Below are positions 1 to 64,000 of a stretch of DNA of 64,000 nucleotides, piece by piece. Source of the DNA: Pseudomonadota bacterium (GTDB taxonomy: Bacteria > Pseudomonadota > Alphaproteobacteria > Micavibrionales > UBA2020); assembly GCA_021845905.1 (NCBI GenBank), contig JAJZVA010000006.1, positions 74,264-138,263 of the forward strand, given 5' to 3'. How positions within the stretch are numbered: the first letter of the stretch is position 1; each line of letters begins with the position of its first letter. The position numbers and the translations under genes were made by a program. A model generated the notes under the pieces. That model saw nothing but the letters and a program-made list of their open reading frames with translations, was not told the DNA's origin and searched no databases.

Positions 1-464
1 GAAATGGCCAGCGCGCCGCCGAAACCCGCGCTCCAGTTCACGTCGTCCGGCCCGTGCGCCTTGGTGTTGGACGGCATGACGCCCGTGCCGACCCAGATCT
101 GGCTGTGCTGTTGCGACAGCGTCCAGAAATATTCAATGGTCGAGAACTTGTCGCCGTTGACGGAGGCGGAATTGGTGAAACCCGCCGCGACCTTGTTTTT
201 CCACGCTTGTGTGAACCACGGCTTCGACGAGGCGTCGGCGAATTTCTTGAACTGCCACGCGGGGCCGCCCATGTAGGTCGGACTGCCGTAGATGATCGCG
301 TCGGCCTTGCCGATGGCATCCATCGCGCCGTCGGGCAGGTTGCCTTCCTTGTCGATGGCATAGAGCGTGGCGGTGGCTTTTCTCGCCGCGCCTTCGCGCA
401 CCGCTTCCGCCTGTTTCGCCGTGTGGCCGTAGCCGCTGAAATATACGATAGCAACGTTTGTCAT
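1..464 (-). CDS. WrbA-like flavodoxin-fold NAD(P)H:quinone oxidoreductase, 3' end beyond window
   Basis: Own translation of minus strand from ATG 464-462: MTNVAIVYFSGYGHTAKQAEAVREGA...IIYGSPTYMGGPAWQFKKFADAS; open to window edge so absent from ORF track. Confidence 0.7.
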   Translation of the reverse strand, partial: MTNVAIVYFSGYGHTAKQAEAVREGAARKATATLYAIDKEGNLPDGAMDAIGKADAIIYGSPTYMGGPAWQFKKFADASSKPWFTQAWKNKVAAGFTNSASVNGDKFSTIEYFWTLSQQHSQIWVGTGVMPSNTKAHGPDDVNWSAGFGGALAI

Positions 465-495
465 GATGTTTTTCCTTTTCTGGTTGTTAAATTGT

Positions 496-1374
496 TCAGG
501 CCGCGCGGGATTCCTTCAACCCCGCCGCGTCAAGCGCTTTGAAGTCCGCATCGGAGAGGACGATCCCCGCAGCGGCCGTATTTTCCTCAAGGTGCTTCAC
601 CTTGCCCGTGCCGGGGATCGGCAGCATGACGGGGCTGCGCTTCAACACCCAGGCCAGCGCGATTTGCGACGGCGTGGCTCCCGTTTTCTTCGCCAAGGCG
701 TCCAGAACGGTGCCGGGTTTGGTCAGGTCGCCCGCCGCGAGCGGGAACCACGGCATGAAGCCGATGTTGTGCTTTTCGCAATAATCAAGCACGTCTTCAT
801 GCACGCGGTCGACAAGGTTGTAGCGATTCTGCACCGTGGCGACGGAGAAGAACTTTTGCGCGGCCTCGATCTCATCGATACTCACTTCGCTCAAACCCAC
901 GTGACGGATCAGCCCTTCTTTTTGCATGTCGCGGATGACGGCGAACTGCTCGTCGCGCGGCGTCTTCGTGTCGATGCGGTGGAGCTGCCAGAGGTCGATC
1001 GTTTCGACCTTCAACCGGCGCAAGCTCATCAACACCGCCTGACGCAGATATTCCGGACGGCCCAGCGGCGTCCAGACGCCGGGGCCGCCGCGCACAAGTC
1101 CGCCCTTGGTGGCGATCAGCATGTTCTTGAAAGGATGCAATGCCTCGGTCAGCAGGTTTTCGCTGGTCTCGGGGCCGTAGGCATCCGACGTGTCGATGAA
1201 ATTGACGCCCAGTTCCGGCAAACGTTTCAGCGTGCGAAGCGCTTCCGCGCGGTCTTCCGGCTCGCCCCACACGCCCGCGCCGGTGACGCGCATCGCGCCG
1301 AAACCCAAACGGTTGATCTCGATGTCGCCGCCGATTTTGAAAGCGCCGGATGAGGATGCGTCGATATTTGTCAT
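496..1374 (-). CDS. aldo/keto reductase
   Basis: ORF 496..1446; internal ATG at 1374 gives [32 protein letters not shown]..., typical AKR N-terminus and length. Confidence 0.85.
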
Positions 1375-1387
1375 GATCTTCTCCTTT

Positions 1388-2371
1388 TTAAACGTGACCC
1401 GCAACATTGTGCGGAATGTAGAGTTCCTCCAGATAAGCGACCTCATCCGCGGACAGCTTCACATCAAGCGCGGCGACGGCATCGTCGAGATGCTTCATCT
1501 TGGTCGCGCCGATGATCGGCGATGTCACGACCGGTTTGGTCAGCATCCATGCCAGCGCGATTTGCGCCTGAGGCACGCCGTGTTTCTTGGCCAGTTCCCC
1601 GACGCGGCCGATGATTTGATTGTCGGCCTCCGCCGTTTTGTCGTACACGGTATGACCGATCTTGTCGCCCTTGCGGCGCTTGGTGTCTTCCGCACCGACG
1701 GGACGCGCCAGCAATCCCCGCGCCAGCGGGCTCCACGGAATGACGCCCACGCCCTGATCGGCGCACAGCTTCAACATCTCGCGCTCTTCCTCGCGGTACA
1801 TCAGGTTGTAGTGCGGTTGCATGGAGACGAAGCGCGTCCAGCCGTTGAGATCGGCGAGATATTGCGCTTTTGAAAACTGCCACGCATGCATCGAGCTCGC
1901 GCCGATATACCTTGCCTTGCCCGCCTTGACGACGTCGTGCAGCGCTTCCATCGTTTCCTCGATCGGCACGTTGTAATCCCAGCGGTGGATCTGATAGAGA
2001 TCGACATAATCCATTTGCAGGCGTTTCAGGCTGTTGTCGATTTCGGTCATGATCGCCTTGCGCGAAAGGCCGCCGCCATTCGGCACGTCGCGCATCTGGC
2101 CGTTGACCTTGGTGGCGATGACGAGGTCTTCACGTTTGGCGAAATCCTTGATCGCGCGGCCGAGAATCTCCTCGCTCGCGCCGAGGGAATAGATATTGGC
2201 GGTATCGAAGAAGTTGATACCCTTGTCGAGCGCCGCCTTGATGAACGGACGGCCCTCCTCTTCGGTCAGCACCCAGTTGTGCAGCCACTTCGCGGGATCT
2301 CCGTAGGTCATGCACCCAAGGCAGATGCGCGAGACTTTGAGGCCGGTTTTTCCGAGATTGACGTATTCCAT
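1388..2371 (-). CDS. aldo/keto reductase
   Basis: ORF 1388..2389; [24 protein letters not shown]... AKR signature; start at 2371 preferred. Confidence 0.85.
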
Positions 2372-2508
2372 GGCGGGATCCTTTTGCAAAATGGACGGCG
2401 GAACTTTTTGGTAGTTCGTAATAACAGAACTTAAGAACCTGTGTCAAGCCCCGTTCCGCGTTATTGTGGACGATTGAACCTTTCCTGAAAATGCTCTATA
2501 TTGGTAAT

Positions 2509-2874
2509 ATGAAACCTTTGTCGCACCCGAAAATGGAAGACGTCACGGTCGAGGGCATTCTTTATGCTTTCTCGAACCCCATCCGCATACGCATCTATGC
2601 GGAGCTTGCGTCCGCCGAGTGCACGCAGATCTGCTCGGCCTACCGCGACATCACCGGCGCAAAACTGCCCAAATCAACGCTCTCGCAACATTTCGCCATT
2701 CTGCGCGAAACCGGCCTGATTTTGAGCGAACGCAAAGGCACGGAACTGCACAACAAAACCCGCTGCGCAGAATTAAAGAAACGCTTCGGCCCGATGATCG
2801 AATCCATTATCGGCGCCTATATCGAGCAAAACGCGCGCAATAAAAAATCTGCTAAAAAAAAGAAGCGTATCTGA
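2509..2874 (+). CDS. ArsR-type winged-helix transcriptional regulator
   Basis: MKPLSHPKMEDVTVEGILYAFSNPIRIRIYAEL...LPKSTLSQHFAILRETGLI; divergent from the AKR genes. Confidence 0.7.
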   Translation: MKPLSHPKMEDVTVEGILYAFSNPIRIRIYAELASAECTQICSAYRDITGAKLPKSTLSQHFAILRETGLILSERKGTELHNKTRCAELKKRFGPMIESIIGAYIEQNARNKKSAKKKKRI

Positions 2875-2937
2875 CTTTTAATTTTTATAATAAAATCAAA
2901 TATTTAAATATAAATACCTCTTTTCTCGAGTTTATTA

Positions 2938-2966
2938 TTGACATAACATAAACAACTTGCTATATT
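2938..2966 (+). promoter_or_regulatory. sigma70-like promoter in an AT-rich spacer
   Basis: TTGACA (2938-2943), 17-nt spacer, TATATT (2961-2966), ~50 nt upstream of ORF 3017. Confidence 0.45.
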
Positions 2967-3016
2967 ATTATAAAATACGTATACAGTTATAAAAAACAAA
3001 CTCGGGGAAATGAAAA

Positions 3017-3631
3017 ATGCAAAACAGCAAAACTCAAAAAGGATACCTCTCACACGCCTGGCAAAAAGCGATGGCGGGATTTGCAGCCGCAGTAACAATT
3101 TCATCCGTTCTCGCCCCCACGGCGGCGGAAGCGCAAACATATGCCCAATCCACTCAAGAGCAAGTGCAACTGGATCAGTGTCGAAATCAGTACCTCGCAA
3201 ATGAAAGAAATCTGAACCAAAGCACCTACTATAACTGGCAGCAAGTCCAGTCTTTCGATCAAACGTATAGAGATACTTATAACGCCTGCGTCGCCCGCAC
3301 GCAGAGCTACTACGGCAACACGCCATCCTACACGCAGCCTTACACGCCTTACTCGCAGTCGCAAACATATCAGGCGCCGCAGTCTTCCTACTATCCGCAG
3401 ACTTTCCCGCAGCAACCGGTATACCAGCCGCCGGCATATCAGCCGCCTGCCGTCGTGTACGCTCCCGCGCCGCCTGTCTATCAGTCCTATAACAGCGCTC
3501 CCTCGATCATCCCGGAAATTATCGGTGGCGTTATCCTCGGCGGCATCATCCATCACGCCATAGAAGACGGACATCATGATCGTGGCGGATATCGTGGCGG
3601 CGACCGCGGCGGATATCGCTTCAGACGTTAA
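3017..3631 (+). CDS. secreted low-complexity Q/Y/P-rich protein with Gly/Arg-rich C-terminus
   Basis: ORF with signal-peptide-like MAGFAAAVTISSVLAPTAAEA, then Q/Y/P-rich repeats, hydrophobic GGVILGGII and GGYRGGDRGGYRFRR tail; no family recognised. Confidence 0.55.
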   Translation: MQNSKTQKGYLSHAWQKAMAGFAAAVTISSVLAPTAAEAQTYAQSTQEQVQLDQCRNQYLANERNLNQSTYYNWQQVQSFDQTYRDTYNACVARTQSYYGNTPSYTQPYTPYSQSQTYQAPQSSYYPQTFPQQPVYQPPAYQPPAVVYAPAPPVYQSYNSAPSIIPEIIGGVILGGIIHHAIEDGHHDRGGYRGGDRGGYRFRR

Positions 3632-3692
3632 ACCAGCCTCTCAACTCATCCTTAACGATTATACATTCGTGTATAACCCCGCAATATAAGTG

Positions 3693-3764
3693 TGGTAGCG
3701 CTGACCGGAATCGACCGAGGCTCCGCCGCTGAATTTTAATTGGCTCCGCTGCTGAATTTTAATT
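3693..3764 (-). repeat. decayed copy of the tRNA-Leu 3' end plus two tandem 23-nt att-like repeats
   Basis: tggtagcgctgaccggaatcgaccg resembles tggtggccctgaccggaatcgaaccg at 3806; ggctccgc(c/t)gctgaattttaatt occurs at 3719-3741 and 3742-3764. Confidence 0.5.
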
Positions 3765-3805
3765 CGAGGTTCGATCCGGTGAGAGTATTGCTCTCAAAAT
3801 TCGGA

Positions 3806-3860
3806 TGGTGGCCCTGACCGGAATCGAACCGGTACGCCCGAAGGCTCACGATTTTAAGTC
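3806..3860 (-). tRNA. displaced 3' part of the resident tRNA-Leu(UAA) (anticodon loop to CCA)
   Basis: Minus strand reads GACTTAAAATCGTG-AGCCTTCGGGCGT-ACCGGTTCGATTCCGGT-CAGGGCC-A-CCA; TCGTG and CAGGGCC are complementary to CACGA and GGCCCTG of the 5' part at 51164-51204. Confidence 0.85.
3850..3860. repeat. att core copy 1 (gattttaagtc)
   Basis: Identical 11-mer at 3850-3860, 8341-8351 and 51164-51174; equals anticodon loop CTTAAAA plus flanking bases. Confidence 0.85.
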
Positions 3861-3918
3861 CTCTCATGATAGTCCTTACACATTGAATTTATTATACAAT
3901 TCACCATCAAAAAGTCAA

Positions 3919-3939
3919 CCGTGTAAGAACCCGTGTAAG
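3919..3939 (+). repeat. arm-type repeat CCGTGTAAG x2 (small element, distal end)
   Basis: ccgtgtaag at 3919-3927 and 3931-3939; third copy at 8235-8243 upstream of the integrase. Confidence 0.6.
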
Positions 3940-3992
3940 TTTTGAGAAGATTTTGAGGCGAGAATCCATCCTTTTTGCTCCCATAAAATGGC

Positions 3993-4030
3993 TTTGCGCC
4001 GCAACTGTAGAGTTGCGGCGCAAATTTTTT
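3993..4030 (+). terminator. rho-independent terminator-like hairpin
   Basis: 14-bp perfect stem tttgcgccgcaact/agttgcggcgcaaa, loop gtag, followed by TTTTTT (4025-4030). Confidence 0.55.
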
Positions 4031-4243
4031 AGCCTCTGGCTTATGAACACCTGTAAACCAGCCGCGTTCCGGCGATTTCTGCGGTGCTGTAGTCGGCCTC
4101 AAGGTCGCGGGCGATAAGGTCATAGTCCAGATAATAGCGGAGGGACTCCGGTATGAGCGCAACCTGAAAAAGCGGGATGCCCGCGACGGTAGCGGTTCGC
4201 GCTACCTGCTGGGGTCGCTGTATTTGCTGCTGGACGACAAGCC

Positions 4244-4684
4244 TTGTTGAACCAGTATATCCGCCAGTATGCGGAATTGCAGGTCAGGCAGGAAGAGGAA
4301 GCCCGCAAAATCGAAGCCAACAGGCAGTTCTATTCCATCATCATGAATATGAGCTACGCCCTCAACGGCGTTCCGCTCTGGCCTGTCACCGTCATGTCGC
4401 CACCGCCGGAAAAACGCCTTGACGAAAAGGCGTTCACAGCGACATTGCGCCAGAGAAGCAACAGCGAATTGCTTTCCACCGTCACGCGGCGATACGTCAG
4501 GCCGAAAATCGACCCGCCGATGGCGACGGTCAACCTGCGCACAAGCGTCCTTGAGGTCAAAGAAATCCTCCGCCGTGCGGGGTTACAGCCCGATGGAGGG
4601 AAATCCACCTTCGACCCGAAACAGAAAATCAAGGTAACGACGCCACCACCCAAGGCGTCTGCACGGTTCAACGCGAGGAGATAG
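4244..4684 (+). CDS. hypothetical protein, paralog of 36777..37130
   Basis: Shared block FTATLRQRSNSELL...ATVNLRTSVLEVKEILRR vs FTEAAYESRLQKKSNVELL...ATVALRQDVLQVKEPLRR; start uncertain (TTG 4244 or ATG 4343). Confidence 0.55.
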   Translation: MLNQYIRQYAELQVRQEEEARKIEANRQFYSIIMNMSYALNGVPLWPVTVMSPPPEKRLDEKAFTATLRQRSNSELLSTVTRRYVRPKIDPPMATVNLRTSVLEVKEILRRAGLQPDGGKSTFDPKQKIKVTTPPPKASARFNARR

Positions 4685-4687
4685 CGC

Positions 4688-5020
4688 ATGGCATGGACAC
4701 AATCAGGCGAATTCGTGGAATCCGACGTTGTGGAATGGACGGAAGCCATATGGCCTCCCAACCGTTCCCGCCGCCGGAAGAAATCCCGCCCGTGGGGAAA
4801 ACAAAAGGTCACGGCGCAAATTACAGCCATAGACGGCGATTTTGTGAAACTCACCGTCTTGCGCTCCGCTATCGTCGAAAACACTATCGGCTCGGCATTA
4901 AAACTCCACAAGGTCGGCACAACCATTACCAAGAAACGCCAAACCCTCCTGCGCGGCGAACCGGAAAGGCTCTTGTGGTCGGAAGAGGATGTACGAAAGG
5001 TACTTCTCCATCCCCAATAA
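4688..5020 (+). CDS. hypothetical protein, paralog of 41041..41520
   Basis: GAGGAG RBS; shares VVEWTE/VIRWTE, ...TITKKRQTLLRGEPERLLWSEEDVR vs TTITRGGAERLLWSDESAR with the large-element protein. Confidence 0.6.
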   Translation: MAWTQSGEFVESDVVEWTEAIWPPNRSRRRKKSRPWGKQKVTAQITAIDGDFVKLTVLRSAIVENTIGSALKLHKVGTTITKKRQTLLRGEPERLLWSEEDVRKVLLHPQ

Positions 5021-5123
5021 TAAGACAAGCATATGATAAATATAATGTTTTCTGCTATATTGCATGAATTTTAGTCTAAAAAATTGACATTTCTATATGG
5101 GTAAGCTATGATTAAGTTAAAGG

Positions 5124-5711
5124 ATGGAAACAATGGCAAGCGTCAACGAACTCAAAAAATATCTTCACTCCGGCAGGGTCTACCGCCGCGCTGATTTGGC
5201 GCGGTGGTCGAAGTCGGTTGACCGCCATTTGCAAGCACTGGTCAGGGACGGCACAGTTAAAAAGCTTTCCGGCGGCATCTACTACTGCCCAGAAAAATCG
5301 CGCTTCGGCGATTTACCCCCGCACGATGCCGACCTTATCCGCGCTTTTTTGAAGGACGACCATTTTTACATGGCCTCTCTCAACGCCTATAATTCCTTAG
5401 GCGTTGGCGCAACTCAGCTTTACAATGAAACGCTGGTTTATAACAACAAGCGGGATGGACGTATGCGCTTGAACGGGCGTCCCTACTACTTCATAAAACG
5501 ACGCTTTCCCAAAAAAGGAAGTCGGGAATTTTTAATGGTTGACCTTGTGAACAACTTGCATCTGATGGCGGAGGACACGGAAGAAGTCCTCAAACATGCC
5601 GCAAGAAACGCGCTTGAAATGGACAGGGATAAACTGATGCACGCCGTTCATGAATACGGCGGCGCACGAGCAAGAAAATTCTATGAAGGCGTATTCAGCC
5701 ATGCCAGCTAA
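5124..5711 (+). CDS. AbiEi-family antitoxin-like protein
   Basis: Immediately upstream of and overlapping an AbiEii-type nucleotidyltransferase; N-terminal wHTH-like region; family assignment from memory. Confidence 0.65.
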   Translation: METMASVNELKKYLHSGRVYRRADLARWSKSVDRHLQALVRDGTVKKLSGGIYYCPEKSRFGDLPPHDADLIRAFLKDDHFYMASLNAYNSLGVGATQLYNETLVYNNKRDGRMRLNGRPYYFIKRRFPKKGSREFLMVDLVNNLHLMAEDTEEVLKHAARNALEMDRDKLMHAVHEYGGARARKFYEGVFSHAS

Positions 5712-6660
5712 AATATATCTTCACCAGCATCCGGAATTTTCCGACCTTATCCGCGTCGTCGCGGGCGAGAAGAATATAGACCCTTACCTTGCCGAAAAAG
5801 ACTATTGGCTCATGCACTGTCTTTACGGACTGAAAAAGGCCGGATACGATTTTCAGCTTAAAGGCGGTACGTCGTTATCCAAGGGATACGGCATTATCCA
5901 CCGCTTTTCCGAAGACATCGACATTCAAATCACTCCGCTGGAAAGCTTGAATGTCAGAACGTCCAGAAACCACGACAAGGACAAAGACCGCCAAGGCCGC
6001 AAGGATTATTACGATTATCTTGCGGCGCATATTCGCATCGACGGCATTGTGAAAGTCGTGCGGGATACTGATTTTGACTCCCTGCCAAAATACTATAGCG
6101 GTGGAATCCGCCTTCACTATGAAGCAAAATTTTCTTCGGACGGTAGTGTGAAGGAAGGTATTTTACTGGAAGTCGGTTTCGATGCCATGACGCCGAACCA
6201 ACCGCTTAACATCGGATCATGGGCTTTGCGGCGAGCATTGGAGGCAAAGCTGGATGTGACGGACAACACGGCCTTGCAAATTCCCTGCTACGACCCTGCC
6301 TATACGCTGGTCGAAAAATTGCAGGCCGTCGTCACCAAACACCGCAACCTGCAAGAAAAGGGCGGTGCGTTCCCAACCAATTTTATGCGGCATTATTACG
6401 ATATTTACTGCCTGTTGCAGAATGACCATGTGCAAAGCTTCATTGGTTCGCCGGAATACCTCGCGCACAAGAAACGCCGTTTTCCGGCGGCTGACCAGCA
6501 AGCGCCGTTAAGCGAAAACGAAGCATTCTTATTGCATGATGAAGGCAAGAAGGCGCTTTACAAGAAAGAGTATGAGCGTCGCGCTTCGCTCTACTATCAA
6601 GGCCAACCGCCGTTTGAGGAAGTATTGACGGTTATCCAAAAGAATTTAAGGCGATTGTAA
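5701..6660 (+). CDS. AbiEii/AbiGii-family nucleotidyltransferase toxin
   Basis: LKGGTSLSKGYGIIHRFSEDIDIQI nucleotidyltransferase motif; 11-nt overlap with upstream gene. Confidence 0.8.
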   Translation: MPAKIYLHQHPEFSDLIRVVAGEKNIDPYLAEKDYWLMHCLYGLKKAGYDFQLKGGTSLSKGYGIIHRFSEDIDIQITPLESLNVRTSRNHDKDKDRQGRKDYYDYLAAHIRIDGIVKVVRDTDFDSLPKYYSGGIRLHYEAKFSSDGSVKEGILLEVGFDAMTPNQPLNIGSWALRRALEAKLDVTDNTALQIPCYDPAYTLVEKLQAVVTKHRNLQEKGGAFPTNFMRHYYDIYCLLQNDHVQSFIGSPEYLAHKKRRFPAADQQAPLSENEAFLLHDEGKKALYKKEYERRASLYYQGQPPFEEVLTVIQKNLRRL

Positions 6661-6662
6661 TT

Positions 6663-6979
6663 TGGTGCAGGCGGGGGGACTTGAACCCCCACGGGATTGC
6701 TCCCCACGGATTTTCATACCACTTCGGCTTTCGCCGCCACCGTCCGGTGTTCGTGGTCTGGACTATACCTTCGCCATACGGTTTGGATTTCGGCGTTCGC
6801 CTCATCTTCCGCTTAGACGCTGCCCGTCTAGTCTCTACACCTTCCCCTGTTCAGGGGCTTGGCTCGGGATTGCCATGTGAAAGGTTTCCCCGAGTTTGGG
6901 CAGTTCTGCTCCTCGGGTTTCCCACGGGGGCACTCAATTTCGTTCAAGTCCGTTGCGTATACCGTTCCGCCACGCCTGC
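6663..6979 (-). tRNA. tRNA-Leu(UAA) interrupted by a group I intron (exons 6979-6946 and 6714-6663)
   Basis: 5' exon GCAGGCG-TG-GCGGAACGGTATACGC-A-ACGGA-CTT; 3' exon AAAA-TCCGT-GGGGAGCAATCCCGT-GGGGGTTCAAGTCCCCC-CGCCTGC-A-CCA; all stems complementary; spliced length 86 nt. Confidence 0.85.
6715..6945 (-). ncRNA. group I intron (231 nt, no ORF) between U34 and A35
   Basis: Core blocks GGGGAAACC, GGCAATCCCGAGCCAAGCC, GGAAGGTGTAGAGACTAGACGGGCAGC, AAGGTATAGTCCAG, terminal G before AAAATCCGT; resembles cyanobacterial/plastid tRNA-Leu intron (from memory). Confidence 0.8.
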
Positions 6980-7004
6980 TTAATGAACTGGAATTGATTA
7001 TACT

Positions 7005-8207
7005 CTACAAATCTTCATCTTCAAGAAGCGGTTTTTTGGCCTTTTTGCCCTTTTTCTTGCGCCGCGTATTGATGGCGGCGGCATCAAGGCTGGTTTTGAT
7101 GTGCGAGGCGTAGTAATTTTCAATCATTTCCACGCTCGTCCGGCAGTTTTTGGCGATTTGATAAATATCCGCCCCTTCCATGAGGCGTAGGCAGATATAG
7201 GTATGGCGCAGACTGTAGGCCGTGCGCCTGCTCCCTTCCCTGTCGAATTTGAAATCCAACTCATTCAGGATGCGGTTGAACATTTCCCGATGTCCTTTGG
7301 GGAAAAGCCTGTCGGTCGGCTTGGGCTTTGCGTTCATTCTCAGCCTGTCCCTCAGGCGTTTGAAAGGAATGACCGCGCCTGCGGTGCTTTTACAATAACC
7401 GACACCACGCTTGCCGCGTACTTCGATTTCAAGGATTGTCTCGCCCGAGTCCTCGTCCTCGACAATGGTTACGTCCCGAAACTCAAGCCGTGAGGCTTCA
7501 TCGGGACGCAGGCCAGTATTGGCCATGAACAGCACATAGTCGTGCAACTGTGCTGACTCCCAAACCCAGCGTTTGCGCTTGGGTTTTTCCGCGCGTTCGC
7601 GCGTCGCCTGATAAAGGGTTTTATATTCCTCTGGTGAAAACCATGCGCGATGCGAGAGTTTTCCAGTTGTTTTATACGGTTCTGAAAGGTCAGGCAGGTG
7701 TTTCAACCAATCATGGCGCAAGGCTGTTTTCAGCACTTGCCGCAAGGTGACGATTTCTTGGTGCATCGTATTCCGCGCAGGCGGCTTGCCGTTGCGCTCC
7801 ATGCCTGTTTTACGTCGATGGATGCGGTATTCCTGCAAGCGTCCTGCGGTGATTTGAGAAAGCCCCATATCTCCGAAGAAAGGCAACAGGTGGACGGCCA
7901 GACGTTGTTCGTGTCCCTTCACGTATACCTTGTTCCGGTTACCCTCGGTGATAATGGGATATTCTTTCAGGAATTGCTCGGCGGCCTCGTTGAAAGTCTT
8001 CTCCTCGACAAGCTCGCCGCGCTTGTGCTTGCCCCGCAGTTCCAGATACCAGTCCTCGGCAAAGTCCTTGGCTTTGCCAAGGCTCTCCTCATGGGTCGTA
8101 ATGCGGAAGTTTTTCTCATTAAGGAAAGCGGAACACTGCCAATAGCGGCTGTCGTCGCGCTTGTAAACGTGGATACGTCCGTCAAAAATCGTGTGGCTCT
8201 CGGTCAT
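7005..8207 (-). CDS. tyrosine recombinase/integrase
   Basis: FMANTGLRPDEA (Arg box), AYSLRHTYICLRL (HxxR), NCRTSVEMIENYY (Tyr); stop is 25 nt from the tRNA 5' end. Confidence 0.9.
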   Translation of the reverse strand: MTESHTIFDGRIHVYKRDDSRYWQCSAFLNEKNFRITTHEESLGKAKDFAEDWYLELRGKHKRGELVEEKTFNEAAEQFLKEYPIITEGNRNKVYVKGHEQRLAVHLLPFFGDMGLSQITAGRLQEYRIHRRKTGMERNGKPPARNTMHQEIVTLRQVLKTALRHDWLKHLPDLSEPYKTTGKLSHRAWFSPEEYKTLYQATRERAEKPKRKRWVWESAQLHDYVLFMANTGLRPDEASRLEFRDVTIVEDEDSGETILEIEVRGKRGVGYCKSTAGAVIPFKRLRDRLRMNAKPKPTDRLFPKGHREMFNRILNELDFKFDREGSRRTAYSLRHTYICLRLMEGADIYQIAKNCRTSVEMIENYYASHIKTSLDAAAINTRRKKKGKKAKKPLLEDEDL

Positions 8208-8234
8208 AGCACCTCCGGTAATAAAGTTTCAAAA

Positions 8235-8243
8235 CCGTGTAAG
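8235..8243 (+). repeat. arm-type repeat CCGTGTAAG (small element, integrase end)
   Basis: Same 9-mer and orientation as 3919 and 3931. Confidence 0.55.
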
Positions 8244-8340
8244 TACTGTGAAAGTGAAAATTCGTGGTTTATGTCATCTTCAATTATACTAACTAATTGA
8301 AAATAAAGTCTTAATTTCCGCTAAGACCTTATAATATCAC

Positions 8341-8402
8341 GATTTTAAGTCCTGTATATGATTTTATAAGCTATTGATTTTATTGACTATTATAGGATTT
8401 TA
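8341..8402. repeat. att core copy 2 followed by a GATTTTA ladder
   Basis: gattttaagtc at 8341-8351; GATTTTA recurs at 8341, 8360, 8376, 8396; 8392-8407 ataggattttaccgtg resembles junction ataggattttaagtcgtg at 51161. Confidence 0.6.
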
Positions 8403-8403
8403 C

Positions 8404-8430
8404 CGTGCTAATGTGTTAGCCAATGTGCTA
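8404..8430 (+). repeat. arm-type repeats (C/T)GTGCTA (large element, distal end)
   Basis: cgtgcta 8404-8410, tgtgtta 8412-8418, tgtgcta 8424-8430; matching tgtgcta at 51093 and 51104. Confidence 0.55.
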
Positions 8431-8740
8431 ATTGCTATGTTTCCGCTCTCCCAAGGAGCTTGCCCAACGGGTGAAAAAGCACCGGATGCGGCGTCCGCGA
8501 TGTGTAAGAGTAAGCTACTGTAATAGCTACATAATTCTAATAATCGGAGAGCGCCGTGTTAGCCCTGTGCTGATTTTTGCGCTAGCAATCCAAAAACTGC
8601 GGCTAGGTACCTATCGAATGGGGTTACTGACGCCGGTCCGCCTGGCCCATGGGGAGCATCATTCCGCTAGTCGCCACTTGCCCCACCCCCGCCGATCTTC
8701 TGCGCGGCACCGTTGACACGCTAAGGATATCTATTTTGCA

Positions 8741-8787
8741 TTTTGATGCACAAAACTAGGCAATATCCCTTGTTTTGATGCATAAAC
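8741..8787. promoter_or_regulatory. two operator-like palindromes sharing TTTTGATGCA
   Basis: TTTTGATGCACAAAA (8741-8755) and GTTTTGATGCATAAAC (8772-8787). Confidence 0.3.
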
Positions 8788-8794
8788 TGTTGCG

Positions 8795-8878
8795 GACGGC
8801 CAAGCCAAGCAGAACCTGCGCGTCAGCGTCACGCGAGGCAAGCGTCTTACAACCATTTTGAGGCCGTCGTCACGGTAG
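8795..8878 (+). pseudogene. orphan 3' fragment of a UvrD-like helicase gene (inverted duplicate of the gajB-like 3' end)
   Basis: 8800-8861 is a perfect reverse complement of 14137-14198; translates DGQAKQNLRVSVTRGKRLTTIL vs DDQAKQNLRVSVTRGKRLTTIL in ORF 14093..15910. Confidence 0.8.
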
Positions 8879-8893
8879 TTGAACACGCCTCCG

Positions 8894-10135
8894 TCACGCA
8901 ATCAGGGACGCGGCTGCCTCGGCTTGTTCGGTCAGGTAGTGACGGAGTTCGGCGAGCAATGCGCGTTCCGTGGGACTTACACCTGCGAGTAGATCGTCAG
9001 CCTCTTCGATCGCCTTAGGAAGGGTCAGCCAGGGCACGGTCCCGTCCCCAACCATGAGACGGCGGGCAATGGCGATCTCGTAATCACGGCGGGCGGCATG
9101 GGGCATGACATACGCCGCCTCGACGAATACGAGACGCTGGCCGAGCGCCCGCAGGCGCCCATCGCCGAGCCGGCCGATCAGCGGCGGGCGGTGGTGCCAT
9201 TCCAGATCGTGAAACCGGTCAAGCAGCGCCTGATCGTCATTGCCGGTGAAGCCGTCATAAATCTGCTCCTCGACATGGGGCGACGGCTCTTTTTCTTCGC
9301 GCGTCCGGCCAAAGGCGGCGATAAGGCGCGCGGCCAGATTATCATCGGACAGCGCGGCGAAATCGTCCGGGTCCTGCGAGAGGTCGAAGACCAGCATTTC
9401 AGAGCCGTTGTCCGGGTTCATGCCGATGCCGGTGACGAACCACGAGTATCCCTTGCCGTAGAAAAAATCTGTGAGCACGAAGACGTCCTCGTCGAGCGCG
9501 AAATCCGCGACCGCCGCCTTCTGGGCAAAGCGCACGAAATTCGACCAGTGCTCCGGCACGCGCTCGGCGATCAGGCGACACATATGGATGGTCGCCTCCA
9601 CATCGCCCATCGCATCGTGCGCGGCGCTGTGATCGAAGCCGTTGGCAGGCGCGAGCCGGTCGAGCTTGAAGACGGGCCTGCCGCGATCATCGAGCGGGAT
9701 GCTCAGGGTGTTTGGCGCGAACCGTGCGACTGCCTGAATCATCCGCAGGCTGTCGGTGCGGCAATTTCCGTTCGTATTGGTCAGGTAGGGTGCGTGCAGG
9801 GTCTTATACAGCGCCTGGCGCAACAGGTGCTCGTCAAAGCCGAGCGAGTTATGCCCGATGAATATCGCGGGCGACCATTCGGCCATCTTCGCCCTGATCG
9901 CGCGCACCATCCGGTAGTGGCTCGGCAGCGCGGGATCGGTAAGCCGGCCGATGCCGATTCCCGTGACGCGCACCGCGCCAGGCGACGGCACGACGTAAGG
10001 TAAAAGGCGGGAGCGGATTTCAAAGCGGTCCAGCTCGTTCAGGTCGTGATCCGTCCTGATTGCGCCGAACTGGAGTATCTGGTCGAAGGCGGTGTTGGTG
10101 CCGGTCGTCTCGGTATCATAAAACACGAAACTCAT
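8894..10135 (-). CDS. exodeoxyribonuclease I (SbcB)-like DEDDh exonuclease
   Basis: FYDTETTG, GHNSLGFDEHLL, HDAMGDVEAT DEDDh motifs; colinear with E. coli ExoI as recalled, somewhat shorter. Confidence 0.8.
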   Translation of the reverse strand: MSFVFYDTETTGTNTAFDQILQFGAIRTDHDLNELDRFEIRSRLLPYVVPSPGAVRVTGIGIGRLTDPALPSHYRMVRAIRAKMAEWSPAIFIGHNSLGFDEHLLRQALYKTLHAPYLTNTNGNCRTDSLRMIQAVARFAPNTLSIPLDDRGRPVFKLDRLAPANGFDHSAAHDAMGDVEATIHMCRLIAERVPEHWSNFVRFAQKAAVADFALDEDVFVLTDFFYGKGYSWFVTGIGMNPDNGSEMLVFDLSQDPDDFAALSDDNLAARLIAAFGRTREEKEPSPHVEEQIYDGFTGNDDQALLDRFHDLEWHHRPPLIGRLGDGRLRALGQRLVFVEAAYVMPHAARRDYEIAIARRLMVGDGTVPWLTLPKAIEEADDLLAGVSPTERALLAELRHYLTEQAEAAASLIA

Positions 10136-10158
10136 CGCTGGCCCTCCGCCGGCTGGAA

Positions 10159-10686
10159 TTAGGCAAACAGATTTCCGAGCCTGAAGCGCATCGCCGCCGT
10201 GCTGACCTTGTATTCCTTGGCGAGCGCGCTGACGGCGCCCTCGTCGTCAATGTCGAATGACTGCCCCTGCAATGAACGCGCAAGAAATTCTTCGGGCATC
10301 AGAAGTTCGGCGGCGAAGAAATTGGCCTCGATCTCCATTTCATCGATTCCGGCCGAAGACACCGAGTCGCGCATCAGCATCGGGAAGCCCTTATCGACGT
10401 GGATTTGCTTTGTGATCTCGGCGCGGTGAAGCACGAGATGCCCGACTTCGTGGGCGAGCGTAAATCTTTGTCGGTTGGGATGATGAAGGGCGTTGACGCC
10501 GATTATCGGCGTGCCGTCCTTGACATAGACCATGCCCGAGAGTTCGTCGTCGAGCGGGGAAAACCGCAACTGCGCCTCAAGCCCCTTGGCGATACGCTCG
10601 ACCGGAACCGGGGCCGCCATGATGCCCTGCTCGTCCCGTAATTCCTTTACGCGCTTCTGGATCGCGCTGCGCCGTTTCGTATTCAT
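10159..10686 (-). CDS. ImmA/IrrE-family zinc metallopeptidase (CapP-like)
   Basis: HEVGHLVLH motif; 4-nt overlap with upstream XRE gene. Confidence 0.8.
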   Translation of the reverse strand: MNTKRRSAIQKRVKELRDEQGIMAAPVPVERIAKGLEAQLRFSPLDDELSGMVYVKDGTPIIGVNALHHPNRQRFTLAHEVGHLVLHRAEITKQIHVDKGFPMLMRDSVSSAGIDEMEIEANFFAAELLMPEEFLARSLQGQSFDIDDEGAVSALAKEYKVSTAAMRFRLGNLFA

Positions 10687-11060
10687 GCGTTCTCCCTCCC
10701 GTTGTTGGCGCCCTGCTGCATGGCATCGCCCATCAGGCTCAGGACCTCGCGGCGCTGTTTTTCGGTCAGCCCGTCTTCGGCAAGCGGCAGCGGTGACGAG
10801 GCGCCTGCCTTCGGTGCGCGCGCCTGCGGCGCGAGCAGGAGCTGCGCCGGCGAATCGAGTTGCAGAGCCGACGCCAGCGCAAACAGGTGGTGGACAAGCA
10901 CCTGCTGCCGCCCCGCCTCAATATTGGCGAGCGAGGCGCGGGATATGCCGATCTGCTTTGCGAGCTGGTCCTGGGTCTGGCGCAGACTTTTGCGCAAGTC
11001 CCTGATTCGCGCTCCTAAACTTTGATAGATGTGGCCGGCTTCCATAGGTTTTTCTACCAT
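10683..11060 (-). CDS. XRE-family HTH regulator (CapH-like)
   Basis: LRQTQDQLAKQIGISRASLANIEAGRQ HTH; divergent from the Ubl operon. Confidence 0.8.
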   Translation of the reverse strand: MVEKPMEAGHIYQSLGARIRDLRKSLRQTQDQLAKQIGISRASLANIEAGRQQVLVHHLFALASALQLDSPAQLLLAPQARAPKAGASSPLPLAEDGLTEKQRREVLSLMGDAMQQGANNGRENA

Positions 11061-11092
11061 GCAAACGGAAGCGGCGTCAAGATCGCAAACAT

Positions 11093-11159
11093 AGACGTTT
11101 GCATTATAAACTTATTAAACGATTGCATTTTTGACATTTCCGGCGCGCTGTGGCATAAA
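11093..11159 (+). promoter_or_regulatory. promoter of the Ubl operon with adjacent direct-repeat operators
   Basis: TTGACA 11131-11136, 17-nt spacer, CATAAA 11154-11159; ACG(T/A)TTGCATT at 11095-11105 and 11119-11129. Confidence 0.5.
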
Positions 11160-11219
11160 GGAAGGGTCTGCGGGGCCGTCGGCGCCGCGCTTTCTGAAGT
11201 ACGGTGTAAGGAGATTCCG

Positions 11220-11519
11220 ATGGCGCACGAGCATCAACACGAGCATCAACACGAGCATGGACATGGTGGGCATGGCGGGGACGAAGTCACGCTTGAGGTT
11301 GGCACGCCCAAGGGGCTGTTCACTGGCACCTTCCCGAAAACAGCCAAGATTGAGGACGTGATCGCGGCGGCTGTCGAAGCCAAGGGCATCGACAGCGGCG
11401 AATCGCTAGAGCTTGTCTATAACGGCGATGTGCTGCAGCCGGTGCAGCGCACGCTCGTCAGTTTCGGCCTCGCCGGTACAGTGAAGCTCGAACTGGTTGC
11501 GACCGGCTCCGGGGTGTGA
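11220..11519 (+). CDS. bilA: ubiquitin-like beta-grasp protein with His-rich N-terminal tail
   Basis: AAGGAG RBS; MAHEHQHEHQHEHGHGGHGG then ~80-aa Ubl-sized domain ending LELVATGSGV; first gene of Ubl-E2-JAB-E1 operon. Confidence 0.7.
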   Translation: MAHEHQHEHQHEHGHGGHGGDEVTLEVGTPKGLFTGTFPKTAKIEDVIAAAVEAKGIDSGESLELVYNGDVLQPVQRTLVSFGLAGTVKLELVATGSGV

Positions 11520-11522
11520 GCG

Positions 11523-11966
11523 ATGGCCACCGCAGGCGAGCTGGTTTTCGAAGAGCAATTCGGTCACCTGCGGGAGAACGCGCAATCCCGCGGGTGGCCG
11601 CTGGAGCGGGCCTTCATCCTCGGCATGAAAGCCCGCGATGATTCGCAATACTGGCTGCTCGCCGATTGCAGCGACTACCCGGCCCTGCCGCCGGCATGGC
11701 ACTGGTACAACCCAGCGACGAGGCTGCTCGACCAGCCGGCCGATACGCCGAAGGGAGGGACGTTCTTTCACCCCTCCGGCCGAATTTGCGCGCCTTGGAA
11801 CCGTCTTGCCTATACCAAGGTCGATCCCAAGGGGCCTCATGGCGAGTGGGATCTCGCGAACTGGATCACGAATCCCAAGACCGGCAACTGCACCACGCTG
11901 TCGGCGATGGCGCTGCGAATTCATGTCGAGATGAAAAGCGCTCACTACCAGGGCCGGATGGGGTGA
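11523..11966 (+). CDS. bilB: E2-like (UBC-fold) conjugating enzyme
   Basis: FFHPSGRICAPWN resembles the HPN...C active-site loop of E2 enzymes; operon context. Confidence 0.7.
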   Translation: MATAGELVFEEQFGHLRENAQSRGWPLERAFILGMKARDDSQYWLLADCSDYPALPPAWHWYNPATRLLDQPADTPKGGTFFHPSGRICAPWNRLAYTKVDPKGPHGEWDLANWITNPKTGNCTTLSAMALRIHVEMKSAHYQGRMG

Positions 11967-11970
11967 GACG

Positions 11971-12492
11971 ATGCTGAATGCCCTCAAACGCCTGTTTGCA
12001 AAGAAGCCGCGCTACAAGCCGGGGCCGCCGCCCCCGCCGCGGCTCGTGATATCGCAAGGCTGCATCGATGCGCTTGCCGCGTGCCTTGCCCCGGAGATTC
12101 GCGACGGACAGGAAGGGATCGCCTACCTGCTCGGGCAAAGCGACGGTACGACCACGGTGGCGCTCGCCTCGATCCGCCCCGAGGCGCAGGTCACGCGCAG
12201 CAGCTTTGTCGTGAGCGCGTCGGCGATGGCGAAGGTCGTGCGCGCCGCCGTCGATCGCGGCCTGCAGGTGGTCGGACAGATTCACACCCATCCCGGCGAT
12301 GCCTATCACAGCGGCGGCGATGATGACGGCGCGCGGATTGCCTTCACCGGTTATGTATCGATCGTACTGCCCGATTACGGGCGTCACCTCCCCGCGCTGA
12401 CGCGCTCCGCCACCTATGTCTTTCAGGCGGGCAAGGGATTCGTGCCGCTCGGCGCCTCGAACATCGTTATCGTTCCGGGGAGGGTCGCGTGA
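11971..12492 (+). CDS. bilC: JAB/MPN+ metallopeptidase
   Basis: JAMM motif QIHTHPGDAYHSGGD with upstream Glu (EGIAYLLG). Confidence 0.8.
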   Translation: MLNALKRLFAKKPRYKPGPPPPPRLVISQGCIDALAACLAPEIRDGQEGIAYLLGQSDGTTTVALASIRPEAQVTRSSFVVSASAMAKVVRAAVDRGLQVVGQIHTHPGDAYHSGGDDDGARIAFTGYVSIVLPDYGRHLPALTRSATYVFQAGKGFVPLGASNIVIVPGRVA

Positions 12493-13820
12493 AGGATGAG
12501 GATTATTATGACGTGCGCGATGACCGGTTGTTTCGCTATCCCGACGCGCGGCGGCTTGACCAGTCGCGCTGGATTGCGATCCGCGCAGCTCCCGATTACC
12601 TGCGCAGCTATGCCGGCCAGGTCGCCCTGCTGACAGCGGCCAACCTGCTCGGCCGCATGGCGCGGCGGGTTGCGCTCGACATCCTGCCGACGGACATGGT
12701 CCAGCCCCTGCCCTGGGCGGGCGAAGACATCGTCGGCTTTGCTCTCGCGCAGATGCAGGCCGCCGATCCGCGCGGCGAATATCTGATCCGCCCCGCGCAT
12801 GATTCCGATCACATCGTGTTTCTTGGCGCGTCCGGCGCCCCGGTCGTGACGCATGGCGCCGGCTGGCTCGCCTATACCGGCCCTGCCCCGTCACCGCTTC
12901 CCGCCGACGACGCGGCGAACCCCATCGGCGCGGCGCTCGCGGTCATTGCCATGGCGGCGCAGCTTGCTGCACACGGTTTCGACGGGCCGCCGGCTGCGGT
13001 CATGCTCAACAGCTTTGACTGGACTCACGAGTTCGGCGCGCCATTGCCGGCGCTGCCCCTTGGCGCCGATCTCGGCGCGCTATGGGCGGTCGGCGCCGGT
13101 TCCGTCGGCACGGCGATCCTTTATTTCCTGACGCTGGCGACGCGCAATTTTTCCGCGCTGCTGTTCGATCGCGACAAGGTGAAACGCGAGAACATCACGC
13201 GCTCGCCGGTATTCGCCGATGAAGATATCAAAAGCGATAAGGCGCAAGTGCTGGAAGCCTATCTGAGACGCTGCGGGATAACGGACATGGCGCACGAGCC
13301 GGTGATGCTGCATGAATCGCGCAAATGGACCGACCGCGCGAGCGGAACGCCGGACCTCGTGATCGCGGCAGCCAACGAGCACAATGTCCGCCACCTGATA
13401 GAGTCCCTGTTGCCGCCGGTGCAGATTTACGGCACCACAGGCCGCAACTGGCAAGCTTCGGTCATCCGGCATGTGCCGATGGTCGATCCGTGCTCATGCT
13501 GCCTGTTCCCGGAAACCTCCTATACGCCGACCGGCTGCGCAACCGATCCCGAGGCAGCGCCTGCCGACGGTCAGCAGGTCGATGCCGCGCTGCCGCACCT
13601 TTCATTCGCCGCGGGCCTGATGGCCGCCGCGGAAATCCTCAAGCTGAGCCTGCCGGGCTACACAATGACGCCGAACCGCTCCCTGCTCTATACGAAGCCG
13701 GAGCTGCGGCTGGCGCGGGCCGGCGTGAAGCTGCGGCAGGGTTGCGTGTGCGGCGCGCGTAGCCGCGCCGTCCATGAGAAGATGATCGCGGGCAGCCGGT
13801 ACGCAGCGCTGTCGGGTTAG
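12489..13820 (+). CDS. bilD: E1-like ThiF/MoeB-family adenylating enzyme
   Basis: Rossmann GAGSVGTAILYFL...FDRDKV; Cys clusters DPCSCCLFPE and GCVCG; GTGA start/stop overlap with JAB gene. Confidence 0.75.
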   Translation: MKDEDYYDVRDDRLFRYPDARRLDQSRWIAIRAAPDYLRSYAGQVALLTAANLLGRMARRVALDILPTDMVQPLPWAGEDIVGFALAQMQAADPRGEYLIRPAHDSDHIVFLGASGAPVVTHGAGWLAYTGPAPSPLPADDAANPIGAALAVIAMAAQLAAHGFDGPPAAVMLNSFDWTHEFGAPLPALPLGADLGALWAVGAGSVGTAILYFLTLATRNFSALLFDRDKVKRENITRSPVFADEDIKSDKAQVLEAYLRRCGITDMAHEPVMLHESRKWTDRASGTPDLVIAAANEHNVRHLIESLLPPVQIYGTTGRNWQASVIRHVPMVDPCSCCLFPETSYTPTGCATDPEAAPADGQQVDAALPHLSFAAGLMAAAEILKLSLPGYTMTPNRSLLYTKPELRLARAGVKLRQGCVCGARSRAVHEKMIAGSRYAALSG

Positions 13821-13857
13821 CGGTCCGATAGGCTGGCATTGGCGCTAGGCCCCGATT

Positions 13858-13894
13858 CCTTGCAATTCCGGCGGCTAGCGCCGGAATTGCAAGG
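13858..13894. other. perfect 16-bp hairpin (5-nt loop)
   Basis: ccttgcaattccggcg-gctag-cgccggaattgcaagg; no flanking T-run on either strand. Confidence 0.7.
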
Positions 13895-13999
13895 ATGATA
13901 CCGCGCCAGAAAACTGAAGTAGTTCTTGCCCGCCTTGGCCAGTTTCCGACCGTGGCGCTGCTCGGGCCGCGGCAGGAGGGCAAAACCACGCTCGCCGAA
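13895..13999 (+). pseudogene. truncated 5' end of an AAA ATPase gene (DUF4143-associated type)
   Basis: MIPRQKTEVVLARLGQFPTVALLGPRQEGKTTLAE matches the usual N-terminus and Walker A of this family (memory); similarity ends after ~35 codons. Confidence 0.6.
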
Positions 14000-14092
14000 G
14001 GGCGAAGGAGTCGAGGTTATCGGTCTCAAGGAAATGGCGTCGCTTGTCGCGGGCTCCTAGAGCGGCCCATGGCGTCAGCGATGAAGTCGGTT

Positions 14093-15910
14093 TCAATTGT
14101 TTCCAGGAAGAAGGACGCAAGGGTCATTCTTCGGCGTCAAAATGGTTGTAAGACGCTTGCCTCGCGTGACGCTGACGCGCAGGTTCTGCTTGGCTTGGTC
14201 GTCTGCATGATCCCGTGAATTGAAGCGCACAATGCGGTCCGCGTTGTAGGGTGGCTGGCCCTTCCGTTTGATCGGCCAGCCCTCGAAAATAATAACTTCG
14301 TCGAATTGCTTACCTTTCGCTTTGTGCATGTTCATCACGATAACGCCGGACTCCGGCTTGACGTTTGTCGAAAAGTGCTCCCGGACGAAAGCCTGTCGCG
14401 TGATCGCCAGCGCATTGGAATAGCCGCCGTTGTCACGCCAATCCCGGGAAAGCTCCTGACGAAGTTGGGTCCCGCGCTCCAGGATACGGACGTTGCGAAC
14501 CTCATTCGCAATCTCATTCAATCTTTTGCAAGCTCCGTCCTGGAGGATGTGCCGCATGGCCAGCCAGTCGTTATCGGGGTCGCCCACAAGCACGAGCGCA
14601 CGTGTCTGGTCGTACACGGCGAGCATGCTGACGATGATGCTGTTCTTCCGCACGGCTTTGCCTGACGCATGACAAGTCAAAAGCTCTTCGTAGGCTTTTC
14701 GGATGCCCGCCGCCTCTTTCAGTGCTCCTTGCGTGGGTTCATCGCCGCCTTTGCCATGGAAGTAGTTGCACATGAGTTCGATGAACTGTTCAAAGTGATG
14801 GCGATCCACGGCAGGCTGCAACAGATGTGCGATAACTTCCGCCCCAAGGATTGCCGCCTCCATTTCGATGACCGCGGAATGCGGCACCTCAATCATCCCT
14901 GCCGGAGGTTGACGCAAGGCATCTGACACCAGGCGCGTCATCTTCTTTGTCGGGACGAGAATGGCCAGGGACCAGTCGGTGACGCCTTGGCTGACCAAGC
15001 GCCCGCGCGCGGCATAGGTCGTCGTAACTAGCTTTGTCATCGCTGGATCGGGAAAGGGGTCAAAGACATCGAACGCGATGCCCTTATACGTGTTCTGACG
15101 GAATTTCCCCGTAAGCAGGTCGTTGCCGAACATGCCGATCTCTGTCCCGGCGCTTCGGTGATTGTCTGTGCTCAGGTCTATCTCTGTTGGGGTGAACGTC
15201 TCTCGGAAATGGTGGAGACGCGCCGGGTCGGCACCAATCCAGTCATAAATGCGCTGTTCCGGGTCGGCGAGAGCAATCAGCCGGCAGAACGCGCCCAGCG
15301 CCTGAACGACCCGCCATTGCTGCGCATTCGTGTCCTGAAACTCGTCGAGGATGATGATCGGGTACATGGTCCCAATCAATCTGCGAATGCGATCGCTGCC
15401 GTGAAGGATTTCGCCGACATGGGGGGCATAGAGATCGAAGCACACAAGCCCCTCCGCGTTTGCGAGGCGGATGCGCTCTGTCTGCTCAGCGGCCTTCTTG
15501 GCCACCTTCTGCTCGTCGGAGAGGTTTCTGGCCGGGAAACCGGATCGCACCGCGGAGAGGGCGATCGCCTCGCCGGACGGCGTGAGGATACTGAGCCGCC
15601 GCGGCAGCCCGATGAGATAACCATGAGCCTTGAGGATACGCCAAAAGAAGGAATGGTAGGTCTCGACATCGATGAGCTGCTTCTGGGCACGCGGGATTTT
15701 CTGCTCATATTCGATAGCTTCTACCACACGCGAGACGGTGGCGCGTGCGAAGCTCAGAAACAGTATCTTCTGGCCGGGCCGAAGTTGATGCTCTGCCAAG
15801 TGGGCCGCCTTAAGAATGGAAACGGTTGTCTTTCCGGAACCCGGCCCTCCCGTGACAAGAAGGTGGCCATCGGCGTCCATCGCCTCAAGCTGCTTTTCAG
15901 TCAATTTCAT
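14093..15910 (-). CDS. gajB: UvrD/PcrA-like superfamily 1 helicase (GajB-like)
   Basis: LVTGGPGSGKTT Walker A, IILDEFQDT motif II; 14-nt overlap with upstream OLD-family gene. Confidence 0.8.
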   Translation of the reverse strand: MKLTEKQLEAMDADGHLLVTGGPGSGKTTVSILKAAHLAEHQLRPGQKILFLSFARATVSRVVEAIEYEQKIPRAQKQLIDVETYHSFFWRILKAHGYLIGLPRRLSILTPSGEAIALSAVRSGFPARNLSDEQKVAKKAAEQTERIRLANAEGLVCFDLYAPHVGEILHGSDRIRRLIGTMYPIIILDEFQDTNAQQWRVVQALGAFCRLIALADPEQRIYDWIGADPARLHHFRETFTPTEIDLSTDNHRSAGTEIGMFGNDLLTGKFRQNTYKGIAFDVFDPFPDPAMTKLVTTTYAARGRLVSQGVTDWSLAILVPTKKMTRLVSDALRQPPAGMIEVPHSAVIEMEAAILGAEVIAHLLQPAVDRHHFEQFIELMCNYFHGKGGDEPTQGALKEAAGIRKAYEELLTCHASGKAVRKNSIIVSMLAVYDQTRALVLVGDPDNDWLAMRHILQDGACKRLNEIANEVRNVRILERGTQLRQELSRDWRDNGGYSNALAITRQAFVREHFSTNVKPESGVIVMNMHKAKGKQFDEVIIFEGWPIKRKGQPPYNADRIVRFNSRDHADDQAKQNLRVSVTRGKRLTTILTPKNDPCVLLPGNN

Positions 15911-17768
15911 TTACACCGGCTCCCGGATCAGCGCCCGCAGCGACGGGTTCGACCGCCGCATTGATGGCGGCTGGGGCGGGTGTGCAGGCATCTTTCAACT
16001 GGACACACGCATTCCGAAGCCATTCGGGAATCTCGGACTCACTACATTGAGCCAGAAAGTCAGCGATAGCCCAATTTCCTTTGGCCCCTGCAAAATACTC
16101 CGAAAGCGCAACCGTGGCCTGCGCTCCAGGATCAGGGTACTTGGCCTTGAGGTGCGGAGGCCACGTGATGAGGTTCACGAACCGTTTTAGAGCCGCCTCG
16201 GTGGTGCCTTTCAGCACCATGGCCTCGAATCCTTTTTCCTCGTGCATCAACGACAACTCGACGTGGGCTTCAATCAGGGCCTTGTTCCCGTCCTCCTGCT
16301 TGTCGCAAATCGCAAAGGTGCGTTTTCCGAGGGCGCTATAAAACTGCGCCATGCCGGGGATGTTACTTTCGCTGCCGGCATCGACCGTGCAGATACCGAG
16401 TGCTTCAAGGGAGGAATAAACCTCCGGCTTTATCTCTGAAAGGCGACGGCATACCACCGGAAAGGCCGACGCCTCCGTAGCTCCTTCAGCAATGAGGATA
16501 CGGCGGGCGAGCAAACCTTCGCAGAAGCGGGTGCGGAATTCCTGCCGGTAGCGCTTGAGCTTCACGTTGTCGGGCAGCGCTATGATCTTGCGGGCGAGCA
16601 TCCCTTCTGTGTCACGCCCCAGAACGACGGTCTCCTCAAGGGCGAACTCCTCAAGCACGTATGGCGAATGCGACGTGAAGAGGGTTTGCGATGCCAGCTT
16701 CCGAACCTCGTGAACGATGCGCTTTTGGGCATAGGGCGGGATGGCCGTCTCCGGCTCTTCCATGGCAAAGATGACATTCTGCTTGTCTTCAGCGATTTGT
16801 GAGAGCATCGCCAGGACCAGCATGTTGATGGTGCCCGTCCCTTGTCGATAGAAGGGTGCGGCGTGATCGCCGTCTCCTGTGGCGATGAACGCCGTGATCA
16901 CCTTCCGCAAGTGCTCACGCGTTAAATTGGACACCTTAAGATGGGGCTTTACGCCCCATTCCTTTGGCACGTACTTCTTGAGCGCGACGCTGATGCTATC
17001 AAGTATCGGGGAAATACCAAGTTTCGGATCACTCGCAACCGAGATTCCAGACAGCGTTCCAAGTGTGTCCTCCCACATCTGCGGCCTGACTTCTTTGAGC
17101 CGCAGAATGATATCAAGCAGGCTGCCACGCTCTAAACTCAATGCGCGGGTGCCTGTCCGGAGGGAGCGGAGGTAAAGGAAGCCACATACCTGCTTGTGCC
17201 TCTTTGAGAACAGCTCTGGCGTGTCACCTTCCGTGAGACTGCGGGTAAAGAAGGTCCTGCCCTCGAAATCGTCCTCTTCCTCTTCGTACCAACCGTGGAA
17301 TGTGACGCGCAGCGCTTCGGTGATGGCGGCGCCGTCGACTCCCGCCGGGTTTGGTTCGTTGTAGAACTGGTCTGTCGCCGCGTCCCAAAACTCCGTGTAG
17401 TCGCCAAACTTTCCCTTCTGCTCGTCGGTAAGGTCCGCAACTGTCACCTCAATCTCGATTCTGGGAGCATCGGCCGCTACCTTGGTATCGTTGGCGGCGG
17501 GTTCGCCGTTATCATCAGCAGCGGGTTCAGCCGCTCCATCAGCCGGGGCCGCAACGGGCTTGACGGTATAATCACCTCTGAAAAAATCGTGCTCGTCGAT
17601 GGGTGGTTGGCGGTTGAGACGATCAGGCCCGAGCACCAGATCGAGTGCTTCGAGAATGGTCGTTTTGCCGGTGTTGTTATCGCCGATCAGTACCCCGTGC
17701 TTTGGTAACAACAGTGTTGTTGCCTTCACACCCCTGAAATTCTTGATGATGAGGCGACACGCTCTCAC
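15897..17768 (-). CDS. gajA: OLD-family ABC ATPase + TOPRIM nuclease (GajA-like)
   Basis: IIKNFRGVK...LIGDNNTGKTTILEAL N-terminus; C-terminal ILIAEGATEASAF TOPRIM-like; paired with UvrD helicase. Confidence 0.8.
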   Translation of the reverse strand: MRACRLIIKNFRGVKATTLLLPKHGVLIGDNNTGKTTILEALDLVLGPDRLNRQPPIDEHDFFRGDYTVKPVAAPADGAAEPAADDNGEPAANDTKVAADAPRIEIEVTVADLTDEQKGKFGDYTEFWDAATDQFYNEPNPAGVDGAAITEALRVTFHGWYEEEEDDFEGRTFFTRSLTEGDTPELFSKRHKQVCGFLYLRSLRTGTRALSLERGSLLDIILRLKEVRPQMWEDTLGTLSGISVASDPKLGISPILDSISVALKKYVPKEWGVKPHLKVSNLTREHLRKVITAFIATGDGDHAAPFYRQGTGTINMLVLAMLSQIAEDKQNVIFAMEEPETAIPPYAQKRIVHEVRKLASQTLFTSHSPYVLEEFALEETVVLGRDTEGMLARKIIALPDNVKLKRYRQEFRTRFCEGLLARRILIAEGATEASAFPVVCRRLSEIKPEVYSSLEALGICTVDAGSESNIPGMAQFYSALGKRTFAICDKQEDGNKALIEAHVELSLMHEEKGFEAMVLKGTTEAALKRFVNLITWPPHLKAKYPDPGAQATVALSEYFAGAKGNWAIADFLAQCSESEIPEWLRNACVQLKDACTPAPAAINAAVEPVAAGADPGAGVNEID

Positions 17769-17806
17769 ACTAAACTCCTTCTAATTGTTATGCTTACGGA
17801 GCGCCG

Positions 17807-20800
17807 TCACTCCTCCTCAAATCCTACCTTGCCGGTATCCAGCTTCAGGTCGCGCACATTCGCCCGCACGACATCGACAACATCGTCGGGATAGCCGGCG
17901 GGCGATGAGGCGTCGATCTCTAACGTCAGCTTTACCGTGGCTCCGTCGGCGCGGCTCAGCTCGAACAGGATTTCCTCGGCGATCTTGGCAACCTGGAGGC
18001 CCGCCTTATCAGGGTCCAGTGGAATCGAACCGTAGAAACGCCGCGGCTTCCCGGTTGTCGTTGCGGTTTTACCGGACTGATCGCCTACTCCCGTTGCCGT
18101 CGGACCGCCAGTGCGAGCGGAGGTTCCAGCACCTTCTGTCTTGCCAGTGGCTTCGCGTTCAGGCAATGCGCTGCGCCAGACCAGAATGCCGGTAGCGATA
18201 TTGCTGCCCAGACCGGCGGACCAGAGGGAAACGCGTTGGTATTCGCCGGACGCCTCGTCGAAGCCTTGGGCGAACGCCACGGGCGCCTCAATCTTGGCGA
18301 CAAGTTTTTCAATCGCCAGGGTGAGCGTGGCATCGTCCCGCAGGCGCGGCAGGTAGACATAAGAGGCGAACCAGTCGAGCAAAGTCGCAACCTCGATGTG
18401 CGGCTTGCTCTCTTCCCAGACCTTGCGCAACTCGGCCATGAGCGTGTCCGGCCCCAACTCATCGACGATGACGCTGTTGGCCTTGAGCTTGTCGTAAACG
18501 ACCTGGGCAATCGGCTTTCCCGGTGCCCGGTTGACAACCGAGGTATGCTCCAACTCGAAACCGCTGGCCGGACCTGTACCGTTGCCACCGTCCTGCGTGG
18601 GCACCGGATAGAGCACATGAGACCAGGTGCTGCGAATGCGCTGCGCGAGTCCTTCCGCGGATTGACGCATGCGGGCGTTGGCGTCTTCGATCTGCGCCTC
18701 GGTGAGGCCCTTCCTCATCTCCCTGTCTTCGACGATCGATTTCCAGGCAAGATACTTCCGGGCGATCTCGCGGCAGGTATCGAGTCCGCTCTCATCGGGG
18801 GCAACGAAAACCAGCGCGTTGCGAAACTTGCGCTGTCCGGTGCCGCGCCGTTGCAGCGTATCCGAAACGATGCGCTGCGCCGGGGTCCGTTCGGGACTCT
18901 TCAGGGCGTGTGGATATGTAGGCGGAACAATGAGAAGCGCGATGGCGCGCGCATCCTCCACGTCGATCAAGCTGTCGGGCGCGGCATGTACGCGGTGGAA
19001 ACTGCCCCTGTGGCTCTGCTCTTTGCGAAGAATAGAGATGATCTCAGCATCGGCGTCATCGGCGGCAACGTCGTTGGCGCGCTCGTCGGCAATCCGGTTA
19101 AGCGTCGGCTGCGTTGAAAACCAATAGCGGTCTCCTTCGCGGTAAAGATAGGCGGAGCGCTCCGACAGCTCGCGCAACGCATCGCCGAATATCGAAATCT
19201 GATCGCCGGGCTGCGCACAAGCGAGACGGAGCGAAGGCCCGGTCAAGCCGCCGCGCGACGATCCGCGATGGGGCGCGGTCGCAAGGAACACGGCCCGCGC
19301 GGCCCGCGTCACAGCGATGACATCGCCAAAGCGCTTACGCGAAGCCTCGATCTTGACCGGCAGGGCGAGTTCGCCATCGACCTCGCCCTGAAGGATTGGT
19401 CCATAAGAGCGGTCGAGCGGTTCCAAAATGGCCGTGCGCACCTTGTCTTCGGCCAGGGGTATCAGCCCGAGGTTAATCAAGGGCGCGGTGCTCTGCCCGC
19501 GCCATAGCGCATAGATGACGTTGGCCATGATCTTGAGAATACCGCGGGTGCGCTGAAATTTTTCCAGCGTGGACCAGTCCTCGGAAAAGCGCTTCAGCAG
19601 CTCCGGGTGGATCGGATAAGCGCGCTTCATCTCCTCACGATAGGCGGGCTCCTTCACTTCCGCGGGGAAGTCGGAAGCGTTGTCACGATAGAGCTTGCTG
19701 AAGGCTTGTATGGTCGCATCGCATGCTTTCTCGCCTTCCTCGTCGAGGGGCTGGAAGAGACGCCGTCGCACAATCTCGAAGGTCTCCATACCGCTCGCCG
19801 GGGTCCACGCGGATTGCACGCGGCCGAACAGTTTTTCGAGGCGGTGGAGAGCGGCAACGCCGCGTTCGTCGCCGACTTCCATGCCGGATTCCGGGAGCGA
19901 ACCAACGACCATGGCGCCAGGCACGGCCGCCGCGGCTTCCGTCAGCGATTGAATGAAAGCGTGGAAAGACTCGTTTTCCTCACCCCGGAGCTGCTTGGCG
20001 AAGGCAACCACTTCGTCAAGCAAAATGAGACAGGGCGAAGCGAGTTCCAGAATCTGGATGAGCTTCTCGGAGCCCGGATTGGTTCGACTGGCTTCGGAAT
20101 CGGCAATGTGGTCCACCGCGTCCCAACCACCGAGCTTGTAGGCGATGTAACCCCAGGGAGTGCGGATTTCCCGGCCATCGCTCGCATGCATGACCTCGCT
20201 CGGGCCTTTGTGCGTGCCGACGAAGACAGCGCGCTGGATCGTCGGCAGCGTCGAAACCCCGGCGGCGTCGAAGATGCTTTTCATGCCGTGCAGGATTTCA
20301 GGCTTGTATCCGGCTTGCGCCGCTCCCGCCAAGTGATAGAGGGCAAGCATGGTGTGGGTTTTGCCCCCGCCGAAATTGGTTTGCAGGCCAACCACGGGAT
20401 CGCCGCCTTTCTTCGCAAAGCGTTCAATCGCATCGCGCAGAACGCGGCTCAAGCCCTCGGTCAGATAGGTGATGCGGAAGAAGGCAAGCGGGTCGGTGTA
20501 TTCTTCCGAGCCGACGCCTTGGTCCACATGGGCGAGGTTCGCTGCAAATTCGGCGTCCGTAAAGCGCGCCTCCAGAACATCGGGATGGGGCTGGGCGACC
20601 TCGCGCCAGGGGCGGAGCTTCGCCGGCGGTGGCGGTTCGTCGAGCTGCCTCGCCCCCGCCGTCGCTTCGGCTGCCGCCTCAGGGCTTGCGCGTTTCTGGC
20701 CTTCGTACAATTTATCCACGATGGCGACCTGCTCTTTGGCGCCGATGGCATCGAGCAACTCGCGGATGGCGTCGAGATAACGAAGCGCCTCGCGATCCTG

Positions 20801-21103
20801 CATCATTCCGTCGAAATGCGAGGTCGCGTTGCGGGCATCCAGTGCGAGGGAGACATAGCTGCGCGCCTTGCGCATCCGGGCGTCATGCCGGAACACCTCG
20901 CTATAGTTATCGAGGATTGTCTTGAGTAAGCCGTAGCCATCCAGCTCCGAACCGGTATCGCCGCCGGTCGCACGGCTTACATATTGACGCCAGTGATTGC
21001 CATGGCGCTGTTTCATGCGCTCGGCCACATAGGGAGACAGGCCGACGCGCAGCGCCTCAAGGGCCTGATCGACTTTCTGCTTCGCGCCGTATGCATCGCT
21101 CAT
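17807..21103 (-). CDS. HEPN-DUF499 ATPase
   Basis: N-terminal Rx4H (ARNATSH) HEPN-like motif; FGGGKTHTMLALYHL Walker A; 1098 aa; 4-nt overlap with upstream gene. Confidence 0.75.
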   Translation of the reverse strand: MSDAYGAKQKVDQALEALRVGLSPYVAERMKQRHGNHWRQYVSRATGGDTGSELDGYGLLKTILDNYSEVFRHDARMRKARSYVSLALDARNATSHFDGMMQDREALRYLDAIRELLDAIGAKEQVAIVDKLYEGQKRASPEAAAEATAGARQLDEPPPPAKLRPWREVAQPHPDVLEARFTDAEFAANLAHVDQGVGSEEYTDPLAFFRITYLTEGLSRVLRDAIERFAKKGGDPVVGLQTNFGGGKTHTMLALYHLAGAAQAGYKPEILHGMKSIFDAAGVSTLPTIQRAVFVGTHKGPSEVMHASDGREIRTPWGYIAYKLGGWDAVDHIADSEASRTNPGSEKLIQILELASPCLILLDEVVAFAKQLRGEENESFHAFIQSLTEAAAAVPGAMVVGSLPESGMEVGDERGVAALHRLEKLFGRVQSAWTPASGMETFEIVRRRLFQPLDEEGEKACDATIQAFSKLYRDNASDFPAEVKEPAYREEMKRAYPIHPELLKRFSEDWSTLEKFQRTRGILKIMANVIYALWRGQSTAPLINLGLIPLAEDKVRTAILEPLDRSYGPILQGEVDGELALPVKIEASRKRFGDVIAVTRAARAVFLATAPHRGSSRGGLTGPSLRLACAQPGDQISIFGDALRELSERSAYLYREGDRYWFSTQPTLNRIADERANDVAADDADAEIISILRKEQSHRGSFHRVHAAPDSLIDVEDARAIALLIVPPTYPHALKSPERTPAQRIVSDTLQRRGTGQRKFRNALVFVAPDESGLDTCREIARKYLAWKSIVEDREMRKGLTEAQIEDANARMRQSAEGLAQRIRSTWSHVLYPVPTQDGGNGTGPASGFELEHTSVVNRAPGKPIAQVVYDKLKANSVIVDELGPDTLMAELRKVWEESKPHIEVATLLDWFASYVYLPRLRDDATLTLAIEKLVAKIEAPVAFAQGFDEASGEYQRVSLWSAGLGSNIATGILVWRSALPEREATGKTEGAGTSARTGGPTATGVGDQSGKTATTTGKPRRFYGSIPLDPDKAGLQVAKIAEEILFELSRADGATVKLTLEIDASSPAGYPDDVVDVVRANVRDLKLDTGKVGFEEE

Positions 21104-24057
21104 GACCGCGCCTCCCCAAGATCGAACGTGCCTTGCGCTGGCCCGATCTTGCCCTGAAAATCAAGCGCCGCCTGTTCGAGGTGGGGGAATTCCTCCGCCA
21201 GAAGATTGTAGACTTGTGCCTCCTGCGCCCATCCCTTCTTTTCGCAGATGTCGTAAAGGCGGTAAGCGAGCGCCCGCGCCGCCTCGGCGTCTTCGGAACT
21301 CATTTCGGCGATCAGCGCGGCGGCGGCGGCGGTGCTGCCATCCGCTGCCTCCAGTACGCGTATCAAATGCTGCGTGCATTCCCAATGCGTAAGAGTGCGG
21401 TCCGTGCTCGGCCGCCAGCCCTCCTGCATCTCAGCACGCTTCAGAAGGCGCGCCACACCTCCCTTAGCATAGAACACGCCGGCATGTTCCAAATCGCCAA
21501 GACCAAGATTGTAAGCGTTCGCCATGCCGATGGCGTCGCCGGACTTGCCCTGCTCCACGCCGAATGCCTGAAACCAGTCGATACAGAAACGTGTCGCTGG
21601 ATCATAATGCGCATCTTCTTCGCCGAGGATTTCCTCTCGCACTTCGTTGATAAGTGCGATGGCTGTGCGCACGGTCATCTCGGAATCATCAGGCTCCAAG
21701 ACCTTCGCGTAGCTGGTGAAAATGCCCATCCCCGGCCCAAGCGCCGACTGCGCCATATCGACCGGCCCGACACCGGCCTCCTTGATCTTCTGGAGAGCAT
21801 TTGGCAGGTCTTGTTTTAAGCGCGCGGCAAATTCCCGACGGGTACTGACCGCAGCGGTCACTGGGCGCTTAGTACAAACAAGGACAATTGATGAGGCCAA
21901 AGCATTTGAGGCTTGTCCTACCATGCGACTCGCGTTTTCCGTTCGCACCGGCCAAGTCCCATCGATTATGTATCCAGCATTAACGACACCCTGTAGAAAA
22001 GAAGCCCATCCAGCCGACGTGAGTCCGTCATCAGCGATCTCGGACTGCTTGAACGCGTAGTAGATGGCAACCGGCACCTCATCTGTCGCCGCCTTGTGTA
22101 TGTTCTTCAGTGCCTTCGAAATGCCCTCCATGAAAAACTGTTCGGCTTTTTCCACAGAGCCGTGGAGGTGACGCGTTGCTACGAGTTCTTCTTCCTTCGG
22201 CGTAAGAGTTCGTCTAAATAAGTCAGGCCAAATCTGTCTTAGTGACGGCCGCAGCCAGTTATAGAAGAAATCGGCGAGAACTGCGTAGCCAATATTATCA
22301 AAATATGGAGGATCAGTACAAAATACGGAATCTGGGTCGAATGTATTTTCCTGCGCGGCCTTATTGGTAATCACTCCCTGAAGGCGATTTGACTGCCAAC
22401 ACAGCGTAGAGGCGAGCGCCTTGCACTGGCCATCCAACACGGTAAGGAAGCTGCCGGACCTTTCTCCTAGAATATTCGACTCTGCAAAGTCCCATACCAT
22501 CGCCATACCCTGTCGCGCAAAGAGCTGACGTGGACATTGAGCAATTGGCTCCCATCTACAAAGGTTGTTGTTGAGGTCAGCAGACTTGTCTATGGCAAAC
22601 GCTACATAGGTAGCGACTGCATCAGCATATGCTTCGGCGCCACGTCCACCGCTTGCCAGCGAAACGTCGTCAGGGGTCAGACCATTTCGTTGAGCGGCGT
22701 TAAGTACATTTGTCCGTAGCTCCTGGATTAAGCCTGATAACGTTGCAAGTGCGATAGTCTGCCGATCTGTGAATAGGTGCCCCCAAGTGCGTAGACCATA
22801 GGCGGAACAAACGCCTCCTGTAATCATCGCTCTGGTTGGTGTTGCTCCAGATAAAAACCGCTCTCTCGCATCGGCGACGACATCTTTCCACTCATCGGCC
22901 AGTGTGGCTCGCTCATGTAGGTTATCCGGTGCGATGTATTGTCTTCCTCCAGGTCCATCTGCAACGACTGCCATTAGTCGAACCGACAGCCTATCTGCTT
23001 TGCCTTCTGTCTGGATGTAACTTCTTGGGATCGGCGCTCCCGAGAGCAAGCAGAGGAAATCTTGTGCTTTACCGGCCTTGGTGCCTAGTTTCTTGTTCTC
23101 CTCTACCTCCTTCGTCAGGTGCCCAGATTTGATCTCAAAACGCCAGCCGTCTTGTGCAGCGGCGTCCCGCACCACCTCGACCCATGCTTGCTTGCCTTTC
23201 TTCGCCGAGAGCATGAATGAAGAAACAAGCGGCACATGCGCACCCTTTGCCATGGGGTCGGGCGAGGCAACCGTGCGCGCCCACAACCATGCGATGACAG
23301 TCGCCTCGCTGCCGTCCGGCAGTGTCGCTTTGGGATAGAGATGCCCGATGCGTTTCTCGGCCTCGCCGCGCATCCATTGGCCGTAATAGCGCATGTCCTC
23401 GGCGAGTCCCTCCGCGCCCTTCCAGGCGCGGTGGGGATCGCGGTCGGGATTTACCGGCGGGCGGCCGGCAAACTTCGGCGGGATTTCCACCAGCGCCTTC
23501 GATATCAGCACTGCCACCGGGTTGAGGTCGGAGCCGTAGGCGCGAAGCCCGAGCCGTTGCGCTTCGAGCGGGATTGAGCCGCCGCCGCAGAACGGGTCAT
23601 AGACCGGCGGAGCTTTCTCTTGCAGATATGCGACAACGGCATCGGCGTCGGATTTCGCCGGCGGTTCCTCGCCCAACCCCCAGGCGACGGAGCGCGCGAT
23701 CTCCCACCGGGCATTGTTGAGAATGTGCGCGTTGGTCGAGGATTCCCACTGCACAAGCCCACCCTCATACCGACCGGTTTTCGGGTTCTTGTGACCTGCG
23801 ATCAGGTCGTGAAGACGCTTTCTTTCCACGTTCTGCGCTTCTTCTGTCGGGAAGCGGTCCGGCCAGGATGACGGGTCATCGACAAGCTGGGCGAACAGGA
23901 CGGCACGACACGCCGCGAGCGGTCGCCGTGCCCACCAGAGATGAAGCGTGGAAGGGTGCCCATGCCGAATGGACTTCTCCCGCGCGCTCGCCTCGTTGAT
24001 GGCTTCGAGCGGGATCGAGACTTCGATGAGCTTTTTTCTTCTTACGGGTCCGCTCAT
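21100..24057 (-). CDS. DUF1156-type DNA methyltransferase
   Basis: N-terminal IEVSIPLEAINEASAREKSIRHGHPSTLHLWWARRP; DPFCGGGSIPLEA (motif I) and TDPPYFDNIGY (motif IV). Confidence 0.8.
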   Translation of the reverse strand: MSGPVRRKKLIEVSIPLEAINEASAREKSIRHGHPSTLHLWWARRPLAACRAVLFAQLVDDPSSWPDRFPTEEAQNVERKRLHDLIAGHKNPKTGRYEGGLVQWESSTNAHILNNARWEIARSVAWGLGEEPPAKSDADAVVAYLQEKAPPVYDPFCGGGSIPLEAQRLGLRAYGSDLNPVAVLISKALVEIPPKFAGRPPVNPDRDPHRAWKGAEGLAEDMRYYGQWMRGEAEKRIGHLYPKATLPDGSEATVIAWLWARTVASPDPMAKGAHVPLVSSFMLSAKKGKQAWVEVVRDAAAQDGWRFEIKSGHLTKEVEENKKLGTKAGKAQDFLCLLSGAPIPRSYIQTEGKADRLSVRLMAVVADGPGGRQYIAPDNLHERATLADEWKDVVADARERFLSGATPTRAMITGGVCSAYGLRTWGHLFTDRQTIALATLSGLIQELRTNVLNAAQRNGLTPDDVSLASGGRGAEAYADAVATYVAFAIDKSADLNNNLCRWEPIAQCPRQLFARQGMAMVWDFAESNILGERSGSFLTVLDGQCKALASTLCWQSNRLQGVITNKAAQENTFDPDSVFCTDPPYFDNIGYAVLADFFYNWLRPSLRQIWPDLFRRTLTPKEEELVATRHLHGSVEKAEQFFMEGISKALKNIHKAATDEVPVAIYYAFKQSEIADDGLTSAGWASFLQGVVNAGYIIDGTWPVRTENASRMVGQASNALASSIVLVCTKRPVTAAVSTRREFAARLKQDLPNALQKIKEAGVGPVDMAQSALGPGMGIFTSYAKVLEPDDSEMTVRTAIALINEVREEILGEEDAHYDPATRFCIDWFQAFGVEQGKSGDAIGMANAYNLGLGDLEHAGVFYAKGGVARLLKRAEMQEGWRPSTDRTLTHWECTQHLIRVLEAADGSTAAAAALIAEMSSEDAEAARALAYRLYDICEKKGWAQEAQVYNLLAEEFPHLEQAALDFQGKIGPAQGTFDLGEARS

Positions 24058-27000
24058 GCCGGCGGCCCCCCTACGGTCAGAATTTTTGTCAGGTTCAAAT
24101 TTCGTGAGACCTCCATGAATCCGGGTTCAGCACCGAAAACGCCGGTGGGGCTTCGCACATAAATGGGCGGCCGGGCGAATCCGGCTTCGACCTGCACGAC
24201 GGCAAGGATGTAGGAAAGCTCGGAGTCTTCGGTGTTGAAAGCCGTCAGCATCTCGTTGCGGGTGACGGTGATGGTATCGGCGGCCTCCGCGCGTCCCTTC
24301 ACCTCAATGAAGATCAGGTCGCCGGTCTTCGCATCGCGGCTTTCGATGTCATAGCCGCGATTTTCGGCGGACACATCGCGCGGGTCGCGCCCAAGTGCGC
24401 GCTCCGCGGCCATGACGGCTTCCATCGCGAGCTGTTCGATTTCTGCGCGGTCTTTTGCGAGTCTGGTTGCCGGACCGGACGGCTCGGAATATTTGGCGAA
24501 CCAGCCGATCGGAACCACCAGCGCCGCGCCCTGTATCTCCGGTGGCAAGGGCGCGATCTGCCGTTCCTTGGCAAGCTCGGAAAGGCGCTTGTCGAGCCGG
24601 TCGGTCAGCATCTCAACATAGCGCCGCGCATTCTGGGAATTAAGGCGTTGCTGCTTGCCGGCTTTCTCCTGCCGTTCGAGTTCGAGCGCCCGATGCTGCC
24701 AATGCAGAATTTCGCGGCGCAGGCGTTCCTTTACGGCCGTCTCGATCTTCTGAATTTCTTGCAGCCGCCGGGACTTAACCTCTTCCAGGTGGTGCGGAAC
24801 GAGTTCCGTGATGGCATATGAACGAACCGCGTCCTCGATGTTGCCGGCGAGCCAATCCTCATGCAGGAGCGGCTCAATCTGCTGTTTCTCGTCTTCCTTA
24901 ACCGGCCGGCAATCGAGATAAGGCGCTGCGCCGCCGTCCATGGCGCTGCCATTGCGGTCGAGATAAACGAATTGAAGGCGCTGCGAGATTACGCGCGGGC
25001 GTCCGTTACGCCCGACACGGCCATCACGAATACCATGTTCCAAATACACGAGGACACGGGGCTGTTCACCGCTATCGTTCTCATCAACCAGGACTGCACC
25101 CTGGCCTAACAGATTGCGATAACGATCCAGCGTCAAATCAACAGTGGCATCCAAGAGCGGGTGGCCGGGCGCGACCAGCATGGCCTGGTGCTTGCCGGGG
25201 ATATCCCCCTTGTCAAAACAGATTCGTTCATAGCGCGGGAGTACAGGATCGCCGCGACCGATGAGCCGGTCGCGGTCCCGGAGGATGGCGGGCACGCGCC
25301 TGACTTCATAGCGACCCTTTTCCCGCGGGCGCATAACGCCGCCGACTAGCGCGAACGCCTCCTCGAAAAACGAGCGGATGTAGCGCGGCTGCAAACGGCG
25401 TGCCTCTGCGCGCTCCATCTCCTCTTTGAGAGTGGTGATGGTGGCGGGATCGAGTCCTTCTTTGGTGAGCTTGCTGCGCGTAACAATCTCGTCGATATGC
25501 TTGCGGTCGATGGCGCCGTCAATCGCTGTGAAAAGTCGCTCGCGCACTTCGGGGCTTTCGCCATAGCGGATTGCTTCCATGAACATGTCGCGGAGCGCGC
25601 GCGCCTCGAACAGCTCGCCGAGCACGTCGTAGACTTTGCCGCCGAGGGTCTCGCGCGCAGTCTCCAGCTTTTCAAGCAGACGGGCATAAACTTCGCCTTC
25701 GCGGGTTTCGCCCGCGATAAGGTTCCAAAGGTGGCATACTTCAGTCTGGCCGATCCTGTGGATACGCCCAAAGCGCTGCTCCAGGCGGTTCGGATTCCAA
25801 GGCAGGTCGTAATTGACCATAAGGTGCGCACCACGTTGCAGATTCACACCTTCGCCAGCGGCGTCATTGGCGATCAGAAAGCGGACCCTCGGATCGTCGT
25901 TGAAAGCGGCGATCGCGGCGCGACGGCGATCGCGCGGCACACCGCCGTGAATGATCGCAACGGCCTCCGCCTCGCCAATTCGCCCGCGAATACGTGTGGC
26001 GAGATATTCCAGGGTATCGCGGGATTCAGTGAAGACGACGATCTTCCGGTGTACATCGTTCGCAGGGTCGTAGACGATGGGATCGTCCAGAATGCGGTCC
26101 AGCTCGCGCCACTTGGTATCTTCCCCCGAACGGCGCAGCACGCGGGCCAGCCCCTCAAGCTCTTTCAGGGACTCAATCTCAGCTTCGAGTTCGGCGATGG
26201 TGCGCGCGGCTGTCGCCTGATCGACAACCTGATCTTCGAGGTTCTCCAATTCGTCCTCGGGGGCCTCATCAACGTCTTCGTCGTCCCAGGTTGGAATGTC
26301 TGTCTTCGTTGACAAAACACCTGCCGCCTCATGGCCGCGCTTGAGCAAGCGCTCCTCCTCAAGGCGGGCTTCGAGCCGCGCAAGGCGCCGCTTCAAGGAT
26401 TCATGGATGGCGGCCGGAGACGATGCGAGCCGTCTTTGGAGAATTTGCAAGGCGAAGCCGACATTATTGCGCCGGCGGTCGCCGCCGTCCTGTATCTGGT
26501 CGGCGCGGTTCATTTCGTCGCGCACGTAACGGGTCACCGCTTCATAGAGCACGGCCTCCCGGTCCGAGAGCTTGTAGGAAACTGTGTAAGCCTTGCGCTC
26601 GGGAAAGAGCGGCGTGCCATCGAAGCGTTTGAGTTCTTCCTTGGTCAGGCGGCGGATCATGTCCGAGATATCGACCTTGTGCGCTCCCTCGCGGAAGCGG
26701 CCCTCAAAGCGGTCGGAGTCCAAGAGCCCCATGAAAAGCTGAAAATCCTCCTCCTTGCCGTTGTGGGGCGTGGCTGTCATGAGGAGAAAGTGGCGCGCAA
26801 GGGAGCCAAGAAGCTGTCCGAGCTGATAGCGCTTGGTGTATTTGACCTCACCGCCGAAGAAGTTGGCGGACATGCGATGGGCTTCGTCGCAGATGATAAG
26901 GTCCCAACCAGGCGCAGCCTTCAGTCGGTCCTGAAGGTCCTGTGCTCGGGACAGCATGTCGAGGCGGGCAATGACTCTCTGGTGTTCGGCGAAGAAATTT

Positions 27001-27575
27001 CCGCTTGCAGAAGCTTCAACCTGATCGCGCGTCAGGATGTCGAAGTCGGTCGAGAACTTATCACGCAGTTCATCTTGCCACTGTTCGACCAGACTTCCAG
27101 GGGCGACGATCAGGCAGCGCTCAAGATCGCCCCTGATGAGAAGCTCCTTGATGAGCAAACCGGCCATGATTGTCTTGCCCGCGCCGGGATCGTCGGCGAG
27201 GAGAAATCGTAGGGGTTGGCGTGGCAGCATGTCCTCGTAGACGGCTGTCAACTGGTGGGGTAATGCCTCGATTTGGGACGAGCGGACCGCGAGGAACGGA
27301 TCGAAAAGGTAAGCGAGCCGAATGCGCAAAGCTTCCGAAGTGAGACGTAACAGATGACCATCACCATCAAAGGCGAAACGGCGCGAAGGGGATGCTAGTT
27401 CCAGCTCCGTCTCGGAAGACCGAAATAGAACGGTCTGTTCGACGCCGCCGGTGGATTTGTAAGTGACCTCGACCGCATCAGGACCGAAGGAGCGCGCGGC
27501 GATAACATCGACGAACTCGCCGCCGGCGATCCCACGTATCCTGCTTCCTGCTACGATCTCTTCCAGCCGCATCAT
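24054..27575 (-). CDS. SNF2-type helicase with C-terminal PD-(D/E)xK (DUF3883-like) nuclease domain
   Basis: DDPGAGKTIMAG, ICDEAHRMS, QRFGRIHRIGQT; C-terminus NRGYDIES...LIFIEVKGR. Confidence 0.8.
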   Translation of the reverse strand: MMRLEEIVAGSRIRGIAGGEFVDVIAARSFGPDAVEVTYKSTGGVEQTVLFRSSETELELASPSRRFAFDGDGHLLRLTSEALRIRLAYLFDPFLAVRSSQIEALPHQLTAVYEDMLPRQPLRFLLADDPGAGKTIMAGLLIKELLIRGDLERCLIVAPGSLVEQWQDELRDKFSTDFDILTRDQVEASASGNFFAEHQRVIARLDMLSRAQDLQDRLKAAPGWDLIICDEAHRMSANFFGGEVKYTKRYQLGQLLGSLARHFLLMTATPHNGKEEDFQLFMGLLDSDRFEGRFREGAHKVDISDMIRRLTKEELKRFDGTPLFPERKAYTVSYKLSDREAVLYEAVTRYVRDEMNRADQIQDGGDRRRNNVGFALQILQRRLASSPAAIHESLKRRLARLEARLEEERLLKRGHEAAGVLSTKTDIPTWDDEDVDEAPEDELENLEDQVVDQATAARTIAELEAEIESLKELEGLARVLRRSGEDTKWRELDRILDDPIVYDPANDVHRKIVVFTESRDTLEYLATRIRGRIGEAEAVAIIHGGVPRDRRRAAIAAFNDDPRVRFLIANDAAGEGVNLQRGAHLMVNYDLPWNPNRLEQRFGRIHRIGQTEVCHLWNLIAGETREGEVYARLLEKLETARETLGGKVYDVLGELFEARALRDMFMEAIRYGESPEVRERLFTAIDGAIDRKHIDEIVTRSKLTKEGLDPATITTLKEEMERAEARRLQPRYIRSFFEEAFALVGGVMRPREKGRYEVRRVPAILRDRDRLIGRGDPVLPRYERICFDKGDIPGKHQAMLVAPGHPLLDATVDLTLDRYRNLLGQGAVLVDENDSGEQPRVLVYLEHGIRDGRVGRNGRPRVISQRLQFVYLDRNGSAMDGGAAPYLDCRPVKEDEKQQIEPLLHEDWLAGNIEDAVRSYAITELVPHHLEEVKSRRLQEIQKIETAVKERLRREILHWQHRALELERQEKAGKQQRLNSQNARRYVEMLTDRLDKRLSELAKERQIAPLPPEIQGAALVVPIGWFAKYSEPSGPATRLAKDRAEIEQLAMEAVMAAERALGRDPRDVSAENRGYDIESRDAKTGDLIFIEVKGRAEAADTITVTRNEMLTAFNTEDSELSYILAVVQVEAGFARPPIYVRSPTGVFGAEPGFMEVSRNLNLTKILTVGGPPA

Positions 27576-27808
27576 GCCTTCTTTCTCTCTGGCCAGATTT
27601 CGACACCCGCGGCAGGCCCCTTTGCCTGAAGCCGTTGCGACGAACCGCGTTCTTCGGCCGCGTCTTTGTATTCCGGCACGTAATCCCGCATGAACTCTCG
27701 GGTGACCTGCGCGTCGAGCAGCGTACCAGCCAGCTTCGCGGCATCCGCCACGGAATGCAGCCGGCTCAGCTCATGTGCAAATAGCTTGGCGTGGTATTCG
27801 GTTATCAA
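27572..27808 (-). CDS. small ORF; first ~35 codons look like the N-terminus of a different SNF2 helicase family
   Basis: MITEYHAKLFAHELSRLHSVADAAKLAGTLLDAQV then unrelated sequence; ATGA overlaps with both neighbours. Confidence 0.4.
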   Translation of the reverse strand: MITEYHAKLFAHELSRLHSVADAAKLAGTLLDAQVTREFMRDYVPEYKDAAEERGSSQRLQAKGPAAGVEIWPERKKA

Positions 27809-27999
27809 GCCTTGCCGTCCCTTCTTTGCTCCTCGACTTTGCGCTTCATCCAGTTGGCGATCTCCTGCCGTTCAAACCGCCAAGACCCGCCAACCTTGAA
27901 ACCGGGAAGTTTGCCTTCTGCGGCAAGCTTGTAGGCCGTCTTCTCGTTGATCTTGAGAAGCTCCGCCACTTCCCGGATCGTGAGAATCTCGTCGGTCAT
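27805..27999 (-). CDS. excisionase-family (MerR-like) HTH DNA-binding protein
   Basis: LTIREVAELLKINEKTAYKLAAEGKLPGFKVGGSWRFERQEIANWM. Confidence 0.8.
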   Translation of the reverse strand: MTDEILTIREVAELLKINEKTAYKLAAEGKLPGFKVGGSWRFERQEIANWMKRKVEEQRRDGKA

Positions 28000-28193
28000 A
28001 TGCCACCCGGAATTGCCAACCGGGACAGTATAGGAAAAAAACTGGAAAATCCGAGAAAAAACTTACTTGAGTTCTGGGTCAGGCACGGACGCTTGAGGCA
28101 TGTTCGGGAATTGGACGTGCTTCGGGGAAACAAAGGAGTTATGGTATTCACTAATCAATTGCGTAAAGTATCAAAAAATGATACCTTGCGCAC

Positions 28194-28997
28194 ATGAGTA
28201 AGGATTCTCCTCCCCTGCACGCCAGGGGTTATATAGAGGCCCTCGCCTCCCGCGGACGCTATCAGTTCGGCTCTGAAGAGGCCCGCAAGGCACTCGGGGT
28301 TTCGGAGGCTGCGGCCAAGCTGGCGCTGAACCGGCTCGCCCGACGGGGCCTGATCGCCAGCCCGGCCCGCGGCTTTTACGTCATCGTGCCGCCGGAATAC
28401 CGCCGTCTCGGCTGCCTCCCGGCCGACCAGTTCATTCCGTCCCTGATGCAGCGGCAGGGCCTTGCCTATTATGCCGGACTGCTTTCAGCAGCCCAGTTTC
28501 ATGGCGCCGCCCATCACAGGCCACAGGAATTCCAGGTAATGCTCGCCAAGGCGCGCCGCCCCATTCGCTGCGGGCAGATGCGCGTCACCTTCCATATGCG
28601 CAAACGCCTCAAGGAAGTGCCGGTGCAGACCTTCAACACGCCGCGCGGCACGGTCCTCGTCTCCACGCCCGAAGCGACGGCTCTCGACCTTGTCGGCTAT
28701 CAAGAACAGGCAGGCGGACTTGACGTAGTTGCGACCGTGCTTGCGGAGCTTGCCGAAAAAATCGATCCGGAAAAACTGGCGGCGGCGGCGCAGACGGCGC
28801 CGCTGCCGTGGGCACAGAGGCTGGGCTATCTCCTGCACAAGATCGGCGCCGCGGACAAAGCAGCCGTATTGAAAGATTACGTCAGGCGGCATGCGCGGCA
28901 GAGCGCCGCGCTGCTGCCGGGAGCGCCTGCCAAAGATGCGCCGCGCGATGCGGCGTGGAAGGTGATCGTCAATGCCGATGTGGAGGCGGAACTGTGA
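28194..28997 (+). CDS. abiEi: AbiEi-family antitoxin
   Basis: N-terminal wHTH (AAAKLALNRLARRGLIASPARGFYVIVPPEY); overlaps downstream AbiEii gene. Confidence 0.8.
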   Translation: MSKDSPPLHARGYIEALASRGRYQFGSEEARKALGVSEAAAKLALNRLARRGLIASPARGFYVIVPPEYRRLGCLPADQFIPSLMQRQGLAYYAGLLSAAQFHGAAHHRPQEFQVMLAKARRPIRCGQMRVTFHMRKRLKEVPVQTFNTPRGTVLVSTPEATALDLVGYQEQAGGLDVVATVLAELAEKIDPEKLAAAAQTAPLPWAQRLGYLLHKIGAADKAAVLKDYVRRHARQSAALLPGAPAKDAPRDAAWKVIVNADVEAEL

Positions 28998-29815
28998 TTC
29001 CGCGCGACTACATCACGGAGTGGCGGGCGCAGGCGCCCTGGGTGCAGGACTTGCAGGTCGAGCAGGACCTTGTCATCAGCCGGGCGCTCGTGGCGATCTT
29101 CACCCATCCTCTGCTTGCACGCGCGCTCGCCTTCCGCGGCGGGACGGCACTTTACAAGCTGCACCTGAAGCCGCCGGCGCGGTACTCCGAGGATATTGAT
29201 CTCGTACAGGTCAACGCCGAACCCGCGGGTCCGATCATGGACGCGCTCCATGAGGCGCTCGATGACTGGCTTGGCAAGCCGCGGTACAAGCAAAGCGAAG
29301 GCCGGGTGACATTTTTCTATCGCTTTGACTCGGAAGACATGCCGCCGATCCCGCTCAGGCTCAAGGTCGAAATCAATTCGCGGGAGCATTTTGCGGTTTA
29401 CGGTTTCGCGCGCCTCCCGTTCGCCGTGTCCTCGCGCTGGTTTGAAGGCGCCTGCGAGATCGCGACCTATGCGCTTGATGAGCTGCTCGGCACGAAGCTG
29501 CGCGCCCTTTATCAGCGCAAGAAAGGCCGCGACCTTTTCGATCTGTCCGTCGCGCTCAAAGAACCGTCTGCCCATCCTGATCGCGTGATCGATGCGTTTT
29601 CTCGATACATGGCGCATGGTGGCCACCAGGTGTCGCGCGCCGAGTTCGAAGAGAATTTTGATGCGAAACTGCGCGACCGGCAATTCACCGCTGATATCGG
29701 CGCGCTACTTGCTACGGGTTACGCATGGGACATTGACGCCGCCGCCGAAATCGTATCCTCGCGTCTGATTGCGCACCTGCCGGGCGAGCCGTGGAAGGGC
29801 GAAGGAAAAAAATGA
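28994..29815 (+). CDS. abiEii: AbiEii-family nucleotidyltransferase toxin
   Basis: GTG start overlapping upstream TGA; FRGGTALYKLHL...RYSEDIDLVQ motif. Confidence 0.8.
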   Translation: MIPRDYITEWRAQAPWVQDLQVEQDLVISRALVAIFTHPLLARALAFRGGTALYKLHLKPPARYSEDIDLVQVNAEPAGPIMDALHEALDDWLGKPRYKQSEGRVTFFYRFDSEDMPPIPLRLKVEINSREHFAVYGFARLPFAVSSRWFEGACEIATYALDELLGTKLRALYQRKKGRDLFDLSVALKEPSAHPDRVIDAFSRYMAHGGHQVSRAEFEENFDAKLRDRQFTADIGALLATGYAWDIDAAAEIVSSRLIAHLPGEPWKGEGKK

Positions 29816-29948
29816 CGCGGTGCGAGGATCGGCCAGTAGACCGCCGTTCCGATGACGACGATGATCATGATGATAACAACACGAAAGGTCACCATCATGT
29901 TGGCGGGCAGGCCGAGCACACAACGGCTACTGCAAAAGAAAGGCCGTC

Positions 29949-30869
29949 TTAAGCGGCGGCCCTCTCCTCGGCTTGGGATTCTGCGGTCTCCGCCTTCGGC
30001 TGCAAGCTGTGCAAGAAGGCGGCGGCGCGTTCGGCGTGGGCGGCGGCGGTGAAGACAGCCCGCTTGTCGTTCTTCAGTACGCGCAACCAGTTCTCAACGT
30101 AGCTGGCATGATCAGCGCGGGGTTCCGGTGTCAGAGCGAGGTCGGCACAGAGAAACGCACTGCCGAGTTCCGCCACCAGTTCCTCGGCGGCGTAAGCTTC
30201 ATCTCCCCAGCGTTTGCGGCCAAACTCGCGGGCAAGGCGCTTTTCGTGTTTCGTGGCGTGCGTGCATTCGTGCGCCAAAGTGGCGTAATAGCTTTCCGCA
30301 TCCCTGAACGTCTCGAACGGCGGCATCTGCACAACGTCGCGGCCTTCGGCGTAGAAAGCCCGGTCTCCACCATGCCGGATGTCGATTCCGGTCGCGGCAA
30401 AGAAGGCTTCCGCGTGGGCGATGCGCTGCACGGGATCGATCGTCGGCGCGGCGGGTGCCGTGAAGTGCGGCGGCAGATTGTCGATCTGCTCCGCGTTAAA
30501 CACGGTGTAGCCTTTGAGGAAGGGGATTTCGCGCTCGGTATCTTCTCCGTTCTCGGTCGTCTCGGTGCGCGTGATCTTGCTTGCGAACACGACAAGCTCG
30601 CCATGCTCTCCCTTGCGCACCTGCGCCCCGAGTTCCCGCGCTTGTTTATAGGTCAACCAAGTCGGCGAGACGTAACCGGATGCGGTAGCCGTCATCCAAA
30701 GCGTAATGACGTTGATTCCGCGATAGGGGATTCCGTTGTGGCGTAACGGGCGGGTGATGCGTCCTGCGGCATGTTCTGCGTTCCAAGGTTTCACCCAAGG
30801 ACGGGTGCCCGTCTCCAGTTCCGCCACGATGCGGTTGGTGATTCGCGTGTAGATGTCTTGCTTTTCCAT
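29949..30869 (-). CDS. ardC: ArdC-like antirestriction protein (ssDNA-binding N-domain + zincin peptidase)
   Basis: MEKQDIYTRITNRIVAELETGTRPWVKPWN; C-terminal HECTHAT; start at 30869, the track's upstream extension is not credible. Confidence 0.8.
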   Translation of the reverse strand: MEKQDIYTRITNRIVAELETGTRPWVKPWNAEHAAGRITRPLRHNGIPYRGINVITLWMTATASGYVSPTWLTYKQARELGAQVRKGEHGELVVFASKITRTETTENGEDTEREIPFLKGYTVFNAEQIDNLPPHFTAPAAPTIDPVQRIAHAEAFFAATGIDIRHGGDRAFYAEGRDVVQMPPFETFRDAESYYATLAHECTHATKHEKRLAREFGRKRWGDEAYAAEELVAELGSAFLCADLALTPEPRADHASYVENWLRVLKNDKRAVFTAAAHAERAAAFLHSLQPKAETAESQAEERAAA

Positions 30870-31239
30870 GATCTGCCTTCCTTTCCGGGCTTGGGGTTCA
30901 GCGCGCGTCTGAACCCTTGCCCGTCGGCGAGACCGGGGTGTGCAAGCGGAAAGGGGCTTCGCGGGGAACCGGCTGCACGGAGCCGGCGCCGCTTCGCGCG
31001 GGCGGAGGAAGCTGGGCGGAAGCCCCTTGCAGCGCGCTGAGGGGCAGCGCCCCTTCCATGTCCTTTTGCAAGTAATATTTCGTGCGTCAGCACACCGCAT
31101 AAAAATGCCGTGCTGAAATGGGGTTTTTGTGTTTCTGTTGGGTCGGAAGCAGGGCGGCGATGGCGACGGTCGATCAAACTTCCATACGCGGGTCAAAAAC
31201 CGCATGAATGCGTGTCGTCTTGGGCCTACCTCGGACTAA

Positions 31240-32640
31240 GTGCGAGCATCGGCATTGTGCCTGCTCATAGGGGCCTCGAGGATTGCCTGAACCGTCCGCC
31301 CTGCCCCCGGCCAAACAGGCCAGGAGTCGAAGATGCCTATGGCATCACCGGTTTCACTTCCTGGCCAATCGCCCATATGAATCCGGATAGTTCTCGCGCG
31401 ATAGCGGTAACCACCACTGTTGGCTTCTTGTTTTTGGCCGTCAGTTTCCGGTAGCGGTCGCAGAGACGAGTCTGAGCCTTCCAGGCGATATCTCGTACCA
31501 CCTTGGGCAACTCCATGATGATTGCGACCTTGCCTGTAGCGACGCGGGCTGGATAGCGATAGCTCCACGACGCTTCAACAAGCATCCGTCTGGCTTCAAG
31601 GTTTCCCGTTTTTGTGATGCCGCTGCGATGGATGCGCGCACCGCTGGAATGTTCCGAAGGGACGAGACCAAGATAAGCCATGAGCTGGCGGGGATTCTCG
31701 AAACGGGTCAGGTCGCCGGTCGCGGCCACGAAAGTGACGGCGGAGATAAGATCAATCCCGCGCAAGCCTCGGAGAGCTTCGACAAGTGGCGCGAGAGACC
31801 AGCCCGAAGTCAACGCAACAATCCGTTCGACGAGTCGATCCCGCCGCTCCTGACCTGCAGCGACAGCTTCGACGTAATCCTGAAAAACGATTTGATGCGC
31901 CGGCTGATCAAACGTCTGGCTGGCAAGCCAGAGATAGTGTTTTTTTGTCCAGTGCTTGAGCCCCTGCTGATACGTTCGGCCATGCCGAAGCAAAAATGCA
32001 AGAAGCTGTTGCCTGGCACGCGTCAGGTGCACGACAGCATCCATTCGTGCACGGACGAGATCGCGCATTGCCTCATGCACCTCGTCCGGCACCCAGACCC
32101 GCGTGAGATCGCCTGAGCGATGCAAGATCGCGAGCCGTTGGGAATCTCTCCGGTCAGTCTTGATCTTGTCTCCCGCCATGGTTGGGATTTTTGAAGGCGC
32201 TACCACCATGCAACCATGGCCGAGATCGGTGAGTTGGCGGTAGATAATGTAACCGCAGCACCCGGCTTCGTAACAGAACTCAAGGCGACCGCCGTCTTTT
32301 GAAAGTTGCTTGGTGAGCTTCTCGATGTCATTGGGGGTGTTTGGGATAGCACCGATGAATCTGATCGGGCCGTCTCGACCGTCCTCGGCAACGGTTACCG
32401 AAATGCTTGCCTTGTGAACATCCAACCCAACATAAAACGTCTTTTTCATATACTCTCCATCCATTGAATATTTTTGCGTGCTCTCGGCACGATCACTTCA
32501 ACAGTAGAGAACTGAAGGCAAACGTCTACGGCGCACCCCTTAAGGACATACAGACTAAGCTGCGCGCCATGCGCGCTGAAGGCCGCGTCTGCGGCCGAAA
32601 AACTCACCTTGCCCGAAGGATCGTCACCTCTGGCCGAGAC
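31240..32640 (-). mobile_element. IS110-family insertion sequence (ends approximate)
   Basis: Contains the IS110-type transposase; ~190 nt non-coding upstream of the ATG; no terminal repeats identified, boundaries are guesses. Confidence 0.35.
31337..32449 (-). CDS. IS110-family DEDD transposase
   Basis: MKKTFYVGLDVHKASISVTV... N-terminus, C-terminal SGITKTGN region. Confidence 0.9.
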   Translation of the reverse strand: MKKTFYVGLDVHKASISVTVAEDGRDGPIRFIGAIPNTPNDIEKLTKQLSKDGGRLEFCYEAGCCGYIIYRQLTDLGHGCMVVAPSKIPTMAGDKIKTDRRDSQRLAILHRSGDLTRVWVPDEVHEAMRDLVRARMDAVVHLTRARQQLLAFLLRHGRTYQQGLKHWTKKHYLWLASQTFDQPAHQIVFQDYVEAVAAGQERRDRLVERIVALTSGWSLAPLVEALRGLRGIDLISAVTFVAATGDLTRFENPRQLMAYLGLVPSEHSSGARIHRSGITKTGNLEARRMLVEASWSYRYPARVATGKVAIIMELPKVVRDIAWKAQTRLCDRYRKLTAKNKKPTVVVTAIARELSGFIWAIGQEVKPVMP

Positions 32641-33464
32641 GCGCATGTCGCGGCTGGGGGAGGGCGTCTTCGCCCGAGTAGAGCGTGGTCCTGCCGGTGG
32701 CAGGACGGGCCATTATTTTGGCTGTGGTTTTCGTGCGGTCTATGCGTCGTTAACGCCGTCAGATCGTTTATCCCACCGTGCAAGTTGCCATTGTCCGCCT
32801 TGATCCGACTGCGCAGGTTGTCGTTCTCTGCTTTGAGACGATCAATCTCGGCTTGCTGCGTGGCGCAATCGCACCCCCGAGTCGGAATCCGTTGCGATTC
32901 AGTTTTCACACGGTCTGTCTGAGTCTTTCATTGGAGATTTTGGCTGCATGCGGGAATGTGGGCTACCGGAAGGGGGCTCGGCTGCGCCGCCACTACAGTG
33001 TGACTCCGGACGCCCCGCCGACCGCCGTACAAAGTATCGCAAAACCGGCTTGAGGGTAGCGCCACAGCCCTGTTCTGGCTGATCGCCGGCATCTACCTTG
33101 CATGCTGGATGATCGTCCCGACCTTTGCCATCGCCAGCGTGCCAATCGACACGCTTGAAGCCTCACCACTTTCATCGCCATTAGCACGACTGATGTCATC
33201 CGCAACATGTGGGCGACACCAGACTGGAACGTTATCGGCCTTTGGGCGGTGTTCAGCTTCACTCCGGCGTTTTCCGCCTCCAATCTGCACCGTTTTGGCA
33301 AGGTATGGACGTTCCTTTTCCTCATCGGGCTGATCGGCTTTATCTATAGTCGAAGCGCTCGCACCTGGCGTCACGCACAAAGTCAAAAGAAATACTTTTT
33401 CCATAAACTTATTTACATACAAATAATTCTCCGGAAAAAACTACAAACAGCATCGCTAGAGATC

Positions 33465-34430
33465 ATGATTCCAAAAATCCATGTGGCGGGGTGGACACTC
33501 TACATATACTCTGAAACGATGAATGCTTCTCTTTTCTATACACAACGGATACACGCGCTTTACGGATTCAGAAAGGCTTCTTACTTTCTATTACAAACGC
33601 GGCTCAGGCCAAACCTGTTCGCTCGCTGGTTCGAGTTTGTGGACGCGGCCCTGCCGCCTGACGTAACGGAGATTTATAAAATCAGGCTGGCGATGCGACC
33701 GGCCTTCCGTTTCATGAACCCGCGGTTTGATGCCGTTGACCGGGTGAACGCCCTCACCCATCACTTCACGGTGCTGCGGGAAAAATTCCCCGCTCCCGTC
33801 CGCCTCACCATGACACAGGAAAGAACCGGTTACAGGCTGGCGGAGGTGACCGGGAAAAGCGGGAAAAAATACGCGTTCGAAACGCGCGGCGAAGTCACCA
33901 AGGAAGGAGGGATCAGGATCGTCTTCTTCGATGCCGAAAAAGAAGACGGGCTGGCTTTGCTGGCGGGCATTCTTGCAACGGACAAACATGGCAAACAGAT
34001 TTTCAACATCGGCATGCTGCGCGGACCGAACAAGAACAACAAGGAAATCATTATCAAGGCCACAAAGGACCTGAACGGCCTCCGGCCCAAACAGGCGGTT
34101 TTGCATGCAGCCGCCGCGCTGGCGGCATGGCTAGGCGCGGAAGAAATCGTCGCACCCTCCTCGGAAAAAGAAATCGCCATGAAGAACCTGTTCAAGGGGC
34201 ACAAGGTTCTCGCCAACCACGACCCCTTCTGGCGGGAGTTCGCGCAATCGCCCGCAGCCGACGGCATTTATCACCTGCCGCTGCCCCTGCCGCGCCGTGA
34301 CGAGTCCGAAGTGCAGCAAAAGCGTCGCAAGGACTGGCGCGCGCGCTACGAGCATATCGACGCATTTTCGACAGACATCAAAAACGCGCTGGATGCGCTT
34401 TCGGGAGAAGAAAATGGCAATACGTATTAA
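33465..34430 (+). CDS. VirK/YbjX (DUF535) family protein
   Basis: Family recognised from overall pattern incl. KDLNGLRPKQAVLHAAAALAAWLGAEEIVAPS; start uncertain (33465 or 33519). Confidence 0.6.
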   Translation: MIPKIHVAGWTLYIYSETMNASLFYTQRIHALYGFRKASYFLLQTRLRPNLFARWFEFVDAALPPDVTEIYKIRLAMRPAFRFMNPRFDAVDRVNALTHHFTVLREKFPAPVRLTMTQERTGYRLAEVTGKSGKKYAFETRGEVTKEGGIRIVFFDAEKEDGLALLAGILATDKHGKQIFNIGMLRGPNKNNKEIIIKATKDLNGLRPKQAVLHAAAALAAWLGAEEIVAPSSEKEIAMKNLFKGHKVLANHDPFWREFAQSPAADGIYHLPLPLPRRDESEVQQKRRKDWRARYEHIDAFSTDIKNALDALSGEENGNTY

Positions 34431-35295
34431 AAAAACAATCTACAGGGAATGGCACCGGGCGCTGTTCCGCCTGCAGGAAACCTGCGGAGCCGCTTCCGTG
34501 AAGCATTGTCCCGCGCAAACGGTTTTCCTCCATGTGCCAAAGTCGGCGGGATCTTCAGTCACGGAATATTTCGCCTGTTTCATCGGCAAAAGCGGGTCGG
34601 ACAGGTTCGTGAAGATGGAAAAATTCAGGGGCGGCGACCCGCACGCGGATGTCAGCGCGGAAGGCGTGCAAAAAGCCCGCAACGGCAGGTTCGTGACGGG
34701 GCATTTCGACTGGCATACGCTCGAAGCCGTCCGTCAGCCGCACGCCTTCGTGTTCACGTTCCTGCGCGATCCCGCCGCGCGCCTCCTGTCGCTCTACCAT
34801 TATCTGCATCATATCGACGAGAACACGCAGCCGGAAGAAAGCATGAAGGAATGGTTCCGGCATATGAAATCTCTGACTCTTGAAGAATTTTTTTCCAGCA
34901 ATGACTCCAGAGCTCTGTACGAAACGAATAATTTCATGGTGCGGCAGTTCTCCGGACAGTTAAACGGCGGCGCGGGGGTGGATGCGCCCTTTGAAACAAT
35001 GCTTGAACAGGCTCTGAGAAACCTTGAAACATTGAACTATGTAGGTTTTCAGGAAACATTCACGGACGACTTTGCCGCCCTCGTGAAAAAAACCGGTTTC
35101 CCGCAGCGCCTCATGCCGGCTGAAAACATGACGCATAAAAAGGCCGCCTATCCCGGCGCGCGCTATGCCGCGAAAGCGAAGAAGGAGGACGTCCTCGCCC
35201 TCGCCGGCGCGCGCATCAAGTGCGATGCCGAGTTCTACCGGCGGGCGCGGGCGCGGGCGCCGGAAATCAACAGCCGCCCGTACGCGCACGGCTAA
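34414..35295 (+). CDS. sulfotransferase family protein
   Basis: FLHVPKSAGSSV PAPS-binding loop; 17-nt overlap with upstream gene. Confidence 0.7.
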   Translation: MAIRIKKTIYREWHRALFRLQETCGAASVKHCPAQTVFLHVPKSAGSSVTEYFACFIGKSGSDRFVKMEKFRGGDPHADVSAEGVQKARNGRFVTGHFDWHTLEAVRQPHAFVFTFLRDPAARLLSLYHYLHHIDENTQPEESMKEWFRHMKSLTLEEFFSSNDSRALYETNNFMVRQFSGQLNGGAGVDAPFETMLEQALRNLETLNYVGFQETFTDDFAALVKKTGFPQRLMPAENMTHKKAAYPGARYAAKAKKEDVLALAGARIKCDAEFYRRARARAPEINSRPYAHG

Positions 35296-35308
35296 GGAGG
35301 AAGTTGCG

Positions 35309-36580
35309 TTGAAGATCAGCATCGTCGTCCCGTCGCGCAACGGCGCGCCCTATCTGCGCCACTGCCTGGAGACCTGCCTCGCTTCGCCCGACCGCGATCT
35401 CGAGGTCGTCGTCAGCGACAACGACAGCGCCGACGACACGCGGGAAATGGTCGCGACCTTTTCCGACGGCCGGCTCCATTATTACAATACCGGCGAAAGC
35501 CTGAGCATGAGGCGGAACTTCGAGTTCGCGCTCGGCAAGGCCACGGGCGACTACATCATCTTTATCGGCGACGACGACGGCGTTTTGAAAGACGGCCTTG
35601 CTACTCTCCGCCGCGTTCTTGAGAAGTACCGCCCCGACGTCGTCAACTGGCGGCATATCACCTATAAATGGCCGCATGTCGATTATCCGGACAGTCCAAG
35701 CGTGCTCAAGTTCCGCCCGCAGGACTTTTTCGGCCCGCTCTACAAAAGGAACGCGCGGAAAATGCTGGACGCGTTCTTCGCGGGCGCGCGGACAAGCTAC
35801 CGCGACGCGGCGCACATCTACCACGGCGCCGTTTCCCGGCAACTGATCGAGAAAACGCGCGCCAGGACCGGAGATTATTTCATGGGGCAAAGCCCCGACA
35901 TCTATACGGGGTTCGCCAACCTGACGCAGATGGACGATTTCATCTGGATCAGAAACCCCGTCACCATCGGCGGCGAAAGCCCGAAAAGCAACGGCGCGGC
36001 GTGCCTGAAAGACGGAAAGCGGTCGTCGGCGCAAGCGCAAATCAATAAAAGCTTCATCGATCTCGCCGGGCAGGACGACGTCGTTCCCGAGACGGACTTA
36101 AGCCTGCGCTGCCTTGCGGCGCACGTCTACGCCAACCTGATCCGCGTGAACGAAACGATCCTGAACGGCGCGGGCGAAATAAACCACCGGAAATGGCGCG
36201 AAACCGTTCTGGCCGCCAACGACAGGCAGGAACCGGCGGTGCGGCAAAGGCAGAAAGACATCCTTCACGCGTTTTTCGCCAAGGCCGACCCGCTTTACGT
36301 CCCGCCGCCGCCGCAACCCGCCGCGGAGATCGCGCCGCAACCCGATGAAGGCGCGGCGACATCCGCGCCGCCTGCAAAAAACAAAGCGCAGCGGCCCGAC
36401 CTGCTCACCGTCGAGGACGCCCGCAGGTGGATCGACGCCGTGACGGAGGAGGGATACCTGCCCCAAAAGTTTCTGCCGCTGGCCTTGCCCGCGCAGGCCC
36501 TTCACGCTTTTCGCCTGCGCGGCAGCATGCGGAAGAACAGCTATCAATTGAGAAAAAGAAGAAAGGCAGAACAAAAATAA
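35309..36580 (+). CDS. family 2 glycosyltransferase
   Basis: AAGGAGG RBS then TTG; KISIVVPSRNGAPYLRHCLETCL...VVVSDNDSADDT...FIGDDDG. Confidence 0.75.
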   Translation: MKISIVVPSRNGAPYLRHCLETCLASPDRDLEVVVSDNDSADDTREMVATFSDGRLHYYNTGESLSMRRNFEFALGKATGDYIIFIGDDDGVLKDGLATLRRVLEKYRPDVVNWRHITYKWPHVDYPDSPSVLKFRPQDFFGPLYKRNARKMLDAFFAGARTSYRDAAHIYHGAVSRQLIEKTRARTGDYFMGQSPDIYTGFANLTQMDDFIWIRNPVTIGGESPKSNGAACLKDGKRSSAQAQINKSFIDLAGQDDVVPETDLSLRCLAAHVYANLIRVNETILNGAGEINHRKWRETVLAANDRQEPAVRQRQKDILHAFFAKADPLYVPPPPQPAAEIAPQPDEGAATSAPPAKNKAQRPDLLTVEDARRWIDAVTEEGYLPQKFLPLALPAQALHAFRLRGSMRKNSYQLRKRRKAEQK

Positions 36581-36780
36581 TGGCTGATATTGAGCAACAA
36601 ATGTACGACTGGCCAGATAGAGTGACCTTTACTTCTCGGTCGGCGACAGGCAAAAATTTTATGAGCAAGAACGGGTATAGCGACCCACATACTTTTAATC
36701 TCCCTTCGGAAGCCTACTACGTTAGAGAATTTTTAGATAACACCGAACGAGAAGATTTGACTTTTAGCTATGTTCCCTAA
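36580..36780 (+). CDS. small hypothetical protein (66 aa)
   Basis: ATG overlaps the GT2 stop (TAATG); MADIEQQMYDWPDRVTFTSR...; lower GC than surroundings. Confidence 0.45.
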   Translation: MADIEQQMYDWPDRVTFTSRSATGKNFMSKNGYSDPHTFNLPSEAYYVREFLDNTEREDLTFSYVP

Positions 36781-37130
36781 GAAGAAGAAAAACGGTAGGT
36801 CACTTGCGCCGCGCCGCGCGTGAATCTCTGCTCTATCGATGCGCTGCCCCTGCCCTGCGCTGGCGGCTTCGAGCGGCGGAGCGGCTCTTTCACCTGTAGC
36901 ACGTCCTGACGCAGGGCGACGGTTGCCAGTTCAGGCCGCCGCGCCACGGTCGGCGGCGCGAGAACATGGCGCAATAACTCGACGTTGCTTTTCTTCTGGA
37001 GTCTGCTCTCGTAGGCGGCCTCGGTGAACTTCGCCGCCACGGCGATTTGCAGGGTGATCTTATAGGGCGGGATGCCTTTAAGCCGCGTCGTCATACTCTG
37101 CACAGCGGTGATCAGCTCCCACGCCTTCAC
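36777..37130 (-). CDS. hypothetical protein, paralog of 4244..4684
   Basis: ATGA overlap with upstream small gene; shared blocks with the small-element protein. Confidence 0.6.
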   Translation of the reverse strand: MKAWELITAVQSMTTRLKGIPPYKITLQIAVAAKFTEAAYESRLQKKSNVELLRHVLAPPTVARRPELATVALRQDVLQVKEPLRRSKPPAQGRGSASIEQRFTRGAAQVTYRFSSS

Positions 37131-37270
37131 CGCGGCTTCCTGCTGCTCGCCGCGTCCATGGCGCGTAAGCCGGAGCCAAAGCCCTCAACGCGGACTTGCT
37201 CATCAAAAGCGCAAAGGGCGGACTCTGCCCACATGGCGCGGTTAAGGTTGGTTATTTTTGGAGAGGTCAT
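37127..37270 (-). CDS. small hypothetical protein (47 aa)
   Basis: MTSPKITNLNRAMWAESALCAFDEQ...; ATGA overlaps at both ends indicate translational coupling. Confidence 0.5.
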   Translation of the reverse strand: MTSPKITNLNRAMWAESALCAFDEQVRVEGFGSGLRAMDAASSRKPR

Positions 37271-37659
37271 TTGGACCTCCTTGCCGCCAGAGTGGCGGCG
37301 GCCTGCAAGAGGGCGGGCCGATCTTCGGTGATGCATTCGGTCCAGCGGGCGGCTTCGGCGTAAACCGACATGGGATGACCGGCAGTGAACGACAGGTCGC
37401 GTTCAACGGGCAACCCGAGCTTGCCGCGAAGGGAACGGAGTTCGTCGAGGCTGACGCAGCCGAGTTCGGGGAAACGAAGGCCGAGGTCGCAGAGACCGAA
37501 GGCGATGTCCGGCTCTTCCGGATCGATCTCAGAGAGAAGCCAGGTACAGCCGGCGTCCGGCGTAAAGAGTTTCACGACCGGCGGATGGTCCTGATCGCGA
37601 TTTCGTCCATTGGCGAGCAACTGCTCGAACTGCGCTTTGGTGAAAAGGTTCATGTTCAT
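37267..37659 (-). CDS. DUF2958 domain protein
   Basis: KLFTPDAGCTWLLSEIDPEEPDIAFGLCDLGLRFPELGCVSLDEL. Confidence 0.8.
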   Translation of the reverse strand: MNMNLFTKAQFEQLLANGRNRDQDHPPVVKLFTPDAGCTWLLSEIDPEEPDIAFGLCDLGLRFPELGCVSLDELRSLRGKLGLPVERDLSFTAGHPMSVYAEAARWTECITEDRPALLQAAATLAARRSK

Positions 37660-37713
37660 TCTCCTTGTGTTTGCTTACGCCCCGAAGGGACAGCGCAGCC
37701 AAGGCCGGGCGCG

Positions 37714-37790
37714 AGACGCAGCGTCACACAGGAAAATTGGGGGCGACCTTCAGGGGGAACCAAGGCTTCCTGTTGACGCGGGAAGCGTCT
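37714..37790. promoter_or_regulatory. conserved structured leader element, copy A
   Basis: AGACGC-A-GCGTCA-C-ACAGGAA...CCTTCAGGGGGAACC...TTCCTGT-TGACGC-GGGAA-GCGTCT; homologous copies at 46295 and 48655. Confidence 0.65.
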
Positions 37791-38186
37791 GCGGCTGGCA
37801 CGGTCGCTAGACACTGCCGTTCGGGGGACGGCAAGCACGGAGAGAAGTTGAACCGCCAAAGCGAAGACAGTGCTACACGCTATCGCACGATCAAAACGGC
37901 CTGAAATGCCTCCGCAGCTTTCGCCGTGGCGGCGCGCGACGCAGGAACATTGACCGAAGCTGCGGCGCGCCCGGCGGCGCCGGCGATGGCGGGGGCGGCG
38001 CTGGCGGCGGAGGAGGTTTCGCGAGAAGGCGCTCGATTGCTGCAATCGCCACGGCGATCCTGCGCTGCGCCAATGCCAGCATGCGCAGCATGGTTCCGGT
38101 CAAAAACCGGGAACCCCAATTGGAAAGCGCGGCAACCTTTCTGGTGAGGAAGCGGCTCGGCTTTGATTGCAGGAAGCGCGAACCGC

Positions 38187-39701
38187 TTAGCGTACACGTG
38201 GTGGCGGATCGGGTCCGTCCCTGCTTCGCCCATGTTCGTCCTTGAGCTGTTGTTCGAGGCGACGGCGCTCCTCGATCTCGGCGAGGAGTCTTACGGCGGC
38301 TTCGTGCTCGCGCAAATACCGGTCGCGTTCCTGCTCGTATTTGGCGTCGTGTTCGCGGCGCTGTTGTTCGTGGCGTTCGGTCAGCTCGGCGAGGTCACTT
38401 GCCCGTTCGGCCTTGAGGCGCGCGACCCGGTCAGCGCGTTCCTCTTTCTGTCGGCGCAAGAAGGCGTCCTTCGCGTCTTTGCGGTCGCGGGCTTTGTCGG
38501 CCATTAGTTGCGGATTGAGTCTTTCTTTGATCGCTTCGATGAAAGCGGCGATGCCGGTCTTTGCCCGATAGGTGTCCCGGAAAAACTGCTCCCTCGCCGC
38601 CTGTTGCAGGGCGTCGAAGTGACCGAGCTTCTCCCGGGCTTCCTCTGTGAGGACCCGCGCCGTCTGTTTGTATTCAGCCTCTTGCCGGAGGCGCATCTGG
38701 CGGCCTTCCTCCGCATGGCGCTCCTTCAACGCGGTTTCAAGGGCGGCGATTTCTTCCTTGGTGGGGTCTTGCTTGGCGGGGCTGTCCGGCGCGGGGCTTT
38801 CCGACGGTGACGGTGGCGGTTGGGGCGCGGGCTGTTGGTGAGCTTCAGGGCTCTCTGGCGGGGCTTTCTCCGGCTCCGGTTTCCGGGCGCGCTCGTCCTG
38901 AAGCGCCTTGGCCTGATCGATGGTCGGGATCACGTTCCGGTCGATGTCGGCCATGAATTCCCGCAGCTCTTTGGCGTTCACGCCTTTGATCTGCCGGGCG
39001 AGGCTATAGACCTGGTGATGTTCGTCCACGATCACGTAATCGCGGCGGTCGCCCCTGGCGAGGACGTAGCCCTTTTCTTCAAGGGCCGCCTTGAAAGCCT
39101 GTCCATTGTCGGATTGCTCATAGAGCGCGGTGATGGCGGCTTTGAATTCCCGCGGGTCGATGCCGGTGCGTTCGCCCTGCTGCCATTCGGCGTGGTTGAA
39201 TTCCTGCCGCGGGAACTCCGGCTGCTTCTCCCGATCGCGTTTGGCGTGCTTGCCGGGAACGTGCTCGTGCCCGAATTCCTTTTCGAGGGCCATGCTCGCC
39301 CGCTCGTGGGCAAGGTAGTTCCAACTGTCGGAGCGCAGCGTCATCGTGTCGATGTCGGTGCGCTGCCAGACGACGTGGATGTGCTCGCGCCCGTGCTTTT
39401 CATGGAGGACGACGGCGCGGGGCTGGTCTTCCAGGCCAAGCTCTTTTTCGAGGACTTCGACGGAGCGCTGCCACTGCTCGGGCGTCATGGCGTAGTCGCC
39501 GTGCGGGTCGATGTTGGCGTGATAGAGCCCCCGGCTCCCCAGAGTGCCTTCGGTCAGAAACTGCCAGTCGCGAAAGCTCTCCTTGAGGCTGTCGTGCGGG
39601 GACTGGATTTCGAGGATTTTGACGCGCTCATTGGTGTCGGTGCGGAGAAGATGGCGGGCGAGCTGGTCAGGGCTGCCGCGGCTGCTACCCTTGATGATCA
39701 T
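38187..39701 (-). CDS. relaxase/mobilization nuclease (MobA/VirD2 family)
   Basis: MIIKGSSRGSPDQLARHLL..., HGREHIHVVW His motif; long coiled-coil C-terminus. Confidence 0.85.
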   Translation of the reverse strand: MIIKGSSRGSPDQLARHLLRTDTNERVKILEIQSPHDSLKESFRDWQFLTEGTLGSRGLYHANIDPHGDYAMTPEQWQRSVEVLEKELGLEDQPRAVVLHEKHGREHIHVVWQRTDIDTMTLRSDSWNYLAHERASMALEKEFGHEHVPGKHAKRDREKQPEFPRQEFNHAEWQQGERTGIDPREFKAAITALYEQSDNGQAFKAALEEKGYVLARGDRRDYVIVDEHHQVYSLARQIKGVNAKELREFMADIDRNVIPTIDQAKALQDERARKPEPEKAPPESPEAHQQPAPQPPPSPSESPAPDSPAKQDPTKEEIAALETALKERHAEEGRQMRLRQEAEYKQTARVLTEEAREKLGHFDALQQAAREQFFRDTYRAKTGIAAFIEAIKERLNPQLMADKARDRKDAKDAFLRRQKEERADRVARLKAERASDLAELTERHEQQRREHDAKYEQERDRYLREHEAAVRLLAEIEERRRLEQQLKDEHGRSRDGPDPPPRVR

Positions 39702-40071
39702 CAGACCCCTCCCCGGCGGGTTTCATGCCGAGGGCGGTGAAGATGGCGTCGCGGATCATGCGATAGGCGGCCAGTGCCTCCTTGATTTCAGGGAGGGGGA
39801 CGGTTTCGCCCTGGTTCAGCCGGCGGGCGATCTGGTTGATGTTGTTGCCGATGCGCCCGCACTCGCCGAGGAGCTGCCGCAGGGTCCGATGGTCGGCGGT
39901 GGGCCGGCGCCTGGCGCGGGGGCCGGCATCGCCGAAGGCGGCGGCCCGCATGAAAGCGCCCGCGGCCATGCCGCTGCGGGAGGACAGGGTTTCAAGGGCG
40001 GCGCGCTCGTCTTTGGTCAGACGGACGGTGACAGTCTCGCCCCGCTGTCGTTTGTCGCTCCCGCTCGTCAT
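39685..40071 (-). CDS. mobC: MobC-family relaxosome accessory protein
   Basis: VRLTKDERAALETLSSRSGM... and GRIGNNINQIARRLN. Confidence 0.85.
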   Translation of the reverse strand: MTSGSDKRQRGETVTVRLTKDERAALETLSSRSGMAAGAFMRAAAFGDAGPRARRRPTADHRTLRQLLGECGRIGNNINQIARRLNQGETVPLPEIKEALAAYRMIRDAIFTALGMKPAGEGSDDHQG

Positions 40072-40180
40072 TCCACCCCTCTTGCGTGCGTCGGCACGCG
40101 GGTTTCAAGGGGCCTGTCTTGGCGGGGCCGGCGCGGTGGGACCGGCTCTCCCGGGCGGTTCTTGTCTGCCGCCCCGCAGC

Positions 40181-40572
40181 CAAGGGCGCAAAATGCCCCT
40201 GGTCGTCGCCGGGGCCGAAATCCCCGGTCATGGGTTCCATAGGGAGCACGAAGGCTCCCTTGGTCGGTGCCGGGGCCGAAACCCCGGTCAGAGTGCAGGG
40301 GCTCGAAGGCCGCCTGCTCGTGGGTGCCGGGACGCGAAAGTCCTGGCGAGTGGTCAAGGGCGCGATAGCCCTTGTCAGGGTCCAGGGCGGAACGCCCCGG
40401 CCATGGGTTCCTTAAGGGAGCACGGAGGCTCCCTTGGTCGGGTCCAGGGCGGAAGCCCGGTCTGGTCCAGGACGAAGTGCCTGGTCTGGGTCCACGGGGC
40501 GAAGCGCCCTGGTCCTGGGGATGCAACGGGGGTGGACAACCCCCTTGCCAAGCCGCGCGGTGTGACCGCGCA
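40181..40572. repeat. ladder of at least 10 short GC-rich hairpins punctuated by (T)GGTC, upstream of mobC
   Basis: e.g. CCGGGG-CCGAAAT-CCCCGG, AGGGAGC-ACGAAG-GCTCCCT, CAAGGGC-GCGATA-GCCCTTG, AAGGGAGC-ACGGAG-GCTCCCTT; ~39-nt direct repeat at 40229 and 40402. Confidence 0.7.
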
Positions 40573-41040
40573 TGGCTTGCACTTCACGATATCAGGATAT
40601 CACGAGTTTCCTTAATGTGGGATTAAGAAAGTCCGGTTTGCGGTGGGAGGCCTCGGCTAACGCCGATTCTCCCGATTCGATATGTAAATTATACCACGCA
40701 CGGCAGAGTTCGGGGACAATGCTTTGAGACGGAAGCTCATCGGGCTTCCGGCACGGCCCTATCGGGCCGTCCCGCAATCCTTGGCATAGGGCACATAGCA
40801 GGTTTGAAGCAGAGTGCCAGGCTTGAGACCTGTATGGCCGAGGTCGGAAATGACCTGTCTCCGATCGAGAACGGGGGCCACGTCGAGCCCGCCGCCGCCG
40901 GTTTCGAGAACCGACGGCGGCGTCATTGTTTTTTTCAGGAAAAACAATGAGTTATATGGATGACCTTTGAGAATTAACCGATAAATCAGTGGGTTATGAG
41001 ATAATCAAGAATAAGAGCAAAACCCGAGAATGGAGCGGGC

Positions 41041-41520
41041 ATGACGGTCTGGATGCCCGTTGGGGACGGGTTCATTGAAGCGGATGTAATCCGATGGACG
41101 GAGCCGGTGTATAGGGACCGGCTGCGTGGAAAACCTGTCCGGGTCGGTAAGCGGCTGGTGACGGCGGAGGTCCTGGAGGCGGACAAAGACGGCTGGACCC
41201 ATCTGCTGGTGCGTGGCGCCAAGGCGGTATCGGCGAACTTCGGCTGGAACCTCCGCGACGTTCTAGTCCCACCCAAAGACGAAGAAACAAAACGGAAACG
41301 GACGACCATTACCAGAGGCGGTGCCGAGCGGCTGCTGTGGAGCGATGAGAGCGCCCGCGCCCTCGTCGCCAGCCGGTTCCTGAACGAACGAGACACGGCC
41401 CCGCCAGTGTCCACCGCCAAGCTCCGTCGTCCATCCCGACCCGCCCGTCATTCCTCTTCCGGGAAACACAAGAGGCGCATTCGCGATACCGGATGGAAAC
41501 CGCCTCGCCCGCGATTTTGA
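41041..41520 (+). CDS. hypothetical protein, paralog of 4688..5020
   Basis: GGAG RBS; conserved N-terminal and RLLWS blocks shared with the small element; basic C-terminal tail. Confidence 0.6.
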   Translation: MTVWMPVGDGFIEADVIRWTEPVYRDRLRGKPVRVGKRLVTAEVLEADKDGWTHLLVRGAKAVSANFGWNLRDVLVPPKDEETKRKRTTITRGGAERLLWSDESARALVASRFLNERDTAPPVSTAKLRRPSRPARHSSSGKHKRRIRDTGWKPPRPRF

Positions 41521-41711
41521 AGGGGGCAGGAAAAGCTTCTCGCGAAAGGGGGCGCTACCTGAAAAGGCCGAGACGGCAACGCTGGCTCGGTGAGGCGCGG
41601 AGCCGCCGAATAGCACCCGGCCCGCCACTGGCCAGGCCTCGGGTTCGCCCGGAACAAATCCACACTCGTTCCACCGTCAACACTGGCCGTGTCTCACTGC
41701 CCTAAATTCGT

Positions 41712-44700
41712 TCACGTCCTGACCTCTTCCGGCCCGGGAATGTCGGCGGCGACGAGTTGCTTTAGGTCCTCTATTCCTACGTCATGCGCATCCGCCAGCC
41801 TCGTCGCCTGTCGTTCCATGCAGACTTCGAAGAGATTGCGCACCGCGCGACCGTTGCCGAACCCCTTGCCACGCCCTGTATAGAGCGCATGGATAGTTTT
41901 CTTGAGCTTCGGGGGCGCCTTTCCGGTCAGCTCCATGCCGTTCCGGGCACAAAGCCCCCGGAAAATCTCCATCAAGTCTGACGGTTCATAGTCGGGGAAA
42001 TCGATGAACGTCTTGAAGCGCGATTTGAGGCCGGGGTTGCTGTCCACGAAACCCTGCATTTCTTCGCGATAGCCCGCCGCGATGACCACGAGACGGTCCC
42101 GGTAATCCTCCATGAATTTGAGCAGCGCCGTAACGGCCTCGATCCCGAAATCGTTGTTCGAGTCTGACGAAATCAGGCTGTAGGCTTCGTCGATAAACAG
42201 CACGCCGTCCAGGGCCTGCTCCACGGCCTCCGCAACCTTGGGCGCGGTCTGGCCGATATATTCCGCCACCAGATCGCCCCGGCTTACCTCGATACAATGG
42301 CCTTTTTTCAGGACCCCAAGATCGCGATAAATCCGGCCGATGATGCGCGCGACCGTCGTCTTGCCCGTGCCGGGGTTGCCCGTAAAAACCAGATGGTTCG
42401 ACCTCTCGGGCACCGGCAAGCCTGCCTTCCGCCGTGCCTGGTTGACTTTCTCCAGATTGGCGACGGTTTCGACCTGCTTTTTGACGGGCGCGAGACCGGT
42501 CAGTCCGCGCAGGTCCGCGAAGGGGTCTTGCTTCGTCTCGACCGGAGCGGGCGCTGCCGGTTGCTTTTCTCGGGGCGGCTTCGGCGGAGGCGATGACGGT
42601 TGCGGTGGCGGTTGCGGCGGTTTCTGCTGCCCTTTGCTGAAATAAGGATTCTCGTCGTACTGAAGCGGCGGCGCCTTACCCATGTTGTACGGATACATAT
42701 GCTTGAGATGATCGTAGGCACGATCGAGATTCCAGTAGTCGATGGGTCTGAGATACTCCGGCAAACCGCGCGGGTTGAGCAGGATTGCCACGTCCCGCCC
42801 GAGATTGAGAATCTCGTCGGGCATCAGCAGCGGGCGTGCCATCTCGCCGAAGTTGGTGCTTTCCCCGGATGTGGCGCCGCCCTTGGTCTCGCCGGAGGAC
42901 ATGGATGTCGCCACGGTGCGCACGGTCGCCTTGCCGAGGCTCTCGCTGAGATATTTGGCGGTGTCGAGTTCGTTGACGAAACAGAACCACTTGAAGGCGC
43001 AATTGCTGAGGATCGTTCCGCTGGAATCGCCGTAGTGATCCTTGAGCTGGTCGAGCCCCTGCACGATCAGCGTGAAGTCGAGCCCGTAGCCGCTCATCAG
43101 CGCGATATCGCGCGGAATGTCGTCGATGCGCCCGATGGAGCCGAACTCGTCTATCAGGAACATGCAGCGACGGCGCGGCACGCTTGTGGCCTTGTGGCTT
43201 TTCATGCCCTGCATGGCGGAGGCGATGACCAGCCGGAGCCAGGTGGCGTGGGTTTGAATCCGGTCGTGCGGGATGACGAGATAGACGGTGGTCGCTTCCT
43301 CCCGGAGCTTCTTCATCGAAAACGAAGACGAGGCCGTCGATTGCTTGATCTGCGGGTCCGACAGGAACTTGGTGTTCTCTGCCAGGTTCGACATGATCCC
43401 GCTGTAGGTTTCCGGCGCGAGGTCGATGTACTGGCTGACCATCTCGCTGACCGCGCCGTGGTAAGCGGTTGAAGCCGTCATCTTGACCAGAATCTTGAGA
43501 AACTCGGCCCGGCTCATGGTCACGATCTGACGGGCGCGGGCGAGGGTCTTTTGTTCGCCCGGCGCGTCGGCGATCCAGAGAAAGACGCCCGCGAGCACGT
43601 TGGCCGCGCTCCCCTGCCAGAACGACTCCTTGCCTGTCGCGGGCGGGCAGATGATTGCCGCGAGCGATTGGGCGAAGGCGACGGCGTTGGGATCGTTGCG
43701 GTCGAGCGCGTCGAGCGGGTTGAAAGTCGCCCTGGCGAAGCCAAGGCTCCGGTAACGGCTCTCCATTTCTCCCCACGGGTTGACGATATGGACCGTCTGC
43801 TTATGCCGGTTGCGGCGCGTGCGCGCCGTGATCGCCGCGTTCTCGCCTTTGGGGTCGATGACCAGCATCGAGCCTGTGTAATTCAACAAGGTCGGCACGA
43901 TAACGCGGGTGCCCTTGCCCGCCCGCGTGCGGGCCACGATCAGCGTATGTGTTTCCGGCGATGACGTGACGGGGGCGCCGGGAGCATCGGCAGGGATGTC
44001 AGGTCTGCTGCTTTTACCGAAGTTGACGCCCTGGAACATATTCTCCCCGCGACGCTCCACGATCCGATGTTCGGCCCAGTCGGCGGTGCCGTAGTTGTCG
44101 CTCAGCGGCGGAAGGGAATCGTCCGGCTCTTCTTCACGTCTCAACATCAGCCACCCAAAAAACCCGATCACGAACGCGCCGCCACCGTAAACCAGAACGT
44201 AAGCGCTTGCGGTGATCCAGGGATTCGGCTTGACCGAAGACCCCGCGTTCGCGGAAGAAACGGGGTTCTGGCCCCGTCTTTGCGCCTCACTCTCCCAATT
44301 GACCTGCGCCGCCACGTATTCCGGCGCAAAGTAGCGCCCGAGCACGTCACGCATAAAATCCGTGTTGGCGCTGTAGGCGTATTCCTTCTCGAAAAACTGC
44401 GGCCGGATGCAGCTCTTGCCGGAACAATTCCCGTCGTTGAATTTGAGGCCATAGGGTTTCTCGCCGAAGGCGCGGGAGTATTCCCGAAACTTGGCGGCGG
44501 CGCGGGGCGGCATCGACCTGATGTCCAGGGCGCCGGTCCAAACCTGAATCGCGTTGCGGAGGATTTCGAAAGCTGCGGCCTGCCGTGCGGCCGTATCGAT
44601 TTCGTTCGAACCCCGGACGTCCCTGAACACTTGCGCGACCGTGGGAGCATGGGCGATCCATCCGTCGCTCATGGCTGCGGCGCGGCAGGTGGCCGGCACA

Positions 44701-44747
44701 GGAGCAAGCGCCAGAGCGAAAGACAGACAGAGCAGACGAAAGCGCAT
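41712..44747 (-). CDS. VirD4/TraG-type coupling protein fused to a C-terminal CbbX/SpoVK-like AAA+ module
   Basis: Signal-like MRFRLLCLSFALALAPVPATC (start 44747; track start 44855), TM segment, IVARTRAGKGTRVIVPTLL Walker A, Pro-rich linker, then VFTGNPGTGKTTVARIIGRIY...GVLFIDEAYSL. Confidence 0.8.
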   Translation of the reverse strand: MRFRLLCLSFALALAPVPATCRAAAMSDGWIAHAPTVAQVFRDVRGSNEIDTAARQAAAFEILRNAIQVWTGALDIRSMPPRAAAKFREYSRAFGEKPYGLKFNDGNCSGKSCIRPQFFEKEYAYSANTDFMRDVLGRYFAPEYVAAQVNWESEAQRRGQNPVSSANAGSSVKPNPWITASAYVLVYGGGAFVIGFFGWLMLRREEEPDDSLPPLSDNYGTADWAEHRIVERRGENMFQGVNFGKSSRPDIPADAPGAPVTSSPETHTLIVARTRAGKGTRVIVPTLLNYTGSMLVIDPKGENAAITARTRRNRHKQTVHIVNPWGEMESRYRSLGFARATFNPLDALDRNDPNAVAFAQSLAAIICPPATGKESFWQGSAANVLAGVFLWIADAPGEQKTLARARQIVTMSRAEFLKILVKMTASTAYHGAVSEMVSQYIDLAPETYSGIMSNLAENTKFLSDPQIKQSTASSSFSMKKLREEATTVYLVIPHDRIQTHATWLRLVIASAMQGMKSHKATSVPRRRCMFLIDEFGSIGRIDDIPRDIALMSGYGLDFTLIVQGLDQLKDHYGDSSGTILSNCAFKWFCFVNELDTAKYLSESLGKATVRTVATSMSSGETKGGATSGESTNFGEMARPLLMPDEILNLGRDVAILLNPRGLPEYLRPIDYWNLDRAYDHLKHMYPYNMGKAPPLQYDENPYFSKGQQKPPQPPPQPSSPPPKPPREKQPAAPAPVETKQDPFADLRGLTGLAPVKKQVETVANLEKVNQARRKAGLPVPERSNHLVFTGNPGTGKTTVARIIGRIYRDLGVLKKGHCIEVSRGDLVAEYIGQTAPKVAEAVEQALDGVLFIDEAYSLISSDSNNDFGIEAVTALLKFMEDYRDRLVVIAAGYREEMQGFVDSNPGLKSRFKTFIDFPDYEPSDLMEIFRGLCARNGMELTGKAPPKLKKTIHALYTGRGKGFGNGRAVRNLFEVCMERQATRLADAHDVGIEDLKQLVAADIPGPEEVRT

Positions 44748-45173
44748 CTGAATCAGTCCCCGGGGCATCGCCACAGGCGGCTCGATGGCAGACAAGGCCG
44801 AAAGCTCTGTAGTCCGTCCGACGCCAGAAGCGATAGTGCTGCGGAAGTATTGCATACGCCAGTCCCTGAACCTCTGAAAAAAGCGCGTTGGAGACCTGCC
44901 GCTTTGATTGTGTCCGCGCGGTAATGATTCAAATCCATGATCTCCCCCCCTTTTCAGGGAGCCCCGATTCCGGACTTCGATGGTGCAGCGTTAGCACCGG
45001 CGCGCCTTTGGGCGCTGCAAGCTTGTTGCCAAGCTCCTTCTCTTCGTTGCGGTCCACTCATGTTGCGCATGCACAGCATGGTGGATGCAGCTCAAGGCGG
45101 CCGTCGCTCTCCACGGCTGCGTGAAGTCCGCGATCGGCGCGGGCAGAAGAAAAGGAGAGACACCATGAGAGTC

Positions 45174-45356
45174 ATCACCGCAGCAGAACTGGCCAACAAA
45201 ACGAATTTCCAACTGAGCGCCCTTTACGCGAGGCTCAAGGAGGAACTGTCACGCACAGAACCGGGCAGCTACGAGCACGAAGTTTTATCCATCTCGCTCG
45301 AAAACGTCCGCCGCGCATACACGACGACTCCCAAGTTCAAGCCCCCGAGGATGTAA
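45174..45356 (+). CDS. small hypothetical protein (60 aa)
   Basis: AAGGAGAG RBS; MRVITAAELANKTNFQLSALYARLKEEL... Confidence 0.45.
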   Translation: MTAAELANKTNFQLSALYARLKEELSRTEPGSYEHEVLSISLENVRRAYTTTPKFKPPRM

Positions 45357-45443
45357 TTCCCGGCCTCCAAAACAAGGCGCCCCGACCGGCAATCGCCGGT
45401 CGGAGTTTCGGCGGAGCAGGTGGCACGGGCGAACCCCGCTCGC

Positions 45444-45950
45444 TCACGCGCAACGATAAACAAGCCGCGTTCCGGCAATGGTCGTTTCGCTGTAGTCCAT
45501 GCCGAGGTCACGGGCGATGGCGTCATAGTCGAGATAATTGCGGATGGGTTCGGGGATTTCTCCGAACAGTCCTTCATCGACAAATTGCTCGGCGAGTTCG
45601 CGCAGGCTGTCTATTTGATAAAGATCAACGTCGAAGTCGTCCGGATCGCCGGAAGCCAGGTCGAAGCGGTATCCGCATTCGCCGACGGCGATGATGACTT
45701 TCTGCTTCTGATTATCGTCCCACGCGTCGCAGGCGTCCAGAAATTGCGGGAAGTTGCCTTGGTTGACGCCGAGCGCCTCGAACAGCTTCGCGTCGATGCT
45801 TTCGCCGTCGATGAATTGCAGTTCAAATCCCTCCACGGGGCAGCCAGCGGAATTGCGTAGCTTCGCGGCTTTCTCCGCGTATTCGGACGCGGTTCGGAAG
45901 TAGAAGCCCGTGGCGCTGATGTCGTAAGGTTGTGCGAATAATTCGGTCAT
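45444..45950 (-). CDS. ardA: ArdA-family antirestriction protein
   Basis: Acidic 168-aa protein; family recognised from overall pattern incl. MTELFAQPYDISATGFYF N-terminus. Confidence 0.75.
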   Translation of the reverse strand: MTELFAQPYDISATGFYFRTASEYAEKAAKLRNSAGCPVEGFELQFIDGESIDAKLFEALGVNQGNFPQFLDACDAWDDNQKQKVIIAVGECGYRFDLASGDPDDFDVDLYQIDSLRELAEQFVDEGLFGEIPEPIRNYLDYDAIARDLGMDYSETTIAGTRLVYRCA

Positions 45951-45960
45951 GGCTGCCCCC

Positions 45961-46230
45961 TCACGCTGCCAGTAGGGTTTCGGCTTCGAGCATCACGTCG
46001 ATGTAATCGACGGGACCGCCGGCGGCGGTGATGATCGAACGCGGCAGGGCGTGCGCGTAAAGCCCGCTTGGCGCGATGGGAAGCGGTGCGTCGGTGGGAT
46101 AGATGCTCCGCACCTGAAGGTGCGCGAAGTCTTGTCCGGTGACGCTGGCCGGAAGCCAGTCGGGCTCATAGGTGATTTCCAGCAAGTGGCCCTTCCAGTC
46201 CATGCGGTGTATTTCGGTCGTGCGTTTCAT
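45961..46230 (-). CDS. hypothetical protein
   Basis: 89-aa ORF directly upstream of ardA and downstream of leader element copy B. Confidence 0.5.
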   Translation of the reverse strand: MKRTTEIHRMDWKGHLLEITYEPDWLPASVTGQDFAHLQVRSIYPTDAPLPIAPSGLYAHALPRSIITAAGGPVDYIDVMLEAETLLAA

Positions 46231-46294
46231 CGGCGTTTTCCTTTTTTCTGTTTGAACGATCCCCTTCGGGATTGAGTCCCCGCCTCACGCGCAA

Positions 46295-46396
46295 GGGCGC
46301 GGTGTCACACAAGAAAATCGGGGGGAACCTTCAGGGGGAACCGACCCCTGAACGAAGTTCGGGGCCTGTTTTCTTGTTGACGCCAGAAAGCGCCCG
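46295..46396. promoter_or_regulatory. conserved structured leader element, copy B
   Basis: GGGCGC-GGTGTCA-C-ACAAGAAAA...CCTTCAGGGGGAACC...TTTTCTTGT-TGACGCC...GCGCCC; compensatory changes relative to copies A and C. Confidence 0.65.
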
Positions 46397-46512
46397 CGCG
46401 TGATAAAAGGGGCCAGACCGACACTGAAGGGGCGTTCAAAACCTGAGAGAAAAAGGAAAACGCCGGTCGCGTGAACGACCGGCGTCATGGACGGCGATGC
46501 GTCCGTTGATGA

Positions 46513-48330
46513 TTACCGGAGGATGTCCGGCAACCAGCCCGTGCCGGCGATTTCACGCTCAGCAAGTGCGGCCAGCTCGGCCTTCTTGAGCTTGTCCCAT
46601 GCGGGCGCAACCGGCTGCTTGCGCGCGTCTGTCAGGGCATCGAGGATTTGCGGTTTGCTGATGCGGCTGAAATATCCCTCGGCCGTCGGGGTGAACCACG
46701 CCTTCATGTCGAGCTTGACCGCGACGGAGAGTTTACTGGCATGGTCCAGTCTCGGGCAGTCCGGACGATCCGTCTTGCGCTGCACGGCATTGACCATGCA
46801 GGCCGCGCAGAATGTCAGGAGATCGAGTAACACGGACTGATCCTGCTCCAGACACCAGTTCCAGAGATCATCCGGAGTACCGGGGATACGTTGGCCCCAG
46901 GATTCACGGGCTCGTTCAAGACGCTGGAAAGCAGTCGAGCCTTCGACAAGATTCAGCGGCTGCGTTTTGCCGGAAAGTTCAAGGGCCGTAGCGTGTCCTT
47001 GATCGAATGTGTCCAGCACAAGGGCGTACACGATCGTGGCAAGACCTTTGTCCGGTGCGTCCAGCAAGGTTGCGGCAAGCGCTGCCGACCTATGGGCGGT
47101 CAGGCTCTCGACCAGCGCCGCCGACAATCCGGGAGTCTCCGCTTCAACGGCTGCGGTATCCGCATCGCCGGGAACGCCAGAGACTTTTGCCTTTTTGGAC
47201 TGTTTCGGCATGTCCTCCGGCTTCACAAAACCGCGCTCGATCTTCACCTTGCCGGCGTGATCGAGGGATACCACGGTGCCCGCGATCGCAAGCTGTTCCG
47301 GCGTCCAGACGCCGTCGCGGTCTTCGATGTCGGCGATGAGCTTCTCCAGCTCGTCGAGACGTTCCGGCGCTTCGCCCGCGTCGGATGCGTACCACGCGTC
47401 ATTCAGGGCGGTGTATTCCGCCTGAAGGCTGTCGAACCGTTGCTGTTCGTCTTCGGTCAGGGGAACGGGCTCGGGATAGATACGCCTGTAAGCGGAACTT
47501 TGCGCGTATCCGAACTCGGGCATGACTTCGATCCATTTCCAGCCCTCGGCGCGGACCGGCTTGGCCTTCTTCTCAAGCTTCTCCGTCACAAGGCTGTCCA
47601 GCAGGGCGGCGTCTTCGATATAGACGCCGTTGTCGTCGTCGCTGAACAGGTCGCGCTTGAGATTGCCACCGGCCTTTTCGTACCCGTTCAGGGTCACGAA
47701 TTTCACGCGCTTGTCGGTTGCGGCGATGTCGTTCTCCGTCAGGGCGTCGCGGATGTCGCGGGCATCGTTGCGTTCGGGGTCGTAATCCGCCAGCACGCGT
47801 TCCTGCGCTTCGTGGTCGTCGGTCACGGCGAAGGCCATGACGCATTCCAGCGTCAGGTCGCCGTCCCGGTACGCCTTGATGATGCTCGGGCTGACACGGG
47901 CCAGTTTCAGGAGCTTCTGGACGTGGGCCTCGCTGCATCCGAAACGGGCGGCAATATCCGCAGCCGGCATACCGTCATCGGTCAGGGAACGGAACGCCTC
48001 GAACTGGTCGGCGGGGTGCATGTCTTCCCGCATGACGTTCTCGGCCAGGCTCAATTCCGTTGCGTTGTCGGCCGCCGTGATGCGGCATGGCACCGGAAAT
48101 GTCGCCTGTAGATCACCGGTCTTGGCGAGTTGCTGCAAGGCTTTCAGGCGTCTGCCGCCGGCGACGACGGCGAACTTCTTGCCGTCCTTGCGGACGACGA
48201 GATTTTGCTGAAGGCCGTGGGCTTTGATGCTGGCGGCCAGCGCGTCGATGCCGTCCTTGTTCCGGATTTTCCGAACGTTGCCGGACCAGACGGTCAGCTT
48301 GTTGAGCGGTACATTTATAATGTCGGTCAT
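46513..48330 (-). CDS. ParB/Srx N-terminal domain protein
   Basis: VPLNKLTVWSGNVRKIRNKDGIDALAASIKAHGLQQNLVV ParB-type N-domain; 605 aa. Confidence 0.75.
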   Translation of the reverse strand: MTDIINVPLNKLTVWSGNVRKIRNKDGIDALAASIKAHGLQQNLVVRKDGKKFAVVAGGRRLKALQQLAKTGDLQATFPVPCRITAADNATELSLAENVMREDMHPADQFEAFRSLTDDGMPAADIAARFGCSEAHVQKLLKLARVSPSIIKAYRDGDLTLECVMAFAVTDDHEAQERVLADYDPERNDARDIRDALTENDIAATDKRVKFVTLNGYEKAGGNLKRDLFSDDDNGVYIEDAALLDSLVTEKLEKKAKPVRAEGWKWIEVMPEFGYAQSSAYRRIYPEPVPLTEDEQQRFDSLQAEYTALNDAWYASDAGEAPERLDELEKLIADIEDRDGVWTPEQLAIAGTVVSLDHAGKVKIERGFVKPEDMPKQSKKAKVSGVPGDADTAAVEAETPGLSAALVESLTAHRSAALAATLLDAPDKGLATIVYALVLDTFDQGHATALELSGKTQPLNLVEGSTAFQRLERARESWGQRIPGTPDDLWNWCLEQDQSVLLDLLTFCAACMVNAVQRKTDRPDCPRLDHASKLSVAVKLDMKAWFTPTAEGYFSRISKPQILDALTDARKQPVAPAWDKLKKAELAALAEREIAGTGWLPDILR

Positions 48331-48365
48331 GATGGTTCTCCCTTCTGAAAAGAAGAAGAGCGCCG

Positions 48366-48596
48366 TTAAGCGCTCTTCCCTTCCGTTTCCTCGGGTTGCA
48401 CAGCGGCTTTTGCTTTGGGCGGAAATGCCGCGTAGCGTTTGCCGGCGATCAAGAGGGTGAAGCCGTTGCCCTTCTTGTGGGCGAAGCCTGCACCTGCGGG
48501 TTTGCCGGATTTTTCGCCGTTGGCTGCGTTCTCGAAGATGTAGAAGTCGGGAACCTGTTTGGTTTTGGCCGTTTGGTTTTCAGTGGTCGTTGTCAT
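48366..48596 (-). CDS. hypothetical protein
   Basis: GGAG RBS then ATG at 48596: MTTTTENQTAKTKQVPDFYIF...; first gene after leader element copy C. Confidence 0.5.
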   Translation of the reverse strand: MTTTTENQTAKTKQVPDFYIFENAANGEKSGKPAGAGFAHKKGNGFTLLIAGKRYAAFPPKAKAAVQPEETEGKSA

Positions 48597-48654
48597 TTTA
48601 GTCTCCTTCGTTTGCATTACCCTTTCGGGCGATGCCTCCGATCAGCCAGCAGCG

Positions 48655-48730
48655 GATGCAGCGTCACACAGGAAAATTGGGGGAGACCTTTAGGGGGAAC
48701 CGAGGCTTCCTGTTGACGCGGGAAGCGGCC
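48655..48730. promoter_or_regulatory. conserved structured leader element, copy C
   Basis: GCGTCA-C-ACAGGAA...CCTTTAGGGGGAACC...TTCCTGT-TGACGC; near-identical to copy A. Confidence 0.65.
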
Positions 48731-49244
48731 GCGCATGGCAGGGGGCTCGAACATGCACGAAGGGTGGATGCAAATAGCGGAAGGAGATGATGTGCTGACA
48801 ACGCCGGAGAACCACGGCTCGCAAACAGGAACGCGTCATCATTCCTGAGAAGAACGGACGCGCGGAAAAGACCGTTTGATCACCCGTTCGCTCCACCACG
48901 GCAGATTAGGTGAACCGATCCCGTAGATCGCATCCGTCAACGTTGCGGCCTCCGGCAAGCAGCCGCGCAACCTCGTTTGGATACGGAAGGGAATGTCGAT
49001 AACGGGTGTGCTCACACTTCCGAAAGGAAAGCTCGGCGGCGCCCCCACAGCGCAACGCCCGAGCTGCTGATTGTCAAATGAGGAAAATGTCGAACCCGGG
49101 AATCGTCCGATCCGTGTTCGACGCGGCACGCGCAACGGTCCCGTAGCTTTATCGTGCCTGTCGCCGTTAGGCCGTTCGGCCCGGCTCCGGAGCGCCGTCC
49201 AGCGCTCCCGACAACTTGAAGATTCTCAAGCAGGGAAAGGAAGA

Positions 49245-49558
49245 TGGTGCGGGCGGCCGGACTTGAACCGGCACAGGCCTTTCGGCCCTACGGATTTTCA
49301 TACCACTACGGCTTTCGCCGCGTTCGCCGCTGCGCCTCTCGGCACAGGACGCTTTGTGGTCTGGACTATCCCTTCACCATAGCCGTTGCTTTAGGTGCTG
49401 CCCGTCTAGTCTCTACACCTTCCCGTTTCCGGGCTTGGCTCGGGATTGCCATGTGAAAGGTTTCCCCGACTTTGAGCAGTTCTGCATCGCGGGTTTCCCC
49501 GCGCGCACTCAATTTTCTGGTTTAAGTCCGTTGCGTCTACCAATTTCGCCACGCCCGC
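49245..49558 (-). tRNA. tRNA-Leu(UAA) interrupted by a group I intron (exons 49558-49524 and 49298-49245)
   Basis: 5' exon GCGGGCG-TG-GCGAAATTGGTAGACGC-A-ACGGA-CTT; 3' exon AAAA-TCCGT-AGGGCCGAAAGGCCTGT-GCCGGTTCAAGTCCGGC-CGCCCGC-A-CCA. Confidence 0.85.
49299..49523 (-). ncRNA. group I intron (225 nt, no ORF) between U34 and A35
   Basis: Shares TCGGGGAAACCTTTCACATGGCAATCCCGAGCCAAGCCC and GGGAAGGTGTAGAGACTAGACGGGCAGC with the 6715-6945 intron; GAAGGGATAGTCCAG; ends ...GGTATG. Confidence 0.8.
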
Positions 49559-49746
49559 GTGGTACATCCACCTATAGCCGCAACCCACTTAACAACCAAG
49601 AAAAATCGAGCATTTCTGCGGATTCCGGCATTACGGAAAGGCAGGGTAGCAGCCTTCGCCGCCTGAGGTTTTGGCTAGCATAACACAATAGGAGTCGTAC
49701 CTGCTCGGCGCGCAGACGCCGATGCGGCACGCCTGTACGCGTCCGC

Positions 49747-51069
49747 CTATCTTGCCTTTGGGGGCGGAGTCCGCGGTCGCGGCTTGCGCACGTTTATGGC
49801 TCCGGCATCGATGCTGTCTTTGATGTGAGAGGCGTAATACTTCTCGATCATCTCGACACTGGTACGGCAGTTTTTCGCGATCTGATAGATGTCGGCGCCT
49901 TCCATGAGCCTCAAGCTGATATAGGTATGACGGAGGCTATAGGCGGTTCGCTCGTTGCCCTCCCGGTCTGTCTTGAGATCGAGTTCGTTCAAAATGTCTC
50001 TAAACAATTGCCTGTGCGTTTTCGGGAACACCAGGTCCGTCGGTTTCGGAAGGACGGTTGTTGTGTCCGGCTCCTCGTTCGATGCGCCTGACGAAGAAGA
50101 TGATCGAAGGCTTTCGCTCATCTTTGCCGGACGCCGGCGCTTCTCCAAGCGCCTGAAGGGCTCTACTGCGCCAGGCATGCTTTTGCAGTAGCCGACACCA
50201 CGCTTGCCGCGAACGGTGATGACAAGAATGTCGTCTTTGCCGTTTTTGGCGCTTCCGGACTCGATTTCCACGTCCCGAAACTGAAGCCGCAGCGCTTCGT
50301 CGGGCCGCAGTCCGGTGTTCGCCATGAACAGCACAAAGTCATGGAGTTGCTCGCACGACCACTTCCAGCGCGGCTTTGGAGGATTCTTGGCGCGCGTTCC
50401 CGTTGCCGTATAGAGCTGCCTGTACTCTTCCGCAGAGAACCAGGCGCGATGGGATACCTTGGATGAGGATTGGTATGGCGCGGATAGATTGGGAAGATGG
50501 TCAAGCCACCCCTGCCGATTTGCAGTTTTCAGTATCTGACGGAGGCAGACTATTTCCTGATGGAGGGCGCTGCGCGATGGAGGCTTTTGCCTTTCAAAGC
50601 CCTTGGACGAACCGTTCTTCTTGATATGCGCCGCAAGCTTGTGTTGGTCCGTACGGGACATTCCCGTCTTCATGCGGTGTATGCGGTAGTCCTGAACCTT
50701 GCCTGCCGTTATATCGCTGAGAACCAAATTGCCGAAGAACGGATTCAGATGGTTGTTGATCCTGTCCTTGTGGCAGGCGACATATACCTCGCTTCTCTGC
50801 CCTTCGGTAATGGTCTCGAATTCATCGATGAAGCGTTCGGCTGCTTCCCGGAAGGTCTTCCCTTCCTTCAACTCGCCGGCTCGATATTTTCCCAGGAGGC
50901 TTAGGTACCAGTCTCGGGCTACATCCTTTGCGCGGGCGAGGCTTTCTTCTCTCGTCGTGGTGCGCCGCTGGCGTCCGGCCACTGAACACGAGCACTGCCA
51001 ATGCGGACTGTTCTTCCGCATGTAGAGCTGGACGCGATTGTCCATAAGGGAGTGGCGGGTGGTGTCCAT
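49747..51069 (-). CDS. tyrosine recombinase/integrase
   Basis: Homologous over its length to 7005..8207 (FMANTGLRPDEA, AYSLRHTYISLRLMEGADIYQIAKNCRTSVEMIEKYY) with a Ser-rich insertion. Confidence 0.9.
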   Translation of the reverse strand: MDTTRHSLMDNRVQLYMRKNSPHWQCSCSVAGRQRRTTTREESLARAKDVARDWYLSLLGKYRAGELKEGKTFREAAERFIDEFETITEGQRSEVYVACHKDRINNHLNPFFGNLVLSDITAGKVQDYRIHRMKTGMSRTDQHKLAAHIKKNGSSKGFERQKPPSRSALHQEIVCLRQILKTANRQGWLDHLPNLSAPYQSSSKVSHRAWFSAEEYRQLYTATGTRAKNPPKPRWKWSCEQLHDFVLFMANTGLRPDEALRLQFRDVEIESGSAKNGKDDILVITVRGKRGVGYCKSMPGAVEPFRRLEKRRRPAKMSESLRSSSSSGASNEEPDTTTVLPKPTDLVFPKTHRQLFRDILNELDLKTDREGNERTAYSLRHTYISLRLMEGADIYQIAKNCRTSVEMIEKYYASHIKDSIDAGAINVRKPRPRTPPPKAR

Positions 51070-51092
51070 CGAAAGGCCTGTAGACGCTTGTT

Positions 51093-51110
51093 TGTGCTAG
51101 ATATGTGCTA
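51093..51110 (+). repeat. arm-type repeats TGTGCTA x2 (large element, integrase end)
   Basis: tgtgcta at 51093-51099 and 51104-51110. Confidence 0.55.
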
Positions 51111-51163
51111 AGTATCTATAGCGCCAAATGCCTGAATATACAAGGAAATATTATTTTACATAG

Positions 51164-51204
51164 GATTTTAAGTCGTGTGCGTCTACCAGTTCCGCCACAG
51201 GGCC
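51164..51204 (-). tRNA. 5' part of the resident tRNA-Leu(UAA), ending in att core copy 3
   Basis: Minus strand GGCCCTG-TG-GCGGAACTGGTAGACGC-A-CACGA-CTTAAAA-TC, then CTATGTAAAATAAT (no tRNA 3' half). Confidence 0.85.
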
Positions 51205-51326
51205 CTGCTTTATAAACCGTCTCCAGAAATTACGTGAACACCCAAAGATATTCAAGGTTTTAACGATATTTTCACCTTTCCTGCATATTATGGATACATA
51301 ACATTTGCACTTCAACACGGGAGAAA

Positions 51327-51701
51327 ATGATGTCTCTTTCCATGGATCAGCTTATGCCGCTGACCGAAGCCTCTCAACTCTTCGACAAGGTTGAAGAAGA
51401 ACTCCGCCGTAGCGGAAAAACCGCCATCGCTGATGATCTTTTAAAATTACAGCAAGATGCCGGCATAGAGCTGGAAAAAGCCTTTGGCATCTACGATCCC
51501 GCCGCGGGCGAGCAAACGGCAAAGCTTGACGCCGCTTATAAGGAAGTGACGCTGACGCGCGTAAGCAGCATTCTTCAAGACGCGCATAGCGCTCTTGGCG
51601 CGGGCGGCCTTAAGGAAGAACTTGGCCGGTTGAAAAACGTACTGGTGCCGGAAACGGCTCCCGCTCCGGTTGCGGTCAACCGGAAGAGGCCGCGCCTGTA
51701 A
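51327..51701 (+). CDS. hypothetical protein
   Basis: 124-aa ORF with normal composition; no family recognised. Confidence 0.45.
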   Translation: MMSLSMDQLMPLTEASQLFDKVEEELRRSGKTAIADDLLKLQQDAGIELEKAFGIYDPAAGEQTAKLDAAYKEVTLTRVSSILQDAHSALGAGGLKEELGRLKNVLVPETAPAPVAVNRKRPRL

Positions 51702-51745
51702 AACTTTCCTTACCCAAAACGGCTCATTGCTTATAAAATAGAGCC

Positions 51746-53608
51746 ATGAGCGAAAAATCGAAATTGCCAAAATCGAAACTGGCGGGCGCGCACGTCATTG
51801 AATCCTTCGTCAAAACCCTGCCCGGCAGCCCCGGCGTGTACCGGATGCTGGGCGCCAAGGGCGATATTTTGTACGTCGGCAAGGCCAAAAACCTCAAAAA
51901 GCGCGTCACCGCCTACACGCAGCCGTCGAAACACCCGATCCGTATCCAGCGCATGATCGCGCAGACGGAGACGATGGAATTCGCGCTCACGCACACCGAA
52001 GCCGAGGCGTTGCTCCTCGAAGCGAACCTTATCAAAAAACTCAAACCGCGCTACAACATCCTTTTGCGCGACGACAAATCCTTCCCCTACATCCTCATCA
52101 CCGGAGATCACGACTTCCCGCAAGTCTTGAAACATCGCGGCGCGAAGACGCGCAAGGGCGAATATTTCGGCCCCTTCGCGTCCGGCGCGGCGGTCAACGA
52201 GGCGATCGAGACGTTGCACAAAGTGTTTTTGCTGCGCAACTGCTCCGACTCCATTTTCAGCGCGCGCACCCGCCCCTGTCTGCAATACCAGATCAAGCGC
52301 TGCACCGCGCCGTGTGTGAGTAAAGTCACGCAAGAAGCTTACGCCAAACAGGTCGATATGGCGCGGCAGTTCCTCTCCGGCAAAAGCCGCAAGATACAGG
52401 ACGTCTTCGCCCGCGAGATGATGGCGGCGAGCGAGCGGCAGGAATTCGAAACCGCCGCGGCCTACCGCGACCGCATCAAGGCGCTCACCCACATTCAATC
52501 GCATCTCGTCAAAGGCGTCGACAATGCCGACATCCATGCGCTTTATCAGCAGGACGGCATGACGTGCATCGAGGTCTTTTTTTTCCGCGCGGGGCAAAAC
52601 TACGGCAACCGCGCCTATTTCCCGCGCCATGAAAAAGACGAAACGCCGGAAGACATTCTCGCCGCCTTCATCGCGCAGTTTTACGCCAGCCGCCCGGTGC
52701 CGAAGGAAATCCTCGTCAACATTCCCGTCAGCGACAAGGCCATGCTGGAGCAGGCGCTCAAGACGCATATCCTGAAACCCGCGCGCGGCAACAAGACGGC
52801 GCTTGTCGAGATGGCGTTCAAAAACGCCAAGGACGCTTATCAGCGCAAACGCGCCATCGACGCTTCGCAAACCGAATTGCTCGAAGGCCTCGCCGCGCGT
52901 CTCGGGCTGGAGGCGCCGCCGGAACGCGTCGAAGTCTACGACAACAGCCATATCGGCGGCACGCACGCCCTCGGCGCGATGATCGTCGCGGGGCCGGAAG
53001 GCTTTCGCAAAAACGCCTACCGCAAATTCAACATGGACCGCAAAGACGACGCGAACAAAATCACCCCCGGCGACGACTTCGCGATGATGAAGGCCATGCT
53101 CATCCGCCGGTTTAAATCGCTCACGAACGACGAGACCGCTATCCGCCCCGATCTCCTGCTCATCGACGGCGGCGCAGGGCAGCTCAAAGTCGCGCTGGAA
53201 GCGCTTTCCGATCTCGGCGTGTCGGACATCCCCGTCGTCGCCATCGCCAAAGGCACGGAAGCCTCGGGCGGCGGACGCAATGCCGGACGCGAGCGGTTTT
53301 TCCTGCCCGGCCGCGAGCCTTTCCGGCTTGAACCCAACGATCCCGTGCTCTATTTCCTGCAACGCCTGCGCGACGAGGCGCACCGCTTCGCCATCACCTC
53401 CCACCGGGCGCGGCGCACCCGGGCGATCACCTCCAGTCCGCTGGATGATATCGGCGGAATCGGTGAAAAGCGCAAAAAGGCCCTGCTCCTTCATTTCGGA
53501 TCAGCGAAGGCGGTTGCCGAAGCGGGGGTCGCCGATTTGCAAAAGGTAGAGACCATCAGCCGCGCCGTCGCGGAGAAAATCTATAATTTCTTTCACGAAC
53601 AGAGATAA
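51746..53608 (+). CDS. uvrC: excinuclease ABC subunit C
   Basis: GVYRMLGAKGDILYVGKAKNLKKRVTAY GIY-YIG N-terminus; 620 aa. Confidence 0.95.
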   Translation: MSEKSKLPKSKLAGAHVIESFVKTLPGSPGVYRMLGAKGDILYVGKAKNLKKRVTAYTQPSKHPIRIQRMIAQTETMEFALTHTEAEALLLEANLIKKLKPRYNILLRDDKSFPYILITGDHDFPQVLKHRGAKTRKGEYFGPFASGAAVNEAIETLHKVFLLRNCSDSIFSARTRPCLQYQIKRCTAPCVSKVTQEAYAKQVDMARQFLSGKSRKIQDVFAREMMAASERQEFETAAAYRDRIKALTHIQSHLVKGVDNADIHALYQQDGMTCIEVFFFRAGQNYGNRAYFPRHEKDETPEDILAAFIAQFYASRPVPKEILVNIPVSDKAMLEQALKTHILKPARGNKTALVEMAFKNAKDAYQRKRAIDASQTELLEGLAARLGLEAPPERVEVYDNSHIGGTHALGAMIVAGPEGFRKNAYRKFNMDRKDDANKITPGDDFAMMKAMLIRRFKSLTNDETAIRPDLLLIDGGAGQLKVALEALSDLGVSDIPVVAIAKGTEASGGGRNAGRERFFLPGREPFRLEPNDPVLYFLQRLRDEAHRFAITSHRARRTRAITSSPLDDIGGIGEKRKKALLLHFGSAKAVAEAGVADLQKVETISRAVAEKIYNFFHEQR

Positions 53609-53620
53609 AAATTCACGTTT

Positions 53621-54522
53621 CTAGAAAGTGATTTTGGCCATAGGCGCCCGCGGCGCGGTGTGCGGCGTTTTTGCGCCGCTTTCGTGCCTGTCGAGAAATG
53701 CGCGCGCAGGCGACGTGATGCGGCTATTGCCGTCCGCTGTCTCGATAAAGGCTTTTGCCATGATCCTGGCCGCCTGCGGATCTTTTTTCGCGAAGCTCTC
53801 CATCGATTTGGGCAACTGTTCCGCGGCAATCGCCTTCACCCCCTCGTCCAGACCTTTGATATCAAGCATGCTACGGCACATGCTTGCAACGGCATGCGGA
53901 TCGTATTTATCGAGCGTTGCGAGATTTTTCTTCAACCGCGTCATTTCCTCTTCCATCATGTTCGGGGCGACCGTACCGTCTATAAAGCCCTGTATCGACA
54001 TGCCGACCATGCCGCGCGAGGCGTGCGGCCGTGATCGACCCGAGAATGGTGGCTGCCACCGCCTCGGGAGAGGCGTTTTCCGCTGAAAAATGGGTTTCTA
54101 TCTGGTCAGGACGGATCGTCTGCTGCCCCGCCTTGCCCATGGGATAGCGGTCCTGATCGTCCGCGGCGAGCGACATGTCCTTCACCAGCATGAAATGCGA
54201 CGTACGCGTGTCCTTGAAACCGTCGTCCTGCATAGACGCTTTGACAAATTCCTCAATCTTTCGGCGAAAACGGTCCACCAGCTTGTCGGCATTTTTTTTC
54301 GATGACATCGTTTAAAAGCCATTTACTGCGCCCGGATGCTTTTTCGTCGTTGGTCAGAAGCGTGTCGAGACGGGAAACGGCGATCGCATCCCCGTGCAAC
54401 GGCCCCTCCAGATGCTTTTGCATGTGCTCCGTGCTGCTGACATGGCGCAAGCCGTAGCTGTTATTCATCAGGAACAGGATATCGTCTTTTGAAAACGCCC
54501 CGGCTGGAGATTTTTGATCCAT
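53621..54522 (-). pseudogene. hypothetical gene split into three overlapping reading frames
   Basis: ORFs 54522-54253, 54308-53907 and 54010-53621 overlap head to tail; first frame change coincides with an A8 run (T8 at 54292-54299). Confidence 0.4.
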
Positions 54523-54670
54523 GTTTGCAGTACCGCGCTTCCCATTATTATACTTGCATGATACATATTTTAATATGTAAATATTAATAATCCTTTAAAA
54601 CCTCTTTATACGGCAGCGTATCCATTGTATTTTCAAGAAAATTATCCTTTCCTGAACCTGCGAAGACACT

Positions 54671-55264
54671 ATGCCCAAGTCTTTATTCAACATACCCAAT
54701 CTGCTCTCCTTCTACCGCATCATGGTGGTGCCGTTGCTGACGATCTTCTTTTTCATCGGCGGCGAAACGGCGACGTGGATCGCGACGTTCCTCTTCTTCT
54801 GGGCCTGCATATCCGACTATCTCGACGGCGTCATCGCGCGGCGGACGGGTCAAAGCACCATCTTCGGCAAGTTCATCGATTCCACCTCGGATAAAATCCT
54901 CATCGGCAGCGTGATGATGCTGCTGGTGTCGTTCGGCCGCCTGACGGGTCCGTGGATCCTCTGCGCGCTGCTGATCTTCATCCGCGAAATCCTCGTCGCA
55001 GGCCTGCGCGAGTTTCTCGGCCAATACAACGTCGCCGTGCCCGTCACCTGGATGGGCAAATGGAAGACGGCCACGCAAATGTTCGCCAGCGGTTTCGTGA
55101 TGGCCGGCAATTACGGGCCGAAGCTCGTGCCGCATTCCTACGCCATCGGCAAAGGCGCCTTCATCATCGCCACGCTGATGACGCTGATCTCCGGATGGGA
55201 TTATTTGAGCGCCGGAATAAAAACGCTCCGCCGCCTGGAAAACGAAAAGGCCAGAGAAGTTTAA
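54671..55264 (+). CDS. pgsA: CDP-diacylglycerol--glycerol-3-phosphate 3-phosphatidyltransferase
   Basis: CDP-alcohol phosphatidyltransferase motif DYLDGVIARRTGQSTIFGKFIDSTSDK. Confidence 0.9.
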   Translation: MPKSLFNIPNLLSFYRIMVVPLLTIFFFIGGETATWIATFLFFWACISDYLDGVIARRTGQSTIFGKFIDSTSDKILIGSVMMLLVSFGRLTGPWILCALLIFIREILVAGLREFLGQYNVAVPVTWMGKWKTATQMFASGFVMAGNYGPKLVPHSYAIGKGAFIIATLMTLISGWDYLSAGIKTLRRLENEKAREV

Positions 55265-55268
55265 TCCT

Positions 55269-56180
55269 TCAAACGCCCGGCTTCAGCATCGTCCGCCGCG
55301 TTTCGTGGCGGATGAGATAGGCGCCGGAGGCGATCAGCAACGCCGCGCCGACCATCACCTGCATGCCGGGCACCTCGCTGAAAATGTAATATCCCAGCAG
55401 AGCGCCCCAGATGATCTGCGTGTAATGGCACGGGGCGATGGCGGCGGAGGACGTCGCGTGCTGGAACCCGTAGCCGATGCACAAAAGCCCGAGACCGTTA
55501 ACGATGCCAAGGCCGATGAAGATCAGCCATTCCGCGCCCGTCAGCGGCGCATAGTGTCCGCCGAGAAACGGCACGGCGACCACCACGTTCATCACCGCGC
55601 CGACATTGACCATCAGGAAGCGGCTCTCGTGCGGGCCGATGCGGCGGATGACCAGCAACTGGCAGGCGAAGGCCAGCGCGTTGAAAAGGATCAACCCCGA
55701 CCAGATGTTGAAAAGCCCGCTGCCCGGCCGGAAGATGAACAGCACCACGCAAAACCCGAAGATGATGACGCCGATGCGCCGCCTGTCCGCCGCCTCCTTG
55801 AGCACGACGATCGACAACAGCGCCACCCAGAAGGGCGACGTGAAAATCAGCGTGTAAAAAACCGTCAGATGGATATGCGGGAACGCGAACAGGCCGCACA
55901 GCGTGCTCACCTGCCCCAGCGCCGCGCGCGCCAGCATCAGTTTCGGCTTGTCGGTGCGGAAGGCCTTTTTGCCCTCCTTGATCGCGCCATACATCGTCAT
56001 GAAGACGATGCTGACGGCCGCCGACACCAGCATCACCTGCATTGAATAAAGATGATATTTCTCCAGCAGGGCCTTGGACCCCGCATCGCCAAGGTTGTAA
56101 AAAGCATAGCCGAGGCAGGCCATCAGGATCGGCACGACGACGCTTTTGAACGACGAAGGCGCCGAGTCCGATTGCGTCAT
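55269..56180 (-). CDS. DMT (EamA-like) family transporter
   Basis: 303-aa polytopic membrane protein with ~10 hydrophobic segments. Confidence 0.7.
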   Translation of the reverse strand: MTQSDSAPSSFKSVVVPILMACLGYAFYNLGDAGSKALLEKYHLYSMQVMLVSAAVSIVFMTMYGAIKEGKKAFRTDKPKLMLARAALGQVSTLCGLFAFPHIHLTVFYTLIFTSPFWVALLSIVVLKEAADRRRIGVIIFGFCVVLFIFRPGSGLFNIWSGLILFNALAFACQLLVIRRIGPHESRFLMVNVGAVMNVVVAVPFLGGHYAPLTGAEWLIFIGLGIVNGLGLLCIGYGFQHATSSAAIAPCHYTQIIWGALLGYYIFSEVPGMQVMVGAALLIASGAYLIRHETRRTMLKPGV

Positions 56181-57499
56181 GTAAAAACCCTTTTGCGGAT
56201 GAGTTCAGGCGGCGGCGCGGGCGCGTCCGTCATGGCATCAGACAAAACCTTCGCCATATGATTGAAATCCGTCTGCGTTTTCGCGTGGATCGTGGCGAGC
56301 GGTCTTGCGCCCCTGCCGACCTCCTCGCCGATCTGCGCCACGTTCGTCAGACCCACGGCATGGTTGACCGTATCCGTGGGCTTGGCGCGTCCGCCGCCGA
56401 TCTCGACGATGCCGATGCCGATCGCCCGTGCGTTGACGGCGGAAACGCGGAAATTGCGCGCGGGATAAAAATCCTTCACCACCGGCGCGGACGCGAGATG
56501 CCGCGCGGGCTTGTCCATGAAATCAGCAGGGCCTCCGAGCGTCGCCACCATGCGCGCGAAATGCTCCGCCGCCTGTCCGTTTTTCAACACCGTTTCTATT
56601 TTCATCCGCGCCGCGCCGGTATCCTTCGCCAGTTTGCCGATGACCAGCAGCTCCGCCGTCAGCGCCAGCGTCACCTCGTGCAGGCGCGGATCGATGTTTT
56701 TATGTTGCAGGTATTCCACGGCTTCGACAACCTCGACCGCGTTGCCCGCCGTGCGGCCCAGCACCTCGTTCATGTCGGTGAGCAATCCCACGGTCGGCAG
56801 TCCCGCGCCGTTCGCGACATGCACGATGCTCTCCGCGAGCGCCACGGCATCTTCGTATTTCTGCATGAAGGCGCCGGTGCCGAACTTCACGTCCATCACC
56901 AGCCCCTGCAATCCCGCGGCGAGCTTCTTCGACAAGATCGACGCCGTGATGAGATCGAGCGATTCGACCGTGCCCGTCACATCGCGGATGGCGTACATGA
57001 TGCGGTCGGCGGGCGCGAGATCCGGCGTCGCGCCGATGATCGCGCAGCCCGTCCCGCGCACGGTCTTTCTGAACAGCGCGATATCCGGCTGCGACACGTA
57101 CCCCGGGATCGCGTCCATTTTATCGAGCGTGCCGCCGGTGTGGCCAAGGCCGCGGCCCGAGAGCATCGGCACGAAACCGCCGCAGGCCGCGACGATCGGC
57201 GCGAGCATCAGCGACACTTTGTCTCCGACGCCGCCGGTGGAATGCTTGTCGAGCACGGGGCCGGGAAGATTTTCGGATGTCCACTCCATCACCGTGCCGG
57301 AACGCGCCATCGCCGCCGTGAGCGCGACGCGCTCGTCCATGTCCATTTTTTTCAGCAGCACCGCCATGCAAAACGCGGCGACCTGCCCCTCGCTCACCGT
57401 CTTCGCCGGAACGCCCTTGATGAACGCGGCGATCTCGTCGGCGGAGAGTTTCATCCCGTCGCGTTTTCTGCGAATGATTTCCTGTGGCAGCATGCTCAA
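56177..57499 (-). CDS. deoA: thymidine phosphorylase
   Basis: LPQEIIRRKRDGMKLSADEIAAFIKG...HSTGGVGDKVSL. Confidence 0.9.
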   Translation of the reverse strand: MSMLPQEIIRRKRDGMKLSADEIAAFIKGVPAKTVSEGQVAAFCMAVLLKKMDMDERVALTAAMARSGTVMEWTSENLPGPVLDKHSTGGVGDKVSLMLAPIVAACGGFVPMLSGRGLGHTGGTLDKMDAIPGYVSQPDIALFRKTVRGTGCAIIGATPDLAPADRIMYAIRDVTGTVESLDLITASILSKKLAAGLQGLVMDVKFGTGAFMQKYEDAVALAESIVHVANGAGLPTVGLLTDMNEVLGRTAGNAVEVVEAVEYLQHKNIDPRLHEVTLALTAELLVIGKLAKDTGAARMKIETVLKNGQAAEHFARMVATLGGPADFMDKPARHLASAPVVKDFYPARNFRVSAVNARAIGIGIVEIGGGRAKPTDTVNHAVGLTNVAQIGEEVGRGARPLATIHAKTQTDFNHMAKVLSDAMTDAPAPPPELIRKRVFT

Positions 57500-57684
57500 T
57501 TCGTCCTGTTTCCGCGGCGCGGCAAAATCGCCACATCAGCATACAGAAAATTCTTTAAAAAAATGAGTGGCTTCAATAAATTTTCGGATTTTTTATGTCT
57601 AACCAGCGCGTTCATTTTGCTTCATGCTTATGATATGCTAGTTTTCATGCCTGTTCCGGTTTCATTCCCTTTATAAAAGAAAAG

Positions 57685-59040
57685 GTGCATCCCATGTCCG
57701 CTTCGCAATCTTCCGCCGCGCAAAAACCCGCCGCCGGCAACCTCGAACCCTTCTGGATGCCTTTCTCTGCCAACCGCAACTTCAAGAAAAATCCGCGCCT
57801 GTTCGTCGCGGCGGAGGGCATGCATTACATCACCGACGACGGGCGCAAGGTGCTCGACGGCACCGCCGGTCTCTGGTGCAGCAACATCGGCCATTGCCAC
57901 CCGAACGTCGTCGCCGCCGTGCAAAAGCAGATCGCCACGCTCGACTACGCCTCCGCCTTCCAGATGGGCCACCCGAAAGCGTTCGAACTCGCCGGGCGCG
58001 TCGCCGACCTCATGCCCGGCACGCTCGACCACGTGTTCTTCACCAACTCCGGCTCGGAAGCCGTCGACACCGCCCTCAAAATCGCCCTCGCCTACCACGC
58101 CCACAAAGGACAGGGTAGCCGCACGCGCTTTATCGGGCGCGAGCGCGCCTATCACGGCGTCGGCTTCGGCGGCATCTCCGTCTGCGGACTGGTCAACAAC
58201 CGCAAGCTCTTCGGCCCGTTGCTGCCCGGCGTCGACCATCTGCCACACACCCACGGCCTCAAGGAAAACCTTTTCAGCCGCGGCCTGCCCAAACACGGCG
58301 CGCACCTCGCCGACGAGCTTGAACGTCTTGTCGGCCTGCACGGCGCGGAAACCATCGCCGCGGTGATCGTCGAGCCTGTCGCGGGCGCGACCGGCGTATT
58401 GCTGCCGCCGGAAAGCTATCTCAAGCGCCTGCGCGAGATTTGCACCAAACACGGCATCCTGATGATCATGGACGAAGTGGTGACCGCTTTCGGGCGCCTT
58501 GGCAACGCCGCGACGGCGTCGGAACTCTTCGGCATCCAGCCCGACATCGTCACCATCGCAAAAGGGCTGACCTCCGGCACCATCCCGATGGGCGGGGTCG
58601 TGGTCGACAAGAAAATATACGACGCCTTCATGCAAGGGCCGGAAAGCGCCATCGAGTTCTTCCACGGCTACACCTATTCCGGCCATCCGGTCGCCGCCGC
58701 CGCAGGGCTTGCGACGCTCGACGTCTACCGCGACGAAAAACTTTTCGCCCGCACGGCGGAGCTCGCGCCCCACTGGGAAAACGCGATGCACGCGCTCAAG
58801 GGACTGCCGCATGTCGCGGACATCCGCAACTTCGGGCTCATCGGCGCGGTCGAGCTGGAACCGGTCGCCGGAAAGCCCGGCGCGCGCGGCTTCGACACTT
58901 TCCTCCACTGCTTCGAAAAGAACGTGCTGATCCGCGCCGCGGGCGACATCATGGTGCTCTCGCCGCCGCTGATCATCTCCAAAGAACAGATCGACGAAAT
59001 TTTCGGCACGCTCGCCGACGCGCTCAAAAAGCTGGCCTGA
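57685..59040 (+). CDS. class-III (omega-amino acid:pyruvate type) aminotransferase
   Basis: FWMPFSANRNFKKNPRLFVAAEGMHYITDDGRKVLDGTAGLWCSNIGH. Confidence 0.85.
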   Translation: MHPMSASQSSAAQKPAAGNLEPFWMPFSANRNFKKNPRLFVAAEGMHYITDDGRKVLDGTAGLWCSNIGHCHPNVVAAVQKQIATLDYASAFQMGHPKAFELAGRVADLMPGTLDHVFFTNSGSEAVDTALKIALAYHAHKGQGSRTRFIGRERAYHGVGFGGISVCGLVNNRKLFGPLLPGVDHLPHTHGLKENLFSRGLPKHGAHLADELERLVGLHGAETIAAVIVEPVAGATGVLLPPESYLKRLREICTKHGILMIMDEVVTAFGRLGNAATASELFGIQPDIVTIAKGLTSGTIPMGGVVVDKKIYDAFMQGPESAIEFFHGYTYSGHPVAAAAGLATLDVYRDEKLFARTAELAPHWENAMHALKGLPHVADIRNFGLIGAVELEPVAGKPGARGFDTFLHCFEKNVLIRAAGDIMVLSPPLIISKEQIDEIFGTLADALKKLA

Positions 59041-59041
59041 C

Positions 59042-59440
59042 ATGACGGATGGAGAGATCAAGCCGAAAGTCCTGCTCATCGAGGACAACCCTTACGACGC
59101 AAAGCTCCTCAAAATCTACCTTGAGGGCGACGGCTTCGACATCATGCACGCGGAAAGCGGCCACAGGGGCATCGAGATCATGGCCAACACCCCGTACGCC
59201 TTCAACGCCGTCCTGCTCGACCGCGTTTTGCCGGACATGGACGGGCTTGAAACCCTGCGCGCGCTCAAGTTCGCGCCGCGGGGGTCGAACGTGCCGGTCA
59301 TCATGCTGACGGCGGCGATCTCTCCGCGACAGGCCGAGGAAGCGCTGCTGATCGGCGCGCATGCCTGCCTTGCGAAGCCTTACAACAAAGATGAAATCCT
59401 CGCGACGCTCAACGCCCTGCTGAAACGCAAAAGGCCGTAA
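59042..59440 (+). CDS. single-domain response regulator receiver
   Basis: KVLLIEDNPYDAKLL...VLLDRVLPDMDG...MLTA. Confidence 0.8.
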   Translation: MTDGEIKPKVLLIEDNPYDAKLLKIYLEGDGFDIMHAESGHRGIEIMANTPYAFNAVLLDRVLPDMDGLETLRALKFAPRGSNVPVIMLTAAISPRQAEEALLIGAHACLAKPYNKDEILATLNALLKRKRP

Positions 59441-59655
59441 AACCGTTTGCGCTCCGGTGAAAACCGGACTGAAACGATATCCTAAATTGCTATCCATATA
59501 TCACGCATTCTTCATAAATTTATGGCATCATGATGGAAGTGGAGGGGCATTATCCAAATCATGTATGCAGTTAAATCAATCATTTAGATCTGGCACGACT
59601 ATTGCTTCATGTCTTCGTGTAAGGCATTTGTGCCGCATTATCGCGTGGGGGTTGC

Positions 59656-60522
59656 ATGAAAAAGACACCGGATGATCCATTGACGAAACTTTCGTGGCCC
59701 GCCGCCTGGGGCGGACTTGCCGGTTTTCTTCTCATCGCCAGCGCGATCGCGCTCAGCACCAACCACCTCGTCGCCTTTTTCAGCATCGAAGGGGTGATGA
59801 TCGTTTTCGGCGGCGTGATGGCCGTCGCCTTCATGAGCTTCGGCGTGAAAGACGTCAACGCCGCGCTGCACGCCATCCACACCATGTTCCGCGAGTCTCC
59901 CGCCACTGACGACGAAATCCGCCACGACGTCGTCGACATCCTCAACTGGGCGCGCATCATCAAGGACAAAGGCACGCTCGGCCTCGAGCGCAGCATCAAC
60001 CAGACCAGCAACGCCGACCCGTTCGTCGCCTTCGGCCTGACGCTGGTGGTGAGCGATTACGCGCCGGAAGAAATCCACGCCATGATGGAGACCGCCGCCG
60101 ACGCGCGCTACGAGCGCGACAGCGGCCCCGTGCAGGTGCTGCACGCCATGGCCAGCCATGCGCCCGCCTTCGGCATGGTCGGCACGCTGATCGGCATGGT
60201 GACGATGCTTTATAATCTCAGCGGCAACCCGACCGGCATCGGCCCCGCGCTCGCCGTCTCGTTCCTTTCGACCTTTTACGGCGTCGTTTCCGCGCGGATG
60301 ATCTACATGCCCGCCGCCGCGCGCCTGACGCTCAAGCTCGACAGCCAGCGCTTCCGCAACCTTTTGCTCACCGAGGGCATGGTGCTGCTCGCCTCGAAAA
60401 AATCCTCCGTCTACGTGCAGGACAGGCTCAACAGCTTCCTTTCCCCCGAAATGCGCAACGGCCTCGTCGACATCCTGCACGAGCGCGCCCTCAAGAACAT
60501 GAAGAAGGCCGCCAGCGCATGA
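59656..60522 (+). CDS. motA: MotA/PomA-type stator channel protein
   Basis: MotA/TolQ/ExbB-like C-terminal TM pair (GMVGTLIGMV...ALAVSFLSTFYG); followed by OmpA-like partner. Confidence 0.7.
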   Translation: MKKTPDDPLTKLSWPAAWGGLAGFLLIASAIALSTNHLVAFFSIEGVMIVFGGVMAVAFMSFGVKDVNAALHAIHTMFRESPATDDEIRHDVVDILNWARIIKDKGTLGLERSINQTSNADPFVAFGLTLVVSDYAPEEIHAMMETAADARYERDSGPVQVLHAMASHAPAFGMVGTLIGMVTMLYNLSGNPTGIGPALAVSFLSTFYGVVSARMIYMPAAARLTLKLDSQRFRNLLLTEGMVLLASKKSSVYVQDRLNSFLSPEMRNGLVDILHERALKNMKKAASA

Positions 60523-61172
60523 AAAAAAGCTACCGCCATAAAACGCCCGCGCAGGACGCACACGTCAACGACTGGCTCCTCACTTATGCCGACATGATCA
60601 CGCTTTTGCTGTGCTTCTTCGCCGTGTTCCTCTCCGTCTCGGTGACGAAGCAGGATATGCTCCGCGTGCAGCAGCAGTCGCTCAACGGCTGGGGCGCGAC
60701 GGATTATTTCGGCAGCAGCCGGACGGCGGGAAAACAGCCCGTTATCGCGCCCGCCAGCGAAATGATCGGCGACCGCATCATCGCGCTCAAAATGAGCAGC
60801 CGCCTGTTCTTCGCAGCCGGCTCCGCGACGCTGACGCCGCAGGGCAAAACCATCCTCCGCAAGGAAGCCGCGATACTTCTGTCCCCGCAATACAACGGCT
60901 ATGAAATCACCGTCGAGGGCCACACCGACGACACGCCGATCCACACCGCCGAATTCCCCAACAACTGGGTGCTCTCGGCGGCGCGCGCGGGCGCAGTGGT
61001 GAGCTATTTCATCAGGCAGGGCGTCAATCCGCAAAACCTGCGCGCCGCGGGCTACGCCGACGCCTTCCCCGTCGCCCCTGACCGCGACGCGAACGGCAAA
61101 GCCATCCCCGCCAATCAGGCGAAAAACCGCCGCGTCGTCATCAAATTGCAGAAAATCGGATCGGCGGAGTAA
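60519..61172 (+). CDS. motB: MotB-type OmpA-domain stator protein
   Basis: N-terminal WLLTYADMITLLLCFF; C-terminal GHTDDTPIHTAEFPNNWVLSAARA. Confidence 0.75.
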   Translation: MKKSYRHKTPAQDAHVNDWLLTYADMITLLLCFFAVFLSVSVTKQDMLRVQQQSLNGWGATDYFGSSRTAGKQPVIAPASEMIGDRIIALKMSSRLFFAAGSATLTPQGKTILRKEAAILLSPQYNGYEITVEGHTDDTPIHTAEFPNNWVLSAARAGAVVSYFIRQGVNPQNLRAAGYADAFPVAPDRDANGKAIPANQAKNRRVVIKLQKIGSAE

Positions 61173-61176
61173 ACCG

Positions 61177-61596
61177 CTACTCCCGCTCCTTGCGCCGGAA
61201 GCCTTCAAGGCCGATCTCGTCGAGTTCCTTCGACTCTTTCAATGCGCGTTCGGCGGCTTCGAGGCGGTCGCGCTCGGCCTGCGTCATCTCGTATTTCTTG
61301 AGCTCGCTGAAGGTCTCCATCATGCTGTCTTTCGCCGCCTCGATCTGTTTTTCCAGCCCGGCTTTCTGCGCGTCCAGTTCCTCCTGCCGCTGTTTGACTT
61401 TCGCGGCATAGCCGGTGAAAGTGAAATTGACGTCGCCGCTCGCGCGCACCAGTTCCTTCTCGCGTTCGAAATCGCGGTCGAGGTCGCGCCGCCGTCGCTC
61501 CACATCCTCCACCGCCGTATAAAGGACGGCGAGCGCCTGACGCTTCTCGTCAAGTTCGTGCTTGTGCAGGCGGATCAATGTCGAAAGGTCGGCCAT
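61177..61596 (-). CDS. fliJ: flagellar export chaperone FliJ-like coiled-coil protein
   Basis: 139-aa coiled coil immediately downstream of fliI. Confidence 0.65.
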   Translation of the reverse strand: MADLSTLIRLHKHELDEKRQALAVLYTAVEDVERRRRDLDRDFEREKELVRASGDVNFTFTGYAAKVKQRQEELDAQKAGLEKQIEAAKDSMMETFSELKKYEMTQAERDRLEAAERALKESKELDEIGLEGFRRKERE

Positions 61597-61611
61597 GGCT
61601 GTTCGTTACCG

Positions 61612-62967
61612 CTATTGTTTCCGTGCGGCGTCGAGCACCTGCGCCAGCCTGTTGTAGCCCTCGTCGAGCGAGGTTTTCTCATCCGGCCGCTGGGCGAGGA
61701 ACGTGTCCAGCGCTGGATAAATCCTGATCGCCTCGTCGACCTTCGGATCCGAACCCTGACGGTACGCGCCGAGGCGGATCAGTTCCGCCATGTCTTCATA
61801 CGTCGACATGATCTCGCGCCCGCGCCGCACCAGATCGGCCTGCTCCTGCGTGAGACAGCGCGGCATGGAGCGCGAAATGCTGCGCAGGATATTGATCGCG
61901 GGATAGCGTCCGCGGTCGGCGATCGCGCGTTCCAAAACCACATGGCCGTCGATGATGCCGCGCACCGCGTCGGCGATCGGCTCGTTGTGATCGTCGCCTT
62001 CCACCAGCACGGAGAAGAACGCCGTGATGTCGCCGCTGTTGTTCACGCCCGGGCCAGCGCGCTCCAGCAGTTTCGCAAGTTCGGAAAACGTCGTCGGCGG
62101 ATAGCCCTTGCTGGTCGGCGGCTCGCCCGCCGAAAGGCCGATCTCGCGCTGCGCCATGGCGAAACGCGTCACGGAGTCCATCATGCATAAAACCTGCTTG
62201 CCCTGATTGCGGAAGTATTCCGAAATCGCCAGCGTCATGTACGCGCCCTGACGGCGCATCAGCGGCGCTTCGTCTCCCGTCGAGACGATGACCACGCTGC
62301 GCTTCAGACCTTCCGGCCCCAAATCTTCTTCTATAAATTCCTTCACTTCGCGGCCGCGCTCGCCGATCAGCCCGATGACGCTGACGTCCGCCGCCGTGTA
62401 GCGCGCCAGCATCGACATCATCACCGATTTGCCGACGCCCGAGCCCGCGAAGATCCCCATACGCTGTCCGCGGCAGGTGGAGAGAAAACTGTTGATGGCG
62501 CGGACGCCCAGATCCAGCTTGTCGCCGAGGCGTTTGCGGTCGTGCGCCGCGGGCGGCGGACTGCGCAGCGGCATCGCCACGCTGCCGGTCATCAGCGGCC
62601 CCTTGCCGTCGATCGGCTCGCCCATCGCGTTGATCACACGGCCCAGCCACGACGGATCCGGAAACACCGAAGCTTGCGACTCCGCCACTTCGGCGCGGCA
62701 GCCGAGCCCCACGTGGTCGAGCGGCTTGAACGGCATGACCAGCGCACGGCCCTGCCCGCCCTCGGCGCGAAAGCCGACGACTTCGCACGGCACCGGCGCG
62801 GCGCCACGCGGCGTGAGCGTGCAGCGGTCGCCGATGGAAAGCTCGCGCTCCACCCCGCCGACCTCGACCAGAAGCCCGAGAATTTTCGTCACGCGCCCGA
62901 AAAGCCGGTATTCCGCCAAGCCGTCGATCCGCGCCGCCAGACTGTCGATGAACTGCTGTCCCGCCAT
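61612..62967 (-). CDS. fliI: flagellum-specific ATPase
   Basis: [17 protein letters not shown] Walker A; F1-ATPase-beta-like architecture. Confidence 0.9.
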
Positions 62968-63046
62968 TTAAAATACCCCTGTCTTCCATTATATATCGGA
63001 ATGCGCGGGAAGGATAGTGGCCTGTTATGCCCTTATTTATGCGTTA

Positions 63047-63991
63047 TTAAGGTAGCGGACGGCATCGCCTGAAACTCACCACTTTCAATTTTCCGCTGTC
63101 GTCGCGCACCGTCACGCGCGACGCTTTCAAAAACGCCTTGCGCAGGACGGTGGTCAGCTTTTTCTGGTCGTCGTTCGCCGCGCCCCAGAAGGTATCGGCC
63201 AGAGACGGGCGCAAAATCTGTTTCAGCAGAATATCGGGAGACATCTTCGCCAGATAATTGCCCGTGCCGGAAAAGCTCCGTCCTAGGCTGAGGACGCTTT
63301 GCATGTCATCGACGTCAATGCCGGGCGTAAACCGTGAAACATAGGCCTGAAATTCGAAATTACGCCGCGGCAAGTCGCCCGCGTAAACGCCCCATGCACG
63401 TCCGAGCCTCTTGCTGCAAGCATCCCCATAGTAGACAGACGAGGTTTCAAACCATTTTTTGAATTCGGCTATCAATATGCCATTCGTATCGCGCAAAGAC
63501 TGCTCCTCGAACTCAAGCGACTCCCGACGCCGCATGCGTACGACTTCGCGTATGCGCTGGCGGTTTTCTCTTTCACGCGGGGATTTCAACGGCGGCTCTT
63601 TTGCTTCAGCCGCCTCGATTTCTTTTATAGCCTGCTTTCTAAAAGCCAAATTCATTTGCCGCCCCACCAGCCTGCCATAGGCCTTGGCATCGGCCTCGTA
63701 GAGTGCAACCTGCAAAAGTTCCCTGCTGAATTCACTGATGAGGATATTCCGTTTTATACCGATATACCCATGATAGTCCTGCCAGGCATGGCGTATCTCG
63801 TGCCCCATCACCTCGAACGCGAAATCCTCCATGGTCTCGGGAGACGCGTATTTCGCCGCGATCGCCACAACACCTGCGCCGGGCGTATAATATCCGCCGC
63901 AGTTGACAGCCGTGCGGTCGATAAAAAATTTGATGCCGTGCGCGCGCGCCCATTTTATTTCCTCGGCAAGCAGGGGGGATGCCGCAGCCAT
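63047..63991 (-). CDS. hypothetical protein with HExxH motif
   Basis: FEVMGHEIRHAWQDYHG; no family recognised. Confidence 0.5.
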   Translation of the reverse strand: MAAASPLLAEEIKWARAHGIKFFIDRTAVNCGGYYTPGAGVVAIAAKYASPETMEDFAFEVMGHEIRHAWQDYHGYIGIKRNILISEFSRELLQVALYEADAKAYGRLVGRQMNLAFRKQAIKEIEAAEAKEPPLKSPRERENRQRIREVVRMRRRESLEFEEQSLRDTNGILIAEFKKWFETSSVYYGDACSKRLGRAWGVYAGDLPRRNFEFQAYVSRFTPGIDVDDMQSVLSLGRSFSGTGNYLAKMSPDILLKQILRPSLADTFWGAANDDQKKLTTVLRKAFLKASRVTVRDDSGKLKVVSFRRCRPLP

Positions 63992-64000
63992 TCTAAAAAT

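What the first reader, a model, noticed from the sequence alone, without database searches (positions are those of the whole stretch)
41712..44855. Coupling protein with a periplasmic N-domain and a fused CbbX/SpoVK-like AAA+ module, on an element without mating-pair genes
The ORF combines five parts:
- a signal-like N-terminus
- a ~180-aa extracytoplasmic region
- a TM segment
- a VirD4/TraG-type ATPase
- a proline-rich linker followed by a complete AAA+ domain (GNPGTGKTTVARI...VLFIDEAYSL) of the CbbX/SpoVK type

I do not recall coupling proteins carrying such a fusion. The element has a relaxase and MobC but no VirB-like genes. This protein must therefore dock onto a foreign secretion apparatus, and the extra remodelling ATPase could be part of that parasitic strategy.
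Basis: partly seen in the sequence, partly recalled or inferred. Interest (0 to 1): 0.6.

Follow-up and report, generated by a model that had tools for sequence, protein, structure and literature searches.

The report
Coupling protein fused to a chaperone ATPase
A DNA-transfer "coupling" ATPase on a mobilizable genomic island carries a built-in protein-remodelling AAA+ module where its relatives carry an Hsp70-recruiting J-domain, which gives a testable lead on the unknown factor that unfolds proteins for type IV secretion.

Summary
ORF 41712-44855(-) is one intact gene: signal/TM1, a ~150-aa helical extracytoplasmic domain, TM2, a VirD4/TraG coupling ATPase (T4CP), a Pro-rich linker and a complete SpoVK/CbbX/EccA-clade AAA+ module with every catalytic motif and a Tyr-Ile-Gly pore loop. 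It is not a frameshift: at least 12 independent clusters share the fusion.

It sits on a 42.8-kb integrative mobilizable element whose ends I mapped and which has no mating-pair genes.

The main new result is context. In this T4CP clade the same C-terminal junction carries a J-domain (69/120), a J-like tail (12), the AAA+ module (13, polyphyletic) or nothing. Divergent T4CPs in Amphritea and Bryobacterales carry related AAA+ modules. Two conjugative Mesorhizobium plasmids encode the AAA+ as a separate gene right after traG.

This points to a T4CP-tethered substrate chaperone or unfoldase acting on the relaxase or relaxosome (inferred). It does not point to a device specific to parasitising foreign T4SSs.

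I found no description in the searched literature, which still asks which unfoldase serves T4SSs. Verdict: new variant of a known kind, interest about 0.68.

Side finding: the island splits a host tRNA-Leu(UAA) gene and carries an intron-containing replacement.

The parts
41712..44855 (-). Whole ORF (1047 aa) of the T4CP-AAA+ fusion. The probable true CDS is 41712-44747 (start at M37, 1011 aa).
   Evidence: Homologue N-termini.
44679..44747 (-). Residues 37-59: signal-peptide-like segment or TM1 (MRFR + hydrophobic core + CRA/AAM).
   Evidence: KD hydropathy. Conserved in type-A homologues. Whether it is cleaved or acts as an anchor was not determined.
44217..44678 (-). Residues 60-213: extracytoplasmic all-helical 'type A' N-domain with a conserved CxGxxC motif (C144/C149).
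   Evidence: AF2 model with pLDDT >90 for residues 61-190. No PDB fold match, best E 2.4. Alignment A3. No Pfam hit.
44142..44216 (-). Residues 214-238: TM2, followed by a cytoplasmic RREEE stretch.
   Evidence: helix 212-240.
42705..43967 (-). Residues 297-717: VirD4/TraG-type nucleotide-binding and all-alpha domains. Walker A is TRAGKGT (310-316) and Walker B is LIDE (567-570).
   Evidence: PF02534, PF10412 and PF12696. Invariant columns in A1.
42528..42635 (-). Residues 741-776: hypervariable Pro-rich linker after the conserved PPLQYDENPYF junction.
   Evidence: Alignment A1, columns ~1090-1190. Relatives attach a J-domain at the same junction.
41712..42527 (-). Residues 777-1047: SpoVK/CbbX/EccA-clade AAA+ module plus stop codon. 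Motifs: Walker A GNPGTGKT (826-833), pore loop Y866-I867-G868, Walker B D889/E890, sensor-1 GY (928-929), R946, sensor-2 GNGR (1000-1003), AAA_lid_6.
   Evidence: CbbX 3ZUH/3SYL at E 2e-57 and EccA1 9LUR at E 6e-52.
39685..40071 (-). NikA/MobC-type relaxosome accessory protein.
   Evidence: PF21983 3.6e-15 and PF05713 5.7e-08.
38187..39701 (-). Relaxase (MobA/VirD2-like nuclease domain, coiled-coil region, conserved basic C-tail ...GPDPPPRVR). Close plasmid relatives are typed MOBP.
   Evidence: PF03432.
40180..40520 (.). Array of short G+C-rich hairpin-forming repeats directly upstream of nikA/mobC. Candidate oriT / accessory-protein binding region (not verified).
   Evidence: (D15).
49747..51069 (-). 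Tyrosine integrase (int2) of the T4CP element.
   Evidence: PF00589 and PF14659. 57% identical to integrases in L007 and L009.
49245..49552 (-). The element's own tRNA-Leu(UAA) gene, interrupted by a group I intron (CTT/intron/AAAA).
   Evidence: RF00028 at 54.2 bits, above the gathering score of 50. Exons read.
51165..51206 (-). attL: 5' half of the split, intron-less host tRNA-Leu(UAA), ending in the core GACTTAAAATC.
   Evidence: (D11).
8337..8352 (-). Internal att core GGACTTAAAATCGTGA. This is the left end of the 42.8-kb T4CP element and the junction with a 4.5-kb tandem satellite element.
3806..3860 (-). attR: 3' half of the host tRNA-Leu(UAA). The acceptor CAGGGCC pairs with the 5' GGCCCTG at 51.2 kb.
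45444..45950 (-). ArdA-like antirestriction gene. It is a conserved backbone neighbour of the T4CP.
46513..48330 (-). ParB-like protein, a conserved backbone gene.
29949..31205 (-). ArdC (ssDNA-binding domain plus metallopeptidase), a conserved backbone gene.

Best explanation
The gene encodes the type IV coupling protein of a 42.8-kb integrative mobilizable element. The element has an integrase, ParB, ArdA, this T4CP, NikA/MobC, a relaxase, ArdC and defence cargo, but no T4SS.

Proposed mechanism:
- Its N-terminal signal/TM1, periplasmic domain and TM2 anchor it in the inner membrane. This part presumably docks it onto a helper element's T4SS.
- Its VirD4/TraG ATPase recruits the element's relaxase-DNA complex.
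- The C-terminal SpoVK/CbbX/EccA-clade AAA+ module is tethered by a flexible Pro-rich linker. I propose it is a dedicated substrate chaperone or unfoldase.
- As a hexameric ring beside the cytoplasmic entrance of the T4CP hexamer, it would grip the relaxase (or a relaxosome partner) with its Tyr-Ile-Gly pore loops. It would unfold or remodel the client so that it can enter the secretion channel.
- In sister T4CPs the same job would be outsourced to host Hsp70 (DnaK) through a C-terminal J-domain.

Shown: the architecture, motif integrity, recurrence of the fusion, J-domain/AAA+ interchange at one junction, the split traG-AAA+ gene pairs, the element boundaries and the absence of a T4SS.

Inferred: hexamer stacking, the identity of the client, the unfolding activity and docking to a helper T4SS.
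For: 1. The fusion is real and under selection. All AAA+ motifs are invariant in 12 fused proteins at 51-91% identity, while the linker is hypervariable.

2. The closest solved relatives are CbbX (E 2e-57) and EccA1.
- CbbX acts by Tyr/Ile/Gly pore loops pulling a client's terminal tail into its pore (PMC5385338).
- The clade consists of 'specialized chaperones' whose variable N-terminal domains recruit a dedicated client (PMC11513918). Here the N-terminal 'domain' is a T4CP.

3. Module interchange.
- Of 120 close T4CPs, 69 end in a J-domain with HPD, 12 in a J-like tail, 13 in the AAA+ module and 19 in nothing or a short tail.
- Five tested HPD tails score 30-41.5 bits on Pfam DnaJ against a cutoff of 27.8.
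- AAA+ forms are polyphyletic on the core tree. For example, P0007 (AAA+) is sister to P0014 (J).

4. The link recurs across very divergent T4CPs.
- Amphritea: core 29% identical, two tandem AAA+ modules at 55-59%.
- Bryobacterales: core 27%, AAA+ 52%. Each sits next to NikA/MobC and a relaxase.
- T4CP-linked AAA+ modules cluster together among ~95 family members.

5. Split form: traD-traG-AAA+ with 10-12 nt gaps on two conjugative Mesorhizobium plasmids. The AAA+ is 48% identical, E 6e-72.

6. The need is real. Relaxases must unfold to be translocated, and 'which enzyme/unfoldase is responsible ... remains unclear' (PMC5826034; PMC7434980).

7. The element's relaxases keep a conserved basic C-terminal tail that could serve as a handle (weak evidence).
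Against: - There is no biochemical or genetic evidence for any step.
- The client is unknown. The relaxase features compared do not differ between AAA+, J and tail-less partners.
- About 16% of clade members have no C-terminal module, so it is dispensable or replaceable. No separate chaperone gene was seen next to a tail-less T4CP.
- The SpoVK-clade literature favours 'assembly/activation' over full unfolding.
- The first Arg-finger position is not Arg here (K944; E, Q or A in relatives).
- The full-length AF2 model was too poor (pLDDT 47) to say anything on ring stacking.
- The trees are NJ without support values.
Confidence: 0.55

Rival explanations
1. The AAA+ module is a tool for parasitising a foreign T4SS. 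It might evict or remodel the helper's own coupling protein or ATPases so that the IME's T4CP can dock.
For: All fused T4CP-AAA+ genes seen lie in T4SS-less contexts. IMEs with their own T4CP are thought to replace the helper's T4CP (PMC5704250).
Against: - Homologous AAA+ genes are operonic with traG on Mesorhizobium plasmids typed conjugative with their own MPF_T.
- Most T4SS-less relatives carry a J-domain or nothing at the junction.
- Docking determinants of T4CPs are N-terminal and membrane-associated, whereas this module is C-terminal.
Confidence: 0.12
2. The module is a remodeller of the relaxosome or of the T4CP itself rather than a relaxase unfoldase. It might strip NikA/MobC from oriT DNA, disassemble relaxosomes after nicking, or assemble and gate the T4CP hexamer.
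For: Characterised members of the SpoVK/CbbX/EccA clade remodel or activate assemblies rather than fully unfold them. J-domain/Hsp70 systems classically remodel DNA-bound initiator complexes (my own knowledge, not tested here).
Against: Nothing here discriminates this rival from the main model. It shares all the comparative evidence and differs only in the client.
Confidence: 0.2
3. The module serves a function unrelated to DNA transfer, such as secretion of protein effectors, anti-defence or stress tolerance. Alternatively it is a neutral or decaying add-on.
For: The island is rich in defence and antirestriction cargo. Some clade members lack any module.
Against: Catalytic motifs are strictly conserved across 51-91% identity. 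Association with T4CPs was repeatedly and independently retained, both fused and adjacent.
Confidence: 0.07
4. Assembly or sequencing artefact: a frameshift joined two separate genes.
For: None found. A truncated relative (P0009) looks frameshifted in the opposite sense, with the module lost.
Against: The identical 1047-aa protein occurs in independent assemblies. At least 12 divergent clusters and three other lineages have the same fusion in frame.
Confidence: 0.01

Closest known systems
VirD4/TraG/TrwB type IV coupling proteins
   Same: N-terminal membrane anchor, Walker A/B nucleotide-binding domain, all-alpha domain and TraG-D_C region, with the gene beside a relaxase and accessory protein.
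   Different: - The periplasmic insert is large (~150 aa) and of unrecognised fold.
- A C-terminal AAA+ chaperone module is present.
- There is no cognate T4SS on the element.
- Scores are below every NCBIfam TraG/VirD4 cutoff.
CbbX, the red-type Rubisco activase (PDB 3SYL/3ZUH)
   Same: It is the best solved match (E 2e-57). It shares the same N-terminal helix, Walker motifs and Tyr-Ile-Gly pore loop within YIGxTAPK, and the AAA_lid_6.
   Different: There is no Rubisco context. The module is tethered to a T4CP rather than free-standing. The score is below the CbbX equivalog cutoff (226.5 vs 459.25).
EccA (AAA+) together with EccC (FtsK/SpoIIIE-like ATPase) of type VII secretion
   Same: A CbbX-clade AAA+ chaperone is paired with an FtsK-like secretion ATPase. 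EccA 'operates on T7SS substrates'. This is the nearest functional analogy.
   Different: EccA is a separate cytosolic protein with a TPR/beta-helix N-domain. The secretion system is different. The score is below the EccA cutoff (248 vs 466.65).
DotL (Legionella T4CP) with its C-terminal extension, and F-plasmid TraD C-terminus
   Same: The T4CP C-terminus is the established platform for receiving substrates and chaperone/adaptor complexes, such as effectors handed over from IcmSW.
   Different: Those partners bind non-covalently and are not ATPases. Here an ATP-driven remodeller, or a J-domain in relatives, is covalently attached.
[quoted passage not shown]
   Same: They carry an integrase, relaxase and own VirD4-type T4CP but no mating-pair genes. 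They are proposed to substitute their T4CP into a helper's T4SS (PMC5704250).
   Different: The published examples cited there are MobC-relaxase elements of Streptococcus and a few plasmids. This family is alphaproteobacterial, MOBP-like, and its T4CPs carry chaperone modules.
Membrane-anchored J-proteins such as DjlA or Pam18/Tim14 (comparison applies to the J-type relatives)
   Same: A short HPD J-domain is held at a membrane translocase. Weak Pam16 echoes appear in Pfam. The comparison otherwise rests on my own knowledge.
   Different: The window's protein itself has no J-domain. No test of Hsp70 recruitment was possible.

Membership tests
Type IV coupling protein (VirD4/TraG family) | [quoted passage not shown] | tested here: met
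   PF02534 E 5.8e-77. GKGT (313-316) and DE (569-570) are invariant in A1.
Type IV coupling protein (VirD4/TraG family) | All-alpha domain / TrwB-type substrate-binding region and TraG-D_C | tested here: met
   PF10412 2.2e-31 and PF12696 2.8e-27.
Type IV coupling protein (VirD4/TraG family) | N-terminal transmembrane anchor | tested here: met
   Hydrophobic segments at 39-59 and 214-238. Whether the first is a cleaved signal peptide is not resolved.
Type IV coupling protein (VirD4/TraG family) | Works with a cognate T4SS encoded by the same element | tested here: not met
   No T4SS gene lies between the att ends at 8.35-51.16 kb, and none was found among the ORFs scanned across the window. 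Function with a helper T4SS could not be tested.
Type IV coupling protein (VirD4/TraG family) | Reaches the curated score of a named subfamily (TraG-Ti, IncP TraG, VirD4, CD1115) | tested here: not met
   The best score is 189.8 against a cutoff of 250, and all others are far below. It is a family member but not an orthologue of a named type.
SpoVK-EccA-CbbX clade of classical AAA+ | AAA core plus AAA_lid_6 with Walker A and Walker B | tested here: met
   PF00004 and PF17866. GNPGTGKT and FIDEAYSL are invariant.
SpoVK-EccA-CbbX clade of classical AAA+ | GY signature in the sensor-1 region (criterion from PMC11513918) | tested here: met
   AAGY 926-929 is invariant. The criterion was read.
SpoVK-EccA-CbbX clade of classical AAA+ | [quoted passage not shown] | tested here: inconclusive
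   N940 is invariant, but the +4 position is K944 (E, Q or A in relatives). R946 is invariant.
SpoVK-EccA-CbbX clade of classical AAA+ | Second arginine finger (sensor-2) retained | tested here: met
   GNGR 1000-1003 is invariant.
SpoVK-EccA-CbbX clade of classical AAA+ | Canonical aromatic-hydrophobic-Gly pore loop, as in CbbX | tested here: met
   Y866-I867-G868 aligns to the CbbX YIG. It is Y/F-I/V-G in all 12 fusions.
SpoVK-EccA-CbbX clade of classical AAA+ | Orthology to SpoVK, EccA or CbbX proper (equivalog cutoffs) | tested here: not met
   266.6 < 422.95, 248 < 466.65 and 226.5 < 459.25. T4CP-linked modules form their own group.
SpoVK-EccA-CbbX clade of classical AAA+ | Hexamer formation, ATPase activity and client remodelling | not testable with these tools
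   The full-length AF2 monomer was poor. No multimer modelling or biochemistry was available.
Integrative mobilizable element (IME) | Site-specific integrase and att sites flanking the element | tested here: met
   int2. attL at 51165-51206, internal att at 8337-8352 and attR at 3806-3860 share the core GACTTAAAATC.
Integrative mobilizable element (IME) | Own relaxase/oriT but no mating-pair formation genes | tested here: met
   Relaxase and NikA/MobC are present and no MPF genes were found. An oriT is only suggested by the repeat array at 40.18-40.52 kb.
Integrative mobilizable element (IME) | Excision and mobilisation by a helper element | not testable with these tools
   This requires experiments. 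Related modules occur on 19-29 kb plasmids typed 'mobilizable'.
J-domain protein | J-domain with an HPD motif | tested here: not met
   The window protein has none. It is 69 of its 120 closest T4CP relatives that carry an HPD tail. Five tested tails score 30-41.5 bits against a cutoff of 27.8.

The most novel reading that the evidence does not exclude
T4CP-tethered chaperones, either a covalently fused AAA+ ring or an Hsp70 recruited by a fused J-domain, are the long-sought unfoldase for conjugative relaxases. These natural fusions would then reveal a general requirement: in canonical systems, free host chaperones deliver an unfolded relaxase to the coupling protein. A dedicated T4CP-associated AAA+ subfamily has been shuffled among T4CP lineages as different as those of Alphaproteobacteria, Gammaproteobacteria and Acidobacteriota.
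Probability: 0.3. Interest if true: 0.85.

Novelty: new variant of a known kind. Interest (0 to 1): 0.68.

Why it matters
Conjugation spreads resistance and virulence genes. The relaxase piloting the DNA must be unfolded to pass the type IV channel, but nobody knows what unfolds it (PMC5826034, PMC7434980).

A family of coupling proteins that have a threading-type AAA+ chaperone or an Hsp70-recruiting J-domain permanently attached at one junction is a natural experiment pointing at chaperone-assisted substrate delivery.

It offers simple, decisive mutants:
- the Walker B and pore-loop residues of the AAA+ module;
- the HPD motif of the J-domain;
- module swaps between the two types.

It also parallels the EccA-EccC pair of type VII secretion.

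Finally, it defines a large, unstudied family of alphaproteobacterial mobilizable islands. These carry anti-phage systems and use an unusual strategy of splitting a host tRNA gene and carrying a replacement.

Tried and rejected
- **Full-length AF2 model from the 12-sequence alignment:** mean pLDDT 47, so it was unusable for domain packing.
- **Genome-contig scan:** one of its two patterns (DGVLFIDE) matched hundreds of standalone SpoVK-like genes. The window's species and close genomic relatives were therefore not recovered, though distant fusions were.
- **Representative search with the AAA+ module:** the top 150 were dominated by multi-AAA tandem proteins. Only one (the Amphritea type) had a T4CP core. 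No global count of fusions was obtained.
- **First att-site search:** exact repeats near the integrase found nothing. The ends were solved only after recognising the intron-split tRNA.
- **Relaxase comparison across AAA+, J and tail-less partners:** no discriminating feature.
- **Separate chaperone gene beside a tail-less T4CP:** none found by Pfam.
- **L024, L062 and L084:** these sit near the T4CP-linked AAA+ cluster but have no T4CP or relaxase nearby.
- **Rejected readings:** frameshift artefact, CbbX/Rubisco function (no Rubisco context) and EccA/T7SS membership (no TPR domain, below cutoff).


Full report
**Observation.** The ORF at 41712-44855 on the minus strand is real and uninterrupted, 1047 aa.
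- Pfam places a type IV coupling protein (T4CP) at residues 302-717. PF02534 scores E 5.8e-77, with PF10412 and PF12696.
- A classical AAA domain and AAA_lid_6 lie at 823-1039.
- NCBIfam matches residues 780-1039 to SpoVK (1.6e-79), EccA (1.8e-73) and CbbX (3.9e-67). All are below their equivalog cutoffs.
- A hydropathy scan finds only two membrane-like segments, 39-59 and 214-238.
- Homologues start at the position of M37 (MRFRLLCLSF...), so the true start is probably coordinate 44747.
- Positive residues flank both segments on the cytoplasmic side. The ~150-aa loop contains a conserved CxGxxC pair, which fits an extracytoplasmic location.
- Modelled from 23 homologues, the loop gives a confident all-helical domain, pLDDT >90 for residues 61-190. 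It has no significant match among solved structures, best Foldseek E 2.4.

**Not an artefact.**
- The identical protein is present in other public assemblies.
- Eleven further proteins at 51-91% identity have the same in-frame fusion.
- In their alignment every AAA+ motif is invariant: Walker A GNPGTGKT, pore loop Y/F-I/V-G, Walker B FIDEAYSL, sensor-1 GY, R946 and sensor-2 GNGR. The T4CP Walker motifs are invariant too.
- The Pro-rich linker between the modules varies freely in length and sequence. That is the signature of two functional domains on a flexible tether.

**The element.**
- The neighbours are a relaxase and a NikA/MobC accessory protein downstream. ArdA-like, ParB-like and a tyrosine integrase lie upstream.
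- ArdC, an IS110, AbiE, an Hma system and a Gabija system lie further on.
- No ORF scanned across the 64-kb window hit a T4SS family, and no VirB4-sized ORF is unaccounted for.
- I could map the ends. A native, intron-less tRNA-Leu(UAA) gene is split in its anticodon loop. Its 5' half is at 51206->51165 and its 3' half at 3860->3806.
- The acceptor and anticodon stems of the two halves are complementary.
- An internal copy of the core (GGACTTAAAATCGTGA, 8352->8337) divides the insert into two elements. One is the 42.8-kb T4CP element. The other is a 4.5-kb satellite with its own related integrase.
- The T4CP element is thus a complete integrative mobilizable element (IME) without mating-pair genes.
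- Nine related loci show the same backbone: int, (ParB), (KlcB), ArdA, T4CP, (ArdC), NikA/MobC, relaxase. None has T4SS genes within 10 kb.
- The same T4CP-MobC-relaxase module sits on 19- and 29-kb plasmids typed 'mobilizable, MOBP'.

**What changes the interpretation: the C-terminus is a swappable chaperone slot.**
- I examined the 120 closest T4CPs (cores 54-95% identical). After the conserved motif PPLxYDENPYF and a Pro/Gly-rich linker, the C-terminus falls into classes:
  - a short J-domain with HPD in 69;
  - a J-like tail lacking HPD in 12;
  - the AAA+ module in 13;
  - nothing or a short tail in 19;
  - other or apparently truncated tails in the remaining 7.
- Five tested HPD tails all pass Pfam's DnaJ threshold, 30-41.5 bits against 27.8. 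Three of them give weak Pam16 echoes.
- On a neighbour-joining tree of the cores, the AAA+ forms fall in at least six separate places among J-forms. For example, P0007 (AAA+) is sister to P0014 (J). The module has therefore been exchanged repeatedly.
- The N-terminal extracytoplasmic domains are shuffled independently: type A as here, a ~330-aa coiled-coil type B, and others.

**The T4CP/AAA+ link is wider than this clade.**
- An Amphritea (Gammaproteobacteria) T4CP has a core only 29% identical. It carries two tandem AAA+ modules 55-59% identical to this one.
- Two Bryobacterales (Acidobacteriota) T4CPs have cores 27% identical and carry one module at 52%.
- Each of these lies beside NikA/MobC and a related relaxase.
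- Two Mesorhizobium plasmids are typed conjugative with their own MPF_T. There a Ti-type traD-traG operon is followed 10-12 nt downstream by a separate 370-aa AAA+ gene. It is 48% identical to this module, E 6e-72.
- In an NJ tree of ~95 SpoVK-like modules, all T4CP-linked ones (fused or adjacent) group together. They are apart from ~70 standalone genes of Bacteroidota, Cyanobacteria, Spirochaetes and Fibrobacter. Three unlinked genes sit at the periphery.
- There are no support values, so this is suggestive only.

**Mechanism.**
- The nearest solved proteins are CbbX (E 2e-57) and EccA1 (E 6e-52).
- The clade is described as specialised chaperones whose variable N-terminal domains recruit a dedicated client. 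EccA acts on type VII substrates (PMC11513918).
- Here the recruiting 'N-terminal domain' is a coupling protein. The alternative module is a J-domain, whose only known role is to load and activate Hsp70.
- Relaxases must be unfolded to cross the T4SS, and the responsible unfoldase is unknown (PMC5826034; PMC7434980).
- I therefore propose that the module is a T4CP-tethered substrate chaperone or unfoldase acting on the relaxase or relaxosome. The J-type relatives would delegate the same step to DnaK.
- The relaxases of these elements have a conserved basic C-terminal tail that could be the handle, but it does not differ between partner types.
- Everything beyond the architecture and the comparative pattern is inference.

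- Docking on a foreign apparatus is a fair inference for an IME with its own T4CP (PMC5704250). The variable N-domains fit adaptation to different helpers.
- The idea that the AAA+ is part of the parasitic strategy is weakened by three things:
  - the split traG-AAA+ pairs on self-transmissible plasmids;
  - the J-domain or tail-less state of most T4SS-less relatives;
  - the module's position at the cytoplasmic end.

**Novelty.**
- Term searches combining T4CP, VirD4 or TraG with J-domain, DnaJ, SpoVK, CbbX or EccA returned nothing relevant.
- Two T4CP reviews and a 2025 T4SS review do not mention such fusions. [quoted passage not shown]
- Annotation pipelines do label the pieces, for example 'J domain-containing protein' and 'AAA family ATPase'.
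- No plasmid record in PLSDB covers 80% or more of the fusion.
- The library searched is open-access only, so an undetected description remains possible.
- I rate this a new variant of a known kind.

**Limits.**
- The host species was not identified.
- No global census of the fusion was obtained.
- The trees lack support values.
- The full-length structure prediction failed.
- No step of the mechanism was or could be tested here.

Noticed in passing
window 3806-3860, 8337-8352, 49245-49552, 6663-6974, 51165-51206: The island splits an intron-less host tRNA-Leu(UAA) gene in its anticodon loop, and neither junction restores the gene. Each of the two tandem elements carries, just downstream of its integrase, its own tRNA-Leu(UAA) with a group I intron at the classical CTT/AAAA position. 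In the DNA that position falls inside the 11-nt att core GACTTAAAATC. Idea: the intron-bearing copy replaces the disrupted host gene and is itself immune to the integrase. ARAGORN misses all copies. L004 shows the same int -> intron-tRNA -> T4CP order, and L005 has int -> tRNA-Leu(CAA).
   Followed up: partly
window 3861-8336: A 4.5-kb satellite element lies in tandem with the T4CP island. It has a related integrase (7005-8207, 72-75% nt identity to int2), its own intron-containing tRNA-Leu (intron 45.9 bits, just under the gathering score) and an AbiEii-like gene (5650-6660). It has no mobilisation genes and a lower G+C content (~0.50-0.52).
   Followed up: partly
window 8894-29815: The IME carries a defence island. 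It includes Gabija (GajA 15897-17768, GajB 14093-15910), Hma (HmaA 24054-27575, HmaB 21100-24057, HmaC 17807-21103 with an N-terminal Swt1-like HEPN) and AbiEi/AbiEii (28194-29815). It also has an SbcB-like exonuclease (8894-10135), an M78 peptidase (10159-10686) and a ThiF/E1-like gene with a weak BilD hit (12489-13820).
   Followed up: partly
window 37715-37803, 46298-46342, 48655-48743: A 45-89-nt sequence (…CACACAGGAAAATTGGGGG.GACCTT.AGGGGGAACC…) recurs three times at 87-93% identity in intergenic positions of the element backbone. It may be a shared promoter or operator.
   Followed up: no
window 40180-40520: A dense array of short G+C-rich hairpin-forming repeats, such as GGAGCACGAAGGCTCC and CCGGGGCCGAAATCCCCGG, lies directly upstream of nikA/mobC. 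It is a candidate oriT or accessory-protein binding array. No nic site was identified.
   Followed up: partly
window 41041-41520 (+): A 159-aa ORF with no Pfam hit is divergently placed next to the T4CP. It is conserved (30-44% identity) beside T4CPs in L007, L009, L010 and L011, so it is probably a backbone gene of unknown role.
   Followed up: no
window 44217-44678 (protein residues 60-213): The periplasmic 'type A' N-domain is confidently predicted as a helical bundle with a conserved CxGxxC motif, but it matches no Pfam family and no solved structure. Relatives carry a different ~330-aa coiled-coil 'type B' domain or others, shuffled independently of the C-terminal module.
   Followed up: partly
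L008 9137-13177; L052 12618-14972: The Amphritea T4CP carries two tandem AAA+ modules in a 1346-aa protein. The Bryobacterales locus L052 has additional AAA+ fragments downstream of its fused gene, which may be a disrupted second copy.
   Followed up: no
window 31337-32464: An IS110-family transposase is inserted beside ArdC inside the element. A DUF535 / sulfotransferase / glycosyltransferase cluster at 33207-36580 is further cargo.
   Followed up: no
L092 (Frigidibacter pcai42B) 989-1983: On this deposited 19-kb 'plasmid' the J-type T4CP is annotated as three overlapping fragments: two T4CP pieces and a 'J domain-containing protein'. This suggests frameshifts or sequencing errors. The record may be the circular form of an IME-like element.
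   Followed up: no

What the first reader, a model, noticed from the sequence alone, without database searches (positions are those of the whole stretch)
46231..48730. Copies B and C of the leader hairpin show compensatory and strand-biased wobble changes
Copy C (48655-48730, before the 48596 gene and parB-like) is nearly identical to copy A. Copy B (46295-46396, before 45961..46230 and ardA) changes both arms together:
- ACAAGAAAA/TTTTCTTGT versus ACAGGAA/TTCCTGT
- outer stem GGGCGC/GCGCCC versus AGACGC/GCGTCT

This is evidence for a conserved fold. Two substitutions give T.G pairs on the plus strand: TTGG/CCGA in copy C and GGTGTCA/TGACGCC in copy B. On the minus strand these would be A.C mismatches, so the folding strand may be the plus strand, which is the template strand of the downstream genes.

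That is what one would expect of single-strand promoters (Frpo-like). These fire on the incoming transferred strand to express anti-defence genes such as ardA early. An antisense RNA is the alternative explanation.
Basis: partly seen in the sequence, partly recalled or inferred. Interest (0 to 1): 0.75.

Follow-up and report, generated by a model that had tools for sequence, protein, structure and literature searches.

The report
Hairpin promoters for incoming single-stranded DNA
Three long DNA hairpins in front of anti-restriction and related genes of a conjugative element belong to a large, undescribed family that most likely acts as promoters only while the transferred strand is still single-stranded, switching on establishment genes as soon as the DNA enters a new cell.

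Summary
Copies A (about 37654-37853), B (46222-46470) and C (48591-48800) are the only three copies in the window.

The three copies alone do not decide which strand folds (G.T:A.C = 13:9). About 160 homologues from genomes and metagenomes of several phyla do:
- Stems covary: 256 double changes against 84±8 in shuffles.
- The plus strand folds better in 125 of 128 elements and in 23 of 24 sequence clusters.
- G.T outnumbers A.C 255:74.

The 3' arm carries TTGnnn, a 16-nt spacer and yAnnnT. The -10 adenine tends to be unpaired. The complement of the 5' arm lacks these signals. The promoter is therefore complete only in the hairpin. Its template is the 5' arm, which leads into the minus-strand genes.

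An RP4-like oriT (inverted repeat, then nick region) lies on the same strand as the hairpins in 6 of 6 loci. That makes the plus strand the transferred strand.

Downstream genes include ArdA, SSB, methylases and ParB-like proteins.

Verdict: a putative single-strand promoter family, Frpo-like in mechanism but unrelated in sequence, with an invariant G-rich apical module. It is not in Rfam or the searched literature. No experiment supports it yet.

The parts
37654..37853 (+). Copy A: long imperfect hairpin (plus strand folds). It drives the DUF2958 gene.
   Evidence: DNA fold -53.2 kcal/mol, z -3.7; 65.4 bits.
37737..37763 (+). Copy A apical module: TTGGGGGCGACCTTCAGGGGGAACCAA.
37773..37778 (+). 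Copy A -35-like TTGACG on the 3' arm. The minus strand opposite the 5' arm reads GTGACG because of a bulged C.
37796..37801 (+). Copy A position of the -10 (TGGCAC, 17-nt spacer). Poor sigma-70 match.
37267..37659 (-). DUF2958 gene downstream of copy A.
   Evidence: PF11171, E 3.7e-39.
46222..46470 (+). Copy B: long hairpin running from the start codon of orf89 to the terminator of the ParB-like gene. Its apex carries an extra inserted mini-hairpin.
   Evidence: -73 kcal/mol, z -7.7; 33.5 bits.
46318..46344 (+). Copy B apical module: TCGGGGGGAACCTTCAGGGGGAACCGA.
46377..46382 (+). Copy B -35-like TTGACG on the 3' arm.
46401..46409 (+). Copy B extended -10: TG-a-TAAAAG. TAAAAG lies in a 7x3 internal loop (pre-melted). 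The spacer is 21 nt in linear DNA and 16 if the AGAAA bulge is extruded.
45961..46230 (-). orf89, first gene after copy B. No family match.
45444..45950 (-). ArdA-like anti-restriction gene, second gene after copy B.
   Evidence: PF07275, 35 bits, cut-off 27.
46459..46486 (-). Intrinsic terminator ending the orf83/ParB-like unit just upstream of copy B.
48591..48800 (+). Copy C: long hairpin. Its right arm mirrors the 5' UTR, the ribosome-binding site and the first ~12 codons of orf83.
   Evidence: -41.2 kcal/mol, z -3.0; 68.8 bits.
48677..48703 (+). Copy C apical module: TTGGGGGAGACCTTTAGGGGGAACCGA.
48713..48718 (+). Copy C -35-like TTGACG on the 3' arm.
48736..48741 (+). Copy C position of the -10 (TGGCAG, 17-nt spacer). 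It is followed by the conserved GGGGGC, which pairs with GCCTCC of the 5' flank.
48366..48596 (-). orf83-like small gene, first gene after copy C. It is the commonest first gene in the family (50 of 126).
46513..48330 (-). ParB-like 605-aa gene, second gene after copy C.
40547..40601 (+). Candidate oriT: inverted repeat GCCAAGCCGCGCGG-tgtga-CCGCGCATGGCTTGC, followed by the nick-region-like ACTTCACGATATCAGGATATC. This places the nick on the plus strand and the leading region to the right.
38187..40071 (-). Relaxase (MobA/VirD2 nuclease domain) and MobC/NikA-like accessory gene. Both are transcribed away from oriT and predicted to enter last.

Best explanation
Each element is a single-strand DNA promoter. 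During conjugation the plus strand is nicked at oriT (about 40.6 kb) and enters the recipient 5' to 3'.

Once a hairpin region has entered, its two ~100-nt arms snap back around a conserved G-rich apical module. This rebuilds a duplex promoter region. The 3' arm supplies the non-template strand: an A/T-rich stretch, the -35 TTGACG, a ~16-bp effective spacer and a -10 that is partly unpaired. The 5' arm supplies the template.

Host RNA polymerase binds this fork or bubble mimic. It transcribes down the 5' arm and out into the minus-strand genes: orf89 and ardA for copy B, orf83 and the ParB-like gene for copy C, DUF2958 for copy A. This happens before the complementary strand is made.

After conversion to duplex, the good promoter (3' arm) points away from the genes. 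The gene-side copy has degraded hexamers, so expression falls. The transcript may also prime complementary-strand synthesis, especially from copy A near the 3' end of the transferred strand.

Shown by computation: the fold, covariation, strand asymmetry, placement of the promoter-like motifs, oriT polarity and gene content. Inferred: binding by RNA polymerase, the start site, silence in duplex form and priming.
For: Distribution:
- Three copies in the window and no more.
- About 160 homologues in 154 loci from Alphaproteobacteria, Acidobacteria, Nitrospira, Bdellovibrionota and others.

Fold and covariation:
- Over 122 sequences, 86.6% of cells are paired against 72.6% in shuffles. There are 256 double-change cells against 84±8 (0/500 shuffles reach this). 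The covariation score is 0.343 against 0.140, and slid registers reach at most 0.16.
- The window's own subfamily is 93.8% paired, with 9 double-change cells against 1.4±1.1.
- Arms pair well beyond the core: median 34 outer pairs against 14 in a flank-swap control.

Folding strand:
- The plus strand has the lower MFE in 120-125 of 126 elements.
- With the apex replaced by a neutral GAAA loop, 108-112 of 126.
- With full arms, 125 of 128.
- 23 of 24 independent sequence clusters, p = 3e-6.
- G.T:A.C is 255:74 in a strand-neutral arm alignment.
- The apical closing pair is T.G in 99, C-G in 12 and T-A in 6 of 122.

Promoter geometry:
- TTG is present on the 3' arm in 94 of 126 elements and on the complement of the 5' arm in 62 of 126. 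The yAnnnT signal after a 16-nt spacer is seen only on the 3' arm.
- The pairing profile dips at the -11 and -7 positions.
- The 3' arm matches the consensus better in 76 elements and worse in 23.

Gene context:
- A gene with ribosome-binding site and start codon lies on the opposite strand at a fixed distance in 106 of 123 elements, against 34 of 116 scattered on the other side.

Transferred strand:
- An oriT module sits on the same strand as the hairpins in 6/6 loci, one with the canonical TATCCTGT. The RP4 reference is PMC3772185.
- The relaxase is co-oriented with the hairpin-driven genes in 11/12 loci.

Other:
- Downstream genes include ArdA, SSB, N6/N4 methylase, a methylase-helicase, ParB-like, DUF736, DUF2958 and DUF6876.
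- No strict linear sigma-70 promoter is found on either strand between 46200 and 48850.
Against: - No transcript, start-site or transfer data exist.
- The -10 of copies A and C (TGGCAC, TGGCAG) is far from any sigma-70 consensus, and mean consensus matches are modest: 6.65 of 12.
- Copy A and its relatives lie about 2.6-2.9 kb before the 3' end of the predicted transferred strand, not in the leading region.
- In two loci (L121, L152) a second copy lies on the opposite strand in front of an alpA-like gene, and in L053 a relaxase homologue is convergent.
- Nick position and polarity are inferred from resemblance to RP4, not measured.
- Sequences are related, so cell counts overstate independent events. 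The cluster test addresses this only partly.
- Gene conversion between the arms of an inverted duplication could mimic some covariation.
Confidence: 0.7

Rival explanations
1. The elements are primarily single-strand initiation sites (ssi/sso-like) for complementary-strand synthesis. RNA polymerase or a primase recognises the hairpin on the transferred strand and makes a primer. Gene expression would be secondary.
For: - Everything that shows plus-strand ssDNA folding also fits this reading.
[quoted passage not shown] A primer made there would allow copying of nearly the whole element.
- Frpo RNA is reported to prime DNA synthesis (as summarised in PMC12672017).
- The invariant apical module could be a primase or primosome recognition site.
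Against: - A ribosome-binding site and start codon lie at a fixed distance on the template side in 106/123 elements.
- The 5' UTR, ribosome-binding site and first codons are included inside the hairpin.
- Several copies per element each precede an operon.
- All of this points to mRNA production. The two functions are not exclusive.
Confidence: 0.12
2. The element is an ordinary duplex-DNA feature: an inverted duplication of a promoter and 5' region gives two back-to-back divergent promoters. Arm complementarity is maintained by gene conversion. The hairpin never forms in vivo.
For: - The right arm mirrors the UTR, the ribosome-binding site and even the first ~12 codons, and carries a short ORF of 18-20 codons.
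- The -35/-10 motifs on the 3' arm would read rightwards in duplex DNA.
- Two loci have copies on both strands.
Against: - Gene conversion should erase asymmetries. Yet bulges, the TTG against GTG difference, a -10 only on one arm and a 3.4:1 G.T:A.C bias are conserved across 24 clusters.
- A rightward transcript would only be antisense to the 3' end of the upstream gene.
- No conserved long ORF follows on that side: 34/116, at scattered distances.
- The stems change sequence freely while keeping pairing. This is not expected for a protein-bound duplex palindrome.
Confidence: 0.1
3. The structure acts in RNA. Either it is a leader structure of the minus-sense mRNA (for example sequestering the ribosome-binding site in read-through transcripts), or it is a plus-sense antisense RNA.
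For: - In a read-through minus-sense transcript the mirrored arm would pair with the Shine-Dalgarno region.
Against: - The minus strand folds worse in 125/128 elements, and A.C mismatches would replace the G.T pairs.
- The near-invariant apical T.G would be C.A in minus-sense RNA.
- A plus-sense RNA from the embedded promoter would start beyond the -10, outside most of the hairpin.
- A terminator separates copy B from the upstream gene.
- No Rfam family matches.
Confidence: 0.05

Closest known systems
Frpo / ssi1-3 (class 1 single-strand DNA promoters of IncF and IncI1 plasmids)
   Same: - A long stem-loop is formed by the transferred strand.
- The -35 and -10 are rebuilt in the stem with unpaired bases around the -10.
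- It lies upstream of co-oriented early genes such as ssb and ardA whose template is the transferred strand.
- There are several copies per element.
- A primer role is possible.
(PMC11541004; PMC12672017.)
   Different: - There is no sequence similarity. blastn of copy C against 72,556 plasmids finds one Sphingopyxis plasmid only.
- The motif is absent from the supplementary files of the Frpo survey.
- It has an invariant G-rich apical module that Frpo is not reported to have.
- Its hosts are environmental Alphaproteobacteria, Acidobacteria, Nitrospira and others, and it sits mostly in integrative conjugative elements.
- One conserved copy lies at the last-entering end.
- Activity has not been shown.
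Class 2 and class 3 ssDNA promoters of pESBL/F (upstream of klcA, ardA and M.EcoGIX)
   Same: These are hairpin promoters without homology to Frpo. They were found upstream of anti-defence operons in the leading region, with mapped start sites (PMC12672017).
   Different: They are enterobacterial plasmids, and no shared sequence is evident: nothing from IncF or IncI plasmids appears. The present family is defined here by comparative analysis only.
ssoA-type single-strand origins of rolling-circle plasmids
   Same: From my own knowledge: a strand-specific ssDNA hairpin is recognised by host RNA polymerase through promoter-like sequences, and it makes a primer RNA.
   Different: From my own knowledge: sso elements have the RSB and CS-6 motifs, are not coupled to a downstream ribosome-binding site or gene, and occur on small plasmids of Firmicutes. 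The elements here are coupled to genes.
Integron attC sites
   Same: From my own knowledge: imperfect palindromes that fold from one specific strand of ssDNA, with extrahelical bases, and are favoured by conjugative ssDNA.
   Different: - attC sites lie downstream of cassettes, carry R/L boxes (RYYYAAC / GTTRRRY) and need an IntI integrase.
- Here the elements lie upstream of genes.
- The arm reads GTTGACG, which does not fit GTTRRRY.
- The only integrases present are integrases that sit beside tRNA-Leu genes.

Membership tests
Frpo-like single-strand DNA promoter (functional class) | A long stem-loop is formed specifically by the strand that serves as template of the downstream genes. | tested here: met
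   Covariation. Plus strand favoured in 125/128 elements and 23/24 clusters; G.T:A.C 255:74.
Frpo-like single-strand DNA promoter (functional class) | -35 and -10 hexamers are rebuilt in the stem, on the arm that acts as non-template strand, with unpaired bases near the -10. | tested here: inconclusive
   - The -35 TTGACG is met in all three copies.
- The -10 is met in copy B (TG-n-TAAAAG in an internal loop) and in most other subfamilies.
- The -10 is poor in copies A and C (TGGCAC, TGGCAG).
Frpo-like single-strand DNA promoter (functional class) | The folding strand is the transferred strand. | tested here: met
   Inferred, not measured. An RP4-like inverted repeat plus nick region lies on the same strand in 6/6 loci. 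The relaxase is co-oriented in 11/12 loci.
Frpo-like single-strand DNA promoter (functional class) | Location in the leading region. | tested here: inconclusive
   Copies B and C lie 5.7 and 8.1 kb downstream of the predicted nick, and one L013 copy lies 2.2 kb downstream. Copy A and its relatives lie at the last-entering end.
Frpo-like single-strand DNA promoter (functional class) | RNA polymerase initiates on the single-stranded form, and the duplex form is inactive. | not testable with these tools
   This needs in vitro transcription or transconjugant RNA-seq. The only indirect hint is that the gene-side duplex hexamers are degraded.
Frpo / ssi1-3 sequence family (class 1) | Sequence homology to the known Frpo/ssi sequences. 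| tested here: not met
   blastn against PLSDB finds one Sphingopyxis plasmid and no IncF or IncI plasmids. The motif is absent from the Frpo survey's supplementary files.
Any curated RNA family (Rfam 15) | A covariance-model match at or near the gathering score. | tested here: not met
   No match on the elements in the window or in six other loci. The only overlap is a miRNA model at 27 bits against a cut-off of 64.
Integron attC site | R''/L''-L'/R' boxes, a position downstream of a cassette, and an IntI integrase nearby. | tested here: not met
   The arm sequence does not fit GTTRRRY. The elements lie upstream of genes. The integrases present lie beside tRNA-Leu genes.

The most novel reading that the evidence does not exclude
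This would be a phylum-spanning class of single-strand promoters built as a topological switch. The strong promoter is encoded on the 'wrong' arm of a ~200-nt inverted repeat and meets its gene only in the snap-back form. The invariant G-rich apical module (two G5 tracts around a CC/GG mini-hairpin) would be a dedicated structure or recognition site, for example a G.G/G.A zipper, a two-tetrad quadruplex, or a contact for RNA polymerase or a co-transferred protein. That module would let the promoter fire on ssDNA in very different hosts.
Probability: 0.3. Interest if true: 0.85.

Novelty: new variant of a known kind. Interest (0 to 1): 0.7.

Why it matters
Single-strand promoters have been shown only for a few enterobacterial plasmids. 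A recent study found that those of pESBL fire poorly in Sinorhizobium (PMC12672017). That leaves open how conjugative elements of other bacteria express anti-defence genes before the second strand is made.

This family offers a concrete, testable candidate. It is found in integrative conjugative elements and a plasmid of Alphaproteobacteria, Acidobacteria, Nitrospira and predatory bacteria. It has enough natural variation to define which parts matter.

Its motif could be used to mark early genes, many of them of unknown function. One is the small orf83-like protein that follows 50 of 126 distinct elements. The motif could also be used to orient the transferred strand in unannotated elements.

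Tried and rejected
- **Rfam.** Scans at gathering and permissive thresholds gave nothing on the elements.
- **Literature.** A full-text search for the apical motif and for ssDNA promoters in integrative elements found no description.
- **Sigma-54 reading** of TGGCAC/TGGCAG. Rejected by inspection: no GC sits at the -12 distance.
- **ECF-type reading** of the GGAAC in the loop. No conserved -10 partner.
- **Four-tract G-quadruplex** across the whole hairpin. Rejected because the third tract (GGGAAG) is not conserved.
- **Small 'leader hairpins' with tetraloops** between element and ribosome-binding site. First read as mRNA features, then seen to be part of the long arms.
- **RBS-like AAGGAGA to the right of the hairpins.** First suspected to mark plus-strand genes. 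ORF statistics and the mirror alignment show it is the complementary copy of the real ribosome-binding site.
- **A fourth copy in the window.** None found.
- **The nick motif in other loci.** A first regular expression was too strict. A search on the inverted repeat succeeded.
- **Plasmid database.** Only one plasmid carries the element.
- **Gapless pair counting from the loop outward.** Confounded by bulges, so it was replaced by alignment-based counts.
Full report
**Observation**

The window holds three copies of one element, all in the same orientation. A 24-nt core pattern finds them with none expected by chance. A covariance model run with filters off scores them 68.8 (C), 65.4 (A) and 33.5 (B) bits, with the next hit at 14 bits.

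Copy C is 90% identical to copy A over 89 nt.
- ACAAGAAAA/TTTTCTTGT in B against ACAGGAA/TTCCTGT in A and C
- GGGCGC/GCGCCC in B against AGACGC/GCGTCT in A
- T.G in TTGG/CCGA of C
- T.G in GGTGTCA/TGACGCC of B

Copy A spans about 37654-37853, copy B 46222-46470 and copy C 48591-48800. They fold as single long stem-loops at -53, -73 and -41 kcal/mol, with z = -3.7, -7.7 and -3.0. The right arm mirrors the 5' UTR, the ribosome-binding site and even the first ~12 codons of the gene on the left.

Second, within the window alone the wobble bias is 13 G.T against 9 A.C. That decides nothing.

**Surroundings**

Each copy lies just upstream, on the minus strand, of a gene unit:
- A precedes a DUF2958 gene.
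- B precedes orf89 and an ArdA-like gene.
- C precedes a small orf83 and a 605-aa ParB-like gene.

An intrinsic terminator ends the ParB-like unit just before copy B.

Nearby lie a MobA/VirD2-type relaxase with a MobC/NikA-like gene, a coupling protein, ArdC, large minus-strand ORFs (14093-27575) that may encode the transfer apparatus (not scanned for families), and tyrosine integrases. The region is a conjugative element integrated in a chromosome.

**A large family**

A genome scan with the left-arm motif gave 33 loci. They come from Sphingomonadales, Caulobacterales, Rhodospirillales, Acidobacteria, Nitrospira, Bdellovibrionota and others.

The model finds 160 copies in these loci.

The apical module is constant while the flanking stems differ freely between subfamilies.

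No Rfam family matches. No paper in the library holds the motif. It is absent from the supplementary files of the Frpo survey. Only one of 72,556 plasmids carries it: pSREG01 of Sphingopyxis, typed MOBP.

**Is the fold selected?**

On 122 aligned elements with 17 named pairs:
- 86.6% of cells are standard pairs, against 72.6% in shuffles.
- 256 cells carry changes on both sides, against 84±8. None of 500 shuffles reach the observed value.
- The covariation score is 0.343 against 0.140, and slid registers reach at most 0.16.
- 12 of 15 pairs of the main helix show compensatory changes.

The window's own subfamily varies little but agrees: 93.8% paired, and 9 double-change cells against 1.4±1.1.

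Pairing extends far out. The median is 34 pairs beyond 50 nt from the apex, against 14 when outer flanks are swapped between elements.

**Which strand folds?**

- The plus strand, which carries the G-rich apex, has the lower MFE in 120-125 of 126 elements, with DNA or RNA parameters.
- With the apex replaced by a neutral GAAA loop, 108-112 of 126.
- With full 115-nt arms, 125 of 128.
- After merging related elements into 24 clusters, 23 of 24, binomial p = 3e-6.
- A strand-neutral alignment of one arm against the reverse complement of the other gives 255 G.T-type against 74 A.C-type mismatches.
- The pair that closes the apex is T.G in 99, C-G in 12 and T-A in 6 of 122 elements. It would be C.A on the other strand.

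The folding strand is therefore the plus strand, the template of the adjacent genes. This excludes a leader structure in the minus-sense mRNA.

**Promoter geometry**

About 9-10 nt after the apical module, the 3' arm carries TTGnnn in 94 of 126 elements. The complement of the 5' arm carries it in only 62.

Sixteen nucleotides further on, the 3' arm shows A/T peaks that spell yAnnnT (TAGCGT, TAACGT, CAATGT and so on). The other side shows nothing comparable.

In MFE structures the 3' arm is paired in 81-93% of elements at the -35 and 78-90% just before the -10. Pairing drops to 48-57% at the -11 and -7 positions, recovers to about 73% for some six nucleotides, and then ends. This is the shape of a promoter with a pre-opened -10.

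The 3' arm matches the sigma-70 consensus better than the complement of the 5' arm in 76 elements and worse in 23.

In a snap-back hairpin the 3' arm is the non-template strand and the 5' arm the template. Transcription therefore runs out of the hairpin leftwards into the genes. In agreement, 106 of 123 elements have a ribosome-binding site, a start codon and an ORF of at least 50 codons on the opposite strand, mostly 77-119 nt from the apex (one each at 39 and 184). The other side has 34 of 116 at scattered distances.

In the window:
- All three copies have TTGACG on the 3' arm. A bulged C in the 5' arm turns the duplex-form equivalent into GTGACG or GTGACA.
- Copy B has TG-a-TAAAAG, with TAAAAG in a 7x3 internal loop. 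A 5-nt bulge (AGAAA) makes the spacer 16 in the folded form and 21 in linear DNA.
- Copies A and C have TGGCAC/TGGCAG at that place. This is a poor -10 and remains unexplained.
- A strict linear sigma-70 scan finds nothing on either strand between 46200 and 48850.

**Which strand is transferred?**

Upstream of the MobC/NikA-like gene, the plus strand reads as follows:
- an inverted repeat at 40547-40580 (GCCAAGCCGCGCGG-tgtga-CCGCGCATGGCTTGC)
- immediately followed by ACTTCACGATATCAGGATATC

The RP4 nick oligonucleotide is GGGCCTACTTCACCTATCCTGCCCGGCTGA. In RP4 the inverted repeat lies 5' of the nick, the core is ATCCTG, and the relaxase attaches to the 5' cleaved end (PMC3772185).

The same module is conserved in pSREG01 and in four other loci. 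It is on the same strand as the hairpins' folding strand in all six. In L116 it carries the canonical TATCCTGT right after the repeat. Relaxase homologues are co-oriented with the hairpin-driven genes in 11 of 12 loci and MobC in 8 of 8.

The plus strand is therefore the predicted transferred strand. The leading region runs rightwards from about 40.6 kb. Copies B and C lie 5.7 and 8.1 kb into it.

Copy A lies at the far, last-entering end. So do its DUF2958-driving relatives in L007, L030, L116 and pSREG01, each about 2.6-2.9 kb before the repeat.

**Gene content**

The first genes after 126 distinct elements fall into these groups:
- a small orf83-like protein without family (50)
- a large methylase-helicase (11)
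- DUF736
- ArdA
- DUF2958
- ParB-like
- DUF6876
- an N6/N4 DNA methylase
- SSB
- single examples whose sequences resemble AlpA and RadC (not scanned for families)

[quoted passage not shown] ArdA, the methylases and SSB here fit that description. Several of the other groups have no known function.

**Mechanism proposed (confidence about 0.7)**

The element is a single-strand promoter of the Frpo kind.
1. The incoming plus strand snaps back.
2. The 3' arm provides an A/T-rich stretch, the -35 and a partly unpaired -10. The 5' arm provides the template.
3. Host RNA polymerase starts near the base of the inner stem and transcribes through the outer stem into the genes.
4. After second-strand synthesis, the well-formed promoter points away from the genes and the gene-side copy is degraded, so expression should fall.

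The fold, its strand, the motif placement, the oriT polarity and the gene content are computed results. Polymerase binding, the start site, silence in duplex form and any primer function are inferences from what is known of Frpo and of the pESBL promoters.

**Rivals**

- **A primarily priming function (ssi/sso-like).** This fits the ssDNA evidence and the position of copy A. It does not explain the tight coupling to ribosome-binding sites. The two roles may coexist.
- **A duplex inverted duplication with two divergent promoters and gene conversion.** This fits the mirrored UTR and codons. It does not fit the conserved asymmetries or the strand bias.
- **RNA-level structures.** These are contradicted by the strand asymmetry and by the position of the embedded promoter.

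**Limits and open points**

- Nothing has been tested experimentally.
- Related sequences inflate the counts. The cluster test mitigates this only in part.
- L121 and L152 carry a second copy on the opposite strand before an alpA-like gene. L053 has a convergent relaxase homologue.
- Both G5 tracts of the apical module are invariant in 122 of 122 elements, although only two G of each are needed for pairing. The central CC/GG mini-hairpin lengthens by compensating inserts in several subfamilies. No function could be assigned to this module.

**Comparison and novelty**

In mechanism the element resembles Frpo/ssi1-3 and the class 2 and 3 promoters of pESBL and F. It is not a sequence member of any of them. 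It differs by its apical module, its hosts, its presence mostly in integrative elements, and a conserved copy at the last-entering end. I rate it a new variant of a known kind.

Noticed in passing
window 49245-49556 (-), 6660-6977 (-), 51170-51221 (-): - The Rfam group I intron hit (49342-49533) is the intron of a complete tRNA-Leu(UAA)-like gene.
- A second complete intron-containing copy, with a different but self-consistent acceptor stem, lies at 6660-6977.
- Each copy sits directly downstream of a tyrosine integrase (49747-51069 and 7005-8207).
- A third piece, a 5' fragment that appears to lack the intron, lies at 51170-51221.
- ARAGORN reports no tRNA in the window.
- This looks like tandem integrative elements at a tRNA-Leu site, with the tRNA 5' exon as the att core and each element carrying its own intron-containing tRNA.
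   Followed up: partly
window 41712-44855 (-): The coupling protein (VirD4/TraG-type, residues ~300-720) is fused to a C-terminal AAA+ module of the CbbX/SpoVK/EccA type (residues ~780-1040). This is an unusual architecture.
   Followed up: no
window 40241-40284 and 40415-40458; L154 23840-24030: An array of small repeated hairpins (GGGAGC-ACGAAG-GCTCCC followed by TTGGTC) lies between the MobC/NikA-like gene and the oriT inverted repeat. It is also present in pSREG01. These are probably binding sites for the relaxosome accessory protein.
   Followed up: no
window 48366-48596 (-) and 50 related loci: A small (~76 aa) protein without any Pfam or NCBIfam match is the commonest first gene behind these hairpins (50 of 126 distinct downstream proteins). 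It usually precedes a ParB-like gene. It is a candidate early establishment or anti-defence factor.
   Followed up: partly
L121 8720-8792 (-) and L152 9880-9952 (-): In two related metagenomic loci a second hairpin element lies on the opposite strand, in front of a divergent alpA-like gene. This does not fit a single transferred strand, unless that copy works in another way or belongs to another element.
   Followed up: partly
window 48787-48848 (+) and 37853-37915 (+): The right arms of copies C and A carry an RBS-like AAGGAGA or GGAGAG followed by short ORFs of 18-20 codons. In copy C the first residues (LTTPEN) mirror the N-terminus of the real gene on the left (MTTTTEN). These are decoy copies created by the inverted repeat.
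   Followed up: partly
window 31337-32464 (-): An IS110-family transposase gene lies next to ArdC (29949-31205) and is followed by DUF535 and glycosyltransferase genes. This is probably cargo or an insertion inside the conjugative element.
   Followed up: no
L155-L163 (IMG/VR contigs): Nine contigs of the viral collection carry the apical motif. They are probably fragments of conjugative elements filed as viral, but they were not examined.
   Followed up: no

What the first reader, a model, noticed from the sequence alone, without database searches (positions are those of the whole stretch)
49245..51069. Second, diverged integrase + intron-tRNA-Leu(UAA) module on the large element
The large element has the same arrangement: integrase, then 188 nt, then tRNA-Leu(UAA) with a 225-nt intron at the identical U34/A35 position.
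- The exons differ from the other copy by compensatory pairs. The acceptor is GCGGGCG/CGCCCGC versus GCAGGCG/CGCCTGC, and the T stem is GCCGG/CCGGC versus GGGGG/CCCCC.
- An intron hairpin also covaries (CCCG-GAAA-CGGG versus CCCC-TGAACA-GGGG), while the catalytic-core blocks are identical.

This pattern indicates that both tRNAs and both introns are under selection for structure. It also argues that the integrase/tRNA linkage is an inherited module rather than a coincidence.
Basis: seen in the sequence. Interest (0 to 1): 0.85.

Follow-up and report, generated by a model that had tools for sequence, protein, structure and literature searches.

The report
Integrase plus intron-split replacement tRNA-Leu module
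Two mobile DNA elements sit side by side inside, and destroy, the host's leucine tRNA(UAA) gene, and each carries its own replacement gene interrupted by a self-splicing intron at the very spot where its integrase cuts; this design recurs in hundreds of genomes from several phyla.

Summary
Window 49245-51069 (- strand) holds a tyrosine-recombinase gene, a 188-nt spacer, and a tRNA-Leu(UAA) gene split between U34 and A35 by a 225-nt group I intron. A diverged copy lies at 6663-8207.

Among 46 homologous pre-tRNAs, 98.3% of cells pair and 37 of 83 pairs show compensatory changes. In related loci whose disrupted target is tRNA-Leu(UAA), about 49 of 51 have the intron-tRNA right after the integrase.

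Both modules are the leading ends of two tandem integrative elements (4.5 kb and 42.8 kb) inserted in the anticodon loop of a third, intronless host tRNA-Leu(UAA). Its halves lie at 51204-51166 and 3855-3806 and are not regenerated. The tRNA next to the integrase is therefore a replacement, not the target.

The 9-nt crossover core (GA plus the anticodon loop) is intact in the mature RNA of 42/43 intron-bearing replacements but in only 1/12 intronless ones. This suggests, without proving, that the intron keeps the replacement gene from being a substrate of its own integrase.

I found no published description. The reverse linkage is not universal: many similar intron-tRNAs have no integrase beside them.

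The parts
49747..51069 (-). Integrase of the large element (440 aa, tyrosine recombinase)
   Evidence: ORF. Pfam: PF14659 26.8 bits (above cut-off), PF00589 23.5 bits (below its 27.1 cut-off). 57% identical to the small element's integrase. R255, K289, R380 and Y412 are invariant in 80 relatives.
49559..49746 (-). 188-nt spacer between the integrase stop codon and the tRNA
   Evidence: The tRNA-proximal ~120 nt are conserved in L014, where a ~740-nt insertion separates integrase and tRNA.
49524..49558 (-). 5' exon of the replacement tRNA-Leu(UAA), 35 nt, ends ...GGACTT (U34)
   Evidence: The U-G pair at the splice site in P1 is invariant in 46/46 sequences.
49299..49523 (-). Group I intron, 225 nt, no ORF, ends in G (omega-G)
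   Evidence: Rfam RF00028, 54.2 bits. Helix covariation.
49245..49298 (-). 3' exon of the replacement tRNA-Leu(UAA), 54 nt, starts AAAATCCGT and ends CCA
51166..51204 (-). 5' half of the disrupted host tRNA-Leu(UAA), intronless, acceptor GGCCCTG, ending at the anticodon loop
   Evidence: Joined to 3806-3855 it gives a perfect 85-nt tRNA-Leu(UAA) cloverleaf.
51164..51174 (-). att core GACTTAAAATC, junction J1 (host 5' half / large element)
   Evidence: the core occurs only 3 times in the window, all on the - strand.
51093..51111 (-). Arm-type repeats TAGCACA (2 copies) between J1 and the integrase start
   Evidence: TAGCACA occurs only at 8424, 51093 and 51104, all on the - strand.
8405..8431 (-). 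Arm-type repeats TTAGCAC(A) at the far end of the large element
8341..8351 (-). att core GACTTAAAATC, junction J2 (large element / small element), no tRNA sequence on either side
8352..51163 (-). Large element, 42.8 kb. Integrative mobilizable element carrying defence genes.
   Evidence: Bounded by J1 and J2. Mobility and antirestriction genes: relaxase, type IV coupling protein (T4CP), ParB-like protein, ArdA, ArdC. Defence and other cargo: AbiE, Gabija, Hma, BilC/D-like proteins, and an IS110 transposase.
7005..8207 (-). Integrase of the small element (400 aa)
6663..6979 (-). Small element's replacement tRNA-Leu(UAA): 34-nt exon, 231-nt intron, 52-nt exon
3861..8340 (-). Small element, 4.5 kb: integrase, intron-tRNA, AbiEi/AbiEii and two small ORFs
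   Evidence: GC content 0.49-0.53 against ~0.60 in the flanks.
3919..3939 (-). Arm-type repeats CTTACACGG (2 copies) at the far end of the small element; a third copy lies at 8235-8243 next to its integrase
   Evidence: only 3 occurrences in the window.
3850..3860 (-). att core GACTTAAAATC, junction J3 (small element / host 3' half)
3806..3855 (-). 3' part of the disrupted host tRNA-Leu(UAA) (A35 to CCA)

Best explanation
The integrase plus intron-tRNA pair is the conserved leading module of a family of integrative elements that work by "disrupt and replace".

Shown here:
- The element's tyrosine integrase recombines an attP with the anticodon loop of the host tRNA-Leu(UAA) gene. The attP consists of the core GA-CTTAAAA-TC flanked by element-specific arm repeats.
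- The host gene is split and, unlike at classical tRNA-targeting islands, is not rebuilt at either junction.
- In this window two such elements (4.5 kb and 42.8 kb) lie in tandem between the two halves of one host gene.
- Each element carries a complete tRNA-Leu(UAA) gene just downstream of its integrase, on the same strand.
- That gene is interrupted between U34 and A35 by a group I intron of the classical tRNA-Leu(UAA) type. Both exons and intron are under strong structural constraint.

Inferred:
- The intron self-splices, and the element-borne tRNA takes over decoding from the destroyed host gene.
- The intron lies in the middle of the 7-nt loop that is the likely strand-exchange region. 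The replacement gene therefore contains no intact att core in its DNA, although its mature RNA has a perfect one.
- This would stop the element's own integrase, and those of incoming relatives, from recombining attP with the replacement gene. Such an event would cut the integrase segment out of the element.
- Intronless replacements in sister lineages achieve the same end through point differences in the anticodon arm.
For: Anatomy in the window:
- The core GACTTAAAATC occurs exactly 3 times, all on the - strand.
- One copy follows an intronless tRNA 5' half, one precedes a tRNA 3' half, and the middle one has no tRNA flank.
- The two halves join into a perfect tRNA-Leu(UAA). Default ARAGORN finds no intact tRNA at any junction.
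- Element-specific repeats flank each element's two ends and occur nowhere else in the window in that orientation: TAGCACA and CTTACACGG, three copies each.

Family level:
- The scan found at least 544 relatives of the integrase. The 80 best loci come from Alphaproteobacteria, Acidobacteriota, Binatia, Planctomycetota and Nitrospinota.
- About 70 of the 80 loci have a truncated tRNA-Leu 5' half ending at the loop, 110-200 nt upstream of the integrase.
- The anticodon of the disrupted target and that of the carried tRNA switch together (UAA, CAA), in at least 6 clades of the integrase tree.
- L014 has a 96%-identical integrase and sits in a different host tRNA. Homology to the window begins at the core.

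Structure:
- 98.3% of cells paired, 37 of 83 pairs compensatory, 0/500 shuffles reach the observed values.

Intron and core:
- All 55 host targets read GA before the loop.
- The 9-nt core of the mature replacement equals the host target in 42/43 intron-bearing cases but only 1/12 intronless cases.
- In L044 and L046 the intronless replacement matches the host 5' half at every position except loop nucleotide 32. In L038 the single difference is stem nucleotide 29.
- The one intronless UAA replacement (L075) reads GCA-CTTAAAA rather than GGA-CTTAAAA.
- In L010 an intronless tRNA of the replacement type has itself been disrupted by an element.
Against: - No experiment: splicing, recombination and excision are all inferred.
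- The far end of the element, with the host 3' half, is seen only in this window. Flanks of the other loci were too short.
- The intron/core contrast is not phylogenetically independent. The intronless cases represent about 6-7 lineages, and one (L038) keeps the 9-nt core.
- UAA replacements could carry the intron simply by descent. Group I introns are hard to lose precisely.
- The 5' exon-intron junction of this copy still reads CTTAAAC, which is 6 of the 7 loop bases.
- Replacement-type intron-tRNAs are common without any adjacent integrase: 34 of 46 assessable metagenome loci. The intron therefore persists outside the element context.
- Some relatives disrupt tRNA-Leu and carry no replacement within ~3 kb. 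These are the CAA-target loci L049, L056, L064, L065, L074 and L079, and the UAA-target loci L042 and L067.
Confidence: 0.8

Rival explanations
1. Same anatomy (disrupt and replace), but the intron is only a passenger. The ancestral element happened to pick up an intron-containing tRNA-Leu(UAA) gene, and the intron persists because precise loss is rare. It plays no part in recombination.
For: - The same kind of intron-tRNA is frequent without an integrase: 34 of 46 loci.
- It also occurs as a relic beside a decayed integrase on Bradyrhizobium plasmids.
- The UAA+intron state forms the backbone of the integrase tree, so it may be a single inheritance.
- CAA-targeting relatives function with intronless replacements.
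Against: - Intronless replacements differ from their own target in the anticodon arm in 12/12 cases, and in the 9-nt core in 11/12. In three loci that is the only difference in the whole 5' half.
- Intron-bearing replacements keep the core in 42/43 cases.
- This asymmetry is what selection against an intact core predicts. A passive passenger does not predict it.
Confidence: 0.35
2. Classical tRNA-targeting island. The tRNA next to the integrase is the integration target, regenerated by the element, and the linkage is just the usual position of an integrase beside its attL.
For: Integrases of tRNA-targeting islands normally lie next to the regenerated tRNA (Islander description, PMC4383910). 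One relative (L072) has a complete tRNA-Leu(CAA) upstream of its integrase.
Against: - The tRNA lies downstream of the integrase, inside the element.
- The true target halves lie at 51204-51166 and 3855-3806 and are not rebuilt.
- The att core is absent from the intron-tRNA's DNA.
- The window has two such tRNAs plus a third, split one.
- The carried tRNA has the same acceptor stem across phyla, while the host halves differ.
Confidence: 0.03
3. Chance adjacency. The intron-tRNAs are host genes, and unrelated integrases happen to lie next to them.
For: Intron-containing tRNA-Leu(UAA) genes exist in ordinary chromosomal contexts.
Against: - The same order, strand and short spacing occur in about 49 of 51 UAA-target loci from several phyla.
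- Target and cargo anticodons switch together.
- The Mantel correlation is significant.
- Both window copies lie inside att-bounded elements.
Confidence: 0.02

Closest known systems
Group I intron of cyanobacterial and plastid tRNA-Leu(UAA) genes (class 'Leu.3Ug' in Williams 2020, bioRxiv 10.1101/2020.01.27.920355; reviewed in PMC4033280)
   Same: - Same host gene and same insertion point (CUU/intron/AAAA).
- U-G pair at the 5' splice site and a terminal G.
- Small size and no ORF.
- Matches Rfam RF00028.
- From my memory of the plant trnL intron sequence, the blocks around ...GAGAAACC... and ...GGCAATCC(T/C)GAGCCAA... are recognisably the same.
   Different: Here the intron-tRNA is cargo of integrase-driven mobile elements in non-photosynthetic bacteria. 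It lies within about 25-190 nt of the integrase gene and replaces a host gene that the element destroyed. I found no such context in the searchable literature.
tRNA-targeting genomic islands and prophages with tyrosine integrases (Islander/TIGER framework, PMC4383910)
   Same: - A tyrosine integrase.
- The target is a tRNA gene, with crossover at the anticodon loop (a known sublocation class, from my knowledge of Williams 2002).
- Arm-type repeats, tandem arrays at one site, and defence and mobilisation cargo.
   Different: [quoted passage not shown] Neither junction regenerates the tRNA. A complete separate gene is carried instead.
Randau and Soll 2008 hypothesis that split or interrupted archaeal tRNA genes impede integration of mobile elements (as cited in PMC4033280)
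   Same: The same logic: interrupting the tRNA gene at the integration site removes the DNA target while the RNA product is still made.
   Different: - That proposal concerns host genes in archaea with protein-spliced introns or split genes.
- Here the interrupted gene belongs to the mobile element itself.
- The intron is a bacterial self-splicing group I intron.
- There is comparative evidence: the intron versus intronless core contrast.

Membership tests
Group I intron (Rfam RF00028; tRNA-Leu(UAA) type) | Match to the covariance model of the catalytic core at or above the curated score | tested here: met
   49342-49533 scores 54.2 bits against a gathering score of 50. The other copy, 6750-6955, scores 45.9 bits, below the cut-off.
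Group I intron (Rfam RF00028; tRNA-Leu(UAA) type) | U at -1 forming a U-G wobble in P1, and a terminal G before the 3' splice site | tested here: met
   CTT|...G|AAAA in both copies. The U-G pair (columns 35/52) is invariant in 46/46 sequences.
Group I intron (Rfam RF00028; tRNA-Leu(UAA) type) | Conserved helices supported by covariation | tested here: met
   37 of 83 pairs carry compensatory changes. 98.3% of cells are paired, against 33-44% for slid controls.
Group I intron (Rfam RF00028; tRNA-Leu(UAA) type) | Self-splicing activity | not testable with these tools
   Needs in vitro transcription with GTP/Mg2+, or RNA data.
tRNA-Leu(UAA) | Cloverleaf with long variable arm, anticodon UAA and discriminator A73 after intron removal | tested here: met
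   ARAGORN calls tRNA-Leu(taa) for both spliced copies and for all 46 family members.
Tyrosine recombinase / phage integrase (Pfam PF00589) | Catalytic-domain match above the curated cut-off | tested here: inconclusive
   PF00589 scores 23.5 and 18.9 bits against a cut-off of 27.1. The N-terminal SAM-like domains do pass: PF14659 26.8/22.6 and PF13102 24.2/22.3. There is no NCBIfam family and no PDB relative at E<=0.01.
Tyrosine recombinase / phage integrase (Pfam PF00589) | Conserved active-site residues (Arg, Lys, His-x-x-Arg, Tyr) | tested here: met
   R255 (TGLRPDE), K289, R380 (in YSLRHT, where the usual first His is Tyr377) and Y412 are at least 97% conserved in 80 relatives. I assigned the residues to roles by eye.
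Classical tRNA-targeting genomic island (Islander definition) | The island restores the disrupted tRNA gene; the regenerated gene and a displaced fragment mark its ends | tested here: not met
   J1 is the host 5' half followed by non-tRNA sequence. J3 is non-tRNA sequence followed by the host 3' half. No intact tRNA is found at any junction. About 70 of 80 relatives show the same truncated 5' half.
Integrative mobilizable element | Integrase plus relaxase and coupling protein, without a full mating-pair apparatus | tested here: met
   Relaxase at 38187-39701 and a VirD4/TraG-like coupling protein at 41712-44855. No other T4SS genes were found among the ORFs scanned. An oriT was not sought.

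The most novel reading that the evidence does not exclude
The group I intron is kept in the element's tRNA-Leu(UAA) gene because it splits the integrase's crossover core. This makes the replacement gene invisible to site-specific recombination while the RNA remains functional. If so:
- These elements are a vehicle that has spread the classical tRNA-Leu(UAA) intron across bacterial phyla and left it behind as the only functional gene copy.
- Resistance to integration is a selective reason for anticodon-loop introns in bacterial tRNA genes generally.
Probability: 0.45. Interest if true: 0.9.

Novelty: new variant of a known kind. Interest (0 to 1): 0.8.

Why it matters
1. It breaks the textbook rule that tRNA-targeting islands rebuild their target. 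This family destroys the gene and brings a full substitute, so the host may come to depend on an element-borne tRNA.
2. It gives the first comparative evidence in bacteria that a self-splicing intron may serve as protection of a DNA site against a recombinase. That is a concrete, testable function for an intron long treated as selfish or as a relic.
3. It offers a vehicle for lateral spread of the tRNA-Leu(UAA) intron, which bears on the old debate over whether that intron is ancient or mobile.
4. Practical point: default tRNA finders see no tRNA-Leu(UAA) here, and a plasmid copy is annotated as a hypothetical protein. Genomes with these elements will therefore look as if they lack an essential tRNA.

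Tried and rejected
- Default ARAGORN finds nothing. Introns had to be allowed.
- Rfam at gathering threshold finds only one of the two introns.
- Promoter capture, meaning the host tRNA promoter driving both integrase and replacement tRNA. This is not supported: a good promoter-like site (TTGAAG-16-TATAAT, 7024->6997) lies just upstream of the small element's tRNA. Nothing decisive was found for the large element. I dropped the idea as untestable here.
- Universal two-way linkage. Rejected: the 22-nt intron core matches more than 120 metagenome contigs and more than 120 viral contigs. Among the replacement-type tRNAs with enough flank, only 12 of 46 have the integrase. No viral hit has it, and most viral hits are in other tRNA bodies.
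- Homing as the mobility mechanism. Rejected: the intron is 225 nt and has no ORF.
- Search for the far end (host 3' half) in the 80 related loci. It is found only in the window itself, because the 3-kb flanks are too short.
- Closer naming of the integrase failed: no NCBIfam family and no PDB relative.
- Seven literature searches found no description of this arrangement.
- Two weak Rfam hits are artefacts: a tmRNA-like hit at 6663-6775 is just the tRNA-like 3' exon, and an osmY-like hit at 46228-46298 has E = 0.1.
Full report
**The observation**

The region 49245-51069 on the - strand contains three things.
- A 440-aa ORF at 49747-51069.
- A 188-nt spacer.
- A 314-nt tRNA-Leu(UAA) precursor at 49245-49558.

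The precursor has a 35-nt 5' exon, a 225-nt intron and a 54-nt 3' exon, joined as CTT|A...G|AAAA. Rfam's group I intron model matches at 54.2 bits, above its gathering score of 50. After the intron is removed, ARAGORN folds an 89-nt tRNA-Leu(UAA) with encoded CCA.

The second copy consists of a tRNA at 6663-6979 with a 231-nt intron and an integrase at 7005-8207. Its spacer is 25 nt, and its intron scores 45.9 bits, below threshold. The two integrases are 57% identical. They hit tyrosine-recombinase domains only weakly, but the expected Arg, Lys, Arg and Tyr residues are conserved in 80 relatives.

On the family consensus structure the two copies show 9 compensatory pairs, 4 one-sided changes that still pair, and 4 breaks confined to peripheral helices.

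**What surrounds it**

The 11-mer GACTTAAAATC, which is the anticodon-loop region of the mature tRNA, occurs exactly three times in the window, all on the - strand.
- At 51164-51174 it ends an intronless tRNA 5' half (51204-51166).
- At 3850-3860 it begins a tRNA 3' half (3855-3806).
- At 8341-8351 it has no tRNA on either side.

The two halves join into a perfect 85-nt tRNA-Leu(UAA). The acceptor stem pairs 7/7 and the anticodon stem 5/5. So one host gene has been split at its anticodon loop by two tandem elements: a small one (3861-8340, 4.5 kb) and a large one (8352-51163, 42.8 kb).

Neither junction rebuilds the tRNA, and default ARAGORN finds no tRNA in the whole window. Each element has its own short repeat near both of its ends, with all three copies of each repeat confined to those ends. 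TAGCACA marks the large element (8424, 51093, 51104). CTTACACGG marks the small one (3919, 3931, 8235). This fits arm-type integrase sites on both sides of an attP.

The cargo is as follows.
- Large element, mobility and antirestriction genes: a relaxase, a coupling protein, a ParB-like protein, ArdA and ArdC.
- Large element, defence and other cargo: Gabija, Hma, AbiE, BilC/D-like genes and an IS110.
- Small element: AbiEi/AbiEii.

**The family**

A scan of one genome per species found at least 544 relatives of the integrase. I analysed the 80 best loci. They come from Alphaproteobacteria, Acidobacteriota, Binatia, Planctomycetota, Nitrospinota and others.

- About 70 of the 80 have a truncated tRNA-Leu 5' half ending at the anticodon loop, 110-200 nt upstream of the integrase.
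- Where that half is of UAA type (about 51 loci), 49 have an intron-containing tRNA-Leu(UAA) right after the integrase. Two have none within ~2.9 kb, one has tRNA-Leu(CAA), and one has no flank.
- Where the half is of CAA type, the carried tRNA is an intronless tRNA-Leu(CAA), or there is none.
- On an integrase tree the switch from UAA to CAA happened in at least six clades, and target and cargo anticodon changed together each time.
- L014 has a 96%-identical integrase and sits in a different host tRNA. Its homology to the window starts at the core.

**Structure and co-inheritance**

In the alignment of 46 precursors, 98.3% of cells form standard pairs. Shuffled controls give 90.0% (0/500 reach the observed value) and slid controls 33-44%. 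37 of 83 pairs have compensatory changes, spread over all tRNA stems and most variable intron helices.

Integrase and precursor distances correlate: Mantel r = 0.38, 0/2000 permutations. The carried tRNA keeps the acceptor GCGGGCG across phyla while the neighbouring host halves differ.

**Why an intron?**

This section is inference. The intron sits between loop nucleotides 3 and 4, that is, inside the sequence shared by all att sites.

- All 55 host targets read GA before the loop.
- The 9-nt core (GA plus loop) of the mature replacement tRNA equals the disrupted target in 42 of 43 intron-bearing cases, but in only 1 of 12 intronless cases.
- The intronless replacements differ at loop nucleotide 32 or at stem nucleotides 30-31.
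- In L044 and L046 nucleotide 32 is the only difference in the whole 5' half. In L038 the only difference is stem nucleotide 29.
- The single intronless UAA replacement (L075) also has an altered stem.
- In L010 an intronless tRNA of the replacement type has itself been hit by an element.

The simplest reading is that a replacement gene must not contain its own integrase's crossover site. If it did, attP and the replacement gene, about 1.5 kb apart in direct orientation, would recombine and excise the integrase segment. The intron achieves this without changing the mature tRNA.

There are caveats. The intronless cases represent only about 6-7 lineages, one keeps the 9-nt core, and the intron could simply be inherited.

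**Limits of the linkage**

The 22-nt intron core matches more than 120 metagenome contigs and more than 120 viral contigs.

- Among replacement-type tRNAs (acceptor GCGGGCG and close variants) with at least 1700 nt upstream, 12 have the integrase and 34 do not. Many of the 34 lie in ordinary-looking chromosomal contexts.
- Five of the 34 still have a truncated host half upstream. In three of them (L119, L142, L200) it is joined to the tRNA by a conserved 44-nt linker.
- Bradyrhizobium plasmids carry a decayed integrase followed by an intact intron-tRNA.

This fits elements that decay and leave their tRNA behind. It also shows that the intron-tRNA is not confined to this context.

**Comparison with known systems**

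- The intron belongs to the classical tRNA-Leu(UAA) class.
- The elements are tyrosine-integrase islands that use the anticodon-loop sublocation.
- The defining island property, restoration of the target (PMC4383910), is tested here and not met.
- Seven literature searches found no description of an integrase linked to an intron-split replacement tRNA. The Williams 2020 preprint catalogues such introns without this context.

**Verdict**

This is a new variant of known kinds. I put confidence in the disrupt-and-replace anatomy at about 0.8 to 0.9, and in the intron-as-immunity step at about 0.45 to 0.5.

Noticed in passing
window 3693-3765: About 85 nt beyond the host tRNA 3' end there is a decayed second copy of the tRNA 3' end: tggtagcgctgaccggaatcgaccgagg, against tggtggccctgaccggaatcgaaccgg in the gene. 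Next to it is a 23-nt tandem duplication (gctccgc[ct]gctgaattttaatt, 2 copies). This may be a relic of an older island that targeted the 3' end of the same tRNA.
   Followed up: no
window 11971-29815: The large element is a defence island. It carries BilC/BilD-like JAB + E1 proteins (11971-13820), Gabija GajB/GajA (14093-17768), Hma HmaC/B/A (17807-27575) and AbiEi/AbiEii (28194-29815). The small element carries a second AbiEi/AbiEii pair (5124-6660).
   Followed up: partly
L010 2750-2870: Two tRNA 5' halves lie in tandem upstream of the integrase. First comes a host-type half with a ~45-nt linker. Then comes an intronless half of the replacement type (acceptor GCGGGCG), cut at its anticodon loop by the present element. 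This is a natural case of an intronless replacement-type gene being targeted.
   Followed up: partly
L142, L119, L200 (metagenome and viral-collection contigs): A second recurrent arrangement with no integrase: truncated host 5' half, a conserved 44-nt linker (GTCCGATCGGGTCAG...), then an intron-containing tRNA-Leu(UAA), followed by ordinary-looking genes. No host 3' half was found within 6 kb. Its origin is unclear; it could be a relic or a different element type.
   Followed up: partly
L039, L063, L069, L073: The host 5' half and the replacement's 5' exon are identical from nucleotide 8 to the loop but differ in the acceptor stem. This suggests gene conversion between the relic half and the replacement gene, or adaptation of the replacement to the host.
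   Followed up: no
L020; L064 vs L067: - L020: the disrupted half has a CAA-type tRNA body but a CTTAAAA loop, while the carried tRNA is Leu(CAA).
- L064 and L067: nearly identical integrases sit in a CAA site and a UAA site respectively, and neither has a replacement within ~2.9 kb.
The integrase seems to tolerate the one-base difference between the two loops.
   Followed up: no
L058 6522-6840: A tRNA-Leu(CAA) with a group I intron placed one position earlier (ACT|C...G|CAAAA, between U33 and C34) lies ~2.2 kb downstream of a CAA-targeting integrase.
   Followed up: no
L321 (Bradyrhizobium sp. ISRA435 plasmid CP094621.1, 160195-160966): Integrase pseudogene fragments are followed by an intact intron-tRNA-Leu(UAA) on a conjugative plasmid. 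A spurious 'hypothetical protein' CDS is annotated just upstream of the tRNA, over the integrase remnant and spacer. Related Bradyrhizobium plasmids show the same match.
   Followed up: partly
L201-L320 (IMG/VR contigs): The same 22-nt intron core occurs in more than 120 viral contigs, mostly in tRNA genes with other bodies (acceptors GCGAGTA, GGGAGCG). None has this integrase. Phage-borne intron-tRNAs of the same intron class appear to be common.
   Followed up: partly
L014 4318-5059: In the near-identical element of a Stellaceae MAG, a ~740-nt segment lies between integrase and tRNA, where the window has only the 188-nt spacer; it appears to contain an extra ORF, which I did not check. The module therefore tolerates insertions at that point.
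   Followed up: no
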